IMG/VR virus record: IMGVR_UViG_3300030107_006644
Location: 141,518 to 205,517 of that record
Length of the DNA: 64,000 nucleotides
Reading direction: 5' to 3' (one strand)
Below the pieces are notes generated by a model. The model was not told the DNA's origin. It saw only the letters and a list, made by a program, of their open reading frames with translations, and did not search any database. The translations under genes were made by a program, and so were the position numbers. The stretch's first letter is position 1. Every line of letters starts with the position of its first letter. Shown here piece after piece: positions 1 through 64,000 of the stretch.

Positions 1-1332
1 AACACGGCCGGAGACGGAACAACAACGGCTACAGTGTTGTCTCGCGCAATACTTACGCAGGCGCAAGCGTTCTTAACTGCCGGCTCATCGCCTATCGAAC
101 TTAAACGTGGCATAGATAAAGCTGTCGAAGTTATAAGCGATAGACTGTATAAACAGGCAAAGCCAATTTCCAGTCAAGAAGACATTGCACACGTTGCCAC
201 CATATCCGCTAACGGCGATAAGGTTATAGGACAACTGATAGCTACGGCAGTGGATGCGATTGGTAAGGATGGGGCAATCACAGTAGAGGAAGCTCGTTCC
301 TTGACTACGGCACTCGATATTGTGGAGGGCTTTCAACTAGGCAGTGGATTTGTATCCTCGTCTTTTATTACGGACGAGCGCCGTGGGGCTGTTCGGTACG
401 AAAACAGCTACGTGCTGGTTACGGATGGCACAATCGACACGGTGGATGAGTTGCTTCCTGTGCTTGAGGTCGTGGCTCGCGAGAACAGGCCGCTAGTCGT
501 TGTCTCCGAGAACATCGAGGGGCAAGCATTGGCCGCTCTGATAATGAATTCAGTACGAGGCACGTTGAAGGTAGCAGCTATCAAGGCGCCTAGATATGGC
601 GAAGAGCGCCGCAACATACTTAAGGATCTGTGTTATGCTGTGGGAGCAAAGTTCGTCTCACGCGAATCTGGAGTCGGACTCCGCGAAGTAAAGTTGGAGC
701 ATCTGGGCACATGCAAAAGTATTGAAGTCTTAAAAACCAACACCACAATTGTTGGCGGCGGCGGAAACTACGAAGCTTTAGAAAAGAGGATCGAATCACT
801 CAGGGTAGAGCTTTCGCAGACGGAGAACTTGCATGAGTGCGAGAGGTTACAAGAGAGAATTACACGTCTATCTTCTGGCGTTGCCATAATAAGGGTTGGC
901 GCGCCAACTGAAATTGAAATGGTAGAAAAGAAGCACAGAATTGAGGATGCATTAGAGGCTGTCCGCTCCGCTCAAGAGGAAGGCATCGTTCCCGGCGGAG
1001 GCACTGCGCTAATTAGAGCGGTGACCAACTTAGAGGTACAGACCGAAAACGAGACTCAAGCTCAAGGTGTTGAGATTGTTCGTCGCGCCTGTTCAGATCC
1101 TCTACGTCAGATGGCTATTAACGCTGGAGAATCTCCCGACATTGTGCAGGAGAAGGTTGAGGCTCTAGAGGATTCCGTCAGCGGATATGATTTTGCCGCT
1201 GGAGAAATCAAAGATTTGATCGAGGTGGGAATTATCGACCCAGTAAAGGTCACGCGAACCGCACTTGAGAACGCAGCCTCGGTAGCTAGTACCTTAATTA
1301 CGACAAATCATGCAATAATACAAGTTGATTAG
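1..1332 (+). CDS. groEL: Group I chaperonin GroEL/Cpn60-like, 5' truncated by the window edge
   Basis: Frame open from base 1 (NTAGDGTTTATV); AIIRVGAPTEIEMVEKKHRIEDAL, EEGIVPGGG, GIIDPVKVTRTALENAAS; no C-terminal GGM tail. Confidence 0.96.
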   Translation, partial: NTAGDGTTTATVLSRAILTQAQAFLTAGSSPIELKRGIDKAVEVISDRLYKQAKPISSQEDIAHVATISANGDKVIGQLIATAVDAIGKDGAITVEEARSLTTALDIVEGFQLGSGFVSSSFITDERRGAVRYENSYVLVTDGTIDTVDELLPVLEVVARENRPLVVVSENIEGQALAALIMNSVRGTLKVAAIKAPRYGEERRNILKDLCYAVGAKFVSRESGVGLREVKLEHLGTCKSIEVLKTNTTIVGGGGNYEALEKRIESLRVELSQTENLHECERLQERITRLSSGVAIIRVGAPTEIEMVEKKHRIEDALEAVRSAQEEGIVPGGGTALIRAVTNLEVQTENETQAQGVEIVRRACSDPLRQMAINAGESPDIVQEKVEALEDSVSGYDFAAGEIKDLIEVGIIDPVKVTRTALENAASVASTLITTNHAIIQVD

Positions 1333-1343
1333 TTCTTTCTAAA

Positions 1344-1355
1344 ACTATATATTAC
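1344..1355 (+). promoter_or_regulatory. CTAT(A/T)TAT late-promoter-like motif abutting ATG
   Basis: actatatattac directly before ATG 1356; same motif family precedes other structural-type genes. Confidence 0.4.
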
Positions 1356-1631
1356 ATGGATGAAACCACACAAACGCTCATGGAGCTTAACAGCAAGCTT
1401 GATCGCATGTTGTCTAGCGTTGAGATGCTGGCCGAAAACCAGAATCGCATGAGTGAGGATATATCTAAGATTAAGGAGGCGGTATACAACCCAGACGAAG
1501 GATTATATGCACGACTGCGTGCATTAGAGCAGTGGAAGGCTGGCCAAGCAAAGGTACAGTGGGTCATTATTTCGGCAATTATAGCGATGGTGGCTAAACA
1601 ATTCTGGGACATTGTAGTATTATCACCATGA
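1356..1631 (+). CDS. Small coiled-coil protein with C-terminal transmembrane helix
   Basis: 91 aa; hydrophobic VQWVIISAIIAMVA. Confidence 0.7.
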   Translation: MDETTQTLMELNSKLDRMLSSVEMLAENQNRMSEDISKIKEAVYNPDEGLYARLRALEQWKAGQAKVQWVIISAIIAMVAKQFWDIVVLSP

Positions 1632-1637
1632 AAGAGA

Positions 1638-2255
1638 ATGATTACGCCGACTCCCAATGCAGACTCGAAAATGATAGAGGAGCTTCTATCGGAGTACGAT
1701 CTTGGTGCGTCAACTCGTAGATATCTTTTTTCATTGAGAAATTGGCTTTCAAGCAGGCCGCTAACATATAGGCAGCGAGGAGCACTCCATAGAATTAGAG
1801 AGAGGGCTAGAAATAGGATGGAGCCGACTCAACAATGGATAGCAATGTGGAGCGATGAAAAGAGAGAAGCAGCATCAATATGTGCCAAATACTACATCGA
1901 AAACCCGCCCTATTTTGATTGGCTAAGTCATAATATTCTAAACAATCCAGATTTTATACCAACACAGGAAGAGTACGAAAAACTTACCACCAACAAATAC
2001 GCCATAAAAGTTCTGAACGCTTATCATTCGGATGCGAAATACAAACTTGGAGATTTGATGACTTATCGCTTGGGCGCGCCTGCAGAAGTTAAAGCTTTGT
2101 TCGAGGGCCGCCTTGCTATTATCATAAAAACAAACTTATTACCAATTACTAGCGCAGCTATAGGCGCTAAAAACTACATGGTCTTATCACTAGGCAACGA
2201 CACTCCGTTTGTTGTCGAAGAAAGATTTATTAAAAAATACAAACAAAAGGCTTGA
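1638..2255 (+). CDS. Hypothetical protein with C-terminal SH3/KOW-like domain; paralog of 26255..27058
   Basis: Shared blocks KYY..YF..L..KIL.NPDF(I/V)P...Y..(L/I)T.NKYA.KVL and (I/V)VEER.IK. Confidence 0.8.
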   Translation: MITPTPNADSKMIEELLSEYDLGASTRRYLFSLRNWLSSRPLTYRQRGALHRIRERARNRMEPTQQWIAMWSDEKREAASICAKYYIENPPYFDWLSHNILNNPDFIPTQEEYEKLTTNKYAIKVLNAYHSDAKYKLGDLMTYRLGAPAEVKALFEGRLAIIIKTNLLPITSAAIGAKNYMVLSLGNDTPFVVEERFIKKYKQKA

Positions 2256-2302
2256 CTAAGCCGTCAATATACGTTATATTAGTTAAAGAAAAGGAGAAAA
2301 CT

Positions 2303-2701
2303 ATGCGTGTTAATGTATGCTATTCGGCAGAATTGGAGGAGCTTCCTTCTATTGTGCTTAACTTAAGTTCCGAGGTTGCCAACAATCTCAGAGCGATTGC
2401 AGATAGTCTGGATAACGGAGTGTCTGAGACCTTGGCAGGAGGTCAATCAAAGAATCCTGAAGATCTGGTAAGGGTCGATTACGCTCTGCGTGTTGCCCGT
2501 GCCGCATTTGTGAATCTGGATACGAGGATTCAAGATATTCAGCTGATTAATAGCGGTGCTGCTGATGTGTTTGCTAACCCTGAACAATATGAAGCAGAGA
2601 TTGCTCGCCGACAAGCAGAGGCTGCAGCCGCACAAGCTCAAGCAGAACGAGAGCCCGAGGAGCCTGTCGTGGTGGAAGTTGAGGAATCCGAGGAAGCCTA
2701 A
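2303..2701 (+). CDS. Hypothetical protein
   Basis: AAGGAG SD before ATG 2303 (track starts at TTG 2252); acidic C-terminus. Confidence 0.7.
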   Translation: MRVNVCYSAELEELPSIVLNLSSEVANNLRAIADSLDNGVSETLAGGQSKNPEDLVRVDYALRVARAAFVNLDTRIQDIQLINSGAADVFANPEQYEAEIARRQAEAAAAQAQAEREPEEPVVVEVEESEEA

Positions 2702-2714
2702 GTTGGTTTCGGAT

Positions 2715-2966
2715 TTGGCGATCCGGACAGGAGACATGGTTTACCTTCCGTCCGAGGTCCGTTTGCTGCAATATAACGACAATGGACTTGTCGTGAAACA
2801 CTGTAAAACAGAGAAGCCGCAGAATGTTCTGGTCACTGGCAATCAGCAAGATCATTCTTTTCTTCTTAAAAAGATGTACAGGGTGTTTTTTAAAGGAGAG
2901 CAGTGGTTTGCTAAAACGGAAGATCTTTATCCAGTATATAACAAAGTGGAGAAACACAAGTGGTAA
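2715..2966 (+). CDS. Hypothetical SH3-like protein (start uncertain, 2715 or 2736)
   Basis: TGDMVYL...VLV...YRVFF...WFAKTEDLY pattern. Confidence 0.6.
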   Translation: MAIRTGDMVYLPSEVRLLQYNDNGLVVKHCKTEKPQNVLVTGNQQDHSFLLKKMYRVFFKGEQWFAKTEDLYPVYNKVEKHKW

Positions 2967-3262
2967 AGCTAATAGAAGTCTGTAAGCCCAACAACTATAC
3001 AACGTTGGGCGACAAAACAAAATACACCTTGAAAGAGGTGTTTATCAATCCTCAACACGTTGTCTGTTTGCGCGAAGATAATCTAGCGCGCAGACATTTG
3101 GTTGAGGGTCGAATGCCTCCGGGCTTGGATGAGAGACAGGAGTTTACAAAGGTTCATATTAATCGAGGTCAATCTGGTATTGATATAACCGTAGTTGGCA
3201 ACCCTGTCATGATCGAACAACAACTCAATCTTGAAAAGCAGCAAGTTTTGCTGAAAGGATAA
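2960..3262 (+). CDS. Hypothetical protein
   Basis: 100 aa ORF overlapping the upstream stop, in operon. Confidence 0.75.
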   Translation: MVKLIEVCKPNNYTTLGDKTKYTLKEVFINPQHVVCLREDNLARRHLVEGRMPPGLDERQEFTKVHINRGQSGIDITVVGNPVMIEQQLNLEKQQVLLKG

Positions 3263-3264
3263 AA

Positions 3265-3561
3265 ATGAAATACTTTATTGTGCACGGCAGAACATCGTGC
3301 CCGTTTTGTGTTAAGGCTGTAGGTCTGTTAGAAAGCAAAAACGTGGCATATGTATTTTCGCCCGTAGATGGCGAGGTCTTGACAGAGACTAAGCAAAGGT
3401 GGGGTCACCCGACTGTGCCTATCGTGGTAGAGCGCGATCTACATGAGTGTGAATACGAATTGCTAATTGGCGGATATACCGAACTTAGTGAATATTTGAC
3501 GGAATACGTTGAAGACGAGCAGGAAGGAGGCGGCTGTGTTTTGGACAGCAATAGCGATTAA
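3265..3561 (+). CDS. grx: Glutaredoxin
   Basis: CPFC active site, HPTVPIV, LIGGYTEL. Confidence 0.9.
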   Translation: MKYFIVHGRTSCPFCVKAVGLLESKNVAYVFSPVDGEVLTETKQRWGHPTVPIVVERDLHECEYELLIGGYTELSEYLTEYVEDEQEGGGCVLDSNSD

Positions 3562-3736
3562 CCCAGCCCTTGAAAAGGCCGAGCATCATGTGTTTGATAG
3601 CCTGTCGCATGACAACAGTAAAGCATACGCAGACATTCAAAAGCTTCTGCCAAATCGAGTCATTATTGCCTTGGTGAAAGGCAACCACAGTTCGTCCACT
3701 TACGTGCCGGATAAGACCGTCCAAGTGATCTGGTAG
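3536..3736 (+). CDS. Hypothetical protein
   Basis: AGGAGG SD then GTG 3536; fills the operon gap. Confidence 0.55.
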   Translation: MFWTAIAINPALEKAEHHVFDSLSHDNSKAYADIQKLLPNRVIIALVKGNHSSSTYVPDKTVQVIW

Positions 3737-3740
3737 CAGC

Positions 3741-4085
3741 ATGCCAAATATTCTTTTGGGTTGCCTGCTGTTTGTCATAGGGCAAACACTGGTCTGGTTT
3801 CAGTTAAACTCTCAGTTTGTATGGGATTGGTGGAAAGACAAGCCAATACCGGCCATTGTTCTCTTCTCTGTACCGGCCAGCTTTTGCTTTTGGTATGGAG
3901 TGAGAATGGTGGTCGGAGAAATGAACGAACTATGGGGACCGAGATTGCTTATTTTTGGCATGTCTTACTTGACGTTTCCCTTGTTAACATGGCATTTTAT
4001 GGGGGAGAGTATGTTCGCGCCAAAGACGCTAATTTGTGTCCTCTTATCTTTTACAATAGTAGGAGTACAACTTTTTTGGAAATGA
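3741..4085 (+). CDS. Small 4-TM membrane protein (SMR/EamA-like size)
   Basis: 114 aa with four hydrophobic segments. Confidence 0.7.
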   Translation: MPNILLGCLLFVIGQTLVWFQLNSQFVWDWWKDKPIPAIVLFSVPASFCFWYGVRMVVGEMNELWGPRLLIFGMSYLTFPLLTWHFMGESMFAPKTLICVLLSFTIVGVQLFWK

Positions 4086-4129
4086 GGGAGCCACTGGCTC
4101 CTTTTTTGTTGGTATTAGGGCTTTAAATA

Positions 4130-4138
4130 ACTATTTAC
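4130..4138 (+). promoter_or_regulatory. CTATTTA late-promoter-like motif
   Basis: actatttac upstream of the 1746-aa gene. Confidence 0.5.
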
Positions 4139-4152
4139 ATAGTAGCCGCAAC

Positions 4153-7100
4153 GTGGAGCTTTATATGAAGAAGATTTACGAGGGCTGGCGACGTTATGTT
4201 AAGAGAGTTCAACTCGATGAGTCTCGCAAAGTTAAACGTTCGCAGCTCCAAGAAAATTTAGAAACACTGAACGAGATTTCTCGCGAAGTCTCAGACAGAA
4301 TATACAAATGGATGCGCGATGCATCGGTCATGGACTATTCGTTTGATGAATTGTTTGACGGTAAGATGCGCATGGCTATGCCGTTCGACTCTGAAGATGC
4401 GTTGAACCTTAAGAAGGTCGTCCGCGCACTCAAGAAAGACGGTTGGCAAGCCGGCGAAATGGTTCCGTGGGAAGGGGGCATGCACAGCGCCAACAAGTTC
4501 CCCACGCGCACGGTCAAACAGAAGAGACAAAGACTTGCAGACGAGGGCGGCGGCTTTTACGAAGAAGAGATCGAGGTCGCGGATCTGGGCCTTGCCAAGA
4601 GTTATGAAAAGGAAATACCCGCAGGCCCTCGCAAGGGAGAGATCATCCAGCGTACAGACAAGCTAGGAATGGGCAAAGCAATCGCCAAACTTGTTAAGGA
4701 GAAAAAGCTAGATAAAGAGTTGCTGGATTGGTGGCTTAAGAAACAAACTTATTATACAAAAGACAGGAACTGGACAGAGATCGAGGCATTGTTCGCCAAC
4801 ACTGAAGTGGATTATACTGTCATTATCTCGCGCCATCCAGTCGATGTACTCCGTATGAGTGATATTGGCAGCATCAGATCGTGCCACAGCGAGGGGCATA
4901 GTCACTTCCAATGCGCTGTGGCAGAAGCTAGGGGTCATGGACCCATCGCGTACCTTGTTCCGACGACAGAGTATGATAAACTCATGGCCGGCTTGTATGA
5001 GGAATATGATACTGCTGATGATCCTGAGTCGGCATACGATGTGAATCGATCCACCAGCAAATTACTTAAAGCACACGCAGTGTTCAAAGCAGAAGAATAT
5101 ATCAAAAATCACATTACGACCATACACTCTCGCTGGTCATCGATATACAAAATAATTGACAATATCAAAACTAGCAAGGACGAGGATATGCTTGAATTCG
5201 CAATCCAAGCAGTCTTCGATGCCGACCCTGTGTATGGAGAACTAGACCCTACCGTTCGCGGCTTGCTAACTGATCAAGCTGTGATGGACGCTGTGGTTGC
5301 CAAAGCCGAGGGCAAGGAATGGTCGCTCCGTCCAGACGACACGCAGGAAGACGAACCTGACGAACCTGAAGAAATCGGAGACATATCCAAGTTTGATGAT
5401 AAGGAAATCTTCAGAGACGGGCAGCGCGGAGTTAAAGGTATCGTTGCAAAGGGTCGCGTCAGGTTTAGAAAATTTGAAGATAGCGACTCGGATATGCAAT
5501 TTATTGCCCCAGAGCACAGAACATATGGTGCAGTTCCTCCCGGCTTTGTCAAGTCGATGGTCAAGTGGGCCGCAGAGAGCCAAGAGCAGACGTTTAGAGA
5601 CAACGGTTTTCTAGGCCGCCACCCAGAGCAGAGAGGCTTGCACGCCCCCAACTGGTACAGCCTGACTAGATATGGAGGATCGTATGAGGACACAGAAGAT
5701 GGGGATGTGCTGACGGCACTCTTTCAGCACTATGACTCGGAATTTAGTTCTTATAAGCTGGGTTGGAATGTCGATCATCACACCGAAGATGAGCAGGACA
5801 GCCTCGCCGAACAATATGAGCAGAGAGTCGACGATCTTAATGATTACGCGGCCAACAATTTGGGGCACTGCAGCACCCACGCCGAGGTTAATGATGACGG
5901 TGAAGAGCCCTATGTCTATGCCAGCGGAGACTTGTCAATCGAATTAAACCTTCTAGGCTGGGGCGGCTTGATGGAAGACTATGTTGGCACAAACTACTAT
6001 CAATCAAGAGGCGCCGATGAGGACGGCGACCCATATATTATTCCAAAGAGTTGGGGCGGTGATTATCAAAAGAGAAGACAATTTGAAAGAGCAATCGAAG
6101 ACAAGCTGGACATCTACTCGGAAGAGACGGATTGGGAGGTTAATGTTCAAAAAGGTGGAGCAATAGGTGAAAAGGGCCCAACAACAGTTTTAGAAGTGCG
6201 ATTTAGATTTAGCATGGAAGATGGTCACACTCCTGATGACTACGAGAACTTTATTGATTATCTTAAGTCCGATGTCGATGACAAATATGAGAACATTCGC
6301 GAAGGAATAAGGTTAGCACTGGTTGAAGAAGGGTACATGCTCAGAAACTACTTCGACAAGCTTAATTATGCAGCGACAGAAGATGACGAGGGAGAAGAGA
6401 TCGAGCCCGGCCCTACTCCAGCGGAGGAATTTGCTGGAAGTCTTCAGCACTTCGAATTCTATCCTCCATCGGATGATGGCGATGGCGAAATGTTGTTCGT
6501 GTCTCGCGGGCCCGGAAAGGTTAATTATATTACAACACCCACAATGATGCCCGCCTCGCTCCGAAAGCATGACAGAGCAACAGGCTGGACGGTGGCTGAT
6601 CTTGAGACAGCGTTTGGTGGCGAACGGTTCTCACTTGGATTCGGCACACCGCCGTCAGTCAAACACACAGGCCTTGGCATGCATAAGATAGCCATGGCCC
6701 TTAGCGACATACAAGAGGAAGCGGAAGCATATGCCGGCAGGCAATTGTCGCTTGACTTTGGGGAGAGATACGAGGCACCACCCGATCAGGATGTACTTCC
6801 AGACTTTGCAAAGAATGTGGAGTTCATAACCGTTCTTGCTACACCAACTGCTTCACAACAAGCGGGACTACCAGAGACAGGCGATAAGGACTCTAGACAT
6901 TTAGGTTTTGGGATCAGGGTTAAGATTCTTTCTGTTGATTCTGAACGCGAAATTAAAGGTGCAATTGCGTTTATGGAATATGTCGATAAGGAAATTAGGA
7001 CAATTGCCAGAGCATTTCAAAGTCTATGGGAACCCGCAATTGAAGAGGCTGAAGAAACAAAAAAGAAGGCGCAAGCCGCAGCAGTTAGCAAAGGCACGAT

Positions 7101-9393
7101 GGAGCAGCTTACAAACGCTCTCGACACTAAGGTGAGGAACATGCTCAACACCCCTAGGCCCGGTAATCCTGATTATCAGCCACCTCTTGTTGCTGTATTA
7201 AAGGCTTATATTGAGTGGGCCCACGCAGCATGGCCAGAAATGCACTTGCTTGAACGCAGAGTGCTTATAAATCAGTATTTGAGGCCGCTACAGCAGGGAA
7301 GTCTCGGCACATCAGCGGGTAATTTTGAGCCGAACAGCACTGGAAGCAGTCACTCTCCACTGCACTGGAAGCGAGCGGTTCAGCAAGCCCATCGCGAAGC
7401 CGGAGCCCCAGAAGCCGTGTGGGGCAGATATGATTGGTATGGTGATGCTGATTTTAGGGATATTATAGCGAAGCACCAAGCCGAGGCCGGCATTGACAGA
7501 GATGCAGAACTTGATGCAGATATTGAGCAGGCAGAGCGTGTGCAACAACAGCTATCACCTGAAGCTGACGCAGAACAGGAAGAGCCCATCGGCCTCGCAC
7601 GCTTAGGTACCGCACTCGACCGAGGTGGTGGAGGGCCGATTGTCAGGAGACACGGATCCGCCAATCCCCCCGAGCCCGAGGATTTGAGAGAGGCCATTCG
7701 GAAAGCGATAAGCGGAACTATTTACGGTAAAGGAGAAATCAAAGTGTCAAACAAAGACAAACTTAGAGAAGCAATTCGAGGAGCAATAAAACAAAAGCTA
7801 GACGAGAATTGGCTGCAGCGCGGGATGGCGTATGCAACTGGTCAAGGCGAAGAGTATGATCGCGATCAGACAGTCGCAAGAGAAAGCGAAGAAGCAAGAG
7901 AGCAAGGACTGCGTGGTCGGCCAGATCCAGATTATGAGCCACCTCCATATCTAGACAGAACATCGCAGTCAGGTCGACGCCCGAACGATATTTATGCCGG
8001 CTCCATTGCTGAACCAGATTACTTACCTGCAGAGTACGCCGGTTGGGAGCAGGGCGATGCAACCCCTTTCGAGCAAGATGTTCAAAATTGGTACCAGCTA
8101 GGCGGCCCGCTTGAAGTTGACGAATTTGGGTATCCAAGTGAAGACTACGAAGCTGGTACGAACTTCATGGCGGGCAGCGATCCTATGAGTGAATACTTTG
8201 TTGATCCTGTGGACAATCCTTACCTATACGATGCGATGACCGGCTGGTATGAAGGTGGCCTAGGCGACACTTGGACAGACCAGTTTGGAATGCAACGCGA
8301 TTGGGCACCCGAATTGCTTTATGGAGATCCGCGAAGGCATTTAGAGACCACACAACCGCCCGAAACGTGGCTTGATCCACTGGGCTCTATGGAAATACCT
8401 TGGCGAGGACGAGCCCCCGCTGAAGGCGAGTCGCACGACATTACACAAAACATACTCGATCAATACTTCGGTACGCACAACGACTTTGCCGGCCGTGTAC
8501 ACCCAGTGCACGGCGGCCGAAGCACTCATTTAGCTATCGATGCCGGCGGCAGAGTGGGCGATCCACTTTATGCTAGTTTGCCGGGCTACGCACACTTGCA
8601 ACGGCGCTATGGTGGGGGCGGTAACACTGTTGGCATGGTGTCCCTAGTCCCAGATCCTAATGATCCGACGCAACCCTACTACGTTGATCAGCGATACATG
8701 CACATGAGGTCTCACCCCGGCGGCTATACGACAAGAGGCCAACGAGTTGAGCCCGGTCAGTTAGTGGGTGAGCTTGGAGGCACCGGCACATCGACCACTG
8801 GACCTCATCTACATTGGAGCATGCAAGGTGGCGATCTTGGGACTGAATTGGGGGGCGGCGGAGTGAGGGTCGGGTTCGATCAGCCGGGAACCAGTCGAGC
8901 CCAGACAGACGCCTATTTCAATCCGCGAGTGGAGAGAGTTGCGCCTGTAAATCCGGGCCAACTGGCGACTCACTGGAAGTTCCCCGACAACAGCTATACC
9001 GTTCCAGATACATATCGGACTCCTTACATAAACCCTACGTTACTTAGCCCTGATATATGGAACTACTCCTATTACAACCCGCCCCCGATGCAGGGCCCTG
9101 CCCCGTACATACCGATAGGCCCCGGCGATCCGGGATGGTATCCAGAGCCGGGAGAAGAAGGCTACGGAGTACTGCGAGAAAATGCCCAGACCTCTGACTT
9201 AAAAGACGCAATTCGAGAAGCTATCAAATTAAAGGTTTCCACGAGTGAAGAGGCTCACCATGGTGGGTGCGATGCCTGCGAAACTTGCGGCGAGATGCAT
9301 GGTCCCGAAGAGCCTTGCGAATTGCCAACCTTAGAAGAGGCGATTAGGCAGGCGATACTTCGCAAAATAGGCAAGAAGGTTAAAGATAGATGA
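4153..9393 (+). CDS. Large probable virion/internal-head protein with C-terminal M23 (LytM) peptidase domain; likely start ATG 4165
   Basis: RYMHM...GQRVEPGQLVGELGGTGTSTTGPHLHWSM is the M23 signature; repeated (L)REAIR.AI helices; acidic. Confidence 0.8.
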   Translation: MELYMKKIYEGWRRYVKRVQLDESRKVKRSQLQENLETLNEISREVSDRIYKWMRDASVMDYSFDELFDGKMRMAMPFDSEDALNLKKVVRALKKDGWQAGEMVPWEGGMHSANKFPTRTVKQKRQRLADEGGGFYEEEIEVADLGLAKSYEKEIPAGPRKGEIIQRTDKLGMGKAIAKLVKEKKLDKELLDWWLKKQTYYTKDRNWTEIEALFANTEVDYTVIISRHPVDVLRMSDIGSIRSCHSEGHSHFQCAVAEARGHGPIAYLVPTTEYDKLMAGLYEEYDTADDPESAYDVNRSTSKLLKAHAVFKAEEYIKNHITTIHSRWSSIYKIIDNIKTSKDEDMLEFAIQAVFDADPVYGELDPTVRGLLTDQAVMDAVVAKAEGKEWSLRPDDTQEDEPDEPEEIGDISKFDDKEIFRDGQRGVKGIVAKGRVRFRKFEDSDSDMQFIAPEHRTYGAVPPGFVKSMVKWAAESQEQTFRDNGFLGRHPEQRGLHAPNWYSLTRYGGSYEDTEDGDVLTALFQHYDSEFSSYKLGWNVDHHTEDEQDSLAEQYEQRVDDLNDYAANNLGHCSTHAEVNDDGEEPYVYASGDLSIELNLLGWGGLMEDYVGTNYYQSRGADEDGDPYIIPKSWGGDYQKRRQFERAIEDKLDIYSEETDWEVNVQKGGAIGEKGPTTVLEVRFRFSMEDGHTPDDYENFIDYLKSDVDDKYENIREGIRLALVEEGYMLRNYFDKLNYAATEDDEGEEIEPGPTPAEEFAGSLQHFEFYPPSDDGDGEMLFVSRGPGKVNYITTPTMMPASLRKHDRATGWTVADLETAFGGERFSLGFGTPPSVKHTGLGMHKIAMALSDIQEEAEAYAGRQLSLDFGERYEAPPDQDVLPDFAKNVEFITVLATPTASQQAGLPETGDKDSRHLGFGIRVKILSVDSEREIKGAIAFMEYVDKEIRTIARAFQSLWEPAIEEAEETKKKAQAAAVSKGTMEQLTNALDTKVRNMLNTPRPGNPDYQPPLVAVLKAYIEWAHAAWPEMHLLERRVLINQYLRPLQQGSLGTSAGNFEPNSTGSSHSPLHWKRAVQQAHREAGAPEAVWGRYDWYGDADFRDIIAKHQAEAGIDRDAELDADIEQAERVQQQLSPEADAEQEEPIGLARLGTALDRGGGGPIVRRHGSANPPEPEDLREAIRKAISGTIYGKGEIKVSNKDKLREAIRGAIKQKLDENWLQRGMAYATGQGEEYDRDQTVARESEEAREQGLRGRPDPDYEPPPYLDRTSQSGRRPNDIYAGSIAEPDYLPAEYAGWEQGDATPFEQDVQNWYQLGGPLEVDEFGYPSEDYEAGTNFMAGSDPMSEYFVDPVDNPYLYDAMTGWYEGGLGDTWTDQFGMQRDWAPELLYGDPRRHLETTQPPETWLDPLGSMEIPWRGRAPAEGESHDITQNILDQYFGTHNDFAGRVHPVHGGRSTHLAIDAGGRVGDPLYASLPGYAHLQRRYGGGGNTVGMVSLVPDPNDPTQPYYVDQRYMHMRSHPGGYTTRGQRVEPGQLVGELGGTGTSTTGPHLHWSMQGGDLGTELGGGGVRVGFDQPGTSRAQTDAYFNPRVERVAPVNPGQLATHWKFPDNSYTVPDTYRTPYINPTLLSPDIWNYSYYNPPPMQGPAPYIPIGPGDPGWYPEPGEEGYGVLRENAQTSDLKDAIREAIKLKVSTSEEAHHGGCDACETCGEMHGPEEPCELPTLEEAIRQAILRKIGKKVKDR

Positions 9394-11432
9394 GTTATGA
9401 AAAGATAGCTAACGATTGGAAGAGGTTTATGTCCGAGGATCTGAATCCCGACATAGAGGCTGCAATAGATCGCTCAAGTTCAACAGAGCCATCACCGGCA
9501 ACGGAAGAGGACTTTGAATCGTATGCTGCTGTGGCCGATTATGTTAGTGGTCAAGGCCACGCTCCAGAGGGAATACTCGGCTTTGCCGATCAGTATGACG
9601 CTAGCAAATATCCCGATTGGAACGATAGGGTCGCTCGAACGGACGCTGAGCTGGAATCCCTGCCCGGTCTTGCTCCTCGCGAAACAAGGTTGCCGGGCGT
9701 ACATCGAGGTCCGTACAGGGAAGACGCAGCTATATTTAGCGCCGCTGAATCCGAGGCTGCAGCCGAGGAAGAAAGGTTACGTCAGCGTAGAGAAGAGAAC
9801 GATTACTGGAGAGACCAGCACGCTATCTCGCAAGGCTATGAAAGCTGGAATGACATGGCAGAGAACGACGAAGATTTGAGGGCAACCCTGCAGGTCCATC
9901 AGGACCGTGAGGACGAGCGCGAGCGCAGACAAGCTTACGATGAGGAATCTATGGAACATATGATTGCTCTAGGAATGTATGAACGCCCTGAAGAGCCGGA
10001 GCCGGGCCGTCGATATGGCTTTGAGGATTGGCGAGATGAAAACCCTAATGTTGCAAACGATTTCCGGGCCACAGAACAAGTTATGGGCTCCTCTTTCCTG
10101 CAGACAGTCGACTGGGAAGGTATGTCCGATCAGGATTACGAGACGCTGCAAAGAGCGGAGTATTTGTTTTTGATGTTTGGAGGATCCGGCGCCCGTCGAG
10201 GAAATGCCGGCCACGCTCATCATGAGGATTCGGAAGAAGCAGACTCAATTTTAAGAGAATTGTATGGCACAGTGTACGATGAGATGCTTGAGCGAGAAGA
10301 TTTGGGTAAAATGGTTCGACCTGTCACAACTAGGGTCAGGGATCGCGATACCGGCGTTGTCGAGAGAGTTAAGCAGTGGCAAGAGTGTTCGGATGATGAT
10401 ATGCAACAGCATCCGACGACTGACGGTGATCGCGCCGGTCGCGGAACAGGCTGCAGACCCCAACTTTACAACTCTGTTGACACTAGGGATCGATACATAG
10501 ACAATGCGATGGGGCAGAACAAGTATCACTGGAGTGCAGCAACGATCACCTTTCTCAACAGACATATGGCTCCGAACTTTCGAGGACATCAGGGACACTT
10601 TGCATACATGGGCGATGCTAAACGTGCTCTAGATTCTGAAGAGTACGAAGTAGGAGATTATGTAGCTCACCGGCCCGTCGATGATGAAACCGGGACTACT
10701 CACGGACAAATAACAATAGGAGATGTCGGTGTGGGCTCTTCGTTATGTAGTCCAAGAGGAGGTACTGGTGATGGCTGGTCAAATATTGGGTCTGCCAATC
10801 ACTGTGATATTGTGATCGCAAAGGATGTAGATGGAAACCTTGTCACAATGGGGGGCAATATTGCTAACGGAAGACTGGGGATCCGCGTTTTTACTTCTGA
10901 TGTTAGGGCATACCTCAAGCAGCACGGCAGGCAGCCCGGCGTAGATGTTGTTAGTTGGACTCGCCCTTCGATGGTGATCGCGCAAGCGCAACAACCCGGA
11001 CCAGCCTCCGATGCATTGGCTTTAGCCGAACCTCTTCAAGAATCTAAGGACACAACAACTTTACGAACCGCAATCCGCTCTGCACTTAAGTTATTAAAAG
11101 AAGATTATATTCAAAATGTTTACGAGGCCCAGTGTTCGCTCAACATTCATAAGAAAAAGGGTGGCGATAAAAAACAAACCTTAACAGACATTCGTGGCAT
11201 CCCCGGTGTTACAATTGTTAGTGTGGTTCCCGGTACAAGTCGAGAGATGGGGCATACCTTTATAACAACGCTGTCGGTTAAGTTTGAACTCAACAATAAT
11301 CTGCCGCCGCGTAATTACATTAAGAGGGTTCTGGTTCCTCACTTACGAAGAGTAGAGGGCGTCAGCAATATTCAGGTAAAGCGAATAACTAAGTTATCTA
11401 ATGTGCAGGGGGAAGAAGATTATCATGGCTGA
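9390..11432 (+). CDS. Probable virion protein with DUF2272/CHAP-like amidase domain
   Basis: HWSAATITF...HCDIVIA...MGGNI; N-terminal WKRFMSE; LRTAIRSALKLLKE helix. Confidence 0.75.
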   Translation: MSYEKIANDWKRFMSEDLNPDIEAAIDRSSSTEPSPATEEDFESYAAVADYVSGQGHAPEGILGFADQYDASKYPDWNDRVARTDAELESLPGLAPRETRLPGVHRGPYREDAAIFSAAESEAAAEEERLRQRREENDYWRDQHAISQGYESWNDMAENDEDLRATLQVHQDREDERERRQAYDEESMEHMIALGMYERPEEPEPGRRYGFEDWRDENPNVANDFRATEQVMGSSFLQTVDWEGMSDQDYETLQRAEYLFLMFGGSGARRGNAGHAHHEDSEEADSILRELYGTVYDEMLEREDLGKMVRPVTTRVRDRDTGVVERVKQWQECSDDDMQQHPTTDGDRAGRGTGCRPQLYNSVDTRDRYIDNAMGQNKYHWSAATITFLNRHMAPNFRGHQGHFAYMGDAKRALDSEEYEVGDYVAHRPVDDETGTTHGQITIGDVGVGSSLCSPRGGTGDGWSNIGSANHCDIVIAKDVDGNLVTMGGNIANGRLGIRVFTSDVRAYLKQHGRQPGVDVVSWTRPSMVIAQAQQPGPASDALALAEPLQESKDTTTLRTAIRSALKLLKEDYIQNVYEAQCSLNIHKKKGGDKKQTLTDIRGIPGVTIVSVVPGTSREMGHTFITTLSVKFELNNNLPPRNYIKRVLVPHLRRVEGVSNIQVKRITKLSNVQGEEDYHG

Positions 11433-12162
11433 TTATTATGATAAGTGGAAACGCTTTATAGCAGAGCGAAAACAGGCGCCGCACCAAATCTACTGTGATA
11501 TGGATGGCGTTTTGGTAGACTTCGTTCGCGGTGCTCTTGTATCTATTAACGAGGATGTTAATAACGCCAAGCTTTCCGACAAGAAAGAGACAGGCGGGAT
11601 GACTGATCTTGGCCATCTTAGACGCGCCATGAAACGAGAAGGTGTGGACACCGTAACCGAAGAGCATATTGAAAAATTTGCAGGTGGACACTCTAAAGTG
11701 AGAAAATACGCCATAAGACATATGTATGCCAGCTTGTCTGATGATGTAGACTTCTGGGCTAATTTGCCTTGGATGGAGGGTGGTCGTGAGTTGTGGGACT
11801 CGATCAAAAAGTATGAACCTTATATTTTAACTGCGCCTATGGGCCCCGGCTCTGAAGAGGGCAAGAGAAGGTGGATTCGCAGAAATCTTTCTCCGTCGCC
11901 CAAAAAGATATTCATGTCTCACGACAAGTTTAAGTGGGCAACAGATAGCGGTGGAAACGCCAATATCTTAATAGACGACTTTATGACCAATATTGGCCCA
12001 TGGAGAGAGAACGGTGGCATAGCTGTCCATCACGATGCAACCGACCTGCAGGAAACTTACGCCGAACTGTTAAGAAACGGCATTGAGGTATTGCGAGCCC
12101 CCGAGAGTCATGAGGAAGATCCCATGTCGTCTATGCACGATGACGACGAGGATGTTATATAA
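11425..12162 (+). CDS. HAD-family 5'(3')-deoxyribonucleotidase-like protein
   Basis: IYCDMDGVLVDF motif I, ILTAP, LIDD, W...GGIAVHH; ATG 11425 overlaps the upstream stop. Confidence 0.88.
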   Translation: MADYYDKWKRFIAERKQAPHQIYCDMDGVLVDFVRGALVSINEDVNNAKLSDKKETGGMTDLGHLRRAMKREGVDTVTEEHIEKFAGGHSKVRKYAIRHMYASLSDDVDFWANLPWMEGGRELWDSIKKYEPYILTAPMGPGSEEGKRRWIRRNLSPSPKKIFMSHDKFKWATDSGGNANILIDDFMTNIGPWRENGGIAVHHDATDLQETYAELLRNGIEVLRAPESHEEDPMSSMHDDDEDVI

Positions 12163-12265
12163 AACAAATTTCTTTACCTCATGATAAATTAGTGGAAGAA
12201 ATTACGAGAAAATAAGATTTTTATAGATCCGGCTAATAGTTACTACAGAGCGGAGGCCGTTTTGC

Positions 12266-13081
12266 ATGGGTCTAATGTCGAAAGCTATCACGATTTTTAC
12301 CACAGCTATGATGAGTGGTTGCGTACAAGTTGGTAGCACTGACCCCGTTGTTGTTAGCCCGACATTACCAAATGCACATTTTTGCGAAGCTGGTAGCGAG
12401 GTAAACAGAGAGGTACAATCCGCACCCTCCAGAAGACTCGCAAAGATAGCGACGAAGACAAGAAACGCAGCAGTTATGATACACCACCTCGACGGCTCAC
12501 GTCGAGGTTCTGGCGTGTATATGTCTTACGACAACCATCACTTAGTTTTAACCTCTGCTCACGTTGTGCAGGGCGGCCCACCGATAGTGAGAGTGACCAC
12601 GCATACCGGAGAGTCTGTTGTTGCACCTGTGGTTGTTGCGGCTCTTTCACATACAGAAGACTACGCCGTTCTCTTGATCGAGGAACCCTTGTCTTCTGCT
12701 ACAGCGATGCCATTAAAGATCCGCCAGAACTCTAGAAGCGGGATTGTCGGCGAGTCGATAGTTTACTCTGGTTCTCCCGGCCACCACGAACTTCTAACTC
12801 TTTACGGAAACGTGTCTGGTGTTGCTGCGAACGAGAATTTAATAGTACACTCCTATGCTTGGATGGGGGCTTCTGGCTCCGGTGTATTTGATGACAGAGG
12901 AAACCTTGTTGGCATACTGAGAGCTATAGACGTGAATGACGGCATAGTGGTGCCTCAACTGAATGAAGATATGGTCTGGGTTGCGCCACTGACAAGCGTA
13001 GACTTGCAGAGATTATCGCTGGTTCTGGAAATTTATGATCTAGCGAGTGAGGTAGATGAATTAAACATGCCGCAGAGATAG
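12266..13081 (+). CDS. Trypsin-like serine protease, probable lipoprotein
   Basis: LTSAHV (His), EDYAV (Asp), GASGSG (Ser); N-terminal hydrophobic stretch ending SGC. Confidence 0.88.
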   Translation: MGLMSKAITIFTTAMMSGCVQVGSTDPVVVSPTLPNAHFCEAGSEVNREVQSAPSRRLAKIATKTRNAAVMIHHLDGSRRGSGVYMSYDNHHLVLTSAHVVQGGPPIVRVTTHTGESVVAPVVVAALSHTEDYAVLLIEEPLSSATAMPLKIRQNSRSGIVGESIVYSGSPGHHELLTLYGNVSGVAANENLIVHSYAWMGASGSGVFDDRGNLVGILRAIDVNDGIVVPQLNEDMVWVAPLTSVDLQRLSLVLEIYDLASEVDELNMPQR

Positions 13082-13101
13082 GCAGTAAAGGAGAGAAAGT
13101 T

Positions 13102-14136
13102 GTGAAACAAGTTAAAGCATTTAAGATGTTGATGATGCTGCCACTGTTGTTCTTTACCTCTTGCTTATCAGTGGATTATAGAATGACCGGCGAAGGAGAG
13201 ACATCCGGCGAAAGCCAAATTATCGAGGTGCCAGTTTACATATTGGTAGAGGTGCCGGGCGAAACTGAATATGGGGAAATCTGGGTAGACTCTTTTGACC
13301 AACCTCAGAGCGTTGACGGTGTAGACATTCTATGGGTCATCGACACATCCGGTTCGATGTATAGGTACGACCCCGAGTTGATGGCTGGTATCGAGGCTAT
13401 GCTAGAGGCCTTACCAGAGACAGGATGGCGACTAGCTATGGTAAGCAACGATCCAACCAAGGCTTCTGTCGAGGCGCAGTTTCCTTTGGTGCCGGGCGAC
13501 GACATTGGTGACGCGATGGATATGTACAATGCCATGGGGCGCGGAGGAAGAGAAGAAGGCTTCGATGCGGCCTATGAGTATATCGTAAATAATTCTTATG
13601 CCTCCACATGGCTACGTCCAGATGCCGCTTTGTTAGTTGTTTTCGTCTCGGATGAAGAAGAGCAGAGCGACGATCACTTTACAGACATCGCTGATTTTAA
13701 GGCGTGGTATGGCTCTCAGCGAGGAGGCTCTGCATTTCTGGCTAGTATCAACAATGTTGCACAAGCAGACTCGGTATGTGATAACCCGCCAAGTTCTATG
13801 GATATTGGCGACAGATATATGGAGGCAACCAATTATTTTAGTGGAGTCGTTGTAGACATTTGCGCTGAAGATTGGGCCCCCGGCGTACAGGATGCGTCAA
13901 ACCGTCTGGAGCCATATGAGCATATAGAGTTAACATATGTGGTGAGCGATGAGTCCACTATCCGAGTTTTTGTCAACGGAGCGTTGAACTGGGATTGGTA
14001 CTATCAGGCGTCTGACAATACCGTGTATTTCACTGTGATTCCGGCAGGCAATGATCATGTGGATGTTGCCTATCATTATGATCCGGACGATCCGTATGGA
14101 AATGGTTCGGGAGACACGGGTGATACGGGAAGTTAA
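13102..14136 (+). CDS. vWA-domain lipoprotein
   Basis: DILWVIDTSGSM MIDAS, VVFVSDEEEQS; lipobox-like FTSC; C-terminal GDTGDTGS. Confidence 0.85.
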   Translation: MKQVKAFKMLMMLPLLFFTSCLSVDYRMTGEGETSGESQIIEVPVYILVEVPGETEYGEIWVDSFDQPQSVDGVDILWVIDTSGSMYRYDPELMAGIEAMLEALPETGWRLAMVSNDPTKASVEAQFPLVPGDDIGDAMDMYNAMGRGGREEGFDAAYEYIVNNSYASTWLRPDAALLVVFVSDEEEQSDDHFTDIADFKAWYGSQRGGSAFLASINNVAQADSVCDNPPSSMDIGDRYMEATNYFSGVVVDICAEDWAPGVQDASNRLEPYEHIELTYVVSDESTIRVFVNGALNWDWYYQASDNTVYFTVIPAGNDHVDVAYHYDPDDPYGNGSGDTGDTGS

Positions 14137-14155
14137 ACCTTTGGAGACGGCCGAG

Positions 14156-14416
14156 ATGACCGAAGAAGAAAAAAAATGCAGGCCACCATACCTTAAACTT
14201 GTTCACTCAAAGGCGTATGAGCCTCCGGCAGAACCTGAGAAAGTCGAAGAGATAGAGGTTATAGATTTTCACAAACCGTCTCGTGGTTTTCGCGACATGC
14301 TGAATCGAAAGGGCATAGATATGAAAACAATAACTATGGGCTTGGGTGCTATATGTATAATGTGTGCATCAATTGTGTTTATGATGACCGTGCTATTGTT
14401 GGCTTCCTCTTCTTGA
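14156..14416 (+). CDS. Hypothetical protein with C-terminal TM helix
   Basis: GGAG SD, ATG 14156; hydrophobic C-terminus. Confidence 0.6.
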   Translation: MTEEEKKCRPPYLKLVHSKAYEPPAEPEKVEEIEVIDFHKPSRGFRDMLNRKGIDMKTITMGLGAICIMCASIVFMMTVLLLASSS

Positions 14417-14434
14417 CGATTTGCGATAGAGCGA

Positions 14435-14443
14435 ACTATTTAT
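14435..14443 (+). promoter_or_regulatory. CTATTTAT late-promoter-like motif
   Basis: actatttat in the intergenic gap before 14474. Confidence 0.45.
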
Positions 14444-14473
14444 ATATTGTGAGGTGTAAGTTGTGGGATAGCT

Positions 14474-14659
14474 GTGCTAACATTGTGTACTTCGGCTTTC
14501 GTTTGCTATGTGGCGGCGAGAATCAGGAAATCGTATATGTTGGCAGAGCAAAAAAAGAGACTGTTATCTGAGATGGAACAGAAGAGGCAACTCTTGGAGA
14601 GCTTGGAGAAACTTAAAGCTAAGGCAGCCCGCAGACGAAAAGCCAAAAAGAAAACTTAA
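14474..14659 (+). CDS. Small basic membrane-anchored hypothetical protein
   Basis: 61 aa; hydrophobic N-terminus, K/R-rich tail. Confidence 0.55.
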   Translation: MLTLCTSAFVCYVAARIRKSYMLAEQKKRLLSEMEQKRQLLESLEKLKAKAARRRKAKKKT

Positions 14660-14700
14660 AAACCACATCAACATAGTATATGATATGAACTGGAGGACAA

Positions 14701-14955
14701 ATGTTTAAATGGTTGCGGCAAAAGCTAGGAATAGTTAGCCAAAAAGAGGTCGATTATTTAATTGCCGAGAACGCACTTTTGAGAGCTAAGGTGGCGATGT
14801 TAGAGAGAGATATTTCAACACTCAGAGGGGAGAATGCCATTCTGATGGAGCGCGAACGAGAACAGCAGAAGCAGGACTCCCGTGCGATGAAGTCAGTGTT
14901 GGAACAACTGGATCTGCTACTTCTCGAAACCTTAGACCCAATTGGAGATGCGTGA
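14701..14955 (+). CDS. Coiled-coil hypothetical protein
   Basis: GGAGG SD; heptad pattern. Confidence 0.7.
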   Translation: MFKWLRQKLGIVSQKEVDYLIAENALLRAKVAMLERDISTLRGENAILMEREREQQKQDSRAMKSVLEQLDLLLLETLDPIGDA

Positions 14956-15392
14956 TGGTGAGAAACAAGAAGCATGCAAAAAGCGCATGGATCGCAAATA
15001 GTTCTTGCGTAGCAAAGCCTTGGGGAGAAGAGATTTCGTGGGCCGCTTTGCCGTCAATACATGGGAAGATGCTTTATATCGAGGCGGGAACTAGAACCAG
15101 CTACAAATATCACAAGAGCAAAAATGAGGTTCTCTTTGTGTTGAAAGGTGAGGCAAAAGTACAGTTTGGCTCCGAATACACACTTGAAGATCCGATTGGC
15201 TTTCCCTTAAAGCACGCATTACTTGAGCCCGGCCAGTGTCTTAACGTGCAGTCAGGTTGCCCATACCGCATCGAGGCGATTACGGATTGCGAAATTGTAG
15301 AGATAAGCGATGGGCGCTCCGGAGAATCAGATAAAGTCAGGATCGAAGATGATTATGGGAGAGAAGCAACCTCCAAAGCGCGGAAAGAATAA
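14952..15392 (+). CDS. Cupin (mannose-6-phosphate isomerase type II C-terminal-like)
   Basis: KPWGEE, S..YH..K.E..FV..G, VRIEDDYGR. Confidence 0.85.
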   Translation: MMVRNKKHAKSAWIANSSCVAKPWGEEISWAALPSIHGKMLYIEAGTRTSYKYHKSKNEVLFVLKGEAKVQFGSEYTLEDPIGFPLKHALLEPGQCLNVQSGCPYRIEAITDCEIVEISDGRSGESDKVRIEDDYGREATSKARKE

Positions 15393-15728
15393 ATGAGTAA
15401 CAACAGCATGGAACTGATAACAGCGGGCGACGAAGATTTAAAGCCAAAGAAGCCTAGTAATCGCGCCCCCGAAGGTATACGGACCTTTACTGTCTGTCGC
15501 CAGCACGATGAGACTGGTATATCTGGGGAAGGCGTAGTTATTGAAGGCGCGACGTTCGCCACAGGCCATACGGTTATACACTGGCTCACTCCGGCACCCC
15601 GTGGATCAATTGCATTCTTTGATGCTTTTGATGACTTTATCAAGATTCACGTTACCAGCCATCCGAGCAACAACACCATTATCACGTTTGAAGATGGCGA
15701 ACAGACTATTTACGAAGGTAAGAGTTAG
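15393..15728 (+). CDS. Hypothetical phage protein
   Basis: 111 aa; DETGISGEGVV.EG..F..G.TVIHW. Confidence 0.75.
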   Translation: MSNNSMELITAGDEDLKPKKPSNRAPEGIRTFTVCRQHDETGISGEGVVIEGATFATGHTVIHWLTPAPRGSIAFFDAFDDFIKIHVTSHPSNNTIITFEDGEQTIYEGKS

Positions 15729-15749
15729 TAAGAGAGGTTCGTTTGCGTT

Positions 15750-15998
15750 TTGACTCAACACAACAAGTTTAATATTGGTGACCTCGTAAAGCTAGTACCG
15801 GCGGCAATAGGGTATCCAATGTTTGATGATGCAAAGGAAGCACTTGGTGTTGGCATTGTTATAGAACAGAGGATGCAGGCTCCAGAATGGGGAGATCCGT
15901 CCGGTATTCCCACCTTAATGTATCGTGTGATGTGGAGTGGTACAAATACGAAAAGATGGGAATTCCCCAGTGATTTAGTTAAAGTCATAGATAAATAG
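15750..15998 (+). CDS. MKVGDLV-family SH3/KOW-like protein
   Basis: FNIGDLVKL...GVGIVIE...YRVMW...DLVKVI. Confidence 0.7.
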   Translation: MTQHNKFNIGDLVKLVPAAIGYPMFDDAKEALGVGIVIEQRMQAPEWGDPSGIPTLMYRVMWSGTNTKRWEFPSDLVKVIDK

Positions 15999-16001
15999 TA
16001 T

Positions 16002-16289
16002 GTGGAGTGCGAACTTACAACTGCTACTGTCGGCATCGGAGATTTGATTAGGTGGGTAAAGCCGCTCTACTATATACAGAATGGTAAAGAGTATACATTA
16101 GAAAACTGGAACTATGCGCTCGTTATTGAGGTTAATATCAAGGTCTACTCTACTTTGGTAGTGCGAAATTTAACCTTGCAACTGCTTGGCGAACATAGCT
16201 CAATGCGTATAGACATATCTCTTGACATGTTGACTGATCTTGGGAAGATAGAGAAATTATGCGAAAGAAAATGGATTTGTATAGGTTGA
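16002..16289 (+). CDS. MKVGDLV-family SH3/KOW-like protein
   Basis: VGIGDLIRW...ALVIEV. Confidence 0.65.
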   Translation: MECELTTATVGIGDLIRWVKPLYYIQNGKEYTLENWNYALVIEVNIKVYSTLVVRNLTLQLLGEHSSMRIDISLDMLTDLGKIEKLCERKWICIG

Positions 16290-16370
16290 GTAGAACTACT
16301 TAAATTAAAGGTTCTCTCGAACCGCCGCGCGAAACTTCGCGGAAAATTTTTCAATGCGAGGTGCCAATGA

Positions 16371-16661
16371 GTGTCAATCAGGAGATTCCGAATCGGAGAT
16401 TACATACGCTGGGAGTCTGGAATCGAGGCATTCAGCGCAAGTGCGTCGGGCATTGTCCACCCAATCGAGTTCAGATACGACTATGGCATCGTGGTAGACA
16501 TAGCAGAAGGCAATCCGAAGGAGAACGCATCGGACGTTATCATCGCGTATTGTGTCGAAAAGAGAGATTGGATTGTTGCTCACGTTGACGATGCAGAATA
16601 TCGCATGGAACTGGTCAGCCGAGCACCAGAAAAGCCCATTGGTAAAGTCGATGGGAGATGA
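16371..16661 (+). CDS. MKVGDLV-family SH3/KOW-like protein
   Basis: FRIGDYIRW...YGIVVDI...MELVS. Confidence 0.7.
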   Translation: MSIRRFRIGDYIRWESGIEAFSASASGIVHPIEFRYDYGIVVDIAEGNPKENASDVIIAYCVEKRDWIVAHVDDAEYRMELVSRAPEKPIGKVDGR

Positions 16662-17049
16662 CAAGACGATAGAAGAGAAGCCGCCTGATGTGTTCGTAGG
16701 CGACATGATAAAGTGGAAGGAAGCCGAGTTCTCATATACGCCAAGCGACTACAAGGTTAAACACTACGTCGGAATAGTCGTAGAGGTGAAGGTGCCGGAA
16801 GCTACAGTGCAGGATATAATGTGGAACATATACTATAGTCACAGCTACGACCCATTGGTAGACGAGTATTACCGCAAGAACTTCTGGGACCAAAGATATG
16901 AAGAGGTGCCATGGATTAAGGTGTTGACTATTCAAGGCAAGACCGGAAAGAAGGTGTTTCGCTACCTTTCGATGGAGGATGAGTTTGAAGTCCTATCGCG
17001 AGCTAGTCTGCTGATCCTGCCAACCACGGAGAAGGAGCATGAAGAGTAA
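16651..17049 (+). CDS. MKVGDLV-family SH3/KOW-like protein with insertion
   Basis: VFVGDMIKW...VGIVVEV...IKVL...FEVLS; start placed at ATG 16651. Confidence 0.65.
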   Translation: MGDDKTIEEKPPDVFVGDMIKWKEAEFSYTPSDYKVKHYVGIVVEVKVPEATVQDIMWNIYYSHSYDPLVDEYYRKNFWDQRYEEVPWIKVLTIQGKTGKKVFRYLSMEDEFEVLSRASLLILPTTEKEHEE

Positions 17050-17269
17050 CCCCGATGCTTATGACATTGGCGATTACGTCGAAATAATGGTGTGTCCGTC
17101 CATTGGTGGCGGTGTGGAAGTCTGCTACGGGATTGTAGTGGCTAGCTCATCAAAAAAAACGAGCTATTTAATATACTTGTTTGACAAAAATCGCTGGAAG
17201 TGGTACAATGATTTTGAGCTTACACTGATGAGCGCAGCGGAAGAGGCAAATGGAACTAGGAAAAAATAG
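17039..17269 (+). CDS. MKVGDLV-family SH3/KOW-like protein
   Basis: YDIGDYVEI...YGIVV...YLIYL...ELTLMS. Confidence 0.7.
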   Translation: MKSNPDAYDIGDYVEIMVCPSIGGGVEVCYGIVVASSSKKTSYLIYLFDKNRWKWYNDFELTLMSAAEEANGTRKK

Positions 17270-17573
17270 CGGCGAAAGGCTACAAGTTTACAAATACACG
17301 GCAGAAGATGAGAACGGACAGATAGTGTTTTACTACACATACCCCGAGAAAAGCGAGAGAATCGTCAAGAGGGTTGAAGACAAGATTAAACAAGATGTGA
17401 TCGTGTTCGATATATTTCCGGGCTTAATCAATGGTGACGAAGAACTAGAAGAGGCAATATGGGTGACAACGCAAATACAAACTCCCATGTATCTTCCGGC
17501 AGGCATGGGCGTAACTATGCATGACTTTGGAACCATACTATACGGAATCGCAGAAGATGACGAAGACTCTTGA
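17250..17573 (+). CDS. Acidic hypothetical protein
   Basis: 107 aa; its stop TGA lies inside the first TTGACA of promoter element P1. Confidence 0.7.
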   Translation: MELGKNSGERLQVYKYTAEDENGQIVFYYTYPEKSERIVKRVEDKIKQDVIVFDIFPGLINGDEELEEAIWVTTQIQTPMYLPAGMGVTMHDFGTILYGIAEDDEDS

Positions 17574-17624
17574 CATGTTGCTGACAACTTTTCCATTGAC
17601 AGGCGGGTCGTGATGAGCTATATT
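17570..17624 (+). promoter_or_regulatory. Triple-box sigma70-type promoter element P1
   Basis: TTGACA 17570, CTGACA 17581, TTGACA 17596, 17 bp, TATATT 17619. Confidence 0.9.
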
Positions 17625-17647
17625 ATTAGGGTAAACAGGAGGAAGCC

Positions 17648-17923
17648 TTGAAGGTTGGAGATTTGGTAACGCTTTCATCTTATGGTAAGCGCATTAACTA
17701 TATGGGTAAGTGCATAGCCCAGCGAAAATATAACGGAGGATTTCGTGGCCCGTTGATTGGGCTGGTTATCGCAAAAGTCGAGCCCACACATTCGTGGGAG
17801 AAGCAAATGAAGTATTCGGTTGCATGGATTGATAACTGCGAGTTCAATCCACAAGGTCGAGATAACTGGGTGAAGTATTTTCACCGCAAAGACCTTAAGA
17901 TGGTCAAAAAAGCAAAGAAGTAA
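17648..17923 (+). CDS. MKVGDLV-family SH3/KOW-like protein
   Basis: MKVGDLVTL...IGLVIA...YSVAW...DLKMV; AGGAGG SD. Confidence 0.8.
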   Translation: MKVGDLVTLSSYGKRINYMGKCIAQRKYNGGFRGPLIGLVIAKVEPTHSWEKQMKYSVAWIDNCEFNPQGRDNWVKYFHRKDLKMVKKAKK

Positions 17924-17933
17924 GGAGATAAAC

Positions 17934-18257
17934 ATGCATAGAACAATGATTATGACAATCGCAACGCTGATGGCAGCAGCAGCATACGCAGATGAACCCC
18001 CAACAGCGGTCGAAGTGCCAGCTACCGCAACGACACAGCCAGTGCGCGTAGTTACAGGTACGGTTGTCGATTCAATGGGCGGATCTGACCTCCACGGGGG
18101 ATGGGTCAAGGTTCATTTGGATGGTCAGCCCGAAGGACTAATCAACACCTTCAGCGATATTGTCTTTCCGCACACCTGTACCACACTCGGTGATAAGTTC
18201 TACATCGTCTTTGGTAGCGTTACAACCAGTATTACATGCGGGGAACCAACCAAGTGA
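17934..18257 (+). CDS. Secreted hypothetical protein
   Basis: Signal peptide ending AAAYA; AAGGAG SD. Confidence 0.7.
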   Translation: MHRTMIMTIATLMAAAAYADEPPTAVEVPATATTQPVRVVTGTVVDSMGGSDLHGGWVKVHLDGQPEGLINTFSDIVFPHTCTTLGDKFYIVFGSVTTSITCGEPTK

Positions 18258-18556
18258 GAAAGAAACTTAACAAAACCGTGGTGTGCGCTGATGGGTTCTC
18301 CATGAGCGTGCAGGCCAATGGCACCGCTTATTGTCATCCTCGTCAGGAGCATGCAGAGCAGTACACGGAGGTCGAGATCGGCTTTCCTAGCGAGGAGGAA
18401 GAGTTGCTGATGGAGTGGGCAGAGAATCCCAGTGAGCCGACCGATACCGTGTATGCGTGGGTGCCTGCTGGACGTGTTTCGCTCGTTATCGCAAAGCATG
18501 GCGGCATGGTGTCGGGGGAACTTCCTCCCGGCATTCCGCGACTGGAAGCCTGTTGA
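18254..18556 (+). CDS. Hypothetical phage protein
   Basis: CADGFSMSVQA...YCHPR...EVEIGFPS; stop lies inside P2 box 1. Confidence 0.75.
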   Translation: MRKKLNKTVVCADGFSMSVQANGTAYCHPRQEHAEQYTEVEIGFPSEEEELLMEWAENPSEPTDTVYAWVPAGRVSLVIAKHGGMVSGELPPGIPRLEAC

Positions 18557-18607
18557 CATTTACTTGACAAAGTTTTCCTTGACTTTGCGCTCACTGTAGA
18601 GTATATT
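18553..18607 (+). promoter_or_regulatory. Triple-box promoter element P2
   Basis: TTGACA 18553, TTGACA 18564, TTGACT 18579, 17 bp, TATATT 18602. Confidence 0.9.
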
Positions 18608-18613
18608 ATTTGT

Positions 18614-18871
18614 ATGAAACGGAAGTTGAACATTGGCGATTTGGTGCGAGTCACCGAGGACACACACGATTCAAGGATGCCTCCCTCACGCACTGGTCTG
18701 ATTGTGAGTCAGGTTTGCGAAGAGGCATGGAATGATGAAAAGGTGCCTGTCGGCGTGTTTAACGTATGGATGACGAACGGTGAAACTCTAAGGTTTCACG
18801 AAATGTTCTTGGTAAAGGTCGAAAGGGTCGAAAGGGTCGAAAGGAACGAAGATGAGAAGAGAGAAGATTAA
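18614..18871 (+). CDS. MKVGDLV-family SH3/KOW-like protein, probably leaderless
   Basis: LNIGDLVRV...TGLIVS...FNVWM; ATG 7 nt after the -10 hexamer, no SD. Confidence 0.75.
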   Translation: MKRKLNIGDLVRVTEDTHDSRMPPSRTGLIVSQVCEEAWNDEKVPVGVFNVWMTNGETLRFHEMFLVKVERVERVERNEDEKRED

Positions 18872-18948
18872 ACGGGCGTTGCGCCAAACTCTGCGGATCC
18901 TAATCCTAGGCTATCCCGCTATTTATTTCTAAACTACTGGAGAAAATC

Positions 18949-19098
18949 ATGGAAATCGGTACTATTGTTCAACACTTTGTGTGTGATTATCGAGGTCGAA
19001 TCGTGGCCATGGCCAATGGTCTGGTTCACGTCCTTGTCGATGGCGTTGGCGTTGTGGAAGATCGTGTTGAGAACTTTGTCTTGTCCGAAGCGGCTTGA
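18949..19098 (+). CDS. MKVGDLV-family SH3/KOW-like protein (49 aa, not in the ORF track)
   Basis: MEIGTIVQH...GRIVA...VHVLV; GGAG SD; stop lies in P3 box 1. Confidence 0.7.
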   Translation: MEIGTIVQHFVCDYRGRIVAMANGLVHVLVDGVGVVEDRVENFVLSEAA

Positions 19099-19149
19099 CA
19101 TTTTCTTGACAGGAAACCACTTGACGAATGAGCGTTTGGTGAGTATATT
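19095..19149 (+). promoter_or_regulatory. Triple-box promoter element P3
   Basis: TTGACA 19095, TTGACA 19106, TTGACG 19121, 17 bp, TATATT 19144. Confidence 0.9.
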
Positions 19150-19175
19150 ATATGGGTAAGCAGGAGAAAGCAAAC

Positions 19176-19373
19176 ATGGAACTTGATACACCTTTTGATA
19201 ATGCAGCTATCGCATGCGAATGCATTGTAACATCTGTCGCCTTTGCCTCGCAGGTAATCGAGGCGCAGAAGAAACTTCAACTACAGCCAGAAGAAAATCG
19301 TGAAATGGTTTCTATTCTACTGGAAACCTATGCTATCGCATGGCTGGAAGCAGACGGAGCAGCGCAAGCCTGA
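19176..19373 (+). CDS. Hypothetical protein
   Basis: AGGAG SD, ATG 19176. Confidence 0.65.
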   Translation: MELDTPFDNAAIACECIVTSVAFASQVIEAQKKLQLQPEENREMVSILLETYAIAWLEADGAAQA

Positions 19374-19660
19374 TGAAGACTGTAATCGTATTCGACACCG
19401 ATGATGAAGAGGGCATGCGTAATGCCTTCAAGATCGTTGATCATCTTTCAATGCAGTATCTCAACCAACGCTTGCGTGCGATGACTCCAACGGAGATTCG
19501 TTTCGGTCGGATCGAGTTTATAAAGATGATCCGTGCATATGCGAAACATATTACAGACGCTCAAAAGGCTGACGCCAAGGTAGACATTAACAGTCTTAGA
19601 TTCAACAAAGAGTATGCTGATAAGATTTGGCAGGAGAAACGCGCAAAGGCACTGATATGA
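19373..19660 (+). CDS. Hypothetical protein
   Basis: TGATG coupling to the upstream gene. Confidence 0.7.
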   Translation: MKTVIVFDTDDEEGMRNAFKIVDHLSMQYLNQRLRAMTPTEIRFGRIEFIKMIRAYAKHITDAQKADAKVDINSLRFNKEYADKIWQEKRAKALI

Positions 19661-19758
19661 AACACAACGAAGAACCAAAAACCGATCCACTATTCACTGC
19701 ATACCTGTGTGTGTGCGTGTTCTGGATGCTCGCTGCTAGTGTCGCAGCGGCAAGTTAA
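19657..19758 (+). CDS. Possible 33-aa membrane peptide
   Basis: ATGA coupling; hydrophobic; stop lies in GTTAAACCT. Confidence 0.4.
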   Translation: MKHNEEPKTDPLFTAYLCVCVFWMLAASVAAAS

Positions 19759-19779
19759 ACCTTCCGGCGGAGAAAACCA

Positions 19780-19917
19780 ATGGCTAAGAAGAAAATCAAA
19801 ACCATCAAACCTCGCAACTGGCTGGCGCTTCATGCCCGTCGTCGTCGCGGTGGTCCGATGAGGGATCGAAAGAAGGCAGCGAACAAGAAGGCATGCCGTG
19901 GGAGAGTCCATGCATAA
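19780..19917 (+). CDS. Small highly basic protein (45 aa, not in the ORF track)
   Basis: MAKKKIKTIKPRNWLALHARRRRGGPMRDRKKAANKKACRGRVHA; GGAG SD. Confidence 0.65.
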   Translation: MAKKKIKTIKPRNWLALHARRRRGGPMRDRKKAANKKACRGRVHA

Positions 19918-20230
19918 GAAGCTGATCGGAGCACTCGTTCGGTTCTTGCCTGTTGGCAACTATCATGAGTTTCACAATGCTGTGGGTATGGTGACTTCGC
20001 ATAATAAACCTTCACATGTTCGCGTCAAGTGGATCAAGCCTGTTCACTATGCCGTTCACAGCGAACACTACAAGTTTCATGGACCGGCGACGGTTTCGGA
20101 CTTTGACCTCGACCGGCTTGAAGTGATCAGTAGCGTACTTAGTGACGAGCAGCTTGAAAGCGTTGTCGGTGGTATGAGTCCAGAAAGTTTTAGTAACTGG
20201 CGAGCGGAGAAGTTAAATGAAAGTCGGTGA
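19910..20230 (+). CDS. MKVGDLV-family SH3/KOW-like protein
   Basis: LIGALVRF...VGMVT...VRVKW...RLEVIS; ends NESR overlapping the next start. Confidence 0.7.
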   Translation: MHKKLIGALVRFLPVGNYHEFHNAVGMVTSHNKPSHVRVKWIKPVHYAVHSEHYKFHGPATVSDFDLDRLEVISSVLSDEQLESVVGGMSPESFSNWRAEKLNESR

Positions 20231-20387
20231 TTTGGTTTGGATTGATTGGAATAGTTACCCAGAAGAGGCGTTCACTGCATCCGGCGTTATCATTAAGGAT
20301 GAGGGATTTAGCTTCTTTAGGGTCTTGTTTAACGGTGAGCAGAGGGTTTTCCATTCTGATTATCTGGAGGCACTCAATGAAGCATAG
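20217..20387 (+). CDS. MKVGDLV-family SH3/KOW-like protein (56 aa, not in the ORF track)
   Basis: MKVGDLVWI...SGVIIK...FRVLF...YLEALNEA. Confidence 0.8.
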   Translation: MKVGDLVWIDWNSYPEEAFTASGVIIKDEGFSFFRVLFNGEQRVFHSDYLEALNEA

Positions 20388-20565
20388 TGGTGCGCCGAGT
20401 GTGGGCGATCTCGTTGTGGCGCTCTATGACGAGCAGCGAGGACTCAAGTGTATCGGCCTTGTTTTAGATTGCCGAGGTATTGAGTGTCGAATCAAGTGGG
20501 CTTCGCGCAGCGACCCTATTGGGTGGTGGAGAAGAGATCAGTTAAGGGTTGTGCATGCCGCTTGA
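20377..20565 (+). CDS. MKVGDLV-family SH3/KOW-like protein
   Basis: PSVGDLVVA...IGLVLD...RIKW...QLRVV; GGAGG SD inside the upstream gene. Confidence 0.75.
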   Translation: MKHSGAPSVGDLVVALYDEQRGLKCIGLVLDCRGIECRIKWASRSDPIGWWRRDQLRVVHAA

Positions 20566-20618
20566 AGTCTTGGCAATAATGGTTATTTGGATATGTTTTT
20601 GGATATTAAGGGAGAAGT

Positions 20619-20822
20619 ATGAAAGTCGGTGATCTCGTTATTATGCCTGATCAGAAGCTGCTGAAGGATGAGCCTGTACCTATTGCCGTCGTGCTGCAAA
20701 CAAAGCATGATGGCATCAACCGAGGCACAAGCCATAAGCGTGTTAGGGTTCACTGGATTCAAGATAATGAAAGATCATGGGAGCCTGTGAAGTGGCTGGA
20801 GGTAATCAGTGCGGTTAGTTAG
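20619..20822 (+). CDS. MKVGDLV-family SH3/KOW-like protein
   Basis: MKVGDLVIM...VRVHW...WLEVIS. Confidence 0.8.
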   Translation: MKVGDLVIMPDQKLLKDEPVPIAVVLQTKHDGINRGTSHKRVRVHWIQDNERSWEPVKWLEVISAVS

Positions 20823-21141
20823 AGACATAAAGTTAGTTAGAGATTTAATCCCTCGCATCATCGAGGAGGAAGGAGGCACATGCAACAGTCGCACGGTTCA
20901 CGGGGTCGATGAACACCTTGTCTTTCTTAGAGTCAAGATGATCGAAGAGGTGAATGAGTTTATTGTGGATCCATCTTATGAAGAGGCTGCAGACATGTTA
21001 GAGGTTCTAAAAGCCTTTTGTTTATTAAATGGCTTGGATTTTGATACCGTGGTCAGCACGGCGCAAAGCAAACAAGAGGAGCGCGGAGGATTTCATCGCG
21101 GAGTCATCTTGCAGGAGGTAACAAACAGTGAAGATCGGTGA
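20809..21141 (+). CDS. MazG-like / phosphoribosyl-ATP pyrophosphohydrolase-family NTP pyrophosphatase
   Basis: KLVRDLIPRII...KMIEEVNEF...EE.AD.LEV...K.EERGGF. Confidence 0.85.
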   Translation: MRLVRDIKLVRDLIPRIIEEEGGTCNSRTVHGVDEHLVFLRVKMIEEVNEFIVDPSYEEAADMLEVLKAFCLLNGLDFDTVVSTAQSKQEERGGFHRGVILQEVTNSEDR

Positions 21142-21334
21142 CTTGGTAAGATGGTGCGGAAAAATCTGCGTTGTTACGGAGGTTTATGAAAGCAAGATAT
21201 GGCGCACCGACAAAATGGGAAAGATGGTGCGTTGGGGAGAGATTGAACCCGAGCCTTTCGCCCGAATCTTGCTTGGCGATGAGCTGCGTGGTGTGCCGCA
21301 AACGGACCTAGAGGTAGTCAGTGGGTGCAGCTAA
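21128..21334 (+). CDS. MKVGDLV-family SH3/KOW-like protein
   Basis: MKIGDLVRW...DLEVVS. Confidence 0.8.
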   Translation: MKIGDLVRWCGKICVVTEVYESKIWRTDKMGKMVRWGEIEPEPFARILLGDELRGVPQTDLEVVSGCS

Positions 21335-21573
21335 ATGTAACCATACTTCCCGGCGATCTGCTATGGCAGTTGCGACCTCCGCACGGAGTCTGCCTATTGT
21401 TGGAGATAAAAGACCTTCCACAAGACGTTCGCTCAATGAAAGGCTGGATTTCTCAAGACTATCCAGTATACAGACTATTACATCAAGCTGGGTTCATTTT
21501 TGAGGATCCCCATTACTATTACGAGAAGTTAAACCTTAGCCGACAGGAGAAACAAGATGGCAACTTGTATTAA
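21325..21573 (+). CDS. Divergent SH3/KOW-like protein
   Basis: ILPGDLLW...VCLLLE...YRLL. Confidence 0.6.
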   Translation: MQLNVTILPGDLLWQLRPPHGVCLLLEIKDLPQDVRSMKGWISQDYPVYRLLHQAGFIFEDPHYYYEKLNLSRQEKQDGNLY

Positions 21574-21754
21574 ATGTGAAGAAGAATATAACGATAAGCG
21601 ACTAGCCCTAGGCTACCGCACATGCTTGGACTGTGGCGGTCGCGATGCCAACAGGATCAGTCGAGCGAGAACAGCACAGGTTCTCAAGTCAATGACGCCA
21701 AATCATTATGAAGGTAGTCCCGAAGACCTGTTCGATAAGCCCGACGAGTCTTGA
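21557..21754 (+). CDS. C4 zinc-finger protein (DksA/TraR-finger-like)
   Basis: CIKCEEEYNDKRLALGYRTCLDCG; stop lies in P4 box 1. Confidence 0.65.
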   Translation: MATCIKCEEEYNDKRLALGYRTCLDCGGRDANRISRARTAQVLKSMTPNHYEGSPEDLFDKPDES

Positions 21755-21805
21755 CATTTACTTGACAACTGCACCCTTGACTTTCCCGGTCAGGGGTGCT
21801 ATATT
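21751..21805 (+). promoter_or_regulatory. Triple-box promoter element P4
   Basis: TTGACA 21751, TTGACA 21762, TTGACT 21777, 17 bp, TATATT 21800. Confidence 0.9.
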
Positions 21806-21832
21806 ATAGGGGTAATCAGCAAGGAGTATACA

Positions 21833-21997
21833 GTGAACTTGACAGAAGATGAAATCGTTGACCTGATCGACTGCGTTAACAATCGCATTGATGACCTGAT
21901 GGACTGCGCCATGTTTGGCGATGCCGTCGAGATTGAGAGCGAGATTGAGAGGATGAATGAACTATCAACTAAACTTAGCGAAGCATTGGAGGCTTAA
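21833..21997 (+). CDS. Small very acidic helical protein (54 aa, not in the ORF track)
   Basis: AAGGAG SD, GTG start; 16 D/E versus 3 K/R. Confidence 0.7.
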   Translation: MNLTEDEIVDLIDCVNNRIDDLMDCAMFGDAVEIESEIERMNELSTKLSEALEA

Positions 21998-21999
21998 AC

Positions 22000-22365
22000 A
22001 TGGGCTATCGTTCAACAGCTATTCTCGCGGTCAGCAAAGAGGCTCGACCGTATCTTATGCACTTTCTCGGTAAAACACCGGCTGCTATGGAACTTTGTTT
22101 CGGACCACATGCGGATCGTACCGAAGACTTCCAAGGCGAAGAAGGGTCGGTCATGTTTCGTTTCGACAGCATTAAGTGGTACGAGGGCTATAAGGAGATC
22201 GACGCTATCGAGTCCTTCATGAGCCACATGGACTGCGACGAAGCAGAAGAACTGGGCGAGGGATGCGAGCATTATCGCTTTGTACGTACTGGCGAAGAGT
22301 ACGAGGATATTGAACAGCGTGGTTATGCCTTTGACATTCACCCGTCAGTCGGTATCGAGTATTAA
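22000..22365 (+). CDS. Acidic hypothetical phage protein
   Basis: MGYRSTAILAV...IKWYEGY...YRFVRTGEEYED. Confidence 0.75.
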   Translation: MGYRSTAILAVSKEARPYLMHFLGKTPAAMELCFGPHADRTEDFQGEEGSVMFRFDSIKWYEGYKEIDAIESFMSHMDCDEAEELGEGCEHYRFVRTGEEYEDIEQRGYAFDIHPSVGIEY

Positions 22366-22393
22366 AGTTAAAGGTTGATAACAGGATCATAAC

Positions 22394-22591
22394 ATGAAGT
22401 ATACAATACCGCAAGCAGGATCGATGATCGGCGCTCTCGCTACTGGTGAGAACATCAAAGGGATTCAGATCGTTGTCGAGTACAAGTGTGACGCGAAAGG
22501 CGAGTGGATTCGATTCATTAAAGATCCACCAGATCATTGGTGGGATCTTAGCAATATAAACATTATTTCAAAGAAGGAACAGAATGGCTAA
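22394..22591 (+). CDS. Hypothetical protein
   Basis: 65 aa, AGGA SD. Confidence 0.6.
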   Translation: MKYTIPQAGSMIGALATGENIKGIQIVVEYKCDAKGEWIRFIKDPPDHWWDLSNINIISKKEQNG

Positions 22592-22856
22592 CTTAGCATT
22601 TTCAGGAGAGAAGGTATCGCAGGACGAGGTGAAGAAAGCGTTGATGGCTATTTTAGCCGAGGACTGGCCCGAAGCCTTTACCGTAGACTTTCATTCAGAC
22701 GGTGGAGGATCGGTGGTTCGCGCCATCGTCGAATGTCACAACACCGACGATCATTTAGACAAGTCCTTGACTGACAAGCTGCCACTTAAGTTTATGGGAT
22801 GGCGACTTGTGATATTAAAGGTTCCTATTGGTCATGTTGGAGTCTTTTACTCCTGA
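22584..22856 (+). CDS. Hypothetical protein
   Basis: 90 aa; stop lies in P5 box 1. Confidence 0.7.
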   Translation: MANLAFSGEKVSQDEVKKALMAILAEDWPEAFTVDFHSDGGGSVVRAIVECHNTDDHLDKSLTDKLPLKFMGWRLVILKVPIGHVGVFYS

Positions 22857-22907
22857 CATTCTCTTGACAACTTTGCTATTGACTTCGACCCTCGCAGGTG
22901 CTATATT
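22853..22907 (+). promoter_or_regulatory. Triple-box promoter element P5
   Basis: CTGACA 22853, TTGACA 22864, TTGACT 22879, 17 bp, TATATT 22902. Confidence 0.9.
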
Positions 22908-22932
22908 ATATGAGTAACCAAGGAGAGTACAC

Positions 22933-23277
22933 ATGGCCTATCTCACGAAAGACGATCTCGTAATCATTCGCACAAGCGACACCACCATTCAGGCGCGTGT
23001 TGTAGACATGCAGTTTCGGCGCTTCAAGCGTTCATGGCAGGACAAGAAGACTGGTGAGTGGAAATACCGATGGAAGTCCGTGCCTTATGCGATTTGCGAG
23101 TGCTTCATCGGCGCTCCTGTCGGTACAGAGTTCTTGATTCCCGGCTATAAGCTGAAGAGTGAGGTCAAGAACGGAGAAAGTCTGCTTGTTCTCCGCGACA
23201 AGTATGCAGCCGAGTTCGATGGCGAGTGGGTAAGTAAGATGTTGGCCGAAAGCAAGGCCAAGCGAGCTAGTGCGTGA
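22933..23277 (+). CDS. Hypothetical protein, possibly a divergent SH3-like fold
   Basis: AAGGAG SD; LTKDDLVII...ARVVDM. Confidence 0.75.
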   Translation: MAYLTKDDLVIIRTSDTTIQARVVDMQFRRFKRSWQDKKTGEWKYRWKSVPYAICECFIGAPVGTEFLIPGYKLKSEVKNGESLLVLRDKYAAEFDGEWVSKMLAESKAKRASA

Positions 23278-23438
23278 AAGTCGGTGATCTGGTAAAGTAT
23301 AGACGCAACGCGGTAGACGCTGGTGTGGGCATCGCTCTCATCGAGGGTGCCAATGCGCGGTGGACGATTCTGTGGTCAACCGGCGTGAGTGAGATCGTTA
23401 GAGAAGAAAACTTGAAGGTGATCAATGAAAGTCGGTGA
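23274..23438 (+). CDS. SH3/KOW-like array gene 1 (54 aa, not in the ORF track)
   Basis: MKVGDLVKY...GVGIALI...WTILW...NLKVINESR. Confidence 0.8.
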   Translation: MKVGDLVKYRRNAVDAGVGIALIEGANARWTILWSTGVSEIVREENLKVINESR

Positions 23439-23604
23439 TATAGTAACTTGTAGCTACGGTATTGGCATGGTGGCAGCAAAGGCTTTGCAGCATGACGGCC
23501 CGCTATTCCGTATCATATTCAACGCTTTCCCAGAGCGCAAGATATGGGTTCGCCCGTGGGAACTGGAGGTAATCAGTGCAAGTCGGCGATCTGGTCAAGT
23601 TTGA
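23425..23604 (+). CDS. SH3/KOW-like array gene 2 (59 aa, not in the ORF track)
   Basis: MKVGDIVTC...GIGMVA...FRIIF...ELEVISASR. Confidence 0.8.
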   Translation: MKVGDIVTCSYGIGMVAAKALQHDGPLFRIIFNAFPERKIWVRPWELEVISASRRSGQV

Positions 23605-23764
23605 AACTAACTCATGGGTGATGCAGCGGGACGACTATGCAAATCCCGGTGTGATCGTGGAAGACGTGTCTGGCGTGAGCACCCGACGCTACCGAGTCAT
23701 GTGGGCCGATCAGAGAATCACGGTCGAACATGAAGGTTATCTTAAACCTTTGACATCTTCTTGA
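23576..23764 (+). CDS. SH3/KOW-like array gene 3
   Basis: MQVGDLVKF...PGVIVE...YRVMW; stop lies in P6 box 2. Confidence 0.8.
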   Translation: MQVGDLVKFETNSWVMQRDDYANPGVIVEDVSGVSTRRYRVMWADQRITVEHEGYLKPLTSS

Positions 23765-23803
23765 CAAGATCCGCTTGACTTCCATGCTCGCCCATGCTAT
23801 ATT
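23750..23803 (+). promoter_or_regulatory. Triple-box promoter element P6
   Basis: TTGACA 23750, TTGACA 23761, TTGACT 23775, 17 bp, TATATT 23798. Confidence 0.9.
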
Positions 23804-23825
23804 ATATGGGTAATCAGGGAGAGAT

Positions 23826-24008
23826 ATGATTAAGGTTGGCGATTTGGTAAGGATAGCGGAGCCCTTCATGGGCTATCAGGGTCAAGTGGGTATCGTTACA
23901 AAGATCCCGCTGACCGAGCGTGGCATGTGGGCTATCCTGCTCACATCCGGCGAGCTTATCGCCACGAGGCTTATGTCACGTATGGAGGTCGTCAATGAAA
24001 GTCGGTAA
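23826..24008 (+). CDS. SH3/KOW-like array gene 4
   Basis: MIKVGDLVRI...VGIVT...WAILL...MEVVNESR. Confidence 0.8.
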   Translation: MIKVGDLVRIAEPFMGYQGQVGIVTKIPLTERGMWAILLTSGELIATRLMSRMEVVNESR

Positions 24009-24174
24009 TCTAGTAAGTGTGAAGCGCACTCATGGCCGAGAGCCTGTCATCGGTGTTATCATCGAGATCAAGGAAGACGAACACAATCGAGTCGCACTTG
24101 TTGAGTCTATTAAAGGTAACTATCGGCTTTATGCTAACCCTCTCGACATCGAGGTGATAAGTGACTGTCGGTGA
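23995..24174 (+). CDS. SH3/KOW-like array gene 5
   Basis: MKVGNLVSV...IGVIIE...DIEVISDCR. Confidence 0.8.
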   Translation: MKVGNLVSVKRTHGREPVIGVIIEIKEDEHNRVALVESIKGNYRLYANPLDIEVISDCR

Positions 24175-24379
24175 TCTCGTTAAAGTTACACGCGCATCCA
24201 TCGGCGTGCCTGTTGGGACATTGGGTCTAATCATGTCCTCGCATGAAACCCGTGGAGACTATGATACTGCGTCGGGCGAGAAGATTCACATACTGCAGCT
24301 TATTGGAGGTGATTTTGCATGGGGGCAGAACCGTCGTTATTTGGGGAGAGACTTGGAGGTAATCAATGCAAGTCGGTGA
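24161..24379 (+). CDS. SH3/KOW-like array gene 6
   Basis: MTVGDLVKV...LGLIMS...DLEVINASR. Confidence 0.8.
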   Translation: MTVGDLVKVTRASIGVPVGTLGLIMSSHETRGDYDTASGEKIHILQLIGGDFAWGQNRRYLGRDLEVINASR

Positions 24380-24539
24380 TTTGGTGAGGAACCGTAACTC
24401 TGAGGGCGGCCTGCTGGGTATTATTGTGGGCTGGCAGGATCTCAGTTATGAGGGTTTGCAGCCTATTATACACTGGTTCGACGGGCGCACAAGTTGGATT
24501 ATGGCGCATCGCGTGGAGGTCATCAATGCAAGTCGGTAG
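24366..24539 (+). CDS. SH3/KOW-like array gene 7 (57 aa, not in the ORF track)
   Basis: MQVGDLVRN...LGIIVG...IIHW...RVEVINASR. Confidence 0.8.
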   Translation: MQVGDLVRNRNSEGGLLGIIVGWQDLSYEGLQPIIHWFDGRTSWIMAHRVEVINASR

Positions 24540-24735
24540 TCTATACAGGTTTGACCGTATCAACGGTCACACAACAACCGTGAATGGCCGGTTGGCGATT
24601 TATTTGGGCGAAGCCTTCATCCGTCGAGACGATGGCGTGACCATCGAGAACCACAGGGTTTTGATGGTTGGGAACACAAGCCCGACGATCATTGATCGCG
24701 GCCTGCTGAAGCACATGCGAGAGGTGACAGCATGA
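24526..24735 (+). CDS. SH3/KOW-like array gene 8
   Basis: MQVGSLYRF...LAIYLG...HRVLM...MREVTA. Confidence 0.75.
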   Translation: MQVGSLYRFDRINGHTTTVNGRLAIYLGEAFIRRDDGVTIENHRVLMVGNTSPTIIDRGLLKHMREVTA

Positions 24736-24905
24736 AAGTCGGTGATCTGGTAACACAGTCGCATGCCGGGAGTAATACAGGCATCATCATAGCCATCGAT
24801 CCCGAAGAAATCGGAGATTCAAAAGAAGTGCTGGTATTCTGGGACGATGGCGAAGTTTGGAACCATTCGATGCGGTTTCTGGAGGTGATCAGTGCAAGAT
24901 CCTAG
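24732..24905 (+). CDS. SH3/KOW-like array gene 9 (57 aa, not in the ORF track)
   Basis: MKVGDLVTQ...TGIIIA...VLVFW...FLEVISARS. Confidence 0.8.
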   Translation: MKVGDLVTQSHAGSNTGIIIAIDPEEIGDSKEVLVFWDDGEVWNHSMRFLEVISARS

Positions 24906-25092
24906 ACCTTGGAAGGTGGGCGATCTAGTCAGGATTAAACGCACTGGTGAGACTGCGTTGATATTGTACGTTGCCGATGCGTCCATCGGCTGCAAAATGA
25001 TTAAGATTCATACGGGCGAGTATTTCGCCCCTTGGAAGTTAAACCTTGTTAGCAAGGGAGCTAACAAGGTCGAAGAAGGGAGAGAGGAATGA
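24892..25092 (+). CDS. SH3/KOW-like array gene 10
   Basis: WKVGDLVRI...TALILY...KLNLVS. Confidence 0.8.
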   Translation: MQDPRPWKVGDLVRIKRTGETALILYVADASIGCKMIKIHTGEYFAPWKLNLVSKGANKVEEGREE

Positions 25093-25442
25093 TGCCGATT
25101 TGGGTTTTTATGGTTCGCTACGATGGCGAAATGGCTTGCAGTACGCACTTGACGGAGAAGGGCGCGATCCTGACCGCGATTGAAGACGTGCTGCAGTACC
25201 TTGGAGTAGAAGACGAAGAGGACGCGAAGAACATATTTAGCGAACCGAGAAGATACAGTAATGTTTCCGCAGTCGAAGCAGCACTGAAAGAAGACGAGGT
25301 TCAACCTCCCGAATGGGATATTGGAAAGATGCAGAAGATGAATCGTGAACAACTTTATCGAGTCTATGCCGGATGGTGCGAGAAGACGTGGGATCACCAC
25401 ATCTACGAGTGCGAGATCATGAAAACGACGGTGACCGGATGA
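25089..25442 (+). CDS. Acidic hypothetical protein
   Basis: 117 aa; ATGA coupling at both ends. Confidence 0.75.
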   Translation: MMPIWVFMVRYDGEMACSTHLTEKGAILTAIEDVLQYLGVEDEEDAKNIFSEPRRYSNVSAVEAALKEDEVQPPEWDIGKMQKMNREQLYRVYAGWCEKTWDHHIYECEIMKTTVTG

Positions 25443-25762
25443 AGTTAAACCTTGAAGCTGCACCCGTCGAGGTTGTCTGGCCGCCGTGTCTCTCGACTAT
25501 CGGAGGCAAGCGATATGCGATCAGCGGCAACGTCTGGATCGAAGTACCGATGTCCACCGTGTTCGACGATTTGCCTCGATATATGGTCTGTGAGGCCCGC
25601 AAAGCCCCTGTGACGGCTCCGTGTCAGTCATGGGAGGTACAGGGTAGCAAAGGCAACAAGTACGCTGTGAGGCTGTCTGAGGGTGTCTGGTCCTGCTCAT
25701 GTCCCGGCTACTCGTTCCGTCGCAAATGTCGCCATATTGAGGAAAAGAAGATTGAAGTTTAA
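25439..25762 (+). CDS. SWIM zinc-finger protein
   Basis: GSKGNKYAV...WSCSCPGYSFRRKCRHI. Confidence 0.8.
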   Translation: MKLNLEAAPVEVVWPPCLSTIGGKRYAISGNVWIEVPMSTVFDDLPRYMVCEARKAPVTAPCQSWEVQGSKGNKYAVRLSEGVWSCSCPGYSFRRKCRHIEEKKIEV

Positions 25763-25937
25763 GGTTGGTGACTTGGTGACTTGGAGGAATGGCCTTGCTC
25801 AACCTCCCGGTATCATATTAAAGGTTTCCACCGAAAGGCGTGCGTACCTTATTTGCTTTCCGCATAAGAGCGTCACCCAGTGGTGTCCCGACGAGTTCTT
25901 GAACCAGTTGACAACCTCTTTACAAGAAAATCCTTGA
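25752..25937 (+). CDS. MKVGDLV-family SH3/KOW-like protein
   Basis: FKVGDLVTW...PGIILK...YLICF; stop lies in the -35 box of P7. Confidence 0.75.
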   Translation: MKFKVGDLVTWRNGLAQPPGIILKVSTERRAYLICFPHKSVTQWCPDEFLNQLTTSLQENP

Positions 25938-25962
25938 CTTTGGGCCTGAAAGACTATATATT
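25908..25962 (+). promoter_or_regulatory. Triple-box promoter element P7
   Basis: TTGACA 25908, TTTACA 25919, TTGACT 25934, 17 bp, TATATT 25957. Confidence 0.88.
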
Positions 25963-25986
25963 ATAGGGGTAACAAGGAGAGATACC

Positions 25987-26181
25987 ATGCAACCCGTGAT
26001 TCCACTTGACAAGATTCTTGAGCGCATGCGCGAAGAGCAACAGCCCGAGCGCCCAGCTTTGCGACTGTATGCACCCGAGCCTTCACCCGGTGATCCTCGC
26101 GACCATGAGTGGCCACCACGCCGGATCGAAGAAGACGAGCAGCCCGAAAGAGGGGTTGCAATCATTGATTTCACGATTTGA
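25987..26181 (+). CDS. Small hypothetical protein
   Basis: AAGGAG SD; EQQPERPALRLY...RGVAIIDF; stop lies in P8 box 1. Confidence 0.75.
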   Translation: MQPVIPLDKILERMREEQQPERPALRLYAPEPSPGDPRDHEWPPRRIEEDEQPERGVAIIDFTI

Positions 26182-26231
26182 CATTTCCCTGACATTTTAG
26201 ACTTGACTTTCTCTCTTCCCTGTGAGATAAT
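26178..26231 (+). promoter_or_regulatory. Triple-box promoter element P8
   Basis: TTGACA 26178, CTGACA 26189, TTGACT 26203, 17 bp, GATAAT 26226. Confidence 0.85.
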
Positions 26232-26254
26232 ACAGGGGTAATCAAGGAGATCCC

Positions 26255-27058
26255 ATGCCCCGTGTGACCTACGCCGACCGCTTCGCTGCCCTTCTCGCCC
26301 GCCCGCTATCCAGTAGCGACCGGAGATTCTGCGAAAGTCTGCGAGACTTCTACCAGCGCAAAGGTCGCCTGACCTCTGGGCGTGTGCGGTGTTTTAAGCA
26401 GCTTGAGGAGCGTTACAGTGCCGAGAGGCTAGCCGAGGCTGCAGAGCGCGGCGGGCCGATGCTCAAGCGATTGAGCGGCCTTCTGCCCCGCGTGGAGGGC
26501 AACAAATGGGCAAGCGGATTCGTGATGAGTCTATCCCAACAAGTTCAAGGAGGGCGCAATCTCTCCGACAAGCAGATTACAATGCTTGAAAAGATCGAGC
26601 GAGAAAACAGTGATGAAGCAATCGCAGCACGACAGACATGGCATCTTGATTATGATGACGACAAGCGTTTGCGTGCGATGGTCGCGGCTCGATACTACCG
26701 GGAGAGCGGAGGCTACTTCCGCGATCTGGTTAACAAGATTCTTGAAAACCCTGACTTCGTGCCGTCCCAGCGGCAGTACAGGTCTATCACCGAGAACAAG
26801 TATGCACAGAAGGTCTTGGATGCCCATTTCGCCGCGCCTAAGTACGCGGTCGGGTCATTCGTCGCGATGCGCTCCAGCGCACCGTGGGCATGCCGTAGCG
26901 GGGCCGGAAACAAGCCTTGCGTTGTCATCCAGACCGATGCCGCTCCTGTCGTCAGTGCAGCCCGAGGAGTCAAGCGTTACAAGGTGCTGCCCATCGGATC
27001 GGCAAGGCCGATCATTGTCGAGGAGCGACACATTAAAGCTGCGAGAGGACTTAAATAA
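26255..27058 (+). CDS. Hypothetical protein with C-terminal SH3/KOW-like domain; paralog of 1638..2255
   Basis: RYY..GGYF..L..KIL.NPDFVPS..QY..IT.NKYA.KVL...YAVGSFV...IVEERHIK. Confidence 0.8.
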   Translation: MPRVTYADRFAALLARPLSSSDRRFCESLRDFYQRKGRLTSGRVRCFKQLEERYSAERLAEAAERGGPMLKRLSGLLPRVEGNKWASGFVMSLSQQVQGGRNLSDKQITMLEKIERENSDEAIAARQTWHLDYDDDKRLRAMVAARYYRESGGYFRDLVNKILENPDFVPSQRQYRSITENKYAQKVLDAHFAAPKYAVGSFVAMRSSAPWACRSGAGNKPCVVIQTDAAPVVSAARGVKRYKVLPIGSARPIIVEERHIKAARGLK

Positions 27059-27061
27059 CCA

Positions 27062-27228
27062 GTGCGGCCCCACCACATATATAACTAAAGGTGGGATTCA
27101 ATGCCTTGAGTGAATCCACTGCGCTCCACCAGTCCCTTTGCGGGATGAGGACGTGAACCCGAGAGGGAGTCGAAACAAGGCTGGCGAGGAAGACGCGGTA
27201 AGGACAGCGATCATCGGTGGGGCCGCAC
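27062..27228 (+). ncRNA. Candidate structured ncRNA, 167 nt
   Basis: Perfect 13-bp terminal inverted repeat GTGCGGCCCCACC/GGTGGGGCCGCAC enclosing hairpins GGATTCA/TGAATCC, GTCCC/GGGAT and CCC-GAGA-GGG; no ORF. Confidence 0.6.
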
Positions 27229-27266
27229 CCCCTTCAACTTAAACCTTTGAACTTTTGAGAAAACAC

Positions 27267-27665
27267 ATGAAAGTAGAACTGACCGACATTGAGATTATCC
27301 ACATTATGAACGCGCTTAAGCTGACAGCCAACAAGCTCCGCGAAAAGCACTCGATTTCTGGTGACATGGAGCAAGCCGATCTTGCCGACGAACTTGAAGA
27401 GATCGAGTTTGACTTGTTTGAGGCTGTCAATCGACGCGATGACGACTGGCTAGCCGACCGAGACGATCCCACAGACCTTATGGGCCAAACGCTCTCAGAG
27501 CCGGATGCTGCCCTTTCATTCGTGCAGGCAGGCATTGACGCCCGCGAGCAAGTTAAAGGTTCCTCAATGGCCGCACAACGCCGGGAAGAGCAGGTTAAGC
27601 GCATGATGAAAGGTACAGCCACACCACGCGATCCTGACTTCATGAATGATCCGGTGGACTGGTAA
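27267..27665 (+). CDS. Acidic hypothetical protein
   Basis: ATG 27267; helical and D/E-rich. Confidence 0.7.
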   Translation: MKVELTDIEIIHIMNALKLTANKLREKHSISGDMEQADLADELEEIEFDLFEAVNRRDDDWLADRDDPTDLMGQTLSEPDAALSFVQAGIDAREQVKGSSMAAQRREEQVKRMMKGTATPRDPDFMNDPVDW

Positions 27666-27677
27666 ATCAAACCTCTC

Positions 27678-27732
27678 TTGACATTCTCTTTACAACTTTA
27701 ACCTTGACTTCCTCACTCATATCGGCTATATT
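27678..27732 (+). promoter_or_regulatory. Triple-box promoter element P9
   Basis: TCAAAC 27667, TTGACA 27678, TTTACA 27689, TTGACT 27704, 17 bp, TATATT 27727. Confidence 0.88.
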
Positions 27733-27777
27733 ATAAGGGTAAGAACGAGTTGAACCCCCTGACTTTGGAGATTTTAC

Positions 27778-28560
27778 ATGGGTAACTATTCTGGAACTAT
27801 TCGATGCGGTCACTGTTACGAGCGAGGCCACAATCGGGCTGGCTGCGAGAAGCTGACCGAGCAACTTGCTACACAATGGAGTCGCATCGAGACTGCGGGG
27901 TATGATGATGACAACTATACTCATAAGCGCACCCGTCAAATGCTAGCCAAGCGTCAGGGGTCTGACCCTCTCACTGGTGAGAGCACCCGCAAGCGTCGGG
28001 CGACCTACGGAGGCCGCAAGTGCTCATACTGCGGCGAGCCGGGTCACACTCGTCGCACTTGTCCGTCGATGAAGACTGACAAACAGAACTATCGCACGTT
28101 GACTGCAGCATCGCGCTCGACCCTCATTGAACGCATGCGCGAGCATGGTTTCGGACCCGGCTCGCTCTTGACTACCGTGTCAAAGGATTGGGAGGATGGC
28201 GAGTACAAGACCCGCACGGTCCCGATGATTGTCAAGTCCGTGGACTGGGAAGCGATCCACCAACGGACATGGGGCAGTCAGGGTCAGGGTGGCCCCGAAT
28301 GTGTCACAGTGCTCCGCATGAATGATAGCCGCATCGTTCAGATTATGCTTCCTAACTGCGTTACAGGCTACGATCCTAGCTGGAATCGCGTTGAGCTTGC
28401 TGGTCGAGTAGAGGACGTGCAGCCTCCCGCTGGATGGCTCGATGCATCGGAACTCGACTCCAAGACCATGGGCCAAGTGGTCGAACTCTTTGAAACTGGG
28501 GTTGCCCGCGACTACTACTGGTGGCAGCGACAGCCCGAAATAGAAGGACAGGAAGGTTAA
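27778..28560 (+). CDS. Protein with two CCHC zinc knuckles
   Basis: CGHCYERGHNRAGC and CSYCGEPGHTRRTC. Confidence 0.8.
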   Translation: MGNYSGTIRCGHCYERGHNRAGCEKLTEQLATQWSRIETAGYDDDNYTHKRTRQMLAKRQGSDPLTGESTRKRRATYGGRKCSYCGEPGHTRRTCPSMKTDKQNYRTLTAASRSTLIERMREHGFGPGSLLTTVSKDWEDGEYKTRTVPMIVKSVDWEAIHQRTWGSQGQGGPECVTVLRMNDSRIVQIMLPNCVTGYDPSWNRVELAGRVEDVQPPAGWLDASELDSKTMGQVVELFETGVARDYYWWQRQPEIEGQEG

Positions 28561-28567
28561 ACCTTTC

Positions 28568-28622
28568 TTGACATTCTCTTGACAACTTCGCTATTGACTT
28601 TTCCTCTCCCCTGTGGGATAAT
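28568..28622 (+). promoter_or_regulatory. Triple-box promoter element P10
   Basis: TTAAAC 28557, TTGACA 28568, TTGACA 28579, TTGACT 28594, 17 bp, GATAAT 28617. Confidence 0.88.
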
Positions 28623-28651
28623 ACAGGGGTAATCGAGCAAGGAGCTATCCG

Positions 28652-29212
28652 ATGACTGACACGCCGACCACTTCTGACCTTCGCGCCCTCAAGCTGACCG
28701 AGGACGAATGGCACTCACTCATGCACATGGGTGAGTTTGATCCTATTCGCGCTCACATGGATATGCTTGTGCTGGCTGGGCTTGCCGTGCGAACGCACAT
28801 TCACCCGCCCGAATGGGATCTGACCGAGGCCGGTCACGCAGCCTGCAACGCGATTGATCTCATCCTCGACTGGGATGACTTTGTATTCGTAGGCGACGGA
28901 GAGGACACCGAGCCTTTCGGCGTTATTCAGCTTGAGAACGCTTCTGATGCCTCTGATACGGTCTTCCTGAATGGTGAGCCTATCGAGCGCAGCGAAGCCG
29001 TAGAACTGGCTTCTGAGGCCCCTAAGCGCATCGGCGTAGGATCGCTTGTGCGCCACCAGCACCACGGCGAAGGTCTAGTGACCGATCATTTCATGTGGGA
29101 TGGCGACTGGGGCGGCTTCAGGATTAAACTTCTTAAACCTTCCCAAACTGGCGCTACAACCTCGATTACCGAGTTTAGTGACCGCGCCGATTCCTTTGAA
29201 CTTGTAAGTTAA
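28652..29212 (+). CDS. Acidic hypothetical protein with C-terminal SH3/KOW-like domain
   Basis: IGVGSLVRHQHHGEGLVT...FRIKL...FELVS. Confidence 0.75.
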   Translation: MTDTPTTSDLRALKLTEDEWHSLMHMGEFDPIRAHMDMLVLAGLAVRTHIHPPEWDLTEAGHAACNAIDLILDWDDFVFVGDGEDTEPFGVIQLENASDASDTVFLNGEPIERSEAVELASEAPKRIGVGSLVRHQHHGEGLVTDHFMWDGDWGGFRIKLLKPSQTGATTSITEFSDRADSFELVS

Positions 29213-29219
29213 ACCTCTC

Positions 29220-29274
29220 TTGACATTTACTTGACAAGATAATCCTTGACCTTTTACCCCCACCGTGCTATATT
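29220..29274 (+). promoter_or_regulatory. Triple-box promoter element P11
   Basis: TTAAAC 29209, TTGACA 29220, TTGACA 29231, TTGACC 29246, 17 bp, TATATT 29269. Confidence 0.9.
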
Positions 29275-29323
29275 TATAATGTGAGCGAGGGATGAACCCT
29301 CGCCTTGACCTAGGAGTCCTATC

Positions 29324-30391
29324 ATGGCTGTCGATTTCGCCACTTTCCGTTCTGTCGTTCCTCATGTCACTGCTGCCCGCTTCCCCGTGCTCTTGCGCGG
29401 TCGTCACGGTGTCGGTAAATCACAGGTTGTTTATCAGCTTGCAGGCGATCTCGATCTCCCCGTTGTGGAGCGTCGAGCTTCGCAAATGACCGAGGGCGAT
29501 CTTCTCGGCCTTCCGTCTACCGATGGCGCGACCACCCGATGGAACCCGCCTGTCTGGTTTAAGACCGCGTGCGAGACTCCTGTTGTGCTCTTTCTGGATG
29601 AGGTTGACCGTGCGACGGTCGAGGTCCGTCAGGGCATTTTCGAGTTGACCGATAGCCGCAAGCTGGCTGGGTTCTCGCTCCATGAGGACACGATCATCAT
29701 CGCAGCCGTCAACGGTGGCGAACATGGCGCTCAATATCAGGTCGGCGAAATGGACCCGGCAGAGCTTGACCGCTACACGGTCTTCGACGTTGAGCCTTCC
29801 CATGAGGATTGGCTTGAGTGGGCGAAGTCTAACGTCGATGGCGTCGTTTGGGACTTCATCAACAACAATCGGAACCACCTTGAGCACGCTGGCGACTTTG
29901 AGCCGAACAAGGTTTACCCTTCCCGTCGTTCGTGGGATCGGCTCAATCAGGCTGCGACTGGTGCGGCTCTCTTTGAAGAGGGTGCCGATCTCGGTCTGCT
30001 CTACAACCTGACTTGCGCGTTTGTCGGCTTTGAAGCTGGCGTTGCGTTCAAGGACTTCGTTGAGAACTATTCCCGTCAGGTCACTGTCGAGGATATTTTG
30101 GTCAAGGGTGAGATTGACCGTACCTCCGAGTTCACGATCAACGAGCACAGTGCTTTGGTCGAAAAGATGGAGGCAACCGAGACTTTCGCGGATCACCTGC
30201 CTTCCGAGCAGATTCAGAACCTCGCTGATTTCTTCGTCACGCTGCCTTCTGAAGTTGCTATGAAGCTGTGGACCGTCATGGGTAACGGCGAGATCCAGAA
30301 CACTGTCGATCTCCACCAGTCCACTGCGTCCGATGGTCGCTCCGTGTCTGGATACCTCGTTGAGCTTCTGACCGGCGAGGCAGCAAGTTAA
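29324..30391 (+). CDS. MoxR-like AAA+ ATPase
   Basis: Walker A GRHGVGKS, Walker B LFLDEVDR, MDPAELDRY, YPSRRSW. Confidence 0.92.
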   Translation: MAVDFATFRSVVPHVTAARFPVLLRGRHGVGKSQVVYQLAGDLDLPVVERRASQMTEGDLLGLPSTDGATTRWNPPVWFKTACETPVVLFLDEVDRATVEVRQGIFELTDSRKLAGFSLHEDTIIIAAVNGGEHGAQYQVGEMDPAELDRYTVFDVEPSHEDWLEWAKSNVDGVVWDFINNNRNHLEHAGDFEPNKVYPSRRSWDRLNQAATGAALFEEGADLGLLYNLTCAFVGFEAGVAFKDFVENYSRQVTVEDILVKGEIDRTSEFTINEHSALVEKMEATETFADHLPSEQIQNLADFFVTLPSEVAMKLWTVMGNGEIQNTVDLHQSTASDGRSVSGYLVELLTGEAAS

Positions 30392-30400
30392 ACCTTGAAC

Positions 30401-30432
30401 GTCCCCCGCTTGTCGGGGGACTTAAACCTTTC
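30401..30432 (+). terminator. GC hairpin flanked by TTAAACCTT direct repeats; probable intrinsic terminator
   Basis: GTCCCCCG-cttgt-CGGGGGAC (8 bp) followed by ttaaacctttct. Confidence 0.55.
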
Positions 30433-30487
30433 TTGACATTCTCTTGACAACTTTGCCCTTGATTTTTTCGCTCCAGCGTGCTATATT
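30433..30487 (+). promoter_or_regulatory. Triple-box promoter element P12
   Basis: TTAAAC 30422, TTGACA 30433, TTGACA 30444, TTGATT 30459, 17 bp, TATATT 30482. Confidence 0.88.
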
Positions 30488-30510
30488 ATATGTGTAGTAA
30501 GGAGATTTCT

Positions 30511-31707
30511 ATGACCGACCAGCCTTCGACCTTCGACCTCAACAAGCACACTGCGCGTCTGCTTATGAACGAGCCCTTCTTTGCCGCGCTCTCGCGCCGG
30601 ATCAATAAGCGCAAGTCCAGCGCGATCCCGACTGCCGGTGTGCGCGTGACCGATGATGGTCACTTTGAAATGCTTTATAATCCTGCTTTCTTTGAGGAGT
30701 TGACCGACGTGCAGCGTGCGGGCGTCCTTAAGCATGAGTTCTACCACCTTGTTTTTGAGCACGTCACTGGACGGTTGCCCGAGGCTGGTATGTCTAAAAT
30801 GTGGAACATCGCCACAGACCTCGCGATCAACAGTCACCTTGTGGGCGAGTTGCCCGAACAGTGCTGTATGCCCGGTCAAGGCCCGTTCGCCGATATGGAG
30901 TTGGGCAAGTCTGCCGAGTTCTACTTTGCCGCACTGAAGAAGAAGGCAGAGGAGCAGGACGAGCAGGAGGGCGACGGTGAAGGTGGCGGATCCGGCGACC
31001 CGTCCGATCAAATGGGCGATAGCTTTGATGACCACAGCGGCTGGGGAGAGGGTTCAGGGACCGCTCAAGACATCGCGAAGGAGCGTCTTAAGGATTCGGT
31101 CAAGAAAGCCGCTGAAGAGGCTCAGAAGGCCAATAGCTGGGGTTCTGTTAGCTCCTCGTGCCGTCAAGACATCCTTGAGCGCATCGCGACCCGCATCGAC
31201 TGGCGCAAGGTGCTCCGCTACTTCATTAAAACTTCTCAACGGTCTAACCGTACTCGCACGGTCAAGCGTTTGAACAAGCGTTACCCCTACATTCACGCGG
31301 GTTCTCGCGTCAGGCGTCAGGCCCGTATCGCGATCAGCATCGATCAGTCTGGTTCCGTTGATGATGGCATGCTTGCCGCGTTCTTCTCCGAGTTGAACAA
31401 GCTGGCCGAGCTTGCCGAGTTTACGGTTGTTCCTTTCGACACCGAGGTTGCAGAGGATCACGTCCACGTCTGGAAGCGCGGAGAGCGCCGCAAGTGGGTC
31501 CGTGTTCGCTATGGAGGCACTTGCTTCAACGCTCCGACCCGATACGTCAATGAGGGCAACTTCGACGGTCACATCGTCCTGACGGACCTCATGGCCCCTA
31601 AGCCAATCGCTAGCCGATGCCAGCGTATGTGGATGACGACCAAGCAGTACGCGGAGCGTCCTTACTTTCAAACCAACGAGCGTATCATCGCTATTGATAC
31701 GCAATAA
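30511..31707 (+). CDS. Metallopeptidase-vWA protein (DUF2201-like), MoxR partner
   Basis: HEFYH (HExxH), WNIATDLAIN, acidic linker, SIDQSGSV MIDAS, GGTCF. Confidence 0.9.
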   Translation: MTDQPSTFDLNKHTARLLMNEPFFAALSRRINKRKSSAIPTAGVRVTDDGHFEMLYNPAFFEELTDVQRAGVLKHEFYHLVFEHVTGRLPEAGMSKMWNIATDLAINSHLVGELPEQCCMPGQGPFADMELGKSAEFYFAALKKKAEEQDEQEGDGEGGGSGDPSDQMGDSFDDHSGWGEGSGTAQDIAKERLKDSVKKAAEEAQKANSWGSVSSSCRQDILERIATRIDWRKVLRYFIKTSQRSNRTRTVKRLNKRYPYIHAGSRVRRQARIAISIDQSGSVDDGMLAAFFSELNKLAELAEFTVVPFDTEVAEDHVHVWKRGERRKWVRVRYGGTCFNAPTRYVNEGNFDGHIVLTDLMAPKPIASRCQRMWMTTKQYAERPYFQTNERIIAIDTQ

Positions 31708-31840
31708 ACAACACAACTTAAACCTTTGGAGGGTTTTGTGATTACTACTGCAGCAGCTATTTTGTTTTGTTCTCTTTGGGTCGCCGCCTTTTCGGTGCTT
31801 GGCTATGAAGCATGCGCCCCGCTCATTCGTGGGGTGTAAC

Positions 31841-32161
31841 ATGGCTATTTTCTCAAGAGACACGCGAGGAACCAATCAGACCGTTATTCAAGAGTGGTCC
31901 GAGGGTAGAAGTGCCAGAAATCATAAAGGTACACTGACCACAAACGGTATCTATCTTTACAGTTACACAGTGGTTATTGGTATCAGGCTTGAGTCCGGTG
32001 TAACAATCGTCAAGGACTGCACTGCGCCCGCTGGCATGTTCCATTCTATGACCACTTCACAGCATGTAGGCGCAGCAAAGCGAGTAGCTAACACTGTCAT
32101 GCATCCAAGGGTCTGGGAAGCAACGCCCGAACTGCATGAGTTCTCCGATGTGCCATTTTAA
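31841..32161 (+). CDS. Hypothetical phage protein
   Basis: LYSYTVVIG...SMTTSQHV; start uncertain (31799 or 31841). Confidence 0.7.
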   Translation: MAIFSRDTRGTNQTVIQEWSEGRSARNHKGTLTTNGIYLYSYTVVIGIRLESGVTIVKDCTAPAGMFHSMTTSQHVGAAKRVANTVMHPRVWEATPELHEFSDVPF

Positions 32162-32176
32162 GGGTCGAGGGTAATA

Positions 32177-32497
32177 ATGAAGTATTATTTAACGAAAACA
32201 GACGTTAGACGCGGGGATCCTCAAAAGGGTGAACCCGCTATTGTTGCGACAGAAGTTGTGATGACCAAGCCAGCAACGTACAAGGCGACAGAAGGAGCAC
32301 GCCAACGCTGGACCGCTATGGGTATTGAAAACCTGCATGTCATTGAACACAAAGCCAAGCGATACAACAGTTTGGTGAGGGAACAGAATAAAAGACGCAA
32401 AGCAGAGAAGAAGATGACCAAGGCAGACTTGGCCGAGATTGCTGCAGCGTTCGCAGACAATGACGAGGAGAATAAGGAAGAGGGTAGTAATGATTAA
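32177..32497 (+). CDS. Hypothetical protein
   Basis: 106 aa; GAGG SD. Confidence 0.7.
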   Translation: MKYYLTKTDVRRGDPQKGEPAIVATEVVMTKPATYKATEGARQRWTAMGIENLHVIEHKAKRYNSLVREQNKRRKAEKKMTKADLAEIAAAFADNDEENKEEGSND

Positions 32498-32609
32498 AAA
32501 GATTATTGCTGCATTGATTGTGATACTTCTATGGGAGAATAGACACACTATTGCAGAACACATTAAGGTATTCTGGTATGAAGGTGTTACCATTTCCCAG
32601 AACGGTTAG
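32490..32609 (+). CDS. Possible 39-aa membrane peptide
   Basis: MIKKIIAALIVILLW...; overlaps the upstream stop. Confidence 0.5.
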   Translation: MIKKIIAALIVILLWENRHTIAEHIKVFWYEGVTISQNG

Positions 32610-33353
32610 GAGGGATCAGGCCCGTGGAGTTTCATCGGGTTAGGACAAAGCAAGTTAAACCTTTCTATAAAGTGAGCGAAGAGGTAACAAAATGAGGGGA
32701 TGATCTAGTATATACACGATGCACCACTGTGTCAACGTGTCAAAACATATACGGTTAGCTGGGGAAGCGTATCAAAAGGTATACGCTGCTCAAGTTAAAC
32801 CTTTGTCACATAAATGTCACACAAGGCATGCTACAAGTGCGACAAGGGTGGACATGACAAGGCCGAGGGCCGAGGAGAATATAAATGTATCAGCGTAACA
32901 ACAATGATGCTACAAATGCGACAGACGAGAGCGCAGGTTATAACGACCATATCAGTGACGCACTAGCATGTGTCTTTATGTGTATCATTGTATACATCAT
33001 GTGCTACATAGGGTTTGCTCTTGACGTTGCAGGAGGATACGAAAGATGAGCGAGGGTAATAAAATAAATAATGATACACAATAATACATACAACACATGT
33101 AACACAGGTGATACAAGCAACACATAAAGGGACACAAGCATAAGGTAGGTGTAACCTATGTAACCAGTGACACATATAAAGCGTATACATTTATATATGC
33201 TACACAAAAGCATAGTAATAACAAGCACATACACTACCCCCCCTCCCCTCTCCCGGAATGTAAGTACCTGTAATCATTGGGGTTTCAAGCGACGACTAGA
33301 TCAACGTGTGATCGCTATGAAAAAAACGTAGATCTTCATTTTTCAGAAAATAT
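32610..33353. other. Non-coding A/C-skewed region with direct repeats and a C-tract; candidate replication origin or genome terminus
   Basis: No credible ORF; ATGCTACAA(G/A)TGCGACA at 32828 and 32907; TGTCAC x2 at 11-bp spacing; CCCCCCTCCCCTCTCCC near 33237. Confidence 0.5.
32828..32923 (+). repeat. 17-bp direct repeat pair (16/17 identical)
   Basis: ATGCTACAAGTGCGACA 32828-32844; ATGCTACAAATGCGACA 32907-32923. Confidence 0.8.
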
Positions 33354-33382
33354 TTGACAAATTTCGTAGGATAGGTTATATT
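33354..33382 (+). promoter_or_regulatory. Single sigma70-type promoter
   Basis: TTGACA-17-TATATT. Confidence 0.75.
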
Positions 33383-33456
33383 TATATGTGAGGGCTAAAA
33401 GATATGACAGTAAGTGAAGCCCCAAAAATTTTGCAAAGTAAAAAATCGAGGATATA

Positions 33457-35091
33457 ATGGCAGAATGCAGAGAATGTGGCGGTCCGATTCCGCCCAAGAA
33501 GACGAGCCGAGGGCCAAAGAAGAAGTATTGCAGTGAAAGATGCATGGATTTGTGGCACTACAAAAACGGAAAGCACAAATATGTGAAGAAGAACCCAAAT
33601 TGGGGTAGTCTAACGCCAAAGCGAGAGGCCGAAAGGAAAAAGAGGCGAGAAGAGTACGAATGGTACAGCCAAAATTGGCTAACAGCGACAGATCTTGGCG
33701 ATCACTTGGGGATTCACCCGACAGGAGTGTTCCACAGGGCCAAAAAGCTTGGAATAAGACCCAAAATTGTGTTGTGGAGCGGTAAGAAGTCGTTCTACAG
33801 CCCAGAACAGGCCAAACAGATCGAGGAGGAGTATTTAGAAACACCGATTCCAGAAGGATTTCTAAAAAAGGTAGATGCAGCAGAGTACATATCCATGGCG
33901 GAGGGTACATTTGACTGGTATGTTCTTAAAAGAGAGATAGTACCCAGCATGGAATGGCAACAGACGCATGGTCAGAGAAATAAATGCTTTCTATATAGCG
34001 TAGAATCGTTAGACGAGTTCCAAGAGGGTATGGATGCCAAGAGAGCCGAGAGAGCCGCTGTACGGGAAGCTAGGGCTGCTGAAAGAGAGGCGAGGGAGGT
34101 CGCCCGAGTAGAGGCTACTACGGGTAGGCTGACCATGCAACAGGTAGCTGCGCTTCATGGAGTCTCAGTAACCACTGTTCTTAAGTGGGTTAACCACGGT
34201 TTGGTGCCGTATGTTACGTTTAGCGGAGTTTATTACATCGATGAAGACGGTGTGCAAGAGAAGCCGTTTGTCATAAAGGAACACACACCTTCTCAAACCC
34301 TCACTGATGAGGAGCGGCGATTGAACGAAATGTTCACGGCTATAGAACGTAGCAAAAACATATCTTCTGATTATGATATGGAGAGGCAACACCAACGTGA
34401 GCGAACAGAAGAGCTTAGTAGAAGGCAGAAGGAGCGTTGGAAAGATCCGAATGTCAAGTTTAGGATCCTTGTTGCAAATGCCATTAAGGGCGATATCAAG
34501 AAAAATACGAAGGATCGGTACTTCCGCTTAGCGGTAAGAGATAGCTGGAAAGCGCTTAAAGAGAAGTGCGGGTATGACTGTGCTGCTCTTATCAAGCATA
34601 TCGAGTCGCAATTTACCGATGAAATGAATTGGGATAACCACGGAAGGGTTAAAAAGGAAGGAGAAGGCTTTACATGGCAAATAGATCACATTAAGCCTCG
34701 CTCTGCTTTTAAATATACAAGCGTCGACGACCCTAAATTCGCTGAATGTTGGAGTTTAAATAACCTTAGACCGCTCGATGCAAGGCTCAACCTGTCTAAA
34801 GGTAGTGATAGTGAAGATAAGAAACCCACTTTAAAGCCCTCAAACGACAGAAAAAAATTCTCGCAAAAAAATTCGGCGCCGTTTTTGGCTTCTCCCTACA
34901 AGGATTACCTACATCCTTCGGAAGTTGCGCACAAACTTGACGTCTGTGAAGACACTGTGCGTAGATGGATACGTCAAGGAAAAATTTCTGCCGCGAAAAT
35001 TGGCAATGCGCTTTACATTCACGAAGATAATGTCGAGCGGCCGGCCCGTCGCGCGTGGGGATCGGTCCGAAAAGTCGACTACAGGTACTGA
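33457..35091 (+). CDS. Multi-domain DNA-binding protein: N-terminal Zn finger, several excisionase/MerR-like HTHs, HNH nuclease domain
   Basis: CRECG...YCSERC; LTMQQVAALHGVSVTTVLKWVNHG; WQIDHIKPRSAF...CWSLNNLRPL...N.SKG; LHPSEVAHKLDVCEDTVRRWIRQG. Confidence 0.85.
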   Translation: MAECRECGGPIPPKKTSRGPKKKYCSERCMDLWHYKNGKHKYVKKNPNWGSLTPKREAERKKRREEYEWYSQNWLTATDLGDHLGIHPTGVFHRAKKLGIRPKIVLWSGKKSFYSPEQAKQIEEEYLETPIPEGFLKKVDAAEYISMAEGTFDWYVLKREIVPSMEWQQTHGQRNKCFLYSVESLDEFQEGMDAKRAERAAVREARAAEREAREVARVEATTGRLTMQQVAALHGVSVTTVLKWVNHGLVPYVTFSGVYYIDEDGVQEKPFVIKEHTPSQTLTDEERRLNEMFTAIERSKNISSDYDMERQHQRERTEELSRRQKERWKDPNVKFRILVANAIKGDIKKNTKDRYFRLAVRDSWKALKEKCGYDCAALIKHIESQFTDEMNWDNHGRVKKEGEGFTWQIDHIKPRSAFKYTSVDDPKFAECWSLNNLRPLDARLNLSKGSDSEDKKPTLKPSNDRKKFSQKNSAPFLASPYKDYLHPSEVAHKLDVCEDTVRRWIRQGKISAAKIGNALYIHEDNVERPARRAWGSVRKVDYRY

Positions 35092-35129
35092 AATTGCAAG
35101 GCTACTACTTAATAGAAGGGAGTGGCTTG

Positions 35130-35372
35130 ATGAACAAGGGCGATCTTGTATGGTGGTACGACTTGTATGATGATGATATCGTCAAAGACGCCGGTTCCGG
35201 AGTTGTCTTAGAGTCCAAGACATGGCGCTATGATAGTGAACCCGAGAGGGGCCCGAATTTCTCATCGAACATAATACGAACGATTCATCGTGTGTATAAG
35301 TTTAAAACATGTAATGAAGACTGGTATACTGAATCAAATTTGGAACTTCTTTCAGAAAAAACAGAAGATTAG
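35130..35372 (+). CDS. MKVGDLV-family SH3/KOW-like protein
   Basis: MNKGDLVWW...SGVVLE...RVY...NLELLS. Confidence 0.7.
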   Translation: MNKGDLVWWYDLYDDDIVKDAGSGVVLESKTWRYDSEPERGPNFSSNIIRTIHRVYKFKTCNEDWYTESNLELLSEKTED

Positions 35373-35429
35373 TATAAGTTGGCCTCTAGTTACTTATGAG
35401 GCTTACCTCACATTTTATTAGGAGTGTAA

Positions 35430-35732
35430 ATGTTGTCAAACTCAGCTTCCGGTTCAATTGACATAGAAGAGCTTCTCAAAGAGATGCTTTTAGTTCAATC
35501 GAGTGCTTCAAAAGCTACAAAAGAGCCAACACCTTATCAGGTTGTTAGTGGTTCTGGTGATGCTTGGTATTTTAGCCCCCAAGACAGAAAAATGGTTAGA
35601 GTTCAACGTGGTTCTGAAGTATTGGTTTTGTCGAAAGAGACTGATATTCCCGGAAAGGTTTATGTTACGGACAGTAGTTCAAAAATATTTCTGATGCCAG
35701 TTGAAGAAATCATTGATATCGGATACAATTAA
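35430..35732 (+). CDS. Hypothetical protein
   Basis: AGGAG SD; 100 aa. Confidence 0.7.
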   Translation: MLSNSASGSIDIEELLKEMLLVQSSASKATKEPTPYQVVSGSGDAWYFSPQDRKMVRVQRGSEVLVLSKETDIPGKVYVTDSSSKIFLMPVEEIIDIGYN

Positions 35733-35750
35733 ATTATAACAGGAGGCGGC

Positions 35751-35897
35751 ATGGGTTCGCTATTGTTCACCCCTTTCGGTGCCAAACTCGTATGGATAGC
35801 TATATGGCTATTTTTTTGGTGGCTATTTAGTGCCGAGTTCGTAGTTGTGGTGCTGTTGTCGATGATCGCATACAAAAACCTGTTCCCAGAAGATTAG
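35751..35897 (+). CDS. Small 2-TM membrane protein (48 aa, not in the ORF track)
   Basis: AGGAGG SD; hydrophobic. Confidence 0.6.
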   Translation: MGSLLFTPFGAKLVWIAIWLFFWWLFSAEFVVVVLLSMIAYKNLFPED

Positions 35898-35920
35898 ATA
35901 AACTTTTTCTATTTAACAGG

Positions 35921-35930
35921 CCTATTTATA
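35921..35930 (+). promoter_or_regulatory. CTATTTAT late-promoter-like motif
   Basis: cctatttata, ATG follows at 35934. Confidence 0.5.
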
Positions 35931-35933
35931 GAG

Positions 35934-38900
35934 ATGAGTAAATTAACAAGAAAACAGCTTGAAGAATTAATCCACAAGAAACTGATGGAAACTTCGATAG
36001 CTAGTACAAATCCCAGAAGCGCTCGTAGCGCTAGCATGCCGCCGAGAGCAAGGAATCAGGCAGATCAACGAAATCCTGCCGATGAAGAAGTGCTTAGCGA
36101 AGAAGTTGGCGAGACAGAAGAGTTCGAAGCAGAAGAAACATCTGGTGGCGATGCAATTGCTATGGCAGATCCTCCCAGCGAATCGGAGATTGAGGATTAT
36201 AGGCCGGAATTACCGGCCGAGCGACCTCCAGCAGAACCAGATTTGGAGAGATTTAGAATATCCCGTGGTGGAGGCGGTGGAGGATCTGGCGGGAGCCAGC
36301 AAGTCTTTTCGCGTAGAGCAGAGCTTACCCCGCAAGCGCGAGATTGGCAGCGTTATGATGCAGCAATCGAACGTCGAAACACAATTTTAGATACCTTCGG
36401 TCAAGCTGAAAGTCCGGAAGCGGCTGCTGAACAGTTTCTTCGCGGATTGGAAATAAGTCAAGAGGATATTCAGGGCGCATTCGGAGGGCAAGATTTTAGA
36501 TATCTCCGCACCGCGTTAGAAGATCAGACTGAAGACATCTGGGGAGGCATCAGTGATATGCGCACCGCGTTCGCTAGTCAGATAAATCAAGAAAGTAGTC
36601 CGACAGATAGGCAAGGGCGATCTCAATATATTGCAAATCCGGATATGCAAGCACTGATGGCAAAAATAGAACAGGGCAGCCCTCTTGATTCTAATGATAC
36701 CGAACTTATTACCAGCCGCATGCGGACTTTAGACGTCGGAGATACTCAAGCTTCGCCGATGGGAGCATGGGACTTCTACGAACAAGAAGGCCTTACTGTG
36801 GCCGGAGAGGACGGCCGGATCGAAATGCGGTCGCAACAAGATATGACTCCTTTGCAAAGTGCAACAAAAAATGTCATCCTAAACGCCATGGCTGGTGGAG
36901 ATTTTCAGCCTACCATTGGAATTGAATCAGTGCCAATGGCCCAGTATGGCGGCGGGCCCGGGCTGGCGGTCACTAGAGCCGTTGTACCTCCGGGTTCTGA
37001 AGAGTATGAACACTTGCAGAGAGTGCACGATCAAGTTCGAAGACAGGGGATTCACCCCACAGAAAGACAGGTTGGTACAGATTCTGAAGGCCGGCCAATT
37101 CTTTTAGCTATGGCGGATCTTAACCCTGAACACTTCGCATCCACTCGCCAGTCGAATCAAAACGCGCATACGATTGCCGCTGAGCGTGCCGGCTGGGGTG
37201 CGGAAATGGAAGACCTCCGGCAATACGCGGACGAACTCAATGATCAGATTAGATCAACAAACCGTAGAGGTCAAGCAACAGAGCCGCTTCGACAAGGCAC
37301 TTCTATTGCGGATACCGACTTTGTTCTCCCGATGGACTTTTGGCATCCAAATATGAACAGGCCGAGAACCCGCGAGGAACTCGAAGGAGTAATGACCTCG
37401 CGAATACAAAGACGAGCAACGCGGGATCGACGGCAGATCCGCAGACGAGCGAAGATCAGACGTGGGCAGGCTGCTGCAGCAGATGAGGGCGGGTGGGCAC
37501 AACAAGCTTATACGTCAATGGATCGGGCGAGGGCAGCCGCTGGGACTGAAAGCGGGGCACGCACTATGGCCTCTGTGGGTATTAAGCGCGATGATGATAA
37601 ATTTAATGAATCCCTCGACTATTCCAATTTTAAACCTTGGACGTCGCAAGGATTTGCAAATCTTGTAATGGCTGAAAGAAACCACCATAAGAATAAAATT
37701 GACAGACAAATTGCAGAAACTCAGGAACAAATTCGCACAAAACACAGAGATCGACGAGCATTAGAGAGCAAAGTGCGCAGAGTTTTAGAACAAAAACTAA
37801 AAAAAAAGCTGAATGAAGCAGTTCCATATGGACAGCAGTTTGTACCCGGTACACTACCCTACGACTATGGCGCGGGTGGAGAGGGCAATTGGGCCCAGCC
37901 GGCGAACTGGCAGCCGACAACTGTAGCCGATACTGGAGGTGGGGGTGCGCCGGCAGCCGTCACCCCACCGCCAAGGGGCAGGGCCTCGCACCCATTAAGC
38001 GATGTAATTGGCGATAACCAAGAACGCGGAAATCTATTTAGACGATGGGTGAATGCAAATTATGGAGATTCGCTAGCAGGAGTTTTTGAAACAGACCAGA
38101 GAACTGCGGGACTTACCAACCGTCGTACCGGGCAACCAGATCGCAGCCTAGGCGGGAGCGGAAACCCCTCTAACGCCCACATGCAAGCTGCTTGGGATGC
38201 CTATGGCGACCAATTTATTAGAGCCATGTCCGCTACCGACGAAGGCGCAGATGTACATCCTAATTTAAGACCGTCTGAGGGAGACGCTGGATATTTTAGC
38301 CAATTCGAAATGCCTACGCTCACTCCTCCGTCTGAAATTGAAACGCCCGAAACCGTAACACACACTTTTGGACAAGCCGATCTTGAGCAGCATCAAGCTG
38401 CGCTAGATAGCGATGATCAATTACCTCCAAGCTGGAGTCAGCAAAACCAACAGACGAGTCATAGTCCCGCTTATAGGGACAGAATGCTTAGATCCCGAGG
38501 CGGTCGGACATTTGGCCAAAAATTAGCAGACCCATGGCGTAGAGTTGGTCAACAAGTACGCGACACTGCAGGAACATATATAGATCCAGAAGATACTACG
38601 AACGCCGGCGTAGCTAGAAACGTTGCGCGCGGTATTGGCGGGGCTGCAACTCTTGGCCTTGTTGGACATCACCAGAGTACGGAAGCTAGCCCGCTTGGAG
38701 TGGTGGGCTCAACGGCAAGAGCTATTGGTAGTAATATAGGTACCGCATTGACTGAGCCTGTTAGGGCTATTGGCAATATCGGCACAAGACAGCGTATATC
38801 TGGATTTGACGCCGAGACTGGCCGGCGAACAGACACACCAGCTGGAACTCGCACAGATGTTGGCGCTGAGCTTAGTCGTATCGGTACTCACTTGAATCCT

Positions 38901-39134
38901 TTTGACGCCCAATCAGAACGTAGTCGCGCAACAGATCGTGCTGAAGCGAGCGCGGAAAGAATGGAAAGAATTGGGGGCCAAGAAGGTATAGATAGTATAA
39001 CAGATATGATCAGTCAGCGCCGAGCAGAGCGTGGTGTGCAAGAAGGCAAAACTAAAAGTAGAATAGAAACGAAAGGTCTTTTGACAGAAGAACAACGCCA
39101 CAGGTTTATAAAACTAGCATTAATTAAAAGTTGA
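35934..39134 (+). CDS. Large probable virion/internal-head protein
   Basis: 1066 aa; KLTRKQLEELIHKKLME and RALESKVRRVLEQKLKKKLNE helices; low-complexity G/Q/E/R. Confidence 0.75.
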   Translation: MSKLTRKQLEELIHKKLMETSIASTNPRSARSASMPPRARNQADQRNPADEEVLSEEVGETEEFEAEETSGGDAIAMADPPSESEIEDYRPELPAERPPAEPDLERFRISRGGGGGGSGGSQQVFSRRAELTPQARDWQRYDAAIERRNTILDTFGQAESPEAAAEQFLRGLEISQEDIQGAFGGQDFRYLRTALEDQTEDIWGGISDMRTAFASQINQESSPTDRQGRSQYIANPDMQALMAKIEQGSPLDSNDTELITSRMRTLDVGDTQASPMGAWDFYEQEGLTVAGEDGRIEMRSQQDMTPLQSATKNVILNAMAGGDFQPTIGIESVPMAQYGGGPGLAVTRAVVPPGSEEYEHLQRVHDQVRRQGIHPTERQVGTDSEGRPILLAMADLNPEHFASTRQSNQNAHTIAAERAGWGAEMEDLRQYADELNDQIRSTNRRGQATEPLRQGTSIADTDFVLPMDFWHPNMNRPRTREELEGVMTSRIQRRATRDRRQIRRRAKIRRGQAAAADEGGWAQQAYTSMDRARAAAGTESGARTMASVGIKRDDDKFNESLDYSNFKPWTSQGFANLVMAERNHHKNKIDRQIAETQEQIRTKHRDRRALESKVRRVLEQKLKKKLNEAVPYGQQFVPGTLPYDYGAGGEGNWAQPANWQPTTVADTGGGGAPAAVTPPPRGRASHPLSDVIGDNQERGNLFRRWVNANYGDSLAGVFETDQRTAGLTNRRTGQPDRSLGGSGNPSNAHMQAAWDAYGDQFIRAMSATDEGADVHPNLRPSEGDAGYFSQFEMPTLTPPSEIETPETVTHTFGQADLEQHQAALDSDDQLPPSWSQQNQQTSHSPAYRDRMLRSRGGRTFGQKLADPWRRVGQQVRDTAGTYIDPEDTTNAGVARNVARGIGGAATLGLVGHHQSTEASPLGVVGSTARAIGSNIGTALTEPVRAIGNIGTRQRISGFDAETGRRTDTPAGTRTDVGAELSRIGTHLNPFDAQSERSRATDRAEASAERMERIGGQEGIDSITDMISQRRAERGVQEGKTKSRIETKGLLTEEQRHRFIKLALIKS

Positions 39135-39159
39135 CATTCTGTCATTAACGCTATATAAT
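39131..39159 (+). promoter_or_regulatory. Consensus sigma70 promoter
   Basis: TTGACA-17-TATAAT; ATG 7 nt downstream. Confidence 0.85.
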
Positions 39160-39165
39160 ATGTAA

Positions 39166-39636
39166 ATGAGTATTTGGTTTACTGGTAGTGGTTATGAAAT
39201 CAAGTTTGACGAAATGGTCAAACAAATTGAACGCCATTTAGGCAAAAACGGCAAACTCTTTATCGGTACTGATTCTTTCTTGACCAAAAAAAGCTGTGTT
39301 TTCGCAACAGCGATATGTCTCCACGGAGCGGATGAGCAATCAGGAGGTATTTATTTTGTTCAAAAGGTTAAAACATCTAACCGACCCTTTCGGCACCTTA
39401 TGTTACGAATCTTGACTGAGGTTGAAAAGACAGTCGACACCGCGCTTAAAATATCCTCGCTATATCCTGAAGCCGATATAGAACTGCATTTGGATATAAG
39501 CGCGTCGAACACCGGTGCTGCAACTGCTAGGTTTTCCGATGCTTTAGCTGGATATGCAAAAAGCACAGGCTTCTCATGCAAACTCAAACCGTACTCATGG
39601 GCCGCAGCTTCTGTGGCCGATAAACATTCAAAATAA
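39166..39636 (+). CDS. RNase H-like YkuK/DUF458 family protein
   Basis: LFIGTDS...LTEVEKT...ELHLDI...KPYSWAAASVADKH. Confidence 0.85.
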   Translation: MSIWFTGSGYEIKFDEMVKQIERHLGKNGKLFIGTDSFLTKKSCVFATAICLHGADEQSGGIYFVQKVKTSNRPFRHLMLRILTEVEKTVDTALKISSLYPEADIELHLDISASNTGAATARFSDALAGYAKSTGFSCKLKPYSWAAASVADKHSK

Positions 39637-39644
39637 GAGGAACT

Positions 39645-40088
39645 ATGAATTTAGATGAAAAGAGGAAATTGCTGTATGCTGGATATTACGAAGCTATTAA
39701 CTGGGCCGAAAATGCTGGTTATGAAGTAATCGAGGGTCCGGAAGAACTAGATGCATGCTGGTCCGATGTAAAACACATAACAGTGTATTCTAGTCAAGGT
39801 GTTGAAAACAGGCTTTATTCTCTCCTACATGAATGCGGACATGCCCTAATCAGGAGAAACTGGAGTAAGTTTGAGTCCGAATACCCCGCTCATGCTACGG
39901 CTGAACTTGACCGACGCAAGATGAAAAGTGAAAAATATAAAGCTTCCCTGATCGAAGAAGAGGTTGAAGCATGGAAGCGAGGACGGCGTTTAGCCAAGAG
40001 GCTTGGAATATATGTCGACGATGAAAAATTTAATAAATTGAAAGCGAAATGTCTTATGAGTTATTTCACTTGGGCCGTAGAGACGTGA
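39645..40088 (+). CDS. HExxH metallopeptidase-like protein (ImmA/IrrE-like)
   Basis: LLHECGHALI...EEVEAWKRG. Confidence 0.75.
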   Translation: MNLDEKRKLLYAGYYEAINWAENAGYEVIEGPEELDACWSDVKHITVYSSQGVENRLYSLLHECGHALIRRNWSKFESEYPAHATAELDRRKMKSEKYKASLIEEEVEAWKRGRRLAKRLGIYVDDEKFNKLKAKCLMSYFTWAVET

Positions 40089-40214
40089 AAAGACACAAGC
40101 TTAAAGAAAGACTTTCTTCTGTAAGAGGAAAATTAGAGCTTTTACCTGTAGTTTTCTTGTTGTCTGCTGCTATTTATACTCACGTAATATACTACGGATA
40201 TCAGCGATCAAAAA

Positions 40215-40466
40215 ATGAAAAAAAACGAAAGTCTTGGACATAGCGCAACAAAGAAATTTGGAATTGGAGATCTTGTAACGTGGAAGGACCTATCTGGTCC
40301 TCAAAAATTGGGTATAATAAAAGAAATATACACAAAAATGCAAGGAGGGAGACCCGTGGCATATGCCCGGGTTTTTCTAGTTAAAGATGACAAAAAACAA
40401 TCCCTTTTGCACGAAGAAGACATAATTATTATAAAGCTACGGTTGGTTTCCAAGCGATCTCGATGA
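40215..40466 (+). CDS. MKVGDLV-family SH3/KOW-like protein
   Basis: FGIGDLVTW...LGIIKE...ARVFL...LRLVS. Confidence 0.7.
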   Translation: MKKNESLGHSATKKFGIGDLVTWKDLSGPQKLGIIKEIYTKMQGGRPVAYARVFLVKDDKKQSLLHEEDIIIIKLRLVSKRSR

Positions 40467-40525
40467 GAATATCGAAATTTATGCCGCTTTGCAATCACAA
40501 ATATTACTTTTTTACAACAAAGCAA

Positions 40526-40534
40526 ACTATTTAT
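40526..40534 (+). promoter_or_regulatory. CTATTTAT late-promoter-like motif
   Basis: actatttat, ATG follows at 40539. Confidence 0.5.
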
Positions 40535-40538
40535 TAAT

Positions 40539-43500
40539 ATGCGTAAGCCAAAAATTATTAACAATACAGAGGCTGATCACTCTAGCCTTATCGAATTAGC
40601 AAATCACTTTTTTCCTTTTGCTCAAAAGCAGATGGGATTTTCCGAACCCGTCACCATAGTTTTGATCTCAGACGAAGAGAACGGCGCAGACCACTTAGGA
40701 AAAACAGGATATTACAACCCTTCAGACAACAACATAGGATTGTATACTGACAGTAGGCATCCAAAAGATATTTTAAGATCTCTCGCGCATGAGTTGGTGC
40801 ACCATACTCAAAATGGCAAAGGTATGTTTAATTTAGATATCGATCTTGAGCCCGGCTATGCTCAGAATGATGAACATATGCGCGAAATGGAACGTCAAGC
40901 CTATGAGCTTGGGAACATGTGCTTCAGAGACTGGGAAGATAACAACAAAGAAGAGATTCGCAAATGGGATCTTAAGGAATCTATTCGTCAAGAACTTAGA
41001 AAAAGAATGTCTGGAACGCCGGAGATCTTAGAAGAAGGTCCTCGATGGGACAAGTTTAAAGGCGCAATGGGCTCGGCTGGCAAAGGCGTGTGGGGTGGGG
41101 TCAAGGCTGCACCGGGCGCGACTTGGAGAGGGATAAAACATTCTTGGACGGGAGATCCGGTAGCCATGAGTGCAAAACCTGCTCGGGGGCCCAAGGGAGA
41201 GTATATTCCGCGCGGCGGCCCGGGCAAGGAAAAAAAGCAATTTTTCACCGAAGAAGAACAGACCACGAGCGAATTTCCCTCCCCATTTCAGCAAAAAATC
41301 ACTGAAAAGTCTGATGCAGAAGCATGGGCTAAGTGGATTATGGATTTTCAAGAACCAGCTTTAATCAAAAAAGCATTTTATACAGTGATATACGATGAAA
41401 TTCTCGGTAACGATGGGGAACCGGTCAAATTTAAGATGAATAAGAAGCTCGAAATTGCCCAGCATTACACGGCAATGTTTTATGGACCGGATGGGCCCGG
41501 GCACGAAGAGGCACCACCTGCTGAAAGCCCAGTAGAAACTGCAGCAGATACTGCCGATGCCGATGCGGAAGAATCACCAGCAACAGCAGAGGTCGAGGAT
41601 GACTCCAGTATCTATGATGTGTCTAGAGTCATGACGCCCGGTACCGACTATGAAGATCCCATCGAGACAGGATATGGAACTTCCGTAGATGATCCAACTG
41701 CTGGAGGACTTGGTGGAGAGTGGAGAGAGCATAAGGAAATGAACAGTATGAACAAAAAACTCAGTATACGAGAAGAACTAAGACTTCGAAGTCTTATCGC
41801 CGAAGCAACACAGAGAGTAATGCAAAAACAAAGACTGCTGAGGGAGAATTCTCAAGAAGAGTTTGGCACATCTGATGTGACTGTCGACGAGCCCTCTGCA
41901 CACGGAGGTCTTGAAGATCGCGGAGAATGGACAAACCCTGTTACTGATGTTACACATGAAAACACAAGAGATGATGCTGCGGCCGATCTTCAGTTCGACA
42001 CATCGACTGCTTTTGGTACATCGTATACCCAAGGCGCCGGCGGTGCACCAGTAGGAAGCTGGCTAACCAATCCAGCAATGAGACATCCAACGGCATCTTG
42101 GACAGGGAGGCAAGAAAAGATCGCGCGGACCTTAGCCGGCGAGACTGTGACCAATCGCGACGGCAGCGTCTTTGAAATTGGCCGTGGAGATCAGAGGTTC
42201 GTTGATCGTCTGCAAAGCGGCGATTTGATGGGTACCGATTTGGGCATGGTTAGACGTGGAGAACGTATTAATCCAAATGCTTGGCGCGAAGCCTTATTGG
42301 AGGCTGGAGACGTGGGTCGTGCACTTTATGAGCAGCACGATGCCGAAGGCTGGATTAACGAAGGTGAAATTAAAGATTTTTGGCAACCAGCTTACGAAAG
42401 AGAATGGCTGTCGCAATATCGTGCGAACAACGATTATCATCGTGAAAGATTTGCTAGGCAAGAGGGGTTTCAAAGCTGGAACTCCCTGCAGGCTGCTGGT
42501 GGAGCCGACCTGTTTACAGTTACGGCTGAAGATATTGATGCTGAAATGCCTACTCGATTGGAATGGGCACAGCACCACTTAGGGCTTGGAGATATTAAAT
42601 CTGCCTCTGGTGCCGGCGGACTTGCAGGCGATCCTCGATTTGATATGAGGGTTAACCCCAATCTCACACAGCAACAGGCAGAGCGCAATATGCGTATGTG
42701 GGGATATGAGCCGGAATACGTAGATCTTCCCGATGGTAGAAGGATTCCCATGGCTCTGACGAGAGAACAGGCCGACGAACAAATTGCAGAAAACGAGTGG
42801 GGAGTCACCACGTTCTTGCGGCGAAATGTTGCAGATCCAATTGTTCAGGATATCGCTCAACAAGGCCAATTTGCTCACGATGCAATATTGCGCCCGATGT
42901 TTGGCAACGTGCAAAGCGGAGAATTTATACCCCTCTGGGCTGGCTGGGGCCTTGGTGATGATCCTATAAACCAATGGGGCCGGGATGACGTATATGGAAG
43001 CGGCCGTCAGTTCGGCGCATCGATGCCGGGAACATATAGAGATCCTCGAATGCAATCAGTTTATGCAGAATACTATGGTCCAGAAGACGCTCCTAGCGAA
43101 GATATGATTGGAAAAATGAAGCCTATGGATGAATGGAATATTCCCAACAGGGGCGCGGTGATTATGAATTCTCTTAACATGCCCGAATCATGGAAGTATG
43201 CCGCGATGTATTATGGTGGCGGTGCTGCGATGAGAGGTCTTGGGGCTTTGCGCGGCATGCCAGCAGCTGCCGGCGGAGCCGGTGCATCTGGTGGAGGCGC
43301 GGCTGGAGGTTGGCTTGGTGGCTCCGTTCCAAAATGGCTTGGGCAAATTCCCGGGCGAACACCGGGGCTATGGCGAGCACCGGGCGCCGGAGCGGTTGAG
43401 TCAGGCCTTGTTAACCTAGGTTCTCGTTTGGGACCGTGGGGAACAAGGTGGGGAACAACGCTCGGCCGATGGGGAGGATACGGCGCCGGTGCCGGTGCGG

Positions 43501-46355
43501 CCGGTAGTTTGGGAATGGGCGCGCTGGGTGTCGGTGGACATTTTGGAAGAAGCCTGATGGACGACGGGCCCGGGCTCAATCAACTGTTTGGTATCGGAAG
43601 CGGTGTAAATTGGTTAGGAGATCAGTTAGACCCGGGCAGATCGGGCTGGGGAAGAGAAGGTTGGACAAGCGATGCTAATTTTGGCCAACCACAGCCTAAA
43701 TATGAGCGCGATGAAAGCGGTGAATTTGTCAGAGATGAAAGAGGTCGACGAGTAATTGCGCGGGACGAAAACGGACTACCACAATATGAAACAAACGAAG
43801 ACGGAAGTTTAGTTTATGCGCATGATCAGTATCGTTCACTTTTAAGCCAGCCGGTGGGCAACTTGGCCGGGCTTGGAGATACAGAATATCAGCCATGGGA
43901 AAGTCCGTATGAGGCAAGGTGGGCAAGAGAAGCAGATCTTGGCGGAATGGCTGCAGCTTTTAATGCTGAAGATATACAACAAGCGGAGATGGCAACAGGT
44001 TTGCGCGCTGCTGATGCCCAAGTTCAATCATTGGAGACACAACTTCTTGGAATGGCAATGGAAAATGTGGCGGACGCGCCGGCAGATCTTGTTAATCCTG
44101 ATGCTGCCATGGCATTTGCAAGCGACATGGGAGTTGACAACGCTGAAGCTGTCTCGGATCAAGCCCAAGAATATGTAGAGCGAATTGAACGTCTTAAGCA
44201 AAACTATGGATTAACTAATGCTAGCGAAGCTGATGTTGGGCGTGTGTCCGAAGAACAAATGGCCATACTTCAGCAAAATCCGCAAAGTTTAGCAGAGTTT
44301 GAATCTGGAATGTCAGAATTAAGTGCCGGGTGGAATCAGGAAGTGACCGCACTGCTTGGACCTCAAGCAGGAAGAGAGGCCGGCGGCCAATATGCTTTTG
44401 ACTTTGGAGTTACCGGTACGGGTGGAAACCAATATAGAACACCAAATATGTCTCCGGCTGCAATAGAAGATTTACTTATGAACATTTCGTCTAACAGGGT
44501 GTCAAATGGAAACTATACAATACCTTCGGGAATTCCATTGCCAACATTGGAAGTTACCAATGAAAATGGTGAAACAGTGGAAGTTACTGCACATTCAGAC
44601 CCACATCGATGGTGGAACGCTCTTCATCAAATGCAGCAAGAGAGATTTAACAGTAATTTAGATCAGGCAATTGCAGGAGACCTCGATGAAATAATTGGCG
44701 AACGTTCTGCAGCCGGTAGTTTGGCTCGATTTATCACCGGCCAAGATGGCTTCCTAATGACTCAGGGTTCCGAGGCGCCAGTTGAAGCTGGATTGGAACA
44801 GGGCGAACGCGTTGGCCGGCGAGAGATGCTAGAAACCTATTATAATACAAGAGTCGAAGAGCATGTTGCACAGATTACAGAAAACCGGGTTCAACAGATG
44901 GTACAATACGGTAACATGAGTGAAGACGAAGCTCAGCTACAACTTCGTGGTATGCGGGATGAGATCGTAAGAGAAGCAACTGGATATGCTATAGATGATG
45001 TAACATTAAAAAGAATTCTTACTCCTATTCCTCCGAGTAGTCAAGACGGCACTTGGAACCCTCTAGCTGGAATAGGACAGTTTGGGTTAGGTTCTGACAA
45101 TCCCGATTCGGCTGGGCCTGAAGCTGAAGCATTTAACGCCGATATGACTGTCATAGCTATGCTAAGCATGCCTTCTCATAGAGACGCAATTCTGTCCCAC
45201 GAAGATGGTCTTGGAAAAGTTGCACAACTAGCGTGGGATTACGGATTTGCTAAAAACAATCCACAATTTATAGAACAGATTTTGCCCGGACCACAATATG
45301 CACAACTGAGAAGAACAATTTCCATGGCAGCATATAGAAAGTCGCAAACTCTTCTTGCGTGGGATACTGCCGGTGAGGCGACAAATCCGAGAACGGGAGA
45401 AAGGTTGGGTAACATCGATGTTCTTTCAGAAGAATCACAGCAAGCTTTTAGCCGACTCAGGAATATTAACTGGGGACACTTTGGCTTAGTAGAGGGCTCT
45501 GATGGTTCGGCGAATCTGGGCGCATGGAGAGATTACGCTGGAAACGGACATGATCTTGACCGGCTTGGTCCGGTCGGGAACGCCACAGCAACAAATCCTG
45601 ATGGCGAATTAACCGTTAACGCACAAGAAATGGTTGCACTGAATGAAGAGTTTAGCGATCTCAGCGATCTAGACCGACGAACGCCGTTGTATTCTGCTGC
45701 CTACAATGCTTTGCCGGAAGAAACACAAGACAGAATATACCAATATAGCGTAACTAGATCAGATATAATAGGTCGACAATATAAAAGGCGTGGAGAACTC
45801 CTGCAGGACGAAGGGCATGCGATCCCAAGAGCAAGACAAATGGCTGGAGCATATTACGTAGCTAGTTCCGGAGATCCGGTCTTAGATCAATTAAGAGGCG
45901 TAGGGTTCCCATCAGCAGCTATTGCAAATCAGGTTGCATTAAGACTTGTAGGCGGACAACCATTGCAGGACATTCAACTAGCTATAAACCCGGATGGGCG
46001 AGCCGCTGCAGCGATTGAGGCAGGGCGAGGAGATTTGAATGGCCCCATATGGGTAGCAGGGGAAACGCTAGACGAAGCCCGACAAAGTGGACAAACATTG
46101 CTGTGGGCCCCTAATCTTGAAAACTCAGCTGGAATGGGCGGTGCACTACCGCAAGGCGCAACAATCAGATTCGGCAGCAACCAGACGGGAGGCGAAACTA
46201 CGCAAGCTATAGAAGTTCCGCAGGCGCCCGGGGCTGGAGCTAGCGCTGAAGATCAGGCCGAATATCGTCGACAATTGCAAGATGCAGCGCGACAACAGGT
46301 GGGCGCACAGGGAGCCCCTAGACGCAGGGGTCGAGTTGTTGTACCGGCGAGATAA
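40539..46355 (+). CDS. Very large probable virion protein with N-terminal zincin-like (HExxH) domain
   Basis: 1938 aa; HPKDILRSLAHELVHH...MERQAYE; IREELRLRSLIAE helix; Gly-rich middle. Confidence 0.8.
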   Translation: MRKPKIINNTEADHSSLIELANHFFPFAQKQMGFSEPVTIVLISDEENGADHLGKTGYYNPSDNNIGLYTDSRHPKDILRSLAHELVHHTQNGKGMFNLDIDLEPGYAQNDEHMREMERQAYELGNMCFRDWEDNNKEEIRKWDLKESIRQELRKRMSGTPEILEEGPRWDKFKGAMGSAGKGVWGGVKAAPGATWRGIKHSWTGDPVAMSAKPARGPKGEYIPRGGPGKEKKQFFTEEEQTTSEFPSPFQQKITEKSDAEAWAKWIMDFQEPALIKKAFYTVIYDEILGNDGEPVKFKMNKKLEIAQHYTAMFYGPDGPGHEEAPPAESPVETAADTADADAEESPATAEVEDDSSIYDVSRVMTPGTDYEDPIETGYGTSVDDPTAGGLGGEWREHKEMNSMNKKLSIREELRLRSLIAEATQRVMQKQRLLRENSQEEFGTSDVTVDEPSAHGGLEDRGEWTNPVTDVTHENTRDDAAADLQFDTSTAFGTSYTQGAGGAPVGSWLTNPAMRHPTASWTGRQEKIARTLAGETVTNRDGSVFEIGRGDQRFVDRLQSGDLMGTDLGMVRRGERINPNAWREALLEAGDVGRALYEQHDAEGWINEGEIKDFWQPAYEREWLSQYRANNDYHRERFARQEGFQSWNSLQAAGGADLFTVTAEDIDAEMPTRLEWAQHHLGLGDIKSASGAGGLAGDPRFDMRVNPNLTQQQAERNMRMWGYEPEYVDLPDGRRIPMALTREQADEQIAENEWGVTTFLRRNVADPIVQDIAQQGQFAHDAILRPMFGNVQSGEFIPLWAGWGLGDDPINQWGRDDVYGSGRQFGASMPGTYRDPRMQSVYAEYYGPEDAPSEDMIGKMKPMDEWNIPNRGAVIMNSLNMPESWKYAAMYYGGGAAMRGLGALRGMPAAAGGAGASGGGAAGGWLGGSVPKWLGQIPGRTPGLWRAPGAGAVESGLVNLGSRLGPWGTRWGTTLGRWGGYGAGAGAAGSLGMGALGVGGHFGRSLMDDGPGLNQLFGIGSGVNWLGDQLDPGRSGWGREGWTSDANFGQPQPKYERDESGEFVRDERGRRVIARDENGLPQYETNEDGSLVYAHDQYRSLLSQPVGNLAGLGDTEYQPWESPYEARWAREADLGGMAAAFNAEDIQQAEMATGLRAADAQVQSLETQLLGMAMENVADAPADLVNPDAAMAFASDMGVDNAEAVSDQAQEYVERIERLKQNYGLTNASEADVGRVSEEQMAILQQNPQSLAEFESGMSELSAGWNQEVTALLGPQAGREAGGQYAFDFGVTGTGGNQYRTPNMSPAAIEDLLMNISSNRVSNGNYTIPSGIPLPTLEVTNENGETVEVTAHSDPHRWWNALHQMQQERFNSNLDQAIAGDLDEIIGERSAAGSLARFITGQDGFLMTQGSEAPVEAGLEQGERVGRREMLETYYNTRVEEHVAQITENRVQQMVQYGNMSEDEAQLQLRGMRDEIVREATGYAIDDVTLKRILTPIPPSSQDGTWNPLAGIGQFGLGSDNPDSAGPEAEAFNADMTVIAMLSMPSHRDAILSHEDGLGKVAQLAWDYGFAKNNPQFIEQILPGPQYAQLRRTISMAAYRKSQTLLAWDTAGEATNPRTGERLGNIDVLSEESQQAFSRLRNINWGHFGLVEGSDGSANLGAWRDYAGNGHDLDRLGPVGNATATNPDGELTVNAQEMVALNEEFSDLSDLDRRTPLYSAAYNALPEETQDRIYQYSVTRSDIIGRQYKRRGELLQDEGHAIPRARQMAGAYYVASSGDPVLDQLRGVGFPSAAIANQVALRLVGGQPLQDIQLAINPDGRAAAAIEAGRGDLNGPIWVAGETLDEARQSGQTLLWAPNLENSAGMGGALPQGATIRFGSNQTGGETTQAIEVPQAPGAGASAEDQAEYRRQLQDAARQQVGAQGAPRRRGRVVVPAR

Positions 46356-46396
46356 TAAGATGACGAAAGTGGTAGATGACATTTACACAATAACAC

Positions 46397-46405
46397 ACTA
46401 TTTAA
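46397..46405 (+). promoter_or_regulatory. CTATTTA late-promoter-like motif
   Basis: actatttaa upstream of 46456. Confidence 0.45.
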
Positions 46406-46455
46406 GATAGCAGAGATTAATAACTCAATTTTTCATTTTTTAAGGAGCAAGACAA

Positions 46456-47313
46456 ATGAGTAAAAAAACAAAATTAAACAGAAGGCAGCTTGAAGCTCTT
46501 GTCCGGAGCAAGCTGCAGGAAAAACTAAATATACAAGAGGACGTTGGCGATTGGGTCGGAAGGACTGCGAGCGCTGCGAGCAGAGCTGCCGGCAAAGTGG
46601 CCTCGGGAGCGGCGGAAGCAGGAGAAGCAGTCGGTACCGAAGTCGGCAAAACTGTGCAAGGCGTGTTGCCGGCTAACGTGGGCGATGTTGCGAGCACCGC
46701 CGGGGAAAGGATTGGTGCAGCCGTTGGCAAAGGTGTAGGATCGCTTAAGCGTGAAACCGGAAAGTGGAGCGATGCGATTCCTCGAAACCAGTCAATGCAA
46801 GAAGCTCAACTTAATGAGTTTTTTGGTGACGTGGCCCAAGGCATGATGGACTACGCCTACGGTACCGGAAGGCACGGCGGTGGTACGATTCACGGCGAGC
46901 CATGGCGAGACGTTGCAGCCCGAATGGCGCGAACTGGTGGCGTGGCATACAAACGAGATGACGCGCAAAATGTTAAAGGACCTCAGCCAAGCGCAGTTGA
47001 TAACCTTGGACCACGGGCAGGTGCGCAGTTTATGAGAGAAGCGGTAGCGGACGTGGTGGATCCGCCGGATATGCCTGAGACAGCAGATCTAGCAGATCTT
47101 GACGATGTGGAAGCGTTTGCTGCTGATGAAGTTATGGATGATATTACAGAACAAGCCGCCGGCGATGCAGTGAAAGCTGCAGCAGCAAATGCTGAAGAAG
47201 ATGGAGACGAATTGGGATCCATGGGCGATGCAGTTAAAAATGAACACCTGTCCGATAAAGAGTGGTACGACAATCAGCTTTTCGAGAACCTTAAAAAGAA
47301 ATGGATAAGATAA
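46456..47313 (+). CDS. Probable virion/internal-head protein
   Basis: KLNRRQLEALVRSKLQE; A/D-rich; C-terminal WYDNQLFENLKKKW. Confidence 0.75.
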   Translation: MSKKTKLNRRQLEALVRSKLQEKLNIQEDVGDWVGRTASAASRAAGKVASGAAEAGEAVGTEVGKTVQGVLPANVGDVASTAGERIGAAVGKGVGSLKRETGKWSDAIPRNQSMQEAQLNEFFGDVAQGMMDYAYGTGRHGGGTIHGEPWRDVAARMARTGGVAYKRDDAQNVKGPQPSAVDNLGPRAGAQFMREAVADVVDPPDMPETADLADLDDVEAFAADEVMDDITEQAAGDAVKAAAANAEEDGDELGSMGDAVKNEHLSDKEWYDNQLFENLKKKWIR

Positions 47314-47328
47314 AGGAATACATAATGT

Positions 47329-47511
47329 ATGAAAACTCGCAAAAAAACAGATTCTCAACATTATGTTATCTGGACTGACGAAGACGGCACAAGAAAAGTT
47401 GAACCCTTCGATAAGAAGGTTGAGGCGTATGAATTTATGGTCTCAAAACTCTCTATTGGTAACTGGGCATGCTTTCCTGAAAACGCTAGAATCTTAAGAA
47501 ACACTATGTAG
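47329..47511 (+). CDS. Small hypothetical protein
   Basis: 60 aa; AAGGA SD. Confidence 0.6.
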   Translation: MKTRKKTDSQHYVIWTDEDGTRKVEPFDKKVEAYEFMVSKLSIGNWACFPENARILRNTM

Positions 47512-47527
47512 TACAGGGCGATACAAG

Positions 47528-49174
47528 ATGAGCGTTACAAACGTAAACAAAATAACAAAAGTAATACTCGGCTCAGCCGAGGACGAGTGTTTATTAAGCG
47601 GCTCGAATTGGTTTGATAGAATACATGTTGGTAGTGGTGCCAATCAAGATGGCTCTTATCCTTCTTTCGTACTTCACCCATACAGTGATAACGATGTCTA
47701 CGTAGCTAGCAAAGATAGTGCTTTAATTGTAAGTGCACGTAATCCTTGTTATAGATATCTGCAAATAGAGATAGCTGACTGGCGAGTTGAAGATTGGTAT
47801 CGGCGAAGAGTTACTGCCGATGACGACTCTTTGGAGAACAATTATGGCTCTTATGATTACTTAGATATTTATATTGGCCGCCCAGTCGATGACAATGCCT
47901 CTTCTTATACGGAAACTTTTTGGGCTCGACTTGGAGGCGCCTCGTATAGTACTTTAGAAGTAGCCGAAGCCGGTAATGGCATAAATGATAAATACAGATC
48001 TTATCACGAAGGAACCATAAGAACGGTACCCGGCGTTGATAGTAGTAAAAAGTTTGTGATCGATATGGCTCAAGCGTGGGCGTCAGCAGCTAATCAAACT
48101 GATGATTATGGTTATCCAAGATATGCATATTACCCGACAGGTTCGACAGAAGCTACAGAAAACGGAATCGACACAAGGCCTGTTTATTTGCCAACTGGCT
48201 CAATTGCGTATGTAGTCTTTCACTGGCATACTGAAGCTACCGTAACTTCGCACGCAGGAACAATGGGTCGATTCTTCGAGATTACGTGTTCTTTTCACGA
48301 AAAGGTGTCAGAAACGGCTTACATATATGGCACTACCTCTGTATATGCAGAAAATGTATTGCAAAGGCAAAACCCGGGATTTATGCAATATCCCGCAGTG
48401 ACGCTAGCCTCCAGTATAATTCCCGGGCTCACATCTAGTATCGAAGGAGATATACCTACCTCAAACCGCACGGGACCGCCGGCCATATGCTGCCCAGTCG
48501 ATCAGTGGGATGATATAACTAAAGAAGTACCAACCGGTTTTGCAGCTATTGCTAGAGGTGATAATTGCGATGAGTATGGCACGGTGGAGCTAGTGTGGAA
48601 TGAAGCCACCTCTTCAACTGGATATACTCGCTACAACATTTATATTGACGATGGTACCAGCGGAGTTAATCCGGCCGATTCTTCAACGTATGCCTCTGCC
48701 TTAACACCCATATGGGGTACTTGTTTCCCGCCTCCAAATAGCGGAAGCGGAAAAGAAGATCATCCAGCCGACGAACCCGGTGCTGGATGGCCGAGACCGG
48801 GGGTTAGTGTCGGCGGCATAGGAAATGTTGGCCAAACTCAATCTGGTTCTAAGTTTTCAATATCACACACAATTACAGGTGTTGATACATCGCAAACATA
48901 CAAATATTGGCTTCAAGCAGTAGATGTATGTGGTGCTAGCAGTCTTATTAGCGCTGAAGCTAGTTTTACAACCACCGATTTAACCTGTAGTTCTCCATAT
49001 TATTATGATGAAGATTTTACGATTGACTACTATAAATGTTTACATATGCAATTTAATAGAAAAGGCGCTGTTCCGGGACAATATTGTCCTCCAGACCACG
49101 TTCCATTTGCTTACGGAACCAAAGGAGTTACAATTCGCTATCCCAAAACTCCTTATAGTGGTAATTTAGGCTAA
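47528..49174 (+). CDS. Beta-rich probable structural protein with FN3-like C-terminal part
   Basis: 548 aa; VELVWNEAT...YNIY...YKYWLQAVD. Confidence 0.7.
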   Translation: MSVTNVNKITKVILGSAEDECLLSGSNWFDRIHVGSGANQDGSYPSFVLHPYSDNDVYVASKDSALIVSARNPCYRYLQIEIADWRVEDWYRRRVTADDDSLENNYGSYDYLDIYIGRPVDDNASSYTETFWARLGGASYSTLEVAEAGNGINDKYRSYHEGTIRTVPGVDSSKKFVIDMAQAWASAANQTDDYGYPRYAYYPTGSTEATENGIDTRPVYLPTGSIAYVVFHWHTEATVTSHAGTMGRFFEITCSFHEKVSETAYIYGTTSVYAENVLQRQNPGFMQYPAVTLASSIIPGLTSSIEGDIPTSNRTGPPAICCPVDQWDDITKEVPTGFAAIARGDNCDEYGTVELVWNEATSSTGYTRYNIYIDDGTSGVNPADSSTYASALTPIWGTCFPPPNSGSGKEDHPADEPGAGWPRPGVSVGGIGNVGQTQSGSKFSISHTITGVDTSQTYKYWLQAVDVCGASSLISAEASFTTTDLTCSSPYYYDEDFTIDYYKCLHMQFNRKGAVPGQYCPPDHVPFAYGTKGVTIRYPKTPYSGNLG

Positions 49175-49179
49175 TAAAA

Positions 49180-49188
49180 ACTACTTAT
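49180..49188 (+). promoter_or_regulatory. CTACTTAT late-promoter-like motif
   Basis: actacttat upstream of 49211. Confidence 0.4.
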
Positions 49189-49210
49189 ATTATGACTGTA
49201 GGAGAAAAAA

Positions 49211-49471
49211 ATGAATTACAGCGATTTAAACAAAGTTACTAGAAAATTTCTTATTGGAGAAAATTCCAAGCCCGGAATACACAGCTACATTCAAGCTTTG
49301 AGCGAAACCTTGTCAAAATTCAAGCCCAAAAGCATGCTTGAAAGTCGACGATTAGAAATTGCAAATAGTCAACTAAAAGAAATTAGACGATCTGTTCGAA
49401 AGCTTGAAGAGCAAGTGAACGTGTTGCAAGAGCAACTTAAAGTTCTAGAAGAGGGAACAGATAATAAATGA
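49211..49471 (+). CDS. Coiled-coil hypothetical protein
   Basis: AGGAG SD; heptad C-terminus. Confidence 0.75.
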   Translation: MNYSDLNKVTRKFLIGENSKPGIHSYIQALSETLSKFKPKSMLESRRLEIANSQLKEIRRSVRKLEEQVNVLQEQLKVLEEGTDNK

Positions 49472-52047
49472 GCAAATTAAAGCTTTTACTCGAAGGTGGC
49501 GTTGCTGGTCACTTGGCCCATCTATATGACAATCCTGATCTGACTTTTAACGAAGTAAAATCAATTTTGCGCTCTGCTTCAAATGGCGAGCTTGTCGGCA
49601 CAGAAAAGACGGATGGATACAACATTTATCTAAGTGCTCGACAGGGTGTTGCATTGTACGCTAGAAACAAAGGAGATATGGTTGCTGGTGGCCGAACGTT
49701 GCAGGACTTAAACATGCGACAGTTCGCGGGAGGCCAACAAGTTAAAGATGTATATGTAAAATCTTTCTCAGCATTTCAAAGAATGGTTAGCAGTTTAGAG
49801 CCTAGAGAACAAGCTTTTGTTTTTGGCGCTAATGGTGAGATATTTTACAATACAGAGATTCAGGGCCCGGGCGCATCTAATGTAGTTAATTATGACGCTA
49901 ATATTTTATCGATTCACCGAAGTGGTCACAAGGTCTATGATGCTAAAACAAATAAAGTAGTTGCCATCCCAAAGCCAAGTGATGCTAATTATGCAGATTT
50001 TGCACGTCGATTTCCCAATATCAATATTGAGCGAAGTTCGCATTATCTTGATTCGGTCTTAGATCAGTTTGAAGAGGCCGGACAAGACACAGATTTCACA
50101 GTACGTAGGACGGCCATATTACAGCTTCAGGCTCTTTCTGACGATTCGGCATATCAAGAAGCTATTGAAAAGATGAATACTGCCGGCTTTGGCGGAAATA
50201 TGACTGTCGGAGATTATATAGAAGATAGACTTAAGCATTTATTAGGACAAGATTTGTCCTTTTTCCCCACACAGACCCAGCAAGACATTATTGATAAAAT
50301 TCTTAGCAAAGATGGCGCCAAAAATCTACGACAAATTTACAAAGGACTGCCAACCGATCAGGTTGAGGCAATTAGAGCCTTAGTTTCAAATGGTGGAAAG
50401 TTTATTTCAAAAGCCGTCTCGCCGTTGGAAAACGCAATTCACGATTTCGCAGTAGAGATGCTTAGAGGGCTGGAAAGTGCTTATATTCTCGACAACCAAG
50501 CCGAATTGGAAAGACTGAGACGTGAAGTTCGAACTGCAATTGATCAAATTTCTCAATATGGCGGCCCGGGAGCAACGGAAGCTCATGACATATTAAAGAA
50601 GCAATTACAAAAGCTTAAATCACATAGCAACATTAATTCTGTTGTTGAAGGGTTCGTGTTTGAATACAACGGGCAGAACTATAAATTTACCGGCAACTTT
50701 GCGCCCATAAATCAATTACTAGGCCTGTTTAAGTATGGGCGAGGTACTGCCCCTCCCATCATGGCGCAAGGCAGTCAGCACCTCTCTGAGGCTGTGCAAC
50801 ACACCAACCAACAACAGGCTATGACCTTCACATCTGCGGGTGCTGGGCAAATGCCTCAATCAATTGCTGTGATTCCCGGCGGATTCAAGCCTCCTCACAG
50901 AGGCCATGTTGCAATGGCTAAGCATTTTAACAGTTTAGCTGAAGTTACTCTGATTATTATGGGCCATGGTGCCAAAACCAACAAAAGAACCATCGCTGGT
51001 CAAGAAGTTTCGTTTGATGTCTCCAAAAATCTCTGGTCTCTGATGGGAGATGCAGTGGGTCTTGATGCGTATATAGTGGAGGCTCCACCCGGATCGAATC
51101 CGATGAAGATTGCGTATGAGGTTTTAGAATCTGCTCAGCCGGGTCAAACAATTTACATGGGTGCGGGAGCAAAAGATGCAGAGAGGTTTAGAGGGCAAGC
51201 AGAAGCATATGCTCCAGAAGGCGTCAATTTAGAGGTGGAGCCGTTTCCAGATATTAGACATTCATCTCAATATATGCAATTATTAGAAGCAAATCCAGAA
51301 ATTGCTCAAAATATGCCAAGTATAAAGAATGCCAAAAAGAGGCCAGAAGAGTTGCATGCTTCTGATTTGAGATATGTTGCAGAGCAGGCTATGCAGAATC
51401 CGATAGCCGTAGAGATGTTCAAAGACTTTCTACCTCAAGGAGTCGATGCAGGACAAGTTTTACAATCATTGGGCGTAACGGGTGCACAAGCTCAACCTGA
51501 AGAGATGGCAGAAATGCTTTTTAGAATAGTCGAAGAAACGCTACTGGAACAACCACAACAGCAAGGACCTCCACCGCCCGATTGGGAGTCGCTAGTTAAA
51601 GCTGCGGGGGAAACTACTGGGGCGCCTGTTCAGCAAATCACAATGACGTTGCAAGATATGGCTGGCGCTGTTGGACAAAGCGCGGAAGATATTGGCGCTG
51701 GACTGGATGCACTTGGGGGAGTTGCAGACGCATTAGGAAACCCAGAGGGCCCAGTACAAGGTCCTCTATCACAAATCCCCTCTAGTCTTGAGGGAGTTAT
51801 TGGCGATTTTGCCAAAAGTCACGATAAACAAGTTCAAAAACACAACAGCAACATGCAAACTCAGCAGTTTCTTGATCAGAAAAAGCAAGATTCTGCAGCT
51901 ATAGCAGAAATTTCCGCTGCTGGTGGTGGAGCGGTTGCTGGCTTTGCTGCTAAAGCTGAAGATGATGAAGATCAAGAGCCGACTATATTTCGCGAGGAAA
52001 TGATAGAAGAAGTTTTGAATTATTTATTACAAAGACGCATAAACTAA
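49468..52047 (+). CDS. Fusion of a ligase-like covalent nucleotidyltransferase domain and a HIGH-motif (cytidylyltransferase-like) domain
   Basis: TEKTDG (KxDG), FYNTEI, VEGFVF, YKF; AVIPGGFKPPHRGH. Confidence 0.75.
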   Translation: MSKLKLLLEGGVAGHLAHLYDNPDLTFNEVKSILRSASNGELVGTEKTDGYNIYLSARQGVALYARNKGDMVAGGRTLQDLNMRQFAGGQQVKDVYVKSFSAFQRMVSSLEPREQAFVFGANGEIFYNTEIQGPGASNVVNYDANILSIHRSGHKVYDAKTNKVVAIPKPSDANYADFARRFPNINIERSSHYLDSVLDQFEEAGQDTDFTVRRTAILQLQALSDDSAYQEAIEKMNTAGFGGNMTVGDYIEDRLKHLLGQDLSFFPTQTQQDIIDKILSKDGAKNLRQIYKGLPTDQVEAIRALVSNGGKFISKAVSPLENAIHDFAVEMLRGLESAYILDNQAELERLRREVRTAIDQISQYGGPGATEAHDILKKQLQKLKSHSNINSVVEGFVFEYNGQNYKFTGNFAPINQLLGLFKYGRGTAPPIMAQGSQHLSEAVQHTNQQQAMTFTSAGAGQMPQSIAVIPGGFKPPHRGHVAMAKHFNSLAEVTLIIMGHGAKTNKRTIAGQEVSFDVSKNLWSLMGDAVGLDAYIVEAPPGSNPMKIAYEVLESAQPGQTIYMGAGAKDAERFRGQAEAYAPEGVNLEVEPFPDIRHSSQYMQLLEANPEIAQNMPSIKNAKKRPEELHASDLRYVAEQAMQNPIAVEMFKDFLPQGVDAGQVLQSLGVTGAQAQPEEMAEMLFRIVEETLLEQPQQQGPPPPDWESLVKAAGETTGAPVQQITMTLQDMAGAVGQSAEDIGAGLDALGGVADALGNPEGPVQGPLSQIPSSLEGVIGDFAKSHDKQVQKHNSNMQTQQFLDQKKQDSAAIAEISAAGGGAVAGFAAKAEDDEDQEPTIFREEMIEEVLNYLLQRRIN

Positions 52048-52055
52048 CTATTTAT
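52047..52055 (+). promoter_or_regulatory. CTATTTAT late-promoter-like motif
   Basis: actatttat upstream of 52073. Confidence 0.5.
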
Positions 52056-52072
52056 TATAAGGAACATTCACA

Positions 52073-52969
52073 ATGGATCGAAAAACGTTTTTAGAAGAAT
52101 TGCAGCTTCGTCAGCAGATTCGCGAAGTCATTCAAATCGTGTATCGAAGAAAGGCTGCTAAAGTGCTCTCGGAAGAAAGGGTGTTGCGAAGCTGTATTCG
52201 TAAACTTATTCAAGAAGTTGTCGATGCTGAGCCCGCCTCTAACCCGAATAGATCGACAGGTATCACCGTTTTAGATGAAGAGGTCCTGCAGAATATTATT
52301 CCAATTTTTAAGAAATATTACATGCAGTTAGACAATGCAGAAAAACGAGAGTCTTTTCGCTCTCACATCATTAACGCGGCAGAGAATCTGCTAAGTACAA
52401 TCGGTTCTGGTCAAGAAGAAGGTGGAGAAACTGCACTGGCGGCTGCTCCCGAAGAACCTGAAGTGGAGCCGTTAGCTGAACAAGACGTTTCTATGAACGT
52501 TTCACCAAAAGACGATCCCATGTTCATTCCCGTAGAGGATGACAAGCCAGATCCGGAAACAGCTGAAAGAGATGAATTTAGAACCGGAATGGACGGAGAA
52601 TTATCGCCAGATCAAGAAGTGGGAGCACTCAGGGCTCAAACCGCATTCAACGGACCTGACACTACTATCAAAAAGGCTTATAAAGATTTGCGTGGAGAAG
52701 ACGCAGCATTGTTTGGCGAATATTTGATTACCAACCTCAAATTGCACTTCGATGCAATGGAAGAGGAAATTAGTATGACTCCGGAGCCCACGACCCCATC
52801 ATACGAAGAGGCGGCTGCAGAAATGGGTGGAGAGGTTGCGCCACCTGATGATATGGGCGCTGCGCCGCCCGTGGATGCTCCGATGGATGCTGGGCCACCT
52901 GCCGATATGGGTGCACCCGCTGGGGCTCCTATACCTCCTGAAGAGGGTGCTATGCCGCCGGGCATGTAA
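52073..52969 (+). CDS. Probable virion-associated acidic protein
   Basis: LEELQLRQQIREVI, LRSCIRKLIQE helices; NPNRSTGI; P/A/M/D tail. Confidence 0.75.
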   Translation: MDRKTFLEELQLRQQIREVIQIVYRRKAAKVLSEERVLRSCIRKLIQEVVDAEPASNPNRSTGITVLDEEVLQNIIPIFKKYYMQLDNAEKRESFRSHIINAAENLLSTIGSGQEEGGETALAAAPEEPEVEPLAEQDVSMNVSPKDDPMFIPVEDDKPDPETAERDEFRTGMDGELSPDQEVGALRAQTAFNGPDTTIKKAYKDLRGEDAALFGEYLITNLKLHFDAMEEEISMTPEPTTPSYEEAAAEMGGEVAPPDDMGAAPPVDAPMDAGPPADMGAPAGAPIPPEEGAMPPGM

Positions 52970-53043
52970 AAAGATCATTTTTCTGAGAGATTTACTTAAA
53001 ATCCGAAATATTATGTGCTATTTTGGGAGGGTAGGTGGTTTTA

Positions 53044-53424
53044 ATGAGTTGGAAACGAAAAAGAAGACTTCAAGGAAGTAATAAATACTATAGCATATCC
53101 AACAAACTGAAAAGAGAAAAGAAAATCTCAGATGACTTTGAAGTAATGCTTAACAATTTAGACTTAGAAGAAGTCATAGGTCTTAAGCTAGAGTTAGCCT
53201 CCCGTGCAGCTGGGGGTAAACTATTTGGAATCTGTATATGGAATTCTTTAACAGATGTTATTAGGGATGCTATATTTAAATATGCTCTCTCAGCAACTCG
53301 TTCAAAACGAGAGGCTGCTACCTTTTTAGGTATTGACATTCAGACGTTTTATAGATTACAGAACTACTATGGTTCAGAAACTTATTTTAAAGAAGAGAAG
53401 GACGCCCATGGGGAAATAACGTAA
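53044..53424 (+). CDS. Fis-like (HTH_8) DNA-binding protein
   Basis: YALSATRSKREAATFLGIDIQTFYRL. Confidence 0.7.
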   Translation: MSWKRKRRLQGSNKYYSISNKLKREKKISDDFEVMLNNLDLEEVIGLKLELASRAAGGKLFGICIWNSLTDVIRDAIFKYALSATRSKREAATFLGIDIQTFYRLQNYYGSETYFKEEKDAHGEIT

Positions 53425-53537
53425 AACATGGGCTCCATGCCTCTAACGAGCCCGACCTTAAGGGAGGTGAAATCCGATAAGGTGAACTGAAGAGAGGATA
53501 GTATGGTACTGGAGCGAGAAATGTACCCTCCATGGGC
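53404..53537 (+). ncRNA. Candidate structured RNA
   Basis: Closing stem GCCCATGGGG/CTCCATGGGC; hairpins GGGCTC/GAGCCC and GGTAC/GTACC; shares CCTCTAACGA with 57924..58050. Confidence 0.35.
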
Positions 53538-53557
53538 TTATATAATAAGGAAAGATA

Positions 53558-54154
53558 ATGAAAGCAACATTAATTAAGGCAATGCTGTGTGGAATGTTCC
53601 TCACTGCATGCAGTGCGTGTACACCAGAAATAGAAAGCGAGTCACCTTCGAATACAGATAGTGAAGTGGTAGTGGATAAACACCCATGGGCTACTTGGGA
53701 AGATTGCAGTCAAGTGCCCGGAGCACATCCATGCAATTTTGAACTCATGGACCAGAATGGAGAAATGGTAGAGCTTTACGATCAATATGAAAAGGTTATA
53801 GTAATTGATTTATCAGCTATGTGGTGTGGAGTTTGCAACAACATAGCAACGATGGGAGACCAATTCGTATCAGATTATGGTTCTGAGAATGTGGTTTGGT
53901 TAACCGTGCTGATTGATGACAGCACTGGAAATCCACCAGATTTAGCAGATCTGCAGCATTGGGCTGAAACATACAATATATCAGGACCAGTACTGGGCGC
54001 AGATAGGACCCTGATTGACCAAACTGCACAAACAGGATATCCAGTAACTTCTTGGCCAACTTTAGTAGTGGTTGATAAGCAAATGGTTATGCAATACGGT
54101 ATATATGGATGGAGCGAAAGCGTTGTTCGTGGCTGGGTTGAGAGTTTACTATAA
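53558..54154 (+). CDS. TlpA/redoxin-like thioredoxin-fold lipoprotein
   Basis: DLSAMWCGVC, SWPTLVVVD; lipobox-like LTAC. Confidence 0.85.
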   Translation: MKATLIKAMLCGMFLTACSACTPEIESESPSNTDSEVVVDKHPWATWEDCSQVPGAHPCNFELMDQNGEMVELYDQYEKVIVIDLSAMWCGVCNNIATMGDQFVSDYGSENVVWLTVLIDDSTGNPPDLADLQHWAETYNISGPVLGADRTLIDQTAQTGYPVTSWPTLVVVDKQMVMQYGIYGWSESVVRGWVESLL

Positions 54155-54411
54155 TGTGGAAAGTATATGCATGGAACGGAAGATTTATACAAGGTGACTT
54201 GGTAAGTAAACACTCCTCAGAATCTGCTGCTCTTAAAGCAGCAAAAAAATCAATAGGATATAAAAAAAATACCAAAGAAACAAAAAAGGGTGAAATACTT
54301 ATTTGGTTAGATAATGAAGATGGTACGCCCATGGGAGTTATCGTGAAAAAAACCAAAGTAGAAGAAATAAGGGGACGAAAAAGGATTCGACAGGGTAAGA
54401 AAAAGGAATAG
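54154..54411 (+). CDS. Basic hypothetical protein; 3' end overlaps the tmRNA 5' end
   Basis: 85 aa; TAATG coupling to the upstream gene. Confidence 0.6.
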   Translation: MWKVYAWNGRFIQGDLVSKHSSESAALKAAKKSIGYKKNTKETKKGEILIWLDNEDGTPMGVIVKKTKVEEIRGRKRIRQGKKKE

Positions 54412-54707
54412 TGCAAGTAGGTTAGATACGGCCTTAACAGTTCAAAAACAATAGTTGCAAATAACAACAATCACTTCGATTCTGTTCGCTTAGCGGCTTA
54501 ATCGGGAGGTCGCTCAAAACCTTCTATCCAATTTGGGCAAAAACAACAGACAAGTTGTAAAAATCAACAAATTTATCGCAATAGGATGGTAAGCGATATC
54601 TGAACGCCATCTATATTTGTCAGTAGCTGATAGAAACTGACTAAACTTGTGAATGACTACAGTTGGACTTATTGTGGACGCGGGTTCGATTCCCGCCGTC
54701 TCCACCA
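54371..54707 (+). ncRNA. ssrA: tmRNA; tag (A)NNNNHFDSVRLAA at 54457-54501
   Basis: 5' GGGGACG...GGATTCGAC; 3' GCGGGTTCGATTCCCGC CGTCTCC ACCA; acceptor pairing with G-U; tag ends LAA-stop. Confidence 0.95.
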
Positions 54708-54722
54708 CTTAAAGGAGAAAAC

Positions 54723-54881
54723 ATGAAATTTTTAGCATCAAAACAAGTAAGTGGCGCATGCGCAATTATAAACGGAGTTTTAGCGTTTAACTTTCTTATT
54801 AGCGGAAGTTGGCTTTTAGCGTTAATGTCAGCCGGCTTTTGCGGCCTCTGTACTAGAAATTATTTAGTAGCTGGGGATTGA
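54723..54881 (+). CDS. Small membrane protein
   Basis: AAGGAG SD; two hydrophobic segments. Confidence 0.6.
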   Translation: MKFLASKQVSGACAIINGVLAFNFLISGSWLLALMSAGFCGLCTRNYLVAGD

Positions 54882-54884
54882 TCA

Positions 54885-55100
54885 ATGGATGAGGAAGCCC
54901 GAGGAGCGCTAAGCGATCAGCAGATGCTGTTTACTATATTAACTGCACTAGTCAAAAAAGATGGTGGAGAAATAAGAATAACTGAAGAAGAGATGGATTC
55001 AGTCACAAAGAGTGACATGATGTTAATGTATTACGATAAAAAGAAGAAAGAAATTATCTTAGCAATGCACATGTTGTCTGGCCCAAGCGAAGAGTTTTGA
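54885..55100 (+). CDS. Hypothetical protein
   Basis: 71 aa, in operon. Confidence 0.7.
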   Translation: MDEEARGALSDQQMLFTILTALVKKDGGEIRITEEEMDSVTKSDMMLMYYDKKKKEIILAMHMLSGPSEEF

Positions 55101-55343
55101 ATGGAAGATGACGAGAAAGTAACCAAAATTGTAACTAATGCTTTGTGCAAGTGCGTTATTTATATTGGGCTAATAGTTTTGGCGGGAATGTGGCTATCTA
55201 ATTGCAACCTAGACGCAGAAACAATACAACAATGTGAGGAATCTTGTACAGGTACAGGCTCACAAATGGAGTCGGTAACCTCTGGTAAATGCGTGTGCGA
55301 AAGCACTGCAACTATTAGCGATCCGTGGGTTTTATCAAATTAA
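55101..55343 (+). CDS. Membrane-anchored Cys-rich small protein
   Basis: TM segment then CEESC...C.CE. Confidence 0.7.
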   Translation: MEDDEKVTKIVTNALCKCVIYIGLIVLAGMWLSNCNLDAETIQQCEESCTGTGSQMESVTSGKCVCESTATISDPWVLSN

Positions 55344-55352
55344 ATAAAATAT

Positions 55353-55381
55353 TTGATGTCGCTTCTCAAATGTGATATAAT
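55353..55381 (+). promoter_or_regulatory. Single sigma70-type promoter
   Basis: TTGATG-17-TATAAT. Confidence 0.65.
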
Positions 55382-55395
55382 TATTAGTAAGAGAG

Positions 55396-55905
55396 GTGTA
55401 TAGGTTGAAGATCAAGATTGCGTTCTATAAAGGTCCGGGCGATTGGAAAAACAGGATTATCCGGTGGTGGACAAAGAGTCCATATTCACACGCAGAATTG
55501 ATCATGGCTGATAACTTTACTTGGATTGGAATTAGTCCCTTATTGACCTCTACCGTGTCTGCAAGAAAGAAAGTCGACTTTGATTTAGAAAATTGGGATT
55601 TTTCTGATTTACAAATTACCCAAGAACAGAGTAATATTATACAAGAGTTTTATGAAGAAACACAGGGCAGCAAATATGATTGGATTGGGATGTTATTATC
55701 TCAGTTTTTCCCTTACAACATTAAGAGGAAAGGAAAATGGTATTGTTCTGAGTGGATAGCGTATGCACTTCGTATATCTGGAGTAGTCGATTGGAGAACA
55801 ATCAGGATATATGATAGGTGCGACCTTTCTCCCGGAGTTCTTTATCAAATTGTACAAGAGGCAAAAGAAAATCAAAATTCGCTTGACAGCGACCCCCCAA
55901 GCTGA
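55396..55905 (+). CDS. Permuted papain-like NlpC/P60 (YiiX-like) amidase
   Basis: YSHAELI, KYDWIG, WYCSEWIA, LSPG. Confidence 0.85.
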   Translation: MYRLKIKIAFYKGPGDWKNRIIRWWTKSPYSHAELIMADNFTWIGISPLLTSTVSARKKVDFDLENWDFSDLQITQEQSNIIQEFYEETQGSKYDWIGMLLSQFFPYNIKRKGKWYCSEWIAYALRISGVVDWRTIRIYDRCDLSPGVLYQIVQEAKENQNSLDSDPPS

Positions 55906-55911
55906 TATATT
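55883..55911 (+). promoter_or_regulatory. Single sigma70-type promoter for the tRNA-like RNA
   Basis: TTGACA-17-TATATT. Confidence 0.8.
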
Positions 55912-55922
55912 AGTATAGTTGA

Positions 55923-56007
55923 GGGGGCGTATCCCAGCCGTCTTATAAGCGGTGCATTAAACTTGGGTAATTGGTGCATGCGGGTTCAAGTCCCGTCGCC
56001 CCTACCA
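55923..56007 (+). tRNA. Non-canonical tRNA-Ile(UAU)-like RNA lacking a D-arm, with a 26-nt variable region
   Basis: 7-bp acceptor GGGGGCG/CGCCCCT, A73, CCA; T-arm GCGGG-TTCAAGT-CCCGT; anticodon arm GCCGT-CTTATAA-GCGGT; only TATCCCA between the acceptor and anticodon stems. Confidence 0.75.
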
Positions 56008-56025
56008 TCTTAAAAAGAGGAAAAC

Positions 56026-56268
56026 ATGGATCCAAATAAGGAAAACAACAAGTCTTGGAAAAAGGCAGGCTACTTTAGTACATATGAGGAAGCTCAAACT
56101 AAGAAAACGCAACTTCACGCCGAACATACGGTTGATAATGAGCTTGTAGTTAAGATACGCCGCAGCGGACCCGGCGGTACGCGTTTTACGGTCAAGTATT
56201 GGCATCCCGACTTTGTAAAGCCTAAAAACAAAAAGAAGAATAAGCGCCCCGATAGCTCAGCTGGATAG
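56026..56268 (+). CDS. Basic hypothetical protein; 3' end overlaps tRNA-Arg
   Basis: GAGG SD; 80 aa. Confidence 0.65.
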   Translation: MDPNKENNKSWKKAGYFSTYEEAQTKKTQLHAEHTVDNELVVKIRRSGPGGTRFTVKYWHPDFVKPKNKKKNKRPDSSAG

Positions 56269-56322
56269 AGCATCGGCCTTCTAAGCCGAGGGTCGTAGGT
56301 TCGAATCCTACTCGGGGTACCA
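56246..56322 (+). tRNA. tRNA-Arg(TCT)
   Basis: Canonical cloverleaf; loop CT-TCT-AA; encoded CCA. Confidence 0.95.
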
Positions 56323-56336
56323 TTTACGAGGAGAAT

Positions 56337-56951
56337 ATGAAAGATATTTATTGGTTAAAATCATCAACTGAAGACGAAGAAGAAGGTCCGAGTGCTAGCT
56401 CAAGCGACGACAACAATATAGTTTCCAGTCTAAATAACAACATCTACTTCTATTCAGAAGTAACTAGAGCTAAAAACTTGCAGCTAAATAAAAAACTGAT
56501 GACTTTGGGAGTTTCATTGGTTAACCGAAGCAATTCGCTTGGAGCATCACCACCACCGCCGATTAATTTGCATATTAACAGCTATGGAGGCAGTCTTTTT
56601 GCCGGATTTTCATCTGTTGATTATGTATTAAACTGTCCTGTGCCAGTTCATTCAGTTATTGATGGCTGTGCTGCATCTGCAGCCACACTCTTTAGCGTTG
56701 TCGCAGAGAGGAGATTCATGCATAAGCACTCGTTTATGTTGATTCACCAGCTTTCTTCTGGAATGTGGGGAAATTATGAATCACTTAAAGATGATATGGA
56801 GAATTGCGATCTGCTGATGGAAACAATTCGAACTATTTATAGCGACCATACTAAAATTCCCAAGAAGATGCTCAATCAAATTTTGAAAAGAGATTTGTGG
56901 TTCGATGCGGAAACGTGTTTAAAGCATGGTTTGGTCGATGAAATTATTTAA
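56337..56951 (+). CDS. clpP: ClpP-like protease
   Basis: HINSYGGSLFAG, CAASAAT, MLIHQLS, RDLWFDAE.CL..GLVDEI. Confidence 0.9.
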   Translation: MKDIYWLKSSTEDEEEGPSASSSDDNNIVSSLNNNIYFYSEVTRAKNLQLNKKLMTLGVSLVNRSNSLGASPPPPINLHINSYGGSLFAGFSSVDYVLNCPVPVHSVIDGCAASAATLFSVVAERRFMHKHSFMLIHQLSSGMWGNYESLKDDMENCDLLMETIRTIYSDHTKIPKKMLNQILKRDLWFDAETCLKHGLVDEII

Positions 56952-57069
56952 AATATCGGATAGAATATTTGACATTGTAACATTCGTAGGCATAGGGTTG
57001 TCTATTGGCATTATTGTTTTAAATTTACAATGTTTACTTACCTGCACACAACATTAAGGAGAAAATGAT

Positions 57070-57588
57070 TTGGCGCATCATTACGGTGATTTTATGAGAA
57101 AAAGAAAATATATTATGGTTTCTGGTGGGTTTGACCCTATTCACGTTGGACATGTACGCATGATTCAAGAAGCTGCTCGCCATGGCGATGGGCTTTATGT
57201 TGTCTTGAATAGTGATGATTGGCTTCTTCGCAAGAAAGGGTACATCTTTATGCCATTTGAGGAACGCGCTGAGATTATAAATGCAATTAGTGGTGTCACG
57301 GCCGTGATTCCGGTAGATGATTCAGATAACACCGTGTGTGAGGCCCTACGCAGAGTAAAGCCAGATTGTTTCGCCAACGGCGGTGATAGGACCAATAAAA
57401 ATACTCCTGAAATGCAAGTTTGCGAAGAATTGGACATTGAGATGATTTGGAATATAGGCGGCGGAAAGATTCAAAGTAGCAGCGAACTTGTAGCTAATTC
57501 CAACATTGTTGAAAGTAGAGAAAACACAAATCGTACTGAAACACAGCAAGTCGACTTATTTGAACATTGGTCGCTAGATCGAACATAA
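57070..57588 (+). CDS. Cytidylyltransferase-like (HIGH) protein, glycerol-3-P CT/RfaE-like
   Basis: SGGFDPIHVGH, LNSD..L.RKKG, FANGGDR, KIQSSS. Confidence 0.9.
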   Translation: MAHHYGDFMRKRKYIMVSGGFDPIHVGHVRMIQEAARHGDGLYVVLNSDDWLLRKKGYIFMPFEERAEIINAISGVTAVIPVDDSDNTVCEALRRVKPDCFANGGDRTNKNTPEMQVCEELDIEMIWNIGGGKIQSSSELVANSNIVESRENTNRTETQQVDLFEHWSLDRT

Positions 57589-57593
57589 ACCAC

Positions 57594-57622
57594 TTGACTT
57601 CAGCCCTATAATAGGGTATATT
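57594..57622 (+). promoter_or_regulatory. Single sigma70-type promoter for tRNA-Leu
   Basis: TTGACT-17-TATATT. Confidence 0.75.
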
Positions 57623-57630
57623 ATAAGTGA

Positions 57631-57715
57631 GGCTGAGTGGTGGAATCGGTATACACAGGAGACTTAAAATCTCCCGCCTTAAGGCTTGCGGGTTCGAGTC
57701 CCGCCTCAGCTACCA
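57631..57715 (+). tRNA. tRNA-Leu(TAA)
   Basis: Class II cloverleaf; loop CT-TAA-AA; CCA. Confidence 0.95.
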
Positions 57716-57731
57716 TTTTACAGGAAAATAA

Positions 57732-57920
57732 ATGCTTTTACTAATATTGCTAGCTTATAATCACGGACAACCAGAGTTACCACAATGTACTATTGATCGG
57801 TGCGAAGCGCAATATTGCGTAGTAGAGACACCGGAAGGAAGTGTTGATGTTTCACGAAAACCTCACTACAGAGAGGGTATGTTAATTGAGTGTCCTTTTT
57901 GGCTAATTGATCCGACTTAA
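57732..57920 (+). CDS. Small secreted Cys-containing protein
   Basis: CTIDRCE...C.VETPEG...EG..IECP. Confidence 0.65.
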   Translation: MLLLILLAYNHGQPELPQCTIDRCEAQYCVVETPEGSVDVSRKPHYREGMLIECPFWLIDPT

Positions 57921-57923
57921 ATA

Positions 57924-58050
57924 CGCTGCTCCCGTACAGCAGATGAAGTGGCGTTCCTCTAACGATATGCAGGCCATCATAGGGAAGTTGACATAGATTG
58001 CATTACACGGTCTGTGAAACTATCCACGAAATTGGTGCTGGGGAGCAAGC
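57924..58050 (+). ncRNA. Candidate structured RNA abutting the tRNA-Lys 5' end
   Basis: Long irregular closing stem GCTCCC/GGGAGC, CAGCA/TGCTG, GTGG/CCAC; no credible ORF. Confidence 0.45.
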
Positions 58051-58125
58051 GGGTCAATAGCTCAATGGTAGAGCACCGGGCTTTTAACCCGTAGGCTCTG
58101 GGTTCGAATCCCAGTTGACCCACCA
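58051..58125 (+). tRNA. tRNA-Lys(TTT)
   Basis: Canonical cloverleaf; loop CT-TTT-AA; CCA. Confidence 0.95.
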
Positions 58126-58152
58126 TTGAAGAGAATATGAGAAGATTAATAC

Positions 58153-58227
58153 GCGAATGTAGCTCAGTGGTAGAGCCCCACGTTGCCAACGTGGCTGTCG
58201 CTGGTTCGAATCCAGTCATTCGCTCCA
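58153..58227 (+). tRNA. tRNA-Gly(GCC)
   Basis: Canonical cloverleaf; loop TT-GCC-AA; U73; CCA. Confidence 0.95.
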
Positions 58228-58331
58228 ATCATGCGCTGTTCTGCTCGCATTATAAGCGGAACGCGGCTGCCGGTGGTCACGTAGGCAGGGGTTTCCGGTC
58301 ATCCTAGTTCGCGGCAGAAAACCGGTTTTTT

Positions 58332-58607
58332 ATGAAATATAAAGTAAATGATGTAGTGTTGGTTAAGTCTCCTGCGGGGAATGCAATTCCGCATATACAT
58401 GTTAAATTACTTAAAAGAATTGTGGTAAAAGCTAGCAAGGGTAGGAGCATGGATTGGCCCGGCTATTCTGGCTGGGAAGCGACTCCTGTCTATCAAAAAG
58501 AAATTGATATTCTTCGTAAAAAATGGAGCATTCCCTTTACTAAGCCGGAAAAAGACTTGACATTTGTCTATGACCGAGATATACTACATAAGGAGAAGAA
58601 AAAATGA
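58332..58607 (+). CDS. SH3/KOW-like hypothetical protein
   Basis: MKYKVNDVVLV...VKLLKR. Confidence 0.65.
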   Translation: MKYKVNDVVLVKSPAGNAIPHIHVKLLKRIVVKASKGRSMDWPGYSGWEATPVYQKEIDILRKKWSIPFTKPEKDLTFVYDRDILHKEKKK

Positions 58608-59119
58608 ATATATTTGCAATTGAAGGAAACAACGGTGTAATTGATTGGAAGGCTTCGGCTCGTTCACAAGACAATTATAGAGTAGTAAAAATGATCTTAG
58701 AATCGTGTCAGATGTTGTGCACGGCAATTAATGAGTTGTCTGGCGAGCATATTGCGCCATATCGTTCAACCCACAAGCATCACCCAAGTACAAAATGGGT
58801 TATGGCTTCTTCCGCTAATTTTGAAGCATTAGTAGTCCACACTGAAGCAATGCTAAGAGAATACACAGAACGTTTTAATAAGATACACAAGTGTCAGGCC
58901 GTCCTCGACAAATGCAAGCTTTTATATAGTCCAACACTTTTTGCTACTTGTAAGCCTACAAAATTGCCGCTAGCAATGCCATATGAATTCCAGAGCGATG
59001 ATATTGTGGAATCATATCGTAAGTTTTATGCTTCAAAGCCAAAGATTCGATATCCAAAGGACAAAGTGCCACAATGGTTTAAAGAATACAGAGGCGACAA
59101 AGAGTTTCAGATAATTTAA
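58604..59119 (+). CDS. Pyrimidine-dimer DNA glycosylase-related (DenV-like superfamily) protein
   Basis: MNIF...VVKMILESCQML...YRSTHKHHPS..W...LAMP...VESYRKFY. Confidence 0.8.
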   Translation: MNIFAIEGNNGVIDWKASARSQDNYRVVKMILESCQMLCTAINELSGEHIAPYRSTHKHHPSTKWVMASSANFEALVVHTEAMLREYTERFNKIHKCQAVLDKCKLLYSPTLFATCKPTKLPLAMPYEFQSDDIVESYRKFYASKPKIRYPKDKVPQWFKEYRGDKEFQII

Positions 59120-59694
59120 TGAGAGATAAAACAAGAAGGGAGAGATACGATGAGAAAAAGAGATCTGCTGAAAGTTTTCCTATTAGCCTCGTGTGTATTA
59201 ATTTTCAGCATGACGGTAACCTTGGTTATCTTATTAGAGCCGCTGCTTGCTTTGGCGCTGAACGGATTCATGTTATAGGTTCGATGCCGCGAAGATCGGC
59301 TTTAGACTCACTATCGGGAAGTTTATACGATTATGTCGAAATTAAAAAATACAGTTCGCCGATGGCTTTTCTTGATCACTGTCGAGACAGCGGCCTTAGA
59401 CTCGTATCTGCAGAGATTTGTAAAGGTGCGAAGCCCATTACTAGTCATAATTTCAACTTTGATAAGCCTTTGGCTCTGGTCGTGGGTAACGAACAAGTAG
59501 GAATTCCAGCGGAGATTTTGAAAAACAGCGAAACAGTCTATATTCCTATGCCCGGCGTAGGATATTGCTTAAATACTTCACAAGCCGCTAATATAATGTT
59601 GTACGAGGCTACAAAACAATATACGAGATCACAGGAACACAAAAAGGCTGTCCAAGTAGATTGGGCAGAGCAAGGCATGTTTAATCTGCCGTAG
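59119..59694 (+). CDS. SpoU/TrmH-family RNA methyltransferase
   Basis: NLGYLIRAAACFG, LVVGNEQVGI, YIPMPG..YCLNTSQA. Confidence 0.92.
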   Translation: MRDKTRRERYDEKKRSAESFPISLVCINFQHDGNLGYLIRAAACFGAERIHVIGSMPRRSALDSLSGSLYDYVEIKKYSSPMAFLDHCRDSGLRLVSAEICKGAKPITSHNFNFDKPLALVVGNEQVGIPAEILKNSETVYIPMPGVGYCLNTSQAANIMLYEATKQYTRSQEHKKAVQVDWAEQGMFNLP

Positions 59695-59702
59695 GAGCGA
59701 GA

Positions 59703-59888
59703 ATGAATATATGGGAAGACCACGTTGAGGGCCTCACAAGACAGGTGGCTTTAATGAAGGAACAGATGGAAGTGATGGAGCAGCGATTAGATTATTATGA
59801 GCAGGTTCTAGGTACTTTACTGTATGCACTAAAGACCGCCGGTATTATTGTAGACGATCCGGATGGCGAACATACGATGCCATCATAA
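59703..59888 (+). CDS. Small coiled-coil protein
   Basis: AGGAG SD; 61 aa. Confidence 0.65.
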   Translation: MNIWEDHVEGLTRQVALMKEQMEVMEQRLDYYEQVLGTLLYALKTAGIIVDDPDGEHTMPS

Positions 59889-59910
59889 AACAATTTAACA
59901 AGGAAGGAAT

Positions 59911-61500
59911 ATGTGTGGAATATTTGCCTATTATGGTAAAGACTACGAACTACAGGATATACAGGAACAGATAACCTCTATTAGATACAGAGGTCCGGAC
60001 AGTACGTCATACAGCATGCCAGATAGAGACTTGCTGATGGCTTTTCATAGGTTATCAATTGTAGGTATAGACAACGGCAATCAGCCGTTGCGCCACCCTG
60101 CAGACGAAAATTTATCGTTGATCTGCAATGGTGAGATCTATAATTATAAAGAGCTTATTTCTAAGTTTGGTTTCGAGTCGGCAACCGATTCAGATTGTGA
60201 AGTAATATTGCACTTGTATGAAAAATTTGGAATAGCCGAAACCGTTACAATGTTGGACGGTGTATTCGCATTTGTACTATATGATGAAAATACTAAAACA
60301 CTCTATTCGGCTAGAGATACATACGGTGTGCGCCCAAGTTTTATTGGATATCGTGGAGACGATATAATAATAGCATCGGAAGCAAAGGCTGTTGCGCCGC
60401 TTTGCTCAAAAGTGTTGCCCTTTCCTCCGGCTACTTGGTGGTCCTCAGCCGAGCCAAATGCTTTTATTTCTTACAAAAATACACTTTTCCGCCACCCAGT
60501 AGAAGCACCCGAACAAGAAATTTGCAACACCATTAACACTCTGTTGACAGAAGCGGTAGATAAACGTATGATGTCCGAGCGCGAAATTGGATGCCTGCTC
60601 TCAGGAGGATTAGACTCTAGCTTGATAGCTGCTCTGGTATCTAGAAATATTACCGATGGAAAGCTTAAAACCTTTTCTATTGGCATGCCCGGAAGTATTG
60701 ACGTTGAATATGCAAGAAAAGTGGCAAAACATATAGATTCAGATCATCACGAAGTTGTAATTTCGCCAGAAGAGTTTATCGATGCGATAGAAACCGTGAT
60801 TTATCACACCGAATCATATGATACGACAACGGTTAGAGCAAGTGTTGGCAATTATTTGGTATCAAAATACATACGCGAAAACACGGATTGCAAAGTTGTA
60901 TTTAACGGAGACGGCAGCGATGAGGTGTGCATGGGGTATGTATATAATCAGAACGCCCCTAACGAACGTGAGTTTTACGAAGAGAATAATAGACTTTTAG
61001 ATGAAATATATTTATATGATGTGTTAAGATCTGATAGGAGTATAAGTTCCAATGGCTTGGAGCCTAGAACACCATTCTTGGATAAAAAGTTCGTAGACTT
61101 TTATATGAGGGTTCCACCACACCTAAAAATGTTTAACGGTAAAGATAGGATAGAAAAATACTTGCTTAGAAAGGCATTCGCAGAAGATAATCTATTACCG
61201 GAAGATGTGTTGTGGAGAGCAAAGTGTGCGTTTTCTGATGGAGTAAGCAATATAAACAACTCATGGCATAAGATAATACAAAAGTATGTTGACAGTAAGG
61301 TAACTGATGAGGAGTTCCACGTACACAAATTAAAGATTAAGCACTGTCCACCAGTTTTGAAGGAAAGTTATTATTATCGAAAGATGTTTAACAATATGTT
61401 TCAGCCGTCGATGGCGCACCTAATTCCAAGATTTTGGATGCCTCGATGGACAAATACGAAAGATCCGTCAGCTAGAGAACTATCTAATTATAAGGAGTAA
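59911..61500 (+). CDS. asnB: Asparagine synthetase B (glutamine-hydrolysing)
   Basis: MCGIF, RGPD, HRLSIV, NGEIYN, LSGGLDSS, GDGSDE, LEPRTPFLD. Confidence 0.95.
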   Translation: MCGIFAYYGKDYELQDIQEQITSIRYRGPDSTSYSMPDRDLLMAFHRLSIVGIDNGNQPLRHPADENLSLICNGEIYNYKELISKFGFESATDSDCEVILHLYEKFGIAETVTMLDGVFAFVLYDENTKTLYSARDTYGVRPSFIGYRGDDIIIASEAKAVAPLCSKVLPFPPATWWSSAEPNAFISYKNTLFRHPVEAPEQEICNTINTLLTEAVDKRMMSEREIGCLLSGGLDSSLIAALVSRNITDGKLKTFSIGMPGSIDVEYARKVAKHIDSDHHEVVISPEEFIDAIETVIYHTESYDTTTVRASVGNYLVSKYIRENTDCKVVFNGDGSDEVCMGYVYNQNAPNEREFYEENNRLLDEIYLYDVLRSDRSISSNGLEPRTPFLDKKFVDFYMRVPPHLKMFNGKDRIEKYLLRKAFAEDNLLPEDVLWRAKCAFSDGVSNINNSWHKIIQKYVDSKVTDEEFHVHKLKIKHCPPVLKESYYYRKMFNNMFQPSMAHLIPRFWMPRWTNTKDPSARELSNYKE

Positions 61501-61503
61501 AAA

Positions 61504-61722
61504 ATGAAACCAATAAAAAGAGTATTACCAAAAGGGACAGCTGTATGTCGTTCAATTTTGGGGCACTACAATTTTCAATATCCTGCTGAAGATTGTACTG
61601 TGTTAACCAAGGATGTTGAGGTCGAACCTCTCAACTGGATCGGCTCACAGACTCACTATGCATACAGGACTACAAGTTTGGATGCCAATTGTGTTTTGTG
61701 GAGCATACTAAAGTTACGCTAA
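61504..61722 (+). CDS. Hypothetical protein
   Basis: AAGGAG SD; 72 aa. Confidence 0.6.
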   Translation: MKPIKRVLPKGTAVCRSILGHYNFQYPAEDCTVLTKDVEVEPLNWIGSQTHYAYRTTSLDANCVLWSILKLR

Positions 61723-61764
61723 TTAACAAGCAGTAGACTAATTAATTACGATATAGGAATATAG

Positions 61765-63078
61765 ATGGCTAAAAAGACCTACGTCATAGATACTAGCGCG
61801 TATCTCACAGACAGTCAATGCATTTATAAATATGGCAACAACGACATTGTAGTTCCTCTCAAGGTACTAGAAGAGATCGATAAGCATAAGAAACGGCAAG
61901 ACTCTGTTGGGATAAACGCTAGAGGTATCATCAGAACACTAGATTCACTGAGAGAAAAGGGCAACCTTCATCGAGGAGTACGCCTTGCAAAAGGTCAGGG
62001 AATTGTTAGAGTTAAGTCTGGAGCAGTAGACTTGTTACCTCCAGATTTAGATAGAAGACAGGCGGACCACATAATTATATCAACCGCCTTATCTTTGAAA
62101 AAAGCAGAGCCAAGCAAGAAAGTTATTATCGTAACGCGCGACATTAATATGCGAGTTATTTGCGATTCTATTAATGTAGAATGTCAAGATTACATTTCCA
62201 ATCAGGTGGTCGAGCGTGCAGAGAACATATATTCTGGATTCGCAGAATGTTTAGTTGATGATCAAATAGTGGATAGATTTTATGATGACGAAGAAATCGT
62301 GTTAGAGGATACAAAACACCTTCACCCCAATCAATTTATTATGCTAATCTCTAATGCGAACGATAAGAAGACTGCATTAGCTATCTTTGTAGATCACGAA
62401 AAGCCAATTAAACGTCTGATTAACTACAAAAATGGTATATGGAAGGTTAAATCTAGAAACAAAGAACAAATGTTTGCGATGAATCTGCTGATGAATCCGA
62501 ACATTCCAATCGTTTCATTGGTAGGTCGAGCCGGCTCGGGTAAGACTTTGTGCGCAATTGCTGCTGGCTTGGAACAAATTATGGGTAATGATGAGAAAAC
62601 CTATAAGAGACTTATAGTTTCCCGCCCAGTGCAACCTCTTGGTAAAGATATCGGCTTTCTTCCGGGAACAATGGAAGAGAAGATGCACCCTTGGTTAATG
62701 CCCGTACAAGACAATCTTCAATTTCTTATGGGTGATGATAGAGCAACTTTAGAGTTGTATATGGAAAAGGGGCAAATTGAAGTAGAAGCTTTGACCTATA
62801 TTCGCGGTCGTTCGATATCAAATGCATACATTATTATTGATGAAGCTCAAAATTTAACAACACACGAAATTAAGACTATTATTACGAGAGTGGGAGAAGG
62901 GACAAAAATAATTTTTACAGGGGATATTGAGCAGATTGATAACGTGTACGTTGATGAAACTACAAATGGCCTGACTTATGCAATTGAAAAGCTTAAAAAC
63001 TCCGATTTAACAGGTCATATTACGCTGCAAAAGGGCGAAAGAAGCAAGGTTGCAACGCTTGCAGCAAAAATGTTATAG
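61765..63078 (+). CDS. phoH: PIN-domain PhoH-family ATPase
   Basis: YVIDT (PIN), GRAGSGKT, RGRS, IDEAQN, GDIEQID, ERS. Confidence 0.95.
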   Translation: MAKKTYVIDTSAYLTDSQCIYKYGNNDIVVPLKVLEEIDKHKKRQDSVGINARGIIRTLDSLREKGNLHRGVRLAKGQGIVRVKSGAVDLLPPDLDRRQADHIIISTALSLKKAEPSKKVIIVTRDINMRVICDSINVECQDYISNQVVERAENIYSGFAECLVDDQIVDRFYDDEEIVLEDTKHLHPNQFIMLISNANDKKTALAIFVDHEKPIKRLINYKNGIWKVKSRNKEQMFAMNLLMNPNIPIVSLVGRAGSGKTLCAIAAGLEQIMGNDEKTYKRLIVSRPVQPLGKDIGFLPGTMEEKMHPWLMPVQDNLQFLMGDDRATLELYMEKGQIEVEALTYIRGRSISNAYIIIDEAQNLTTHEIKTIITRVGEGTKIIFTGDIEQIDNVYVDETTNGLTYAIEKLKNSDLTGHITLQKGERSKVATLAAKML

Positions 63079-63085
63079 AATTTTC

Positions 63086-63114
63086 TTGACAACCTATAAA
63101 TTTGTGATTATAAT
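63086..63114 (+). promoter_or_regulatory. Consensus sigma70 promoter
   Basis: TTGACA-17-TATAAT. Confidence 0.85.
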
Positions 63115-63131
63115 ATAAAGGAGTATATAAA

Positions 63132-63422
63132 ATGAAATCAAATGAAAATCCGACTTTGACACAAGCGGTAGATAGTACAACGGCACTAAAGGAGTGGCTT
63201 GTTAACTATGTTGGCGAGCAGCAAGAGCCAGAAAACGGCGAAGTTACTGTCGAAATGATAGTTAACACTGTAGCTGATGAATTTCCTGAGTTTTTGCTGG
63301 TAGTTGCAGAAGAGAATTGGGTTAGAGGATATCACCAAGCAATGATTGATGTCGAGTCGCTTGAGCGCAAAGCTCTCCAAGAAGTCGACAGTATGGATAA
63401 TAACACGACCAATGAGGGATAA
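63132..63422 (+). CDS. Hypothetical phage protein
   Basis: AAGGAG SD; LKEWLVNYVG...EFPEFLL.VAEENW.RGY. Confidence 0.75.
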   Translation: MKSNENPTLTQAVDSTTALKEWLVNYVGEQQEPENGEVTVEMIVNTVADEFPEFLLVVAEENWVRGYHQAMIDVESLERKALQEVDSMDNNTTNEG

Positions 63423-64000
63423 TCTAACAAAATATATTCAAAAATCTGCAACAGGACAAAAAGAAGACCAGCGTGTGATGTATAACAAGCTACCTTTTAT
63501 GGTAAAAGACCCGTTGCCAGAGAATATCAGTTTAGCCAACATTATTAAGACTATTGAATCATATGTACCAGAAAAGTTTACTGTCGGAATCGATATGGTC
63601 TTTGTTGGTCAGTTTGAAGACGTGGTTGAGAGAGATGCTACGTCTTTGTGGGCAGATGGGGCAATATTTGTAGATAACGAACAGGACAATGACGACGATA
63701 TTATAGAAGATATAATTCATGAAATAGCTCATGCTGTAGAAGACAGTTATATGCTAGAGGTGTATGGCGATGATTCCATTGAGAATGAGTTTTTGTTAAA
63801 ACGCCGACACTTATATGATATACTGGAGTCTCAAGGATTAGCAGATAATATACAGCCATTCTTATCTCTGCAATATGATTTGGAGTTTGACAAATATTTA
63901 TACAAAACTATTGGATATGAGCGCTTAACTTGGCTTACAATGGGGTTATTTGTATCTCCCTACGGAGCAACGTCTTTAAAGGAGTATTTTGCCAACGGAT
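63412..64000 (+). CDS. HExxH metallopeptidase-like protein, 3' truncated by the window edge (not in the ORF track)
   Basis: ATG 63412, open to the end; IIHEIAHAVE; SLKEYFANG. Confidence 0.8.
   Translation, partial: MRDNLTKYIQKSATGQKEDQRVMYNKLPFMVKDPLPENISLANIIKTIESYVPEKFTVGIDMVFVGQFEDVVERDATSLWADGAIFVDNEQDNDDDIIEDIIHEIAHAVEDSYMLEVYGDDSIENEFLLKRRHLYDILESQGLADNIQPFLSLQYDLEFDKYLYKTIGYERLTWLTMGLFVSPYGATSLKEYFANG

Follow-up and report, generated by a model that had tools for sequence, protein, structure and literature searches.

Shuffled chains of predicted SH3-like mini-genes in an uncultured marine phage

Introduction

How small accessory genes can be reshuffled between phage genomes without breaking their expression is an old question in phage evolution. 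It is raised again by a locus in a ~205-kb uncultured marine (Tara Oceans) phage, IMG/VR record IMGVR_UViG_3300030107_006644, of which we analysed positions 141,518 to 205,517. This whole stretch of 64,000 nt is referred to below as the window, and all coordinates are positions within it. An earlier note, made from the sequence alone, had described ten SH3/KOW-like mini-genes at 23274-25092, chained by a conserved dual-coding junction, and had inferred a repeat-spacer-like plug-in array in which recombination at any joint adds, removes or swaps a gene while translational coupling is kept. We asked whether the chain is real, which constraints hold the joint together, and whether related phages carry the same genes in the same order.

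Results

Genes and joints

The array that the note described is present in the sequence, and every junction sequence that it quoted was found where it was said to be. The ten ORFs encode proteins of 54-72 aa which share MKVGDLV...LEVI ends (Table 1). Successive genes are related by overlaps of 14 nt and 29 nt, a 61-nt gap holding a promoter, and overlaps of 14, 14, 14, 14, 4 and 14 nt, so that six of the nine junctions are an exact 14-nt out-of-frame overlap. At every junction with the 14- or 29-nt joint, gene n+1 lies in the +1 frame of gene n. The 26-nt junction pattern with up to 3 mismatches occurs 5 times in the window, against 0.00 expected from shuffles, and the 15-nt start motif RTGMAAGTCGGTGAT with up to 2 mismatches occurs 10 times against 0.33 expected, all ten on the + strand at ORF starts.

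The description nevertheless required correction, as the chain of ten is really two chains, of 3 and 7 genes, separated by a sigma70-like promoter, and the first chain is headed by an unrelated gene. A profile built only from other phages' copies recognised 9 of the 10 cassettes at E<=3e-6, whereas cassette 8 was weak (E 0.003). Further members lie outside the span given in the note, five of which are listed in Table 1, with weaker ones at 18557 and 19898. The note had also claimed that the same joint links to unrelated genes at 20809, 21128 and 21325, and this joint is also there. Its remark that the interiors share little similarity held as well, since no window paralog hit another by blastp at E<1e-3.

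Table 1. Features of the mini-gene region, all on the + strand; E-values are from the family profile and L110 is a related phage contig described in the text
Position	Feature	Size	Observations
20217..20387	Family member	56 aa	Outside the span of the note; chained to 19898-20230 by a 14-nt overlap and to 20377-20565
20377..20565	Divergent family member	62 aa	VGDLV motif starts at residue 9; E 7e-6; 77% aa ortholog in L110 at 1135
20619..20822	Family member	67 aa	LEVI joint leads by a 14-nt overlap into the unrelated gene 20809-21141
21128..21334	Family member	68 aa	Unrelated genes on both sides, joined by overlaps
22851..22922	Repeated promoter cassette heading the first chain (repeat family D1/D4)		Three TTGACA-like boxes; TTGACT-17-TATATT at 22879-22907
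22933..23277	Unrelated gene heading the first chain	114 aa	Stop overlaps the start of cassette 1 by 4 nt (GTGA); no family-profile match; ortholog in L110 at 5659 (85% aa) has different downstream neighbours
23274..23438	Cassette 1	54 aa	GTG start; E 9e-15
23425..23604	Cassette 2	59 aa	29-nt overlap with cassette 3, because the next gene uses GGC instead of GGT and the TGA stop is lost
23576..23764	Cassette 3, last gene of the first chain	62 aa	C-terminus is LKPL rather than LEVI
23747..23818	Promoter cassette that splits the array		TTGACT-17-TATATT at 23775-23803; the homology block with L110 begins here
23826..24008	Cassette 4, first gene of the second chain	60 aa	GTT GGC at Val/Gly; 95% aa ortholog in L110 at 7072
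23995..24174	Cassette 5	59 aa	86% aa ortholog in L110 at 7568
24161..24379	Cassette 6	72 aa	97% aa ortholog in L110 at 7734
24366..24539	Cassette 7	57 aa	Structure modelled (see text)
24526..24735	Cassette 8, divergent member	69 aa	4-nt ATGA overlap with the next gene; E 0.003; 91% aa ortholog in L110 at 7362 sits between the orthologs of cassettes 4 and 5
24732..24905	Cassette 9, exemplar of a swapped cassette	57 aa	165 nt are 100% identical to L110 4909-5073, from the ATG to the next GTG, with unrelated flanks
24892..25092	Cassette 10	66 aa	Upstream half of the joint intact; seven extra N-terminal residues precede KVGDLV; E 3e-6
25752..25937	Family member	61 aa	Probable TTG start; overlaps the SWIM-finger gene 25373-25762 by 11 nt; E 7e-8

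Predicted fold and family

The AlphaFold2 model of cassette 7 has a pLDDT of 95.6 and is a five-strand barrel, with strands at residues 6-9, 17-26, 30-37, 42-44 and 50-54, i.e., a confident prediction of an SH3/Tudor/KOW-like fold. Foldseek returned PetP, R67 DHFR, Tudor and Spt5-KOW among the best matches, with TM-scores (normalised to the query) of 0.65-0.80 among the 25 best, although the E-values are only 3e-3 to 0.1. At the sequence level no Pfam or PHROG family matched: the best Pfam model, KOW6_SPT51-2, reached 22.1 bits against a cut-off of 27 for one cassette, only 1 of 120 members hit PF00467 (KOW), at E 0.003, and the family profile against PDB gave uL24 at E 0.024.

The family is very large and uncurated, with 8,223 clusters at 50% identity and 549 unique copies in 1 Mb of marine phage contigs, and the exact joint was found in 95 stretches of IMG/VR contigs. 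Among the 549 members, 360 have a 14-nt overlap with an upstream ORF, and 233 of 457 neighbouring pairs overlap by exactly 14 nt. These loci were collected with the junction pattern itself, and although the 65 directly ascertained joints were excluded from the junction logo, leaving 296 14-nt joints, lineage bias remains. The window paralogs are anciently diverged and under purifying selection, with a median interior dN/dS of 0.18.

Constraints on the joint

The genes are welded by one ~32-nt joint, tgGAGGTnATCA followed by RTGAAAGTCGGTGATtTgGT. In the frame of gene n it encodes strand 5 (L-E-V-I) and a throw-away tail (N/S-E/A-S-R-stop), the stop being the TGA inside GGT-GAT, while in the +1 frame it encodes the start codon and strand 1 (M-K-V-G-D-L-V) of gene n+1. 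As RNA it is an extended Shine-Dalgarno (SD) sequence, with GGAGGT ending 5 nt before the start (position -6), and GGAGGTGATC is the full 10-nt complement of the 16S rRNA 3' end, read here as Glu-Val-Ile. Most of the conservation of the junction comes from these three stacked constraints, whereas the third position of the Val codon in LEVI (-5) and positions +18 and +21 vary freely. The Glu of LEVI is kept in 356/390 copies when a coupled start follows, against 27/43 when none follows. The tail is xxSR only when a family gene follows and is otherwise 0-12 variable residues, so the xESR tail is only a by-product of the next gene's start and its Arg is dispensable. Start codons are ATG:GTG 150:146 in joints, i.e., 49% GTG, against 133:18 (12%) elsewhere, which is only suggestive of coupling.

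The note had asked whether silent positions are more conserved than amino-acid and SD needs would explain, and at two codons they are. In copies that have no 14-nt overlap, Val3 is GTC in 81/111 and Gly4 is GGT in 99/141, compared with an interior usage of 21% and 30%. This is not a general start-codon effect, as non-family genes of the same phages show 21% and 29% at codons 2-5. The copies are phylogenetically non-independent, therefore any p-values are nominal.

Exchange between relatives

Window paralogs are not each other's relatives, but each has orthologs in other phages. The most informative comparison was with a relative, L110/L044 (hereafter L110), whose core genes are at ~80% nucleotide identity but whose cassettes are 86-100% identical in amino acids to those of the window, in a different order and in different promoter modules. 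Cassette 9 is 100% identical over 165 nt, bounded by the two start codons and lying between unrelated flanks.

Across contigs, 118 cassette pairs have >=85% interior identity, of which at least 21 have an unrelated flank, and identity collapses 0 to -10 nt from the start or -12 to +7 nt from the stop. Alignments cannot place a breakpoint more finely than the shared joint. In every swap examined the two sequences stay identical through the joint, and where the new neighbour is another cassette the joint is regenerated. Among orthogroups, 18/40 have different right neighbours and 12/34 different left neighbours, the same cassette sits behind a cassette in one phage and behind a promoter in another (contigs L015 and L095), and non-SH3 ORFs were found which carry the MKVGD N-terminus. 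Both arrangements were assembled independently several times. Within one phage population, however, the order is fixed, at 99-100% identity across independent Tara assemblies, and turnover is seen only between species-level relatives.

Discussion

Interpretation of the joint

The interpretation in the note is partly supported. The repeats are coding, dual-frame joints, the genes are SH3/KOW-like by predicted fold, and relatives differ by genes added, removed and swapped with breakpoints inside the joints, so that the order across relatives is not identical. However, the comparison with a repeat-spacer array was over-read, since the array is not CRISPR-like: the repeats are coding in two frames and the 'spacers' are genes of 150-220 nt under purifying selection. 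Most of the junction's conservation is explained by coding and SD constraints, and translational coupling is inferred.

What the sequences themselves show is a hyperplastic, promoter-rich segment carrying more than 15 anciently diverged members of a family of 50-72-aa SH3-like proteins, together with the layout of the joint; the remainder of the model, including coupling, the mode of recombination, early timing of expression and protein function, is inference. In this view, which we favour with moderate confidence, the layout gives termination-reinitiation coupling, which would explain why GTG starts are tolerated in half of the joints. Because overlapping genes leave no neutral DNA between them, the shared joint would be the only place where a gene can be exchanged cleanly, and short-homology recombination (about 15-30 nt) between joints, within a genome or between co-infecting phages, would move whole cassettes. 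Cassettes would change context faster than silent sites saturate, therefore joint-compatible codons (GTC GGT GAT) would be kept even in copies that currently sit behind a promoter or an unrelated gene. No recombination event was observed directly, scans of the larger ORFs of the window found no recombinase gene, and breakpoints at gene borders are also what selection would leave after random illegitimate recombination. The preference for GTC at Val3 is not required by the overlap, and cassette mobility explains it only indirectly; a joint-specific RNA-binding factor or an expression optimum could explain it equally well. The proteins are functional, and our best guess is that they are early-expressed binding modules used in host takeover or counter-defence, for which these small predicted barrels in abundant ocean phages are good candidates.

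On this reading the question posed at the outset receives a concrete, sequence-defined answer, as the crossover site, the ribosome-binding site, the stop and the start are a single 30-nt element. The joint is also a natural, compact design for stacking genes, with coupling again inferred. A bolder reading, which we hold only tentatively and consider less likely than not, is that the joint is a portable, self-perpetuating adaptor, a recombinase-independent 'coding attC'. Cassettes whose ends match the consensus nucleotide for nucleotide would recombine more readily into new arrays and new phages, and selection at the level of the cassette would maintain even silent positions across a large pool of marine phages. 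The result would be an ocean-wide shared library of more than 8,000 interchangeable SH3-like binder genes, each plugging in with expression guaranteed by the built-in 10-nt SD and reinitiation site.

Alternative explanations

The alternative that survives best, although we consider it unlikely, is a passive legacy, in which an ancient tandem duplication created the family, the joint is frozen only because two reading frames and the SD overlap in it, and rearrangements come from ordinary illegitimate recombination filtered by selection for intact genes, without a role for the joint as a recombination substrate. This agrees with the coding or SD needs that account for most conserved positions, the free variation at unconstrained ones, the stability of order within a population and the by-product nature of the tail. 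Against it, overlapping genes leave no neutral target for imprecise joins, yet the exact 14-nt architecture is regenerated at about half of adjacent pairs. The identity through the joint in every swap examined, the persistence of GTC and GGT where no overlap exists, MKVGD at the head of some non-SH3 proteins, and a cassette far more similar than the core genes also speak against it.

A regulatory operator is more doubtful still. Here the invariant RNA AUGAAAGUCGGUGAU, together with the GGAG of the SD, would be the binding or cleavage site of a phage factor that shuts off the whole mini-gene set together, the functional analogues being the T4 RegA translational repressor or the RegB endoribonuclease, which cuts GGAG in early SD sequences; silent-site conservation would reflect that recognition and shuffling would be a side effect. 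The silent-site bias is specific to the joint, independent of the overlap class and not a general start-region rule, 533 of 546 occurrences of AAGTCGGTGA lie directly after a start codon, and the genes sit behind sigma70-like promoters typical of early genes. However, no RegA- or RegB-like gene was identified within the 64-kb window and there is no conserved RNA structure. This reading does not explain the breakpoints, and it is compatible with the favoured model rather than exclusive of it.

A dedicated site-specific system, with the joint as target of an unseen recombinase or nuclease encoded elsewhere in the genome in an integron-like or homing-like arrangement, is very unlikely. An 11-nt nearly invariant core (AAGTCGGTGAT) recurs in dozens of different marine phage contigs, and variable joint sites show modest within-genome homogeneity (+4 z=7.3, -5 z=5.1). 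However, Pfam and PHROG scans of the larger ORFs of the 64-kb window found no integrase, transposase or homing-endonuclease gene, no inverted repeat or hairpin of the attC type was found, and the core motif is fully explained as codons. Lastly, a frameshift polyprotein, in which ribosomes shift +1 at CGG-UGA and fuse successive barrels, can be all but dismissed: although successive genes are always in the +1 frame at the 14-nt joints, CGG is the rarest Arg codon (8%) and in-frame fused tandem versions of the domain exist in databases (P0004 with 2 domains, P0002 with 5, and P0001 with 21 matched stretches), every gene has its own strong SD at ideal spacing and its own start codon, a slip from CGG to GGU re-pairs poorly and would delete M-K-V-G of strand 1, the SD lies 17 nt upstream rather than the 3 nt that stimulates prfB-type shifts, and 4-nt and 29-nt joints and promoter gaps are tolerated.

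Relation to described systems

Small beta-barrels of the SH3-like type, i.e., KOW (NusG/Spt5, uL24), Tudor, PetP, R67 DHFR and the B. subtilis prophage protein YorP, share the five-strand barrel of about 55 residues with a G-D-x-V first strand, but no sequence-level membership and no functional site is shared. Translationally coupled overlapping genes of the ATGA or TGATG type are common in phage operons, and there too the downstream start lies upstream of the upstream stop, with the SD inside the upstream coding sequence. Here the overlap is 14 nt rather than 1 or 4, and it is identical in length and nearly identical in sequence at hundreds of junctions in many genomes.

Integron arrays are likewise promoter-led arrays of small, unrelated-looking cassettes, each bounded by a recurring site and differing in order and content between relatives. 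In the present case, no IntI integrase or attI was found in the window, RNAalifold on 30 joints of 80 nt gave 0 predicted pairs and hence no attC hairpin, the site is coding, all cassettes belong to one protein family, and the carrier is a lytic-type phage genome. In polymorphic toxin loci (Zhang et al. 2012, PMC3482391), a short conserved coding sequence marks the border where variable modules are exchanged by homologous recombination. The VENN boundary of CdiA-CT and orphan modules is one example. Those are C-terminal domain swaps within one long gene and come with immunity genes, whereas here whole independent mini-genes are exchanged and no toxin is involved.

The modular theory of phage evolution (Susskind and Botstein 1978) reportedly proposed that short conserved sequences at gene borders of lambdoid phages are homologous crossover points that let functional modules reassort, although later comparative work in lambdoid phages reportedly favoured random illegitimate recombination plus selection. 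Here the border is an out-of-frame overlap, which leaves no room for imprecise joins, and it recurs hundreds of times.

Among the closest systems is the PeSL (promoter-early stem-loop) mobile regulatory cassette of T4-type phages (Arbiol et al. 2010, PMC2839356; Comeau et al. 2014, PMC4122927). In both, short conserved sequences are repeated between small, mostly ORFan genes in hyperplastic regions, differences between close relatives are insertions, deletions and replacements bounded by the repeats, and recombination between repeats is the proposed driver. PeSLs are non-coding promoter-terminator units between genes, for which mini-circles were shown experimentally, whereas exchange at the joint is inferred from sequence comparison alone. 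The joint holds no promoter hexamers, terminator or conserved stem, is about 30 nt long, lies inside two overlapping genes and would preserve a translational rather than a transcriptional linkage, which extends PeSL-type shuffling to a dual-coding element. The window also holds a true PeSL-like repeat, a 72-99-nt promoter cassette present at 10 or more sites, and homology blocks with L110 begin at it.

Genomic context

The array lies on IMGVR_UViG_3300030107_006644, a contig of 205,517 bp, and as the same sequence was assembled independently from several Tara Oceans samples, one of these assemblies being a scaffold of 205,080 bp, it represents a real, probably near-complete genome of an uncultured marine phage. 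The Tara data that hold this phage include ERR594379, ERR599133 and SAMEA2621173. All large ORFs in the window are on the + strand, and they include genes for a GroEL-type chaperonin, PhoH, an asparagine synthase and a MoxR-type AAA ATPase with a DUF2201 VWA partner, alongside a tmRNA and four tRNAs. No cultured relative was found: neither blastn of the 6.2-kb region nor tblastn of one cassette returned a match among 50,697 cultured-phage records, and searches with PhoH and the AAA ATPase recovered only relatives at 40% identity or less. The positions of all features discussed are collected in the table below.

Positions of the features discussed (window coordinates unless another locus is named)
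Feature	Position	Remarks
Promoter within the array	23775-23803	TTGACT-17-TATATT, sigma70-like, in the 61-nt gap
Promoter repeat family	19094-19125, 21724-21822, 22851-22922, 23747-23818, 25906-25977, 26203-26246, 27651-27749, 28541-28639, 29193-29291, 30406-30504	72-99-nt intergenic cassette; three tandem TTGACA-like boxes followed by TTGACT-17-TATATT
Further family members	20217, 20377, 20619, 21128, 25752	start positions
Weaker family members	18557, 19898	start positions
Modelled cassette	24366-24539	AlphaFold2
Core block shared with the best relative	28566-30397	80.6% DNA identity
Composition island	26001-32000	GC 0.54-0.56, GC skew about 0, against GC 0.38-0.50 and skew 0.1-0.2 elsewhere; covers the 267-aa gene, a zinc-finger protein, the ATPase and its partner
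MoxR-type AAA ATPase	29324-30391	
DUF2201 metallopeptidase/VWA partner	30478-31707	labelled 'HNH endonuclease' by PHROG, but DUF2201 by Pfam
Strain-level breakpoint	locus L120 1-133 against about 23617-23749	at the promoter repeat
Acb5 (PF26761) hit	locus L109 7342-7704	Pfam; in the best relative
ORFs beginning with MKVGD but not SH3-like	L043:7300 (+), L036:3332 (-), L039:3245 (-), L018:3589 (-)	strand-oriented coordinates; predicted helical or membrane-like
tmRNA	54371-54707	tag ANNNNHFDSVRLAA
Four tRNAs	56246-56322, 57631-57715, 58051-58125, 58153-58227	Arg-TCT, Leu-TAA, Lys-TTT, Gly-GCC
Copies of the Leu and Lys tRNAs in the relative	locus L044 13093-13258	reverse-complement coordinates
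Very large ORF	4153-9393	1746 aa; M23 peptidase domain near the C-terminus
Very large ORF	35934-39134	1066 aa
Very large ORF	40539-46355	1938 aa
Very large ORF	49468-52047	859 aa
GroEL-type chaperonin	34-1332	N-terminus cut by the window edge
544-aa protein	33457-35091	two MerR/excisionase-type HTH domains
RNase H-like protein	39166-39636	
Asparagine synthase	59911-61500	
PhoH	61765-63078	

Structure of the array

The observation made in the earlier note holds, as the ten ORFs and the junction sequences that it described are exactly where it placed them. Successive genes are separated by overlaps of 14 nt and 29 nt, a 61-nt gap, and then overlaps of 14, 14, 14, 14, 4 and 14 nt, and at the 14- and 29-nt joints each gene lies in the +1 frame of the previous one. 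The 26-nt joint, allowing up to 3 mismatches, occurs 5 times against 0.00 expected, and the 15-nt start motif, allowing up to 2 mismatches, occurs 10 times against 0.33 expected, always at an ORF start on the + strand.

The 61-nt gap holds a sigma70-like promoter belonging to a separate repeat family, which is found at ten or more intergenic sites between 19.1 and 30.5 kb. The chain of ten genes described in the note is therefore two operon segments, one consisting of a promoter, an unrelated 114-aa gene and three cassettes, and the other of a promoter, seven cassettes and then unrelated genes. Further members of the family also lie in the window beyond these ten.

Predicted fold and size of the family

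A profile built only from the copies of other phages recognised nine of the ten cassettes at E<=3e-6, while cassette 24526 was marginal. AlphaFold2, given a 120-sequence alignment, folded one cassette as a five-strand barrel with a pLDDT of 95.6. Its Foldseek neighbours were PetP, R67 DHFR, PHF1/PHF19 Tudor domains, YorP and the Spt5 KOW domain, with TM-scores (normalised to the query) of 0.65-0.80 and E-values of 3e-3 to 0.06 among the 25 best matches, while in the viral library the neighbours were uncharacterised phage proteins. Pfam and PHROG scans of all ten cassettes and of 120 family members gave no significant family, and the profile searched against PDB gave only weak KOW hits. The predicted fold is therefore SH3/Tudor/KOW-like, but membership in the KOW family is not established.

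The family is very large, with 8,223 representative clusters at 50% identity matching at E<=1e-3. Nearly all are single domains of 51-72 aa, and a few are in-frame tandem fusions. Among the latter, P0004 (127 aa) has two domains joined as ...LEVVKQVKVGDLV..., P0002 (370 aa) has five repeats that keep an internal Met, and P0001 (2380 aa) has 21 matched stretches, which suggests interconversion between chained mini-genes and multi-domain proteins. Ortholog pairs have a median interior dN/dS of 0.18, showing that these are functional genes.

The joint in other phages

The exact 26-mer GGAGGTNATCANTGMAAGTCGGTGAT occurs in 95 stretches of IMG/VR contigs of 8-293 kb, mostly from marine samples. In that 1 Mb we found 549 unique family genes, in which 233 of 457 adjacent pairs overlap by exactly 14 nt; 360 members have a 14-nt overlap with some upstream ORF, 75 have a 4-nt overlap, and 69 have none. 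The logo from the 296 joints not used for ascertainment is tgGAGgTnaTcA followed by ATGAAAGTCGGTGATtTgGT. In the frame of gene n this reads L-E-V-I-(N/S)-(E/A)-S-R-stop, in the +1 frame it reads M-(K/Q)-V-G-D-L-V, and the stop is the TGA inside GGT-GAT. As GGAGGTGATC is the perfect complement of the 3' end of 16S rRNA, strand 5 of the predicted barrel is thus written in an extended Shine-Dalgarno (SD) sequence.

Across 54 loci holding 308 joints, the joints of one genome resembled each other slightly more than those of other genomes at variable sites, most clearly in the K/Q choice at codon 2 (within-locus match 0.83 against 0.69, z=7.3). This within-genome homogenisation is only modest and is confounded by composition, and its cause could be concerted evolution or lineage preference.

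Constraints on the joint

Most of the conservation of the joint is explained by the constraints acting on it. Positions with no constraint, i.e., the third base of the Val codon in LEVI and positions +18 and +21, vary freely. The Glu of LEVI (GAG) is kept in 356/390 genes that are followed by a coupled start, but in only 27/43 that are not. The xESR tail appears only when a family gene follows (340 cases), whereas otherwise the tail is 0-12 variable residues and only 10 of 106 end in Arg, which rules out a functional C-terminal tail and marks it as a by-product of the start of the next gene. Start codons are ATG:GTG 150:146 in joints and 133:18 elsewhere, which fits reinitiation rather than de novo initiation, although this is an inference.

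However, an excess of silent-site conservation remains in family genes that have no 14-nt overlap, as set out below. General codon bias near start codons explains the AAA preference at Lys2, which is common to these phages, but it does not explain the GTC and GGT preferences, which are specific to the joint. GTC at Val7 of the same genes is about 5%.

Codon usage at the start of family genes compared with cassette interiors and other genes
Codon	Family genes with no 14-nt overlap, non-ascertained	Cassette interiors	Codons 2-5 of 716 non-family genes
Val3 = GTC	81/111	21%	21%
Gly4 = GGT	99/141	30%	29%
Lys2 = AAA	105/123	50%	70% (Lys)

Two other accounts of the joint were ruled out. A structured RNA element was rejected because RNAalifold predicted 0 pairs, and an independent DNA motif because the 10-mer core occurs almost only after start codons, in 533 of 546 cases. 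A frameshift polyprotein was judged unlikely.

Rearrangement of cassettes between relatives

Window paralogs do not detect one another by blastp, yet each has orthologs in other phages, therefore the arrays are assemblies of old lineages and not the product of recent local tandem duplication. The best relative is contig 3300030419 (loci L044 and L110 of the phage loci compared here), which was also assembled from ENA data as L109, and whose core genes are about 80% identical in DNA to those of the window. It carries the window's cassettes at 86-100% amino-acid identity, but rearranged, in the order 23826, 24526, 23995, 24161, three different cassettes, then 24892. The counterpart of 24732 sits in another promoter module, and a 67% relative of 24366 lies 6 kb away. 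The 24732 cassette is 100% identical over 165 nt, from its ATG to the GTG of the next gene, while the flanks on both sides are unrelated.

Similar breaks were found across all loci, where 118 cross-contig cassette pairs are >=85% identical in their interiors. At least 21 of these have an unrelated flank, and identity collapses 0 to -10 nt from the start or -12 to +7 nt from the stop. Of the orthogroups, 18 of 40 have different right neighbours and 12 of 34 have different left neighbours, and the same cassette is found behind another cassette in one phage and behind a promoter in another (loci L015 and L095). A few ORFs that are clearly not SH3-like, e.g., a helical 50-aa protein in L043 and a membrane-like 66-aa protein in L036, begin with MKVGD encoded by the consensus joint, and look like chimeras made by a crossover inside the joint.

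Both arrangements are reproduced by several independent assemblies, and strains at 99-100% identity keep the order. The differences are therefore not metagenome assembly chimeras, and turnover is slow on the strain scale but common on the species scale.

Interpretation and comparison with described systems

The analysis establishes the architecture of the array, the fold at the level of a confident prediction, the size of the family, purifying selection, the dual use of the joint, the excess conservation of silent sites, and cassette-level mosaicism with breakpoints in the joints. Beyond this we infer that short-homology recombination within the joint causes the mosaicism, since the genes overlap out of frame and there is no neutral DNA in which an imprecise join could survive, which makes homology-guided exchange the economical explanation. 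It is likewise inferred that frequent change of context would keep even promoter-proximal copies compatible with the joint, that translation is coupled, and that the genes are early. The specific use of GTC at Val3 could reflect cassette-level selection for recombination competence, a joint-specific RNA-binding factor or a context-specific expression optimum, and the present data do not distinguish between these candidates. As to the role of the proteins, we can only suggest diversified binding modules for host takeover or counter-defence, given that they sit in an ORFan-rich, promoter-dense region and that in the relative a gene with an Acb5 hit lies a few kb upstream of the mini-gene chains, which hints that the region holds counter-defence genes.

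The closest described system is PeSL-mediated modular shuffling in T4-type phages (PMC2839356, PMC4122927), and the literature searched contained these papers but no description of this family or joint. The joint differs from PeSLs in being coding, dual-frame, translational and only about 30 nt long. The reading in the earlier note, of a repeat-spacer-like array with coding repeats, is only partly supported, as the array is not an integron or a CRISPR-like array: it has no hairpin, scans of the window's larger ORFs gave no integrase, and its 'spacers' are genes.

The window also has a PeSL-like promoter repeat of its own, and homology blocks with L110 begin at these repeats, which look like PeSL-type promoter modules and shuffle whole promoter-led gene groups. 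A strain (locus L120) that is 97.9% identical downstream of the promoter cassette at 23750 has unrelated sequence upstream of it, with a minus-strand ORF, i.e., a strain-level breakpoint at the promoter repeat.

Other features of the window

Another rearrangement concerns the tRNA genes, as in L044 copies of the Leu and Lys tRNAs sit just downstream of the AAA ATPase gene, about 0.7 kb before the DUF2201 gene, instead of 27 kb away. The four very large ORFs have almost no family matches, the only hit being the M23 peptidase domain in the first, which is possibly a tape-measure or ejection protein.

What the first reader, a model, noticed from the sequence alone, without database searches (positions are those of the whole stretch)
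49468..52047. Ligase-like KxDG domain fused to a HIGH nucleotidyltransferase, with a possible virion-processing N-terminus
Seen: motifs resembling covalent nucleotidyltransferase I (TEKTDG), III (NTEI), IV (EGFV) and V (YKF), then GGFKPPHRGH; it starts MSKLKLLLE and has further LxE sites between domains. Established: T4 Rnl/Pnk repair tRNAs cut by host anticodon nucleases, and HIGH enzymes include NMN adenylyltransferases used by phages against NAD depletion. Inference: an injected two-enzyme counter-defence (RNA repair plus NAD or other nucleotide-cofactor synthesis).
Basis: partly seen in the sequence, partly recalled or inferred. Interest (0 to 1): 0.6.

Follow-up and report, generated by a model that had tools for sequence, protein, structure and literature searches.

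The report
Ligase-like plus NMNAT-like phage fusion enzyme
This gene of a 205-kb T4-like marine phage encodes one protein joining a divergent RNA-ligase-type enzyme to an NMNAT/PPAT-type adenylyltransferase, the fused form of a gene pair conserved in marine T4-like cyanophages, and its biological job is still unknown.

Summary

**N-domain (residues 10-426).** It matches no Pfam, PHROG or PDB sequence. Its AlphaFold model (pLDDT 86.9) finds RNA ligases first in two structure searches (Rnl5, Rnl2, Rnl1, REL1; Z about 7, about 180 residues). It has a roughly 230-aa helical insert and no OB or Rnl-specific accessory domain. Structure and language-model searches place it next to Pfam DUF6267; sequence statistics do not.

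**C-domain (about 462-700).** It is a PPAT/NMNAT-type HIGH adenylyltransferase (Z 12.8) with both signature motifs intact.

**Coupling.** The two modules are fused in both orders, and in cyanomyoviruses they are adjacent genes with overlapping stop and start codons.

**Virion idea.** Support is indirect:
- the genome encodes T4-type capsid protein and gp21-type protease;
- [LI]-x-E precedes each module;
- cyanophage stand-alone HIGH homologues carry a T4 capsid-targeting-like leader, and NMNAT-like or 'cytidylyltransferase' proteins were detected in four cyanophage virion proteomes.

tRNA repair plus NAD rescue lacks its partners: no polynucleotide kinase, no Nampt, and no other ligase was found. 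Verdict: a new variant of known enzyme kinds with the physiological role open.

The parts
49468..52047 (+). Whole gene, 859 aa: ligase-like domain, linker, HIGH adenylyltransferase domain, low-complexity tail
49468..49494 (+). 9-residue N-terminal leader MSKLKLLLE, ending L-L-E directly before the invariant GG. Candidate gp21-type propeptide, or simply the start of the domain.
   Evidence: 85 of 121 homologues have a 7-24 aa leader, always ending [LI]-x-E. 36 of 121 start at M-GG.
49495..49533 (+). Invariant N-terminal block GGVAGHLAHLYDN. Family hallmark of unknown role, modelled with low confidence.
   Evidence: Lines up with THLEHLEDD of DUF6267 in a relaxed, sub-threshold alignment.
49600..49617 (+). 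Motif I, TEKTDG. K47 is the predicted nucleotidyl-accepting lysine.
   Evidence: Invariant K47, D49, G50. Strand-loop-strand in the model. Aligned ranges place it level with the motif I lysine of Rnl2, Rnl1 and Rnl5.
49660..49677 (+). Motif Ia-like ARNKGD (invariant A65, R66, N67)
49843..49917 (+). Motif III (FYNTEIQGPG, invariant E130) and the motif IIIa region (NYDANILSIH)
49960..50637 (+). Mostly helical insert of about 230 residues between motifs IIIa and IV. No informative structural match.
50644..50745 (+). Motif IV (VEGFVFE; E394, G395), motif V (YKFTGN; K406, with invariant Thr408 where ligases usually have a second Lys), and the closing conserved helix FAPINQLLGLFKYGRG
50746..50850 (+). 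Interdomain linker with L-S-E followed by A at residues 439-442. Candidate protease site about 30 residues upstream of the HIGH motif.
   Evidence: [LI]-x-E is in the linker of 82 of 115 members, against 43 expected from shuffles.
50851..51567 (+). HIGH-superfamily adenylyltransferase domain (PPAT/NMNAT type) with GGFKPPHRGH (50878-50907) and LHASDLR (51352-51372)
51568..52044 (+). A/G/Q/E/D/P-rich tail ending in the conserved motif IAE-ISAAGGGAVAGF (51901-51945), an acidic run, FREE, and a short amphipathic end
   Evidence: The motif is in 94 of 121 homologues and is always preceded by [LIMV]-x-E.
49211..49471 (+). Conserved upstream partner: 86-aa coiled-coil protein whose stop overlaps the target's start
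   Evidence: 50-53% identity to the equivalent gene in two distant loci. Coiled-coil-type Pfam hits only.
52073..52969 (+). Conserved downstream partner: 298-aa acidic, Pro-rich protein whose N-terminus MDRKTFLEE resembles a capsid-targeting leader
   Evidence: 31-37% identity in three distant loci. E9 invariant. No family match.
53035..53424 (+). Conserved downstream 129-aa protein with a weak helix-turn-helix signal
   Evidence: 48-57% identity in two distant loci. Weak HTH hits.

Best explanation
The gene encodes two nucleotidyl-transfer enzymes in one chain.

**Residues 10-426.** A very divergent member of the ATP-dependent ligase/capping (covalent lysyl-NMP) superfamily, closest in shape to RNA ligases. 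It belongs to the same lineage as Pfam DUF6267. Inferred chemistry: K47 attacks the alpha-phosphate of ATP to form enzyme-AMP. The AMP passes to a 5'-phosphate polynucleotide end, which is then sealed or left adenylylated.

**Residues about 462-700.** A PPAT/NMNAT-type HIGH adenylyltransferase. Inferred chemistry: it joins AMP from ATP to a phosphorylated small molecule. NMN giving NAD+ is the leading candidate, and phosphopantetheine or another phospho-metabolite remains possible.

**Coupling (shown).** The two modules work as a unit. They are fused in both orders in different phages. In T4-like cyanophages they are neighbouring, translationally overlapping genes (DUF6267 followed by 'cytidylyltransferase').

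**Delivery (inferred).** The protein is probably loaded into the prohead, trimmed by the phage's gp21-type protease at [LI]-x-E boundaries, and delivered with the DNA, so it would act at the very start of infection.

Shown here: the folds, the intact catalytic motifs, the coupling and the T4-type head machinery. Inferred: the substrates, packaging and cleavage of this particular protein, and the biological target.
For: **N-domain fold**
- AlphaFold model: pLDDT 86.9, pTM 0.81.
- Foldseek's top hits are all RNA or DNA ligases.
- VIA re-alignment: Z 7.1 to Naegleria Rnl5 (179 residues), 7.0 to T4 Rnl2, 6.9 to T4 Rnl1, 6.6 to TbREL1. The first 39 rows are all covalent nucleotidyltransferases.
- The same ranking came from an unbiased scan of 48,161 chains.
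- Motifs I, Ia, III, IV and V are invariant and in canonical order.

**Link to DUF6267**
- Atlas clusters carrying PF19782 share the fold (TM 0.63/0.73 over 304 residues, rmsd 2.8). One 654-aa cluster carries both PF19782 and PF01467.
- The language-model search puts DUF6267 clusters nearest (0.97; 24 of 30 hits).
- Hallmark motifs are co-linear.

**C-domain**
- Profile against PDB: archaeal NMNAT MJ0541 at 1.3e-6, plus many PPATs.
- Model pLDDT 88.9.
- Z 12.8 to E. coli PPAT over 153 of 159 residues, and Z 12.6 to NadM NMNAT.

**Coupling**
- Mel-JY01 has the reverse order, HIGH then ligase-like (hhalign 2.8e-35).
- In cyanomyovirus contigs and in S-SZBM1, DUF6267 sits directly upstream of CTP_transf_like, with overlapping stop and start codons in the metagenomic contigs.
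- S-SZBM1_140 matches the C-domain profile.

**Packaging**
- gp23-type capsid protein and gp21-type protease are present.
- [LI]-x-E lies at all boundaries.
- The cyanophage leader MRFxxF[IL]xE-A resembles the T4 capsid-targeting sequence.
- Virion proteomes: PMC9146016, PMC10665884, PMC9602691.
Against: - Z of about 7 is only middling, and no sequence method links the N-domain to any ligase family or to DUF6267. There were no Pfam hits, no PDB profile hits, and hhalign gave E 0.05-0.07.
- Motif V has one lysine, not two (Thr408).
- No residue-level superposition could be inspected.
- The HIGH domain scores below Pfam's gathering cut-off in this protein (15.4 against 21 bits).
- The fold does not discriminate NMNAT from PPAT.
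- Packaging is inferred from homologues about 20% identical.
- 36 of 121 members have no leader.
- The cyanophage DUF6267 protein is not mentioned anywhere in the S-SZBM1 paper, including its virion table.
- [LI]-x-E is depleted in the N-domain (0.63x) but not in the HIGH domain (1.28x), against a genome background of 1.22x.
Confidence: 0.6

Rival explanations
1. One reading: an injected counter-defence pair. The ligase reseals tRNAs cut by host anticodon nucleases, and the HIGH domain is an NMNAT that restores NAD+ after NADase defences fire.
For: - The fold is RNA-ligase-like and NMNAT-like.
- NMNAT-like proteins recur in cyanophage virions.
- Phage NAD salvage through NadV plus NadM or NadR is established (PMC9503650).
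Against: - No Pnk-type kinase is present to heal 5'-OH and cyclic-phosphate ends.
- No Nampt/NAPRTase is present to make NMN. [quoted passage not shown]
- There is no Rnl1-type tRNA-binding domain.
- PPAT fits the HIGH domain as well as NMNAT does.
Confidence: 0.2
2. It is the phage's missing DNA ligase. The ligase-like domain would seal Okazaki fragments or nicks in phage DNA. It might use NAD+ made on the spot by the fused NMNAT-type domain, with the invariant H-L-x-H-L-Y-D block playing the NMN-contacting role of LigA domain Ia.
For: - No ATP-dependent or NAD-dependent DNA ligase is detectable in this complete 205-kb genome.
- No ATP-dependent ligase is detectable in S-SZBM1, Mel-JY01 or immuto.
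- The DUF6267 plus HIGH pair recurs across marine cyanomyovirus contigs.
- A cofactor-making partner would explain the obligatory coupling.
Against: - There is no OB domain or motif VI after motif V.
- RNA ligases score slightly above DNA ligases.
- Many phages simply use the host's LigA.
- Virion packaging of the HIGH partner fits a replication role poorly.
- The domain Ia analogy is my inference only.
Confidence: 0.13
3. The ligase-like module has mainly a morphogenetic role, as T4 RNA ligase 1 (gp63) also promotes tail-fibre attachment. The fusion would be an assembly factor or minor virion component, not an enzyme acting in the host.
For: - Phage RnlA is annotated 'RNA ligase 1 and tail fiber attachment catalyst' among the structural matches (row 34).
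- The genome lacks a canonical RnlA.
- Neighbours of the cyanophage pair, S-SZBM1_139 and _136, are virion proteins.
Against: Every catalytic residue of both modules is invariant across a family only 41-53% identical overall, which argues for retained enzymatic activity.
Confidence: 0.07
4. As database names suggest, the HIGH domain is a cytidylyltransferase making CDP-glycerol or a similar envelope precursor, and the N-domain is unrelated to nucleic acids.
For: - There is a weak Pfam CTP_transf_like match.
- Cyanophage papers annotate the homologue by analogy with TagD.
Against: - The best profile and structure matches are NMNAT and PPAT across the full domain. TagD aligns over only 110 residues.
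- A separate canonical small CTP_transf_like gene lies 5 kb downstream.
Confidence: 0.05

Closest known systems
ATP-dependent RNA ligases (T4 Rnl2, T4 Rnl1, Naegleria Rnl5, Trypanosoma REL1)
   Same: - The nucleotidyltransferase core fold is shared (Z 6.6-7.1, about 180-190 aligned residues).
- Motif I KxDG lysine and motifs III, IV and V are in the same order.
   Different: - Identity is about 12-15%, and no sequence-profile match exists.
- A helical insert of about 230 aa lies between motifs IIIa and IV.
- None of the accessory domains that define Rnl1, Rnl2, Rnl3 or Rnl5 is present.
- Motif V has a single lysine.
- There is an extra invariant N-terminal GGVAGHLxHLYDN block.
- It is fused to a HIGH adenylyltransferase.
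Pfam DUF6267 (PF19782), uncharacterized protein of T4-like cyanophages (e.g. S-SZBM1_141)
   Same: - The predicted fold is shared (Atlas TM 0.63/0.73).
- It is the nearest family by language-model features (0.97).
- Hallmark motifs are co-linear (HLxHLxD, KxDG, EGFV...K).
- It has the same partnership with a CTP_transf_like enzyme.
   Different: - The Pfam model does not hit this protein, and profile-profile E is 0.05-0.07.
- DUF6267 is a stand-alone protein of about 397 aa, whereas here the module is fused.
Cyanomyovirus virion-associated 'cytidylyltransferase'/NMNAT-like proteins (S-SZBM1_140, S-CREM2 ORF154, S-SCSM1 ORF91)
   Same: - S-SZBM1_140 belongs to the same HIGH subfamily, with G-x-F-x-P-P-H-x-G-H and L-S-A-S-x-x-R (hhalign 3.9e-6).
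- It occupies the same position downstream of the ligase-like module.
- An [IL]-x-E site lies about 25-30 residues upstream of the HIGH motif.
- S-CREM2 ORF154 and S-SCSM1 ORF91 are grouped here from the papers' annotation and their stated similarity (39.8% identity between the S-SCSM1 NMNAT and a cyanophage cytidylyltransferase). I did not compare their sequences.
   Different: - Identity to S-SZBM1_140 is about 20%.
- The cyanophage proteins are separate genes of about 360 aa with their own N-terminal leader and a different C-terminal half.
- Virion presence has not been measured for this family.
NadM/NadR and archaeal NMNAT; bacterial PPAT (CoaD)
   Same: The Rossmann-type HIGH fold is shared over the whole enzyme (Z 12.6-12.8), along with the HxGH and ISxxxR-type motifs.
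   Different: - Identity is 12-16%.
- There is no Nudix or kinase partner domain.
- No Nampt is present in the genome.
- The acceptor substrate is unknown.
T4 capsid-targeted internal proteins (IPI-III, Alt)
   Same: - There is a short N-terminal leader ending [LI]-x-E.
- A gp21-type protease is in the genome.
- A C-terminal segment is also preceded by [LIMV]-x-E, and Alt is trimmed at both ends.
   Different: - There is no sequence homology to the IPs or Alt.
- The leader is absent in 36 of 121 members.
- No proteomic data exist for this family.

Membership tests
Covalent nucleotidyltransferase superfamily (ATP-dependent ligases and capping enzymes) | Motif I K-x-D/N/H-G with the nucleotidyl-accepting lysine | tested here: met
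   TEKTDG at residues 45-50. K47, D49 and G50 are invariant in 25 sequences and present in Mel-JY01.
Covalent nucleotidyltransferase superfamily (ATP-dependent ligases and capping enzymes) | Motifs III, IIIa, IV and V in canonical order | tested here: met
   E130, E394-G395 and K406 are invariant. One deviation: motif V has Thr408 at the usual second-lysine position.
Covalent nucleotidyltransferase superfamily (ATP-dependent ligases and capping enzymes) | Nucleotidyltransferase domain fold | tested here: met
   All top matches in three searches belong to this superfamily, at Z up to 7.1. Z is middling, so this is met at fold level, not with high statistical weight.
Covalent nucleotidyltransferase superfamily (ATP-dependent ligases and capping enzymes) | Formation of a covalent enzyme-NMP intermediate | not testable with these tools
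   Needs a labelling assay with a K47A control.
DNA ligases / mRNA capping enzymes | C-terminal OB-fold domain with motif VI | tested here: not met
   After motif V there is one helix (411-423), then the linker. DNA ligases and capping enzymes score lower (Z 4.5-6.1).
Rnl1, Rnl2, Rnl3 or Rnl5 RNA ligase families | Family-specific accessory domain and a match to the family's sequence model | tested here: not met
   No Pfam RNA_ligase or other ligase hit. The aligned ranges cover only the nucleotidyltransferase core.
Pfam DUF6267 (PF19782) | Score over the Pfam gathering cut-off | tested here: not met
   No hit at E up to 10. Profile-profile E is 0.05-0.07.
Pfam DUF6267 (PF19782) | Shared fold and genomic partnership with CTP_transf_like | tested here: met
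   Atlas TM 0.63/0.73. Language-model score 0.97. Adjacency and fusion.
HIGH nucleotidyltransferases (Pfam CTP_transf_like, PF01467) | H-x-G-H motif at the end of the first strand | tested here: met
   PPHRGH at 475-480. H480 is invariant and H477 is present in 90% or more.
HIGH nucleotidyltransferases (Pfam CTP_transf_like, PF01467) | Second nucleotide-binding motif of the I-S-S-T-x-x-R type | tested here: met
   LHASDLR at 629-635. A631 and R635 are invariant in the C-domain alignment.
HIGH nucleotidyltransferases (Pfam CTP_transf_like, PF01467) | Rossmann-type fold | tested here: met
   Z 12.8 to PPAT over 153 of 159 residues. Profile E 1.3e-6 to NMNAT.
HIGH nucleotidyltransferases (Pfam CTP_transf_like, PF01467) | Score over the Pfam gathering cut-off | tested here: not met
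   15.4 bits against a cut-off of 21 for this protein. 14 of 25 relatives match at E of 0.01 or better.
NMN adenylyltransferase (NAD salvage) | Activity on NMN or NaMN; companion Nampt/NadV in phage NAD-salvage systems | tested here: inconclusive
   No NAPRTase-family gene is in the genome. Fold similarity to NMNAT and to PPAT is tied. Activity cannot be tested here.
T4-type capsid-targeted, protease-processed internal proteins | gp21-family prohead protease and gp23-type head in the same genome | tested here: met
   PF03420 at 2.9e-31. PF07068 at 1.9e-71.
T4-type capsid-targeted, protease-processed internal proteins | N-terminal propeptide of about 10 residues ending [L/I]-x-E | tested here: inconclusive
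   Present in this protein and in 85 of 121 relatives, always ending [LI]-x-E. Absent in 36 of 121.
T4-type capsid-targeted, protease-processed internal proteins | Presence in purified virions and cleavage at the predicted sites | not testable with these tools
   Evidence exists only for distant cyanophage HIGH-type proteins.

The most novel reading that the evidence does not exclude
The pair is a capsid-delivered nucleic-acid end-modifying machine of a kind not yet described. The NMNAT-type module would make NAD+ or a related dinucleotide that the ligase-like module uses as its nucleotidyl donor. Alternatively, the two together would place an adenylyl or NAD-type cap on the ends of the injected genome or of RNAs. 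Either way, the ends would be protected or sealed in the first moments of infection in marine T4-like phages, which lack any recognisable DNA ligase.
Probability: 0.12. Interest if true: 0.85.

Novelty: new variant of a known kind. Interest (0 to 1): 0.58.

Why it matters
Neither has an assigned function. I found no paper mentioning DUF6267, and no survey describing a ligase fused to a HIGH enzyme.

This work gives three things:
- the DUF6267 lineage can now be read as a ligase-type lysyl-nucleotidyl transferase;
- it is obligatorily coupled to an NMNAT/PPAT-type enzyme;
- both modules have concrete, cheap biochemical assays.

It may also explain why an 'NMNAT-like' enzyme keeps turning up inside cyanophage particles. 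If the pair is injected with the DNA, it would be a new class of immediate-early phage enzyme in some of the most abundant viruses in the ocean.

Tried and rejected
- **Sequence-only identification of the N-domain failed.** Pfam and PHROGs gave nothing. PDB searches by phmmer and by profile gave nothing relevant.
- **N-domain profile against DUF6267 is sub-threshold.** hhalign gave E 0.07. A more diverse query profile in relaxed mode gave a co-linear full-length alignment, but only E 0.048. The link therefore rests on structure, language-model features, motifs and synteny.
- **HMM search of the S-SZBM1 genome with the N-domain profile found nothing**.
- **Flavobacterium phage immuto's 907-aa 'NadR' protein** shares only the HIGH domain. 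It has no ligase-like part and no Pfam hit.
- **The downstream neighbour is not detectably related to the virion protein S-SZBM1_139**.
- **[LI]-x-E depletion as a signature of protease exposure gave mixed results.** The N-domain is depleted and the HIGH domain is not, so I give it little weight.
- **My regular expression did not locate the ligase motif in the two huge-phage homologues**, and I did not pursue them.
- **Not run:**
  - The exhaustive representative search, because its 150-row list would be filled by close relatives.
  - Complex prediction, because I do not claim the modules bind as separate chains.
  - The sequencing-read tools, which were not needed.


Full report
**1.

The ORF runs 49468..52047 on the + strand and encodes 859 aa.
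- TEKTDG, residues 45-50
- NTEI inside FYNTEIQGPG, 126-135
- EGFV, 394-397
- YKF, 405-407
- GGFKPPHRGH, 471-480
- the start MSKLKLLLE
- an L-S-E in the linker, 439-441

A word search found more than 862 homologues, from marine metagenomes as far as sources are named, on contigs up to about 200 kb. I aligned 25 of them, sharing only 41-53% identity. The predicted catalytic residues K47, D49, G50, R66, E130, E394, G395, K406, H480 and R635 are invariant, and H477 is in 90% or more. So is an unexplained N-terminal block, GGVAGHLxHLYDN.

**2. The genome**

The window is the last 64 kb of a 205,517-bp virus record rated 100% complete. Nearly all genes lie on one strand. The head machinery is T4-type:
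- a Gp23-family capsid protein (PF07068, 1.9e-71)
- a gp21-family prohead protease (PF03420, 2.9e-31)
- a T4-type portal and large terminase

The nearest terminase relatives are Flavobacterium phage immuto (45%), Microcystis phage Mel-JY01 (41%) and a huge uncultured phage, followed by T4-like cyanophages.

**3. The N-terminal domain**

No sequence method names it.

An AlphaFold model of residues 1-430, built from 21 homologues, is confident (pLDDT 86.9, pTM 0.81). Only residues 1-16 are poorly defined.

Three structure searches agree on the fold:
- Foldseek's best PDB matches are all RNA or DNA ligases, but with weak E-values.
- Re-alignment gives Z 7.1 to Naegleria Rnl5, 7.0 to T4 Rnl2, 6.9 to T4 Rnl1 and 6.6 to TbREL1 over about 170-190 residues. 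The first 39 rows are all covalent nucleotidyltransferases.
- A scan of 48,161 representative chains that does not use Foldseek gives the same order.

Z of about 7 is middling on its own. The case rests on three things together: the unanimous family of the top hits, the invariant motifs in canonical order, and aligned ranges that put K47 and K406 level with the motif I and motif V lysines of Rnl2, Rnl1 and Rnl5.

It differs from known ligases in five ways:
- a helical insert of about 230 residues between motifs IIIa and IV
- no OB domain
- none of the accessory domains that define Rnl1, Rnl2, Rnl3 or Rnl5
- Thr408 where motif V usually has a second lysine
- the extra N-terminal H-L-x-H-L-Y-D block

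**4. The C-terminal domain**

A profile of the domain hits archaeal NMNAT MJ0541 (1.3e-6) and many PPATs.

Its model (pLDDT 88.9) aligns to a whole PPAT at Z 12.8 (153 of 159 residues). It aligns to NadM NMNAT at Z 12.6.

Both signature motifs are intact: PPHRGH and LHASDLR.

The fold cannot say whether the acceptor is NMN, phosphopantetheine or something else.

**5. The two modules are a conserved pair**

- In Mel-JY01 the order is reversed: HIGH domain at 31-135, ligase-like domain at 235-638 (hhalign 2.8e-35).
- Viral structure libraries hold many 600-990-aa phage proteins that combine this fold with CTP_transf_like. Stand-alone forms of 390-450 aa also exist.
- In cyanophage S-SZBM1 the annotated 'cytidylyltransferase' (gene 140) matches the C-domain profile.
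- The S-SZBM1 gene immediately upstream (141) is a full-length Pfam DUF6267 (3.7e-130). It shows HLEHLEDD, VKWDG, GDLLY and EGFVAIKDG..KLV in the same order as the N-domain's motifs.
- In other cyanomyovirus contigs, DUF6267 is likewise followed by CTP_transf_like, with overlapping stop and start codons.

The link between the N-domain and DUF6267 has mixed support. Profile-profile comparison is not significant. Three other lines do place them together:
- Atlas clusters bearing DUF6267 share the fold (TM 0.63/0.73).
- One Atlas cluster carries both Pfam families.
- The language-model search ranks DUF6267 clusters first (0.97).

I found no paper mentioning DUF6267 or DUF5661. The two broad surveys of phage RNA-repair and NAD systems do not describe a ligase-HIGH fusion.

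**6. Virion loading and processing**

Evidence for:
- Purified virions of S-SZBM1 contained the 'cytidylyltransferase' as their only enzyme (PMC9146016).
- S-CREM2 virions contained its cytidylyltransferase (PMC10665884).
- S-SCSM1 and S-CBWM1 virions contained an NMNAT. The S-SCSM1 authors remark on how often NMNAT-like proteins appear in cyanophage virions (PMC9602691).
- All cyanophage HIGH proteins I read begin MRFxxF[IL]xE followed by Ala. That is the pattern of the T4 capsid-targeting sequence MKTYQEFIAE (PMC8442874). In that sequence residues 4 and 7 drive targeting, and residues 8 and 10 drive cleavage by gp21 after Glu. The packaged enzyme Alt is trimmed at both ends (PMC9026906).
- In the fused family, every leader that exists ends [LI]-x-E (85 of 85).
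- Every conserved C-terminal motif is preceded by [LIMV]-x-E (94 of 94).
- The linker carries [LI]-x-E in 82 of 115 members, against 43 expected from shuffles.
- Mel-JY01 has MGKLINILLSE at its start and IIAE-GG at the domain junction. So each module is preceded by such a site whichever way round they are fused.

Evidence against:
- 36 of 121 members start directly at M-GG. I verified this in the DNA of one of them.
- The cyanophage DUF6267 protein is not mentioned in the S-SZBM1 paper, including its virion-proteome table.
- [LI]-x-E is depleted in the N-domain but not in the HIGH domain.
- The homology to the detected cyanophage proteins is distant.

I put packaging of this protein at roughly even odds.

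**7. Biological role**

- no Pnk-type kinase
- no Nampt/NAPRTase
- no canonical RNA ligase

The genome also has no recognisable DNA ligase of either class. S-SZBM1, Mel-JY01 and immuto likewise have no ATP-dependent one. That keeps alive the idea that this lineage is the missing ligase, perhaps using NAD+ from its partner. However, it has no OB domain and looks slightly more like RNA ligases.

**8. Neighbourhood**

Three small genes travel with the target in distant relatives:
- an 86-aa coiled-coil protein whose stop overlaps the target's start
- a 298-aa acidic, Pro-rich protein with a leader-like N-terminus
- a 129-aa HTH-like protein

None has a known family.

**9. Verdict**

This is a real, strongly conserved, probably doubly active fusion enzyme. 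It is a new variant within two known enzyme superfamilies. It gives the first structural reading of the DUF6267 lineage. The physiological substrate is open, and virion delivery is plausible but unproven.

Noticed in passing
window 54371-54707 and 56246-58227: A phage-encoded tmRNA (tag peptide ANNNNHFDSVRLAA) followed by tRNA-Arg(tct), tRNA-Leu(taa), tRNA-Lys(ttt) and tRNA-Gly(gcc), about 2-6 kb downstream of the target.
   Followed up: no
window 57070-57588: A second, canonical small CTP_transf_like gene (172 aa, Pfam 3.9e-14) lies 5 kb downstream. A relative (locus L017) also has a 144-aa one about 3 kb downstream of its fusion gene.
   Followed up: partly
whole genome G000 (205,517 bp): No ATP-dependent or NAD-dependent DNA ligase, no canonical RNA ligase, no Nampt and no Pnk-type kinase were detected in a genome rated complete.
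   Followed up: partly
window 52073-52969: The conserved downstream 298-aa protein starts MDRKTFLEE (family consensus ..EFLEE, E9 invariant), which resembles the T4 capsid-targeting sequence. It ends in a Pro/Ala/Gly/Met-rich tail. It may be another packaged protein.
   Followed up: partly
window 26000-32000: A stretch with higher GC (0.54-0.56 against about 0.45) and near-zero GC skew. It holds an AAA-type ATPase (29324-30391) and a phrog_1314 'HNH endonuclease' family protein (30478-31707). It may be a recently acquired island.
   Followed up: no
window 53558-54154: An AhpC/thioredoxin-fold protein (Pfam 8.1e-10) with an N-terminus that looks like a lipoprotein signal (MKATLIKAMLCGMFLTACSAC), which is unusual for a phage redox protein.
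   Followed up: no
window 1-1332, 39166-39636, 56337-56951, 58604-59119, 59119-59694, 61765-63078: Auxiliary genes in the window: GroEL-like chaperonin, RNaseH-like protein, ClpP-like protease, pyrimidine-dimer glycosylase, SpoU-type RNA methylase and PhoH.
   Followed up: no
window 4153-9393 and 12266-13081: A 1746-aa protein with a C-terminal M23 peptidase domain, and a 271-aa trypsin-like protease. The two largest ORFs in the window after it (1938 aa at 40539-46355, 1066 aa at 35934-39134) have no family match.
   Followed up: no
G000 87606-89516 (locus L007:7606-9513): The major capsid protein is 636 aa. The best Gp23 match covers residues 351-620 and the best major-head PHROG match covers 304-613, so there is a long N-terminal extension of about 300 residues.
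   Followed up: no
locus L029 (LR756508.1), ORF from about 2578, 919 aa: The huge-phage homologue carries an extra N-terminal segment with a DGHHRW motif, reminiscent of ParB/sulfiredoxin-type domains, ahead of its HIGH motif.
   Followed up: no
G000 869-11464 (locus L003): The start of the genome holds two glycosyltransferases, a multidomain protein with a phosphoheptose-isomerase segment, and a nucleotide-sugar epimerase. This suggests a phage-encoded heptose or sugar-nucleotide pathway.
   Followed up: no
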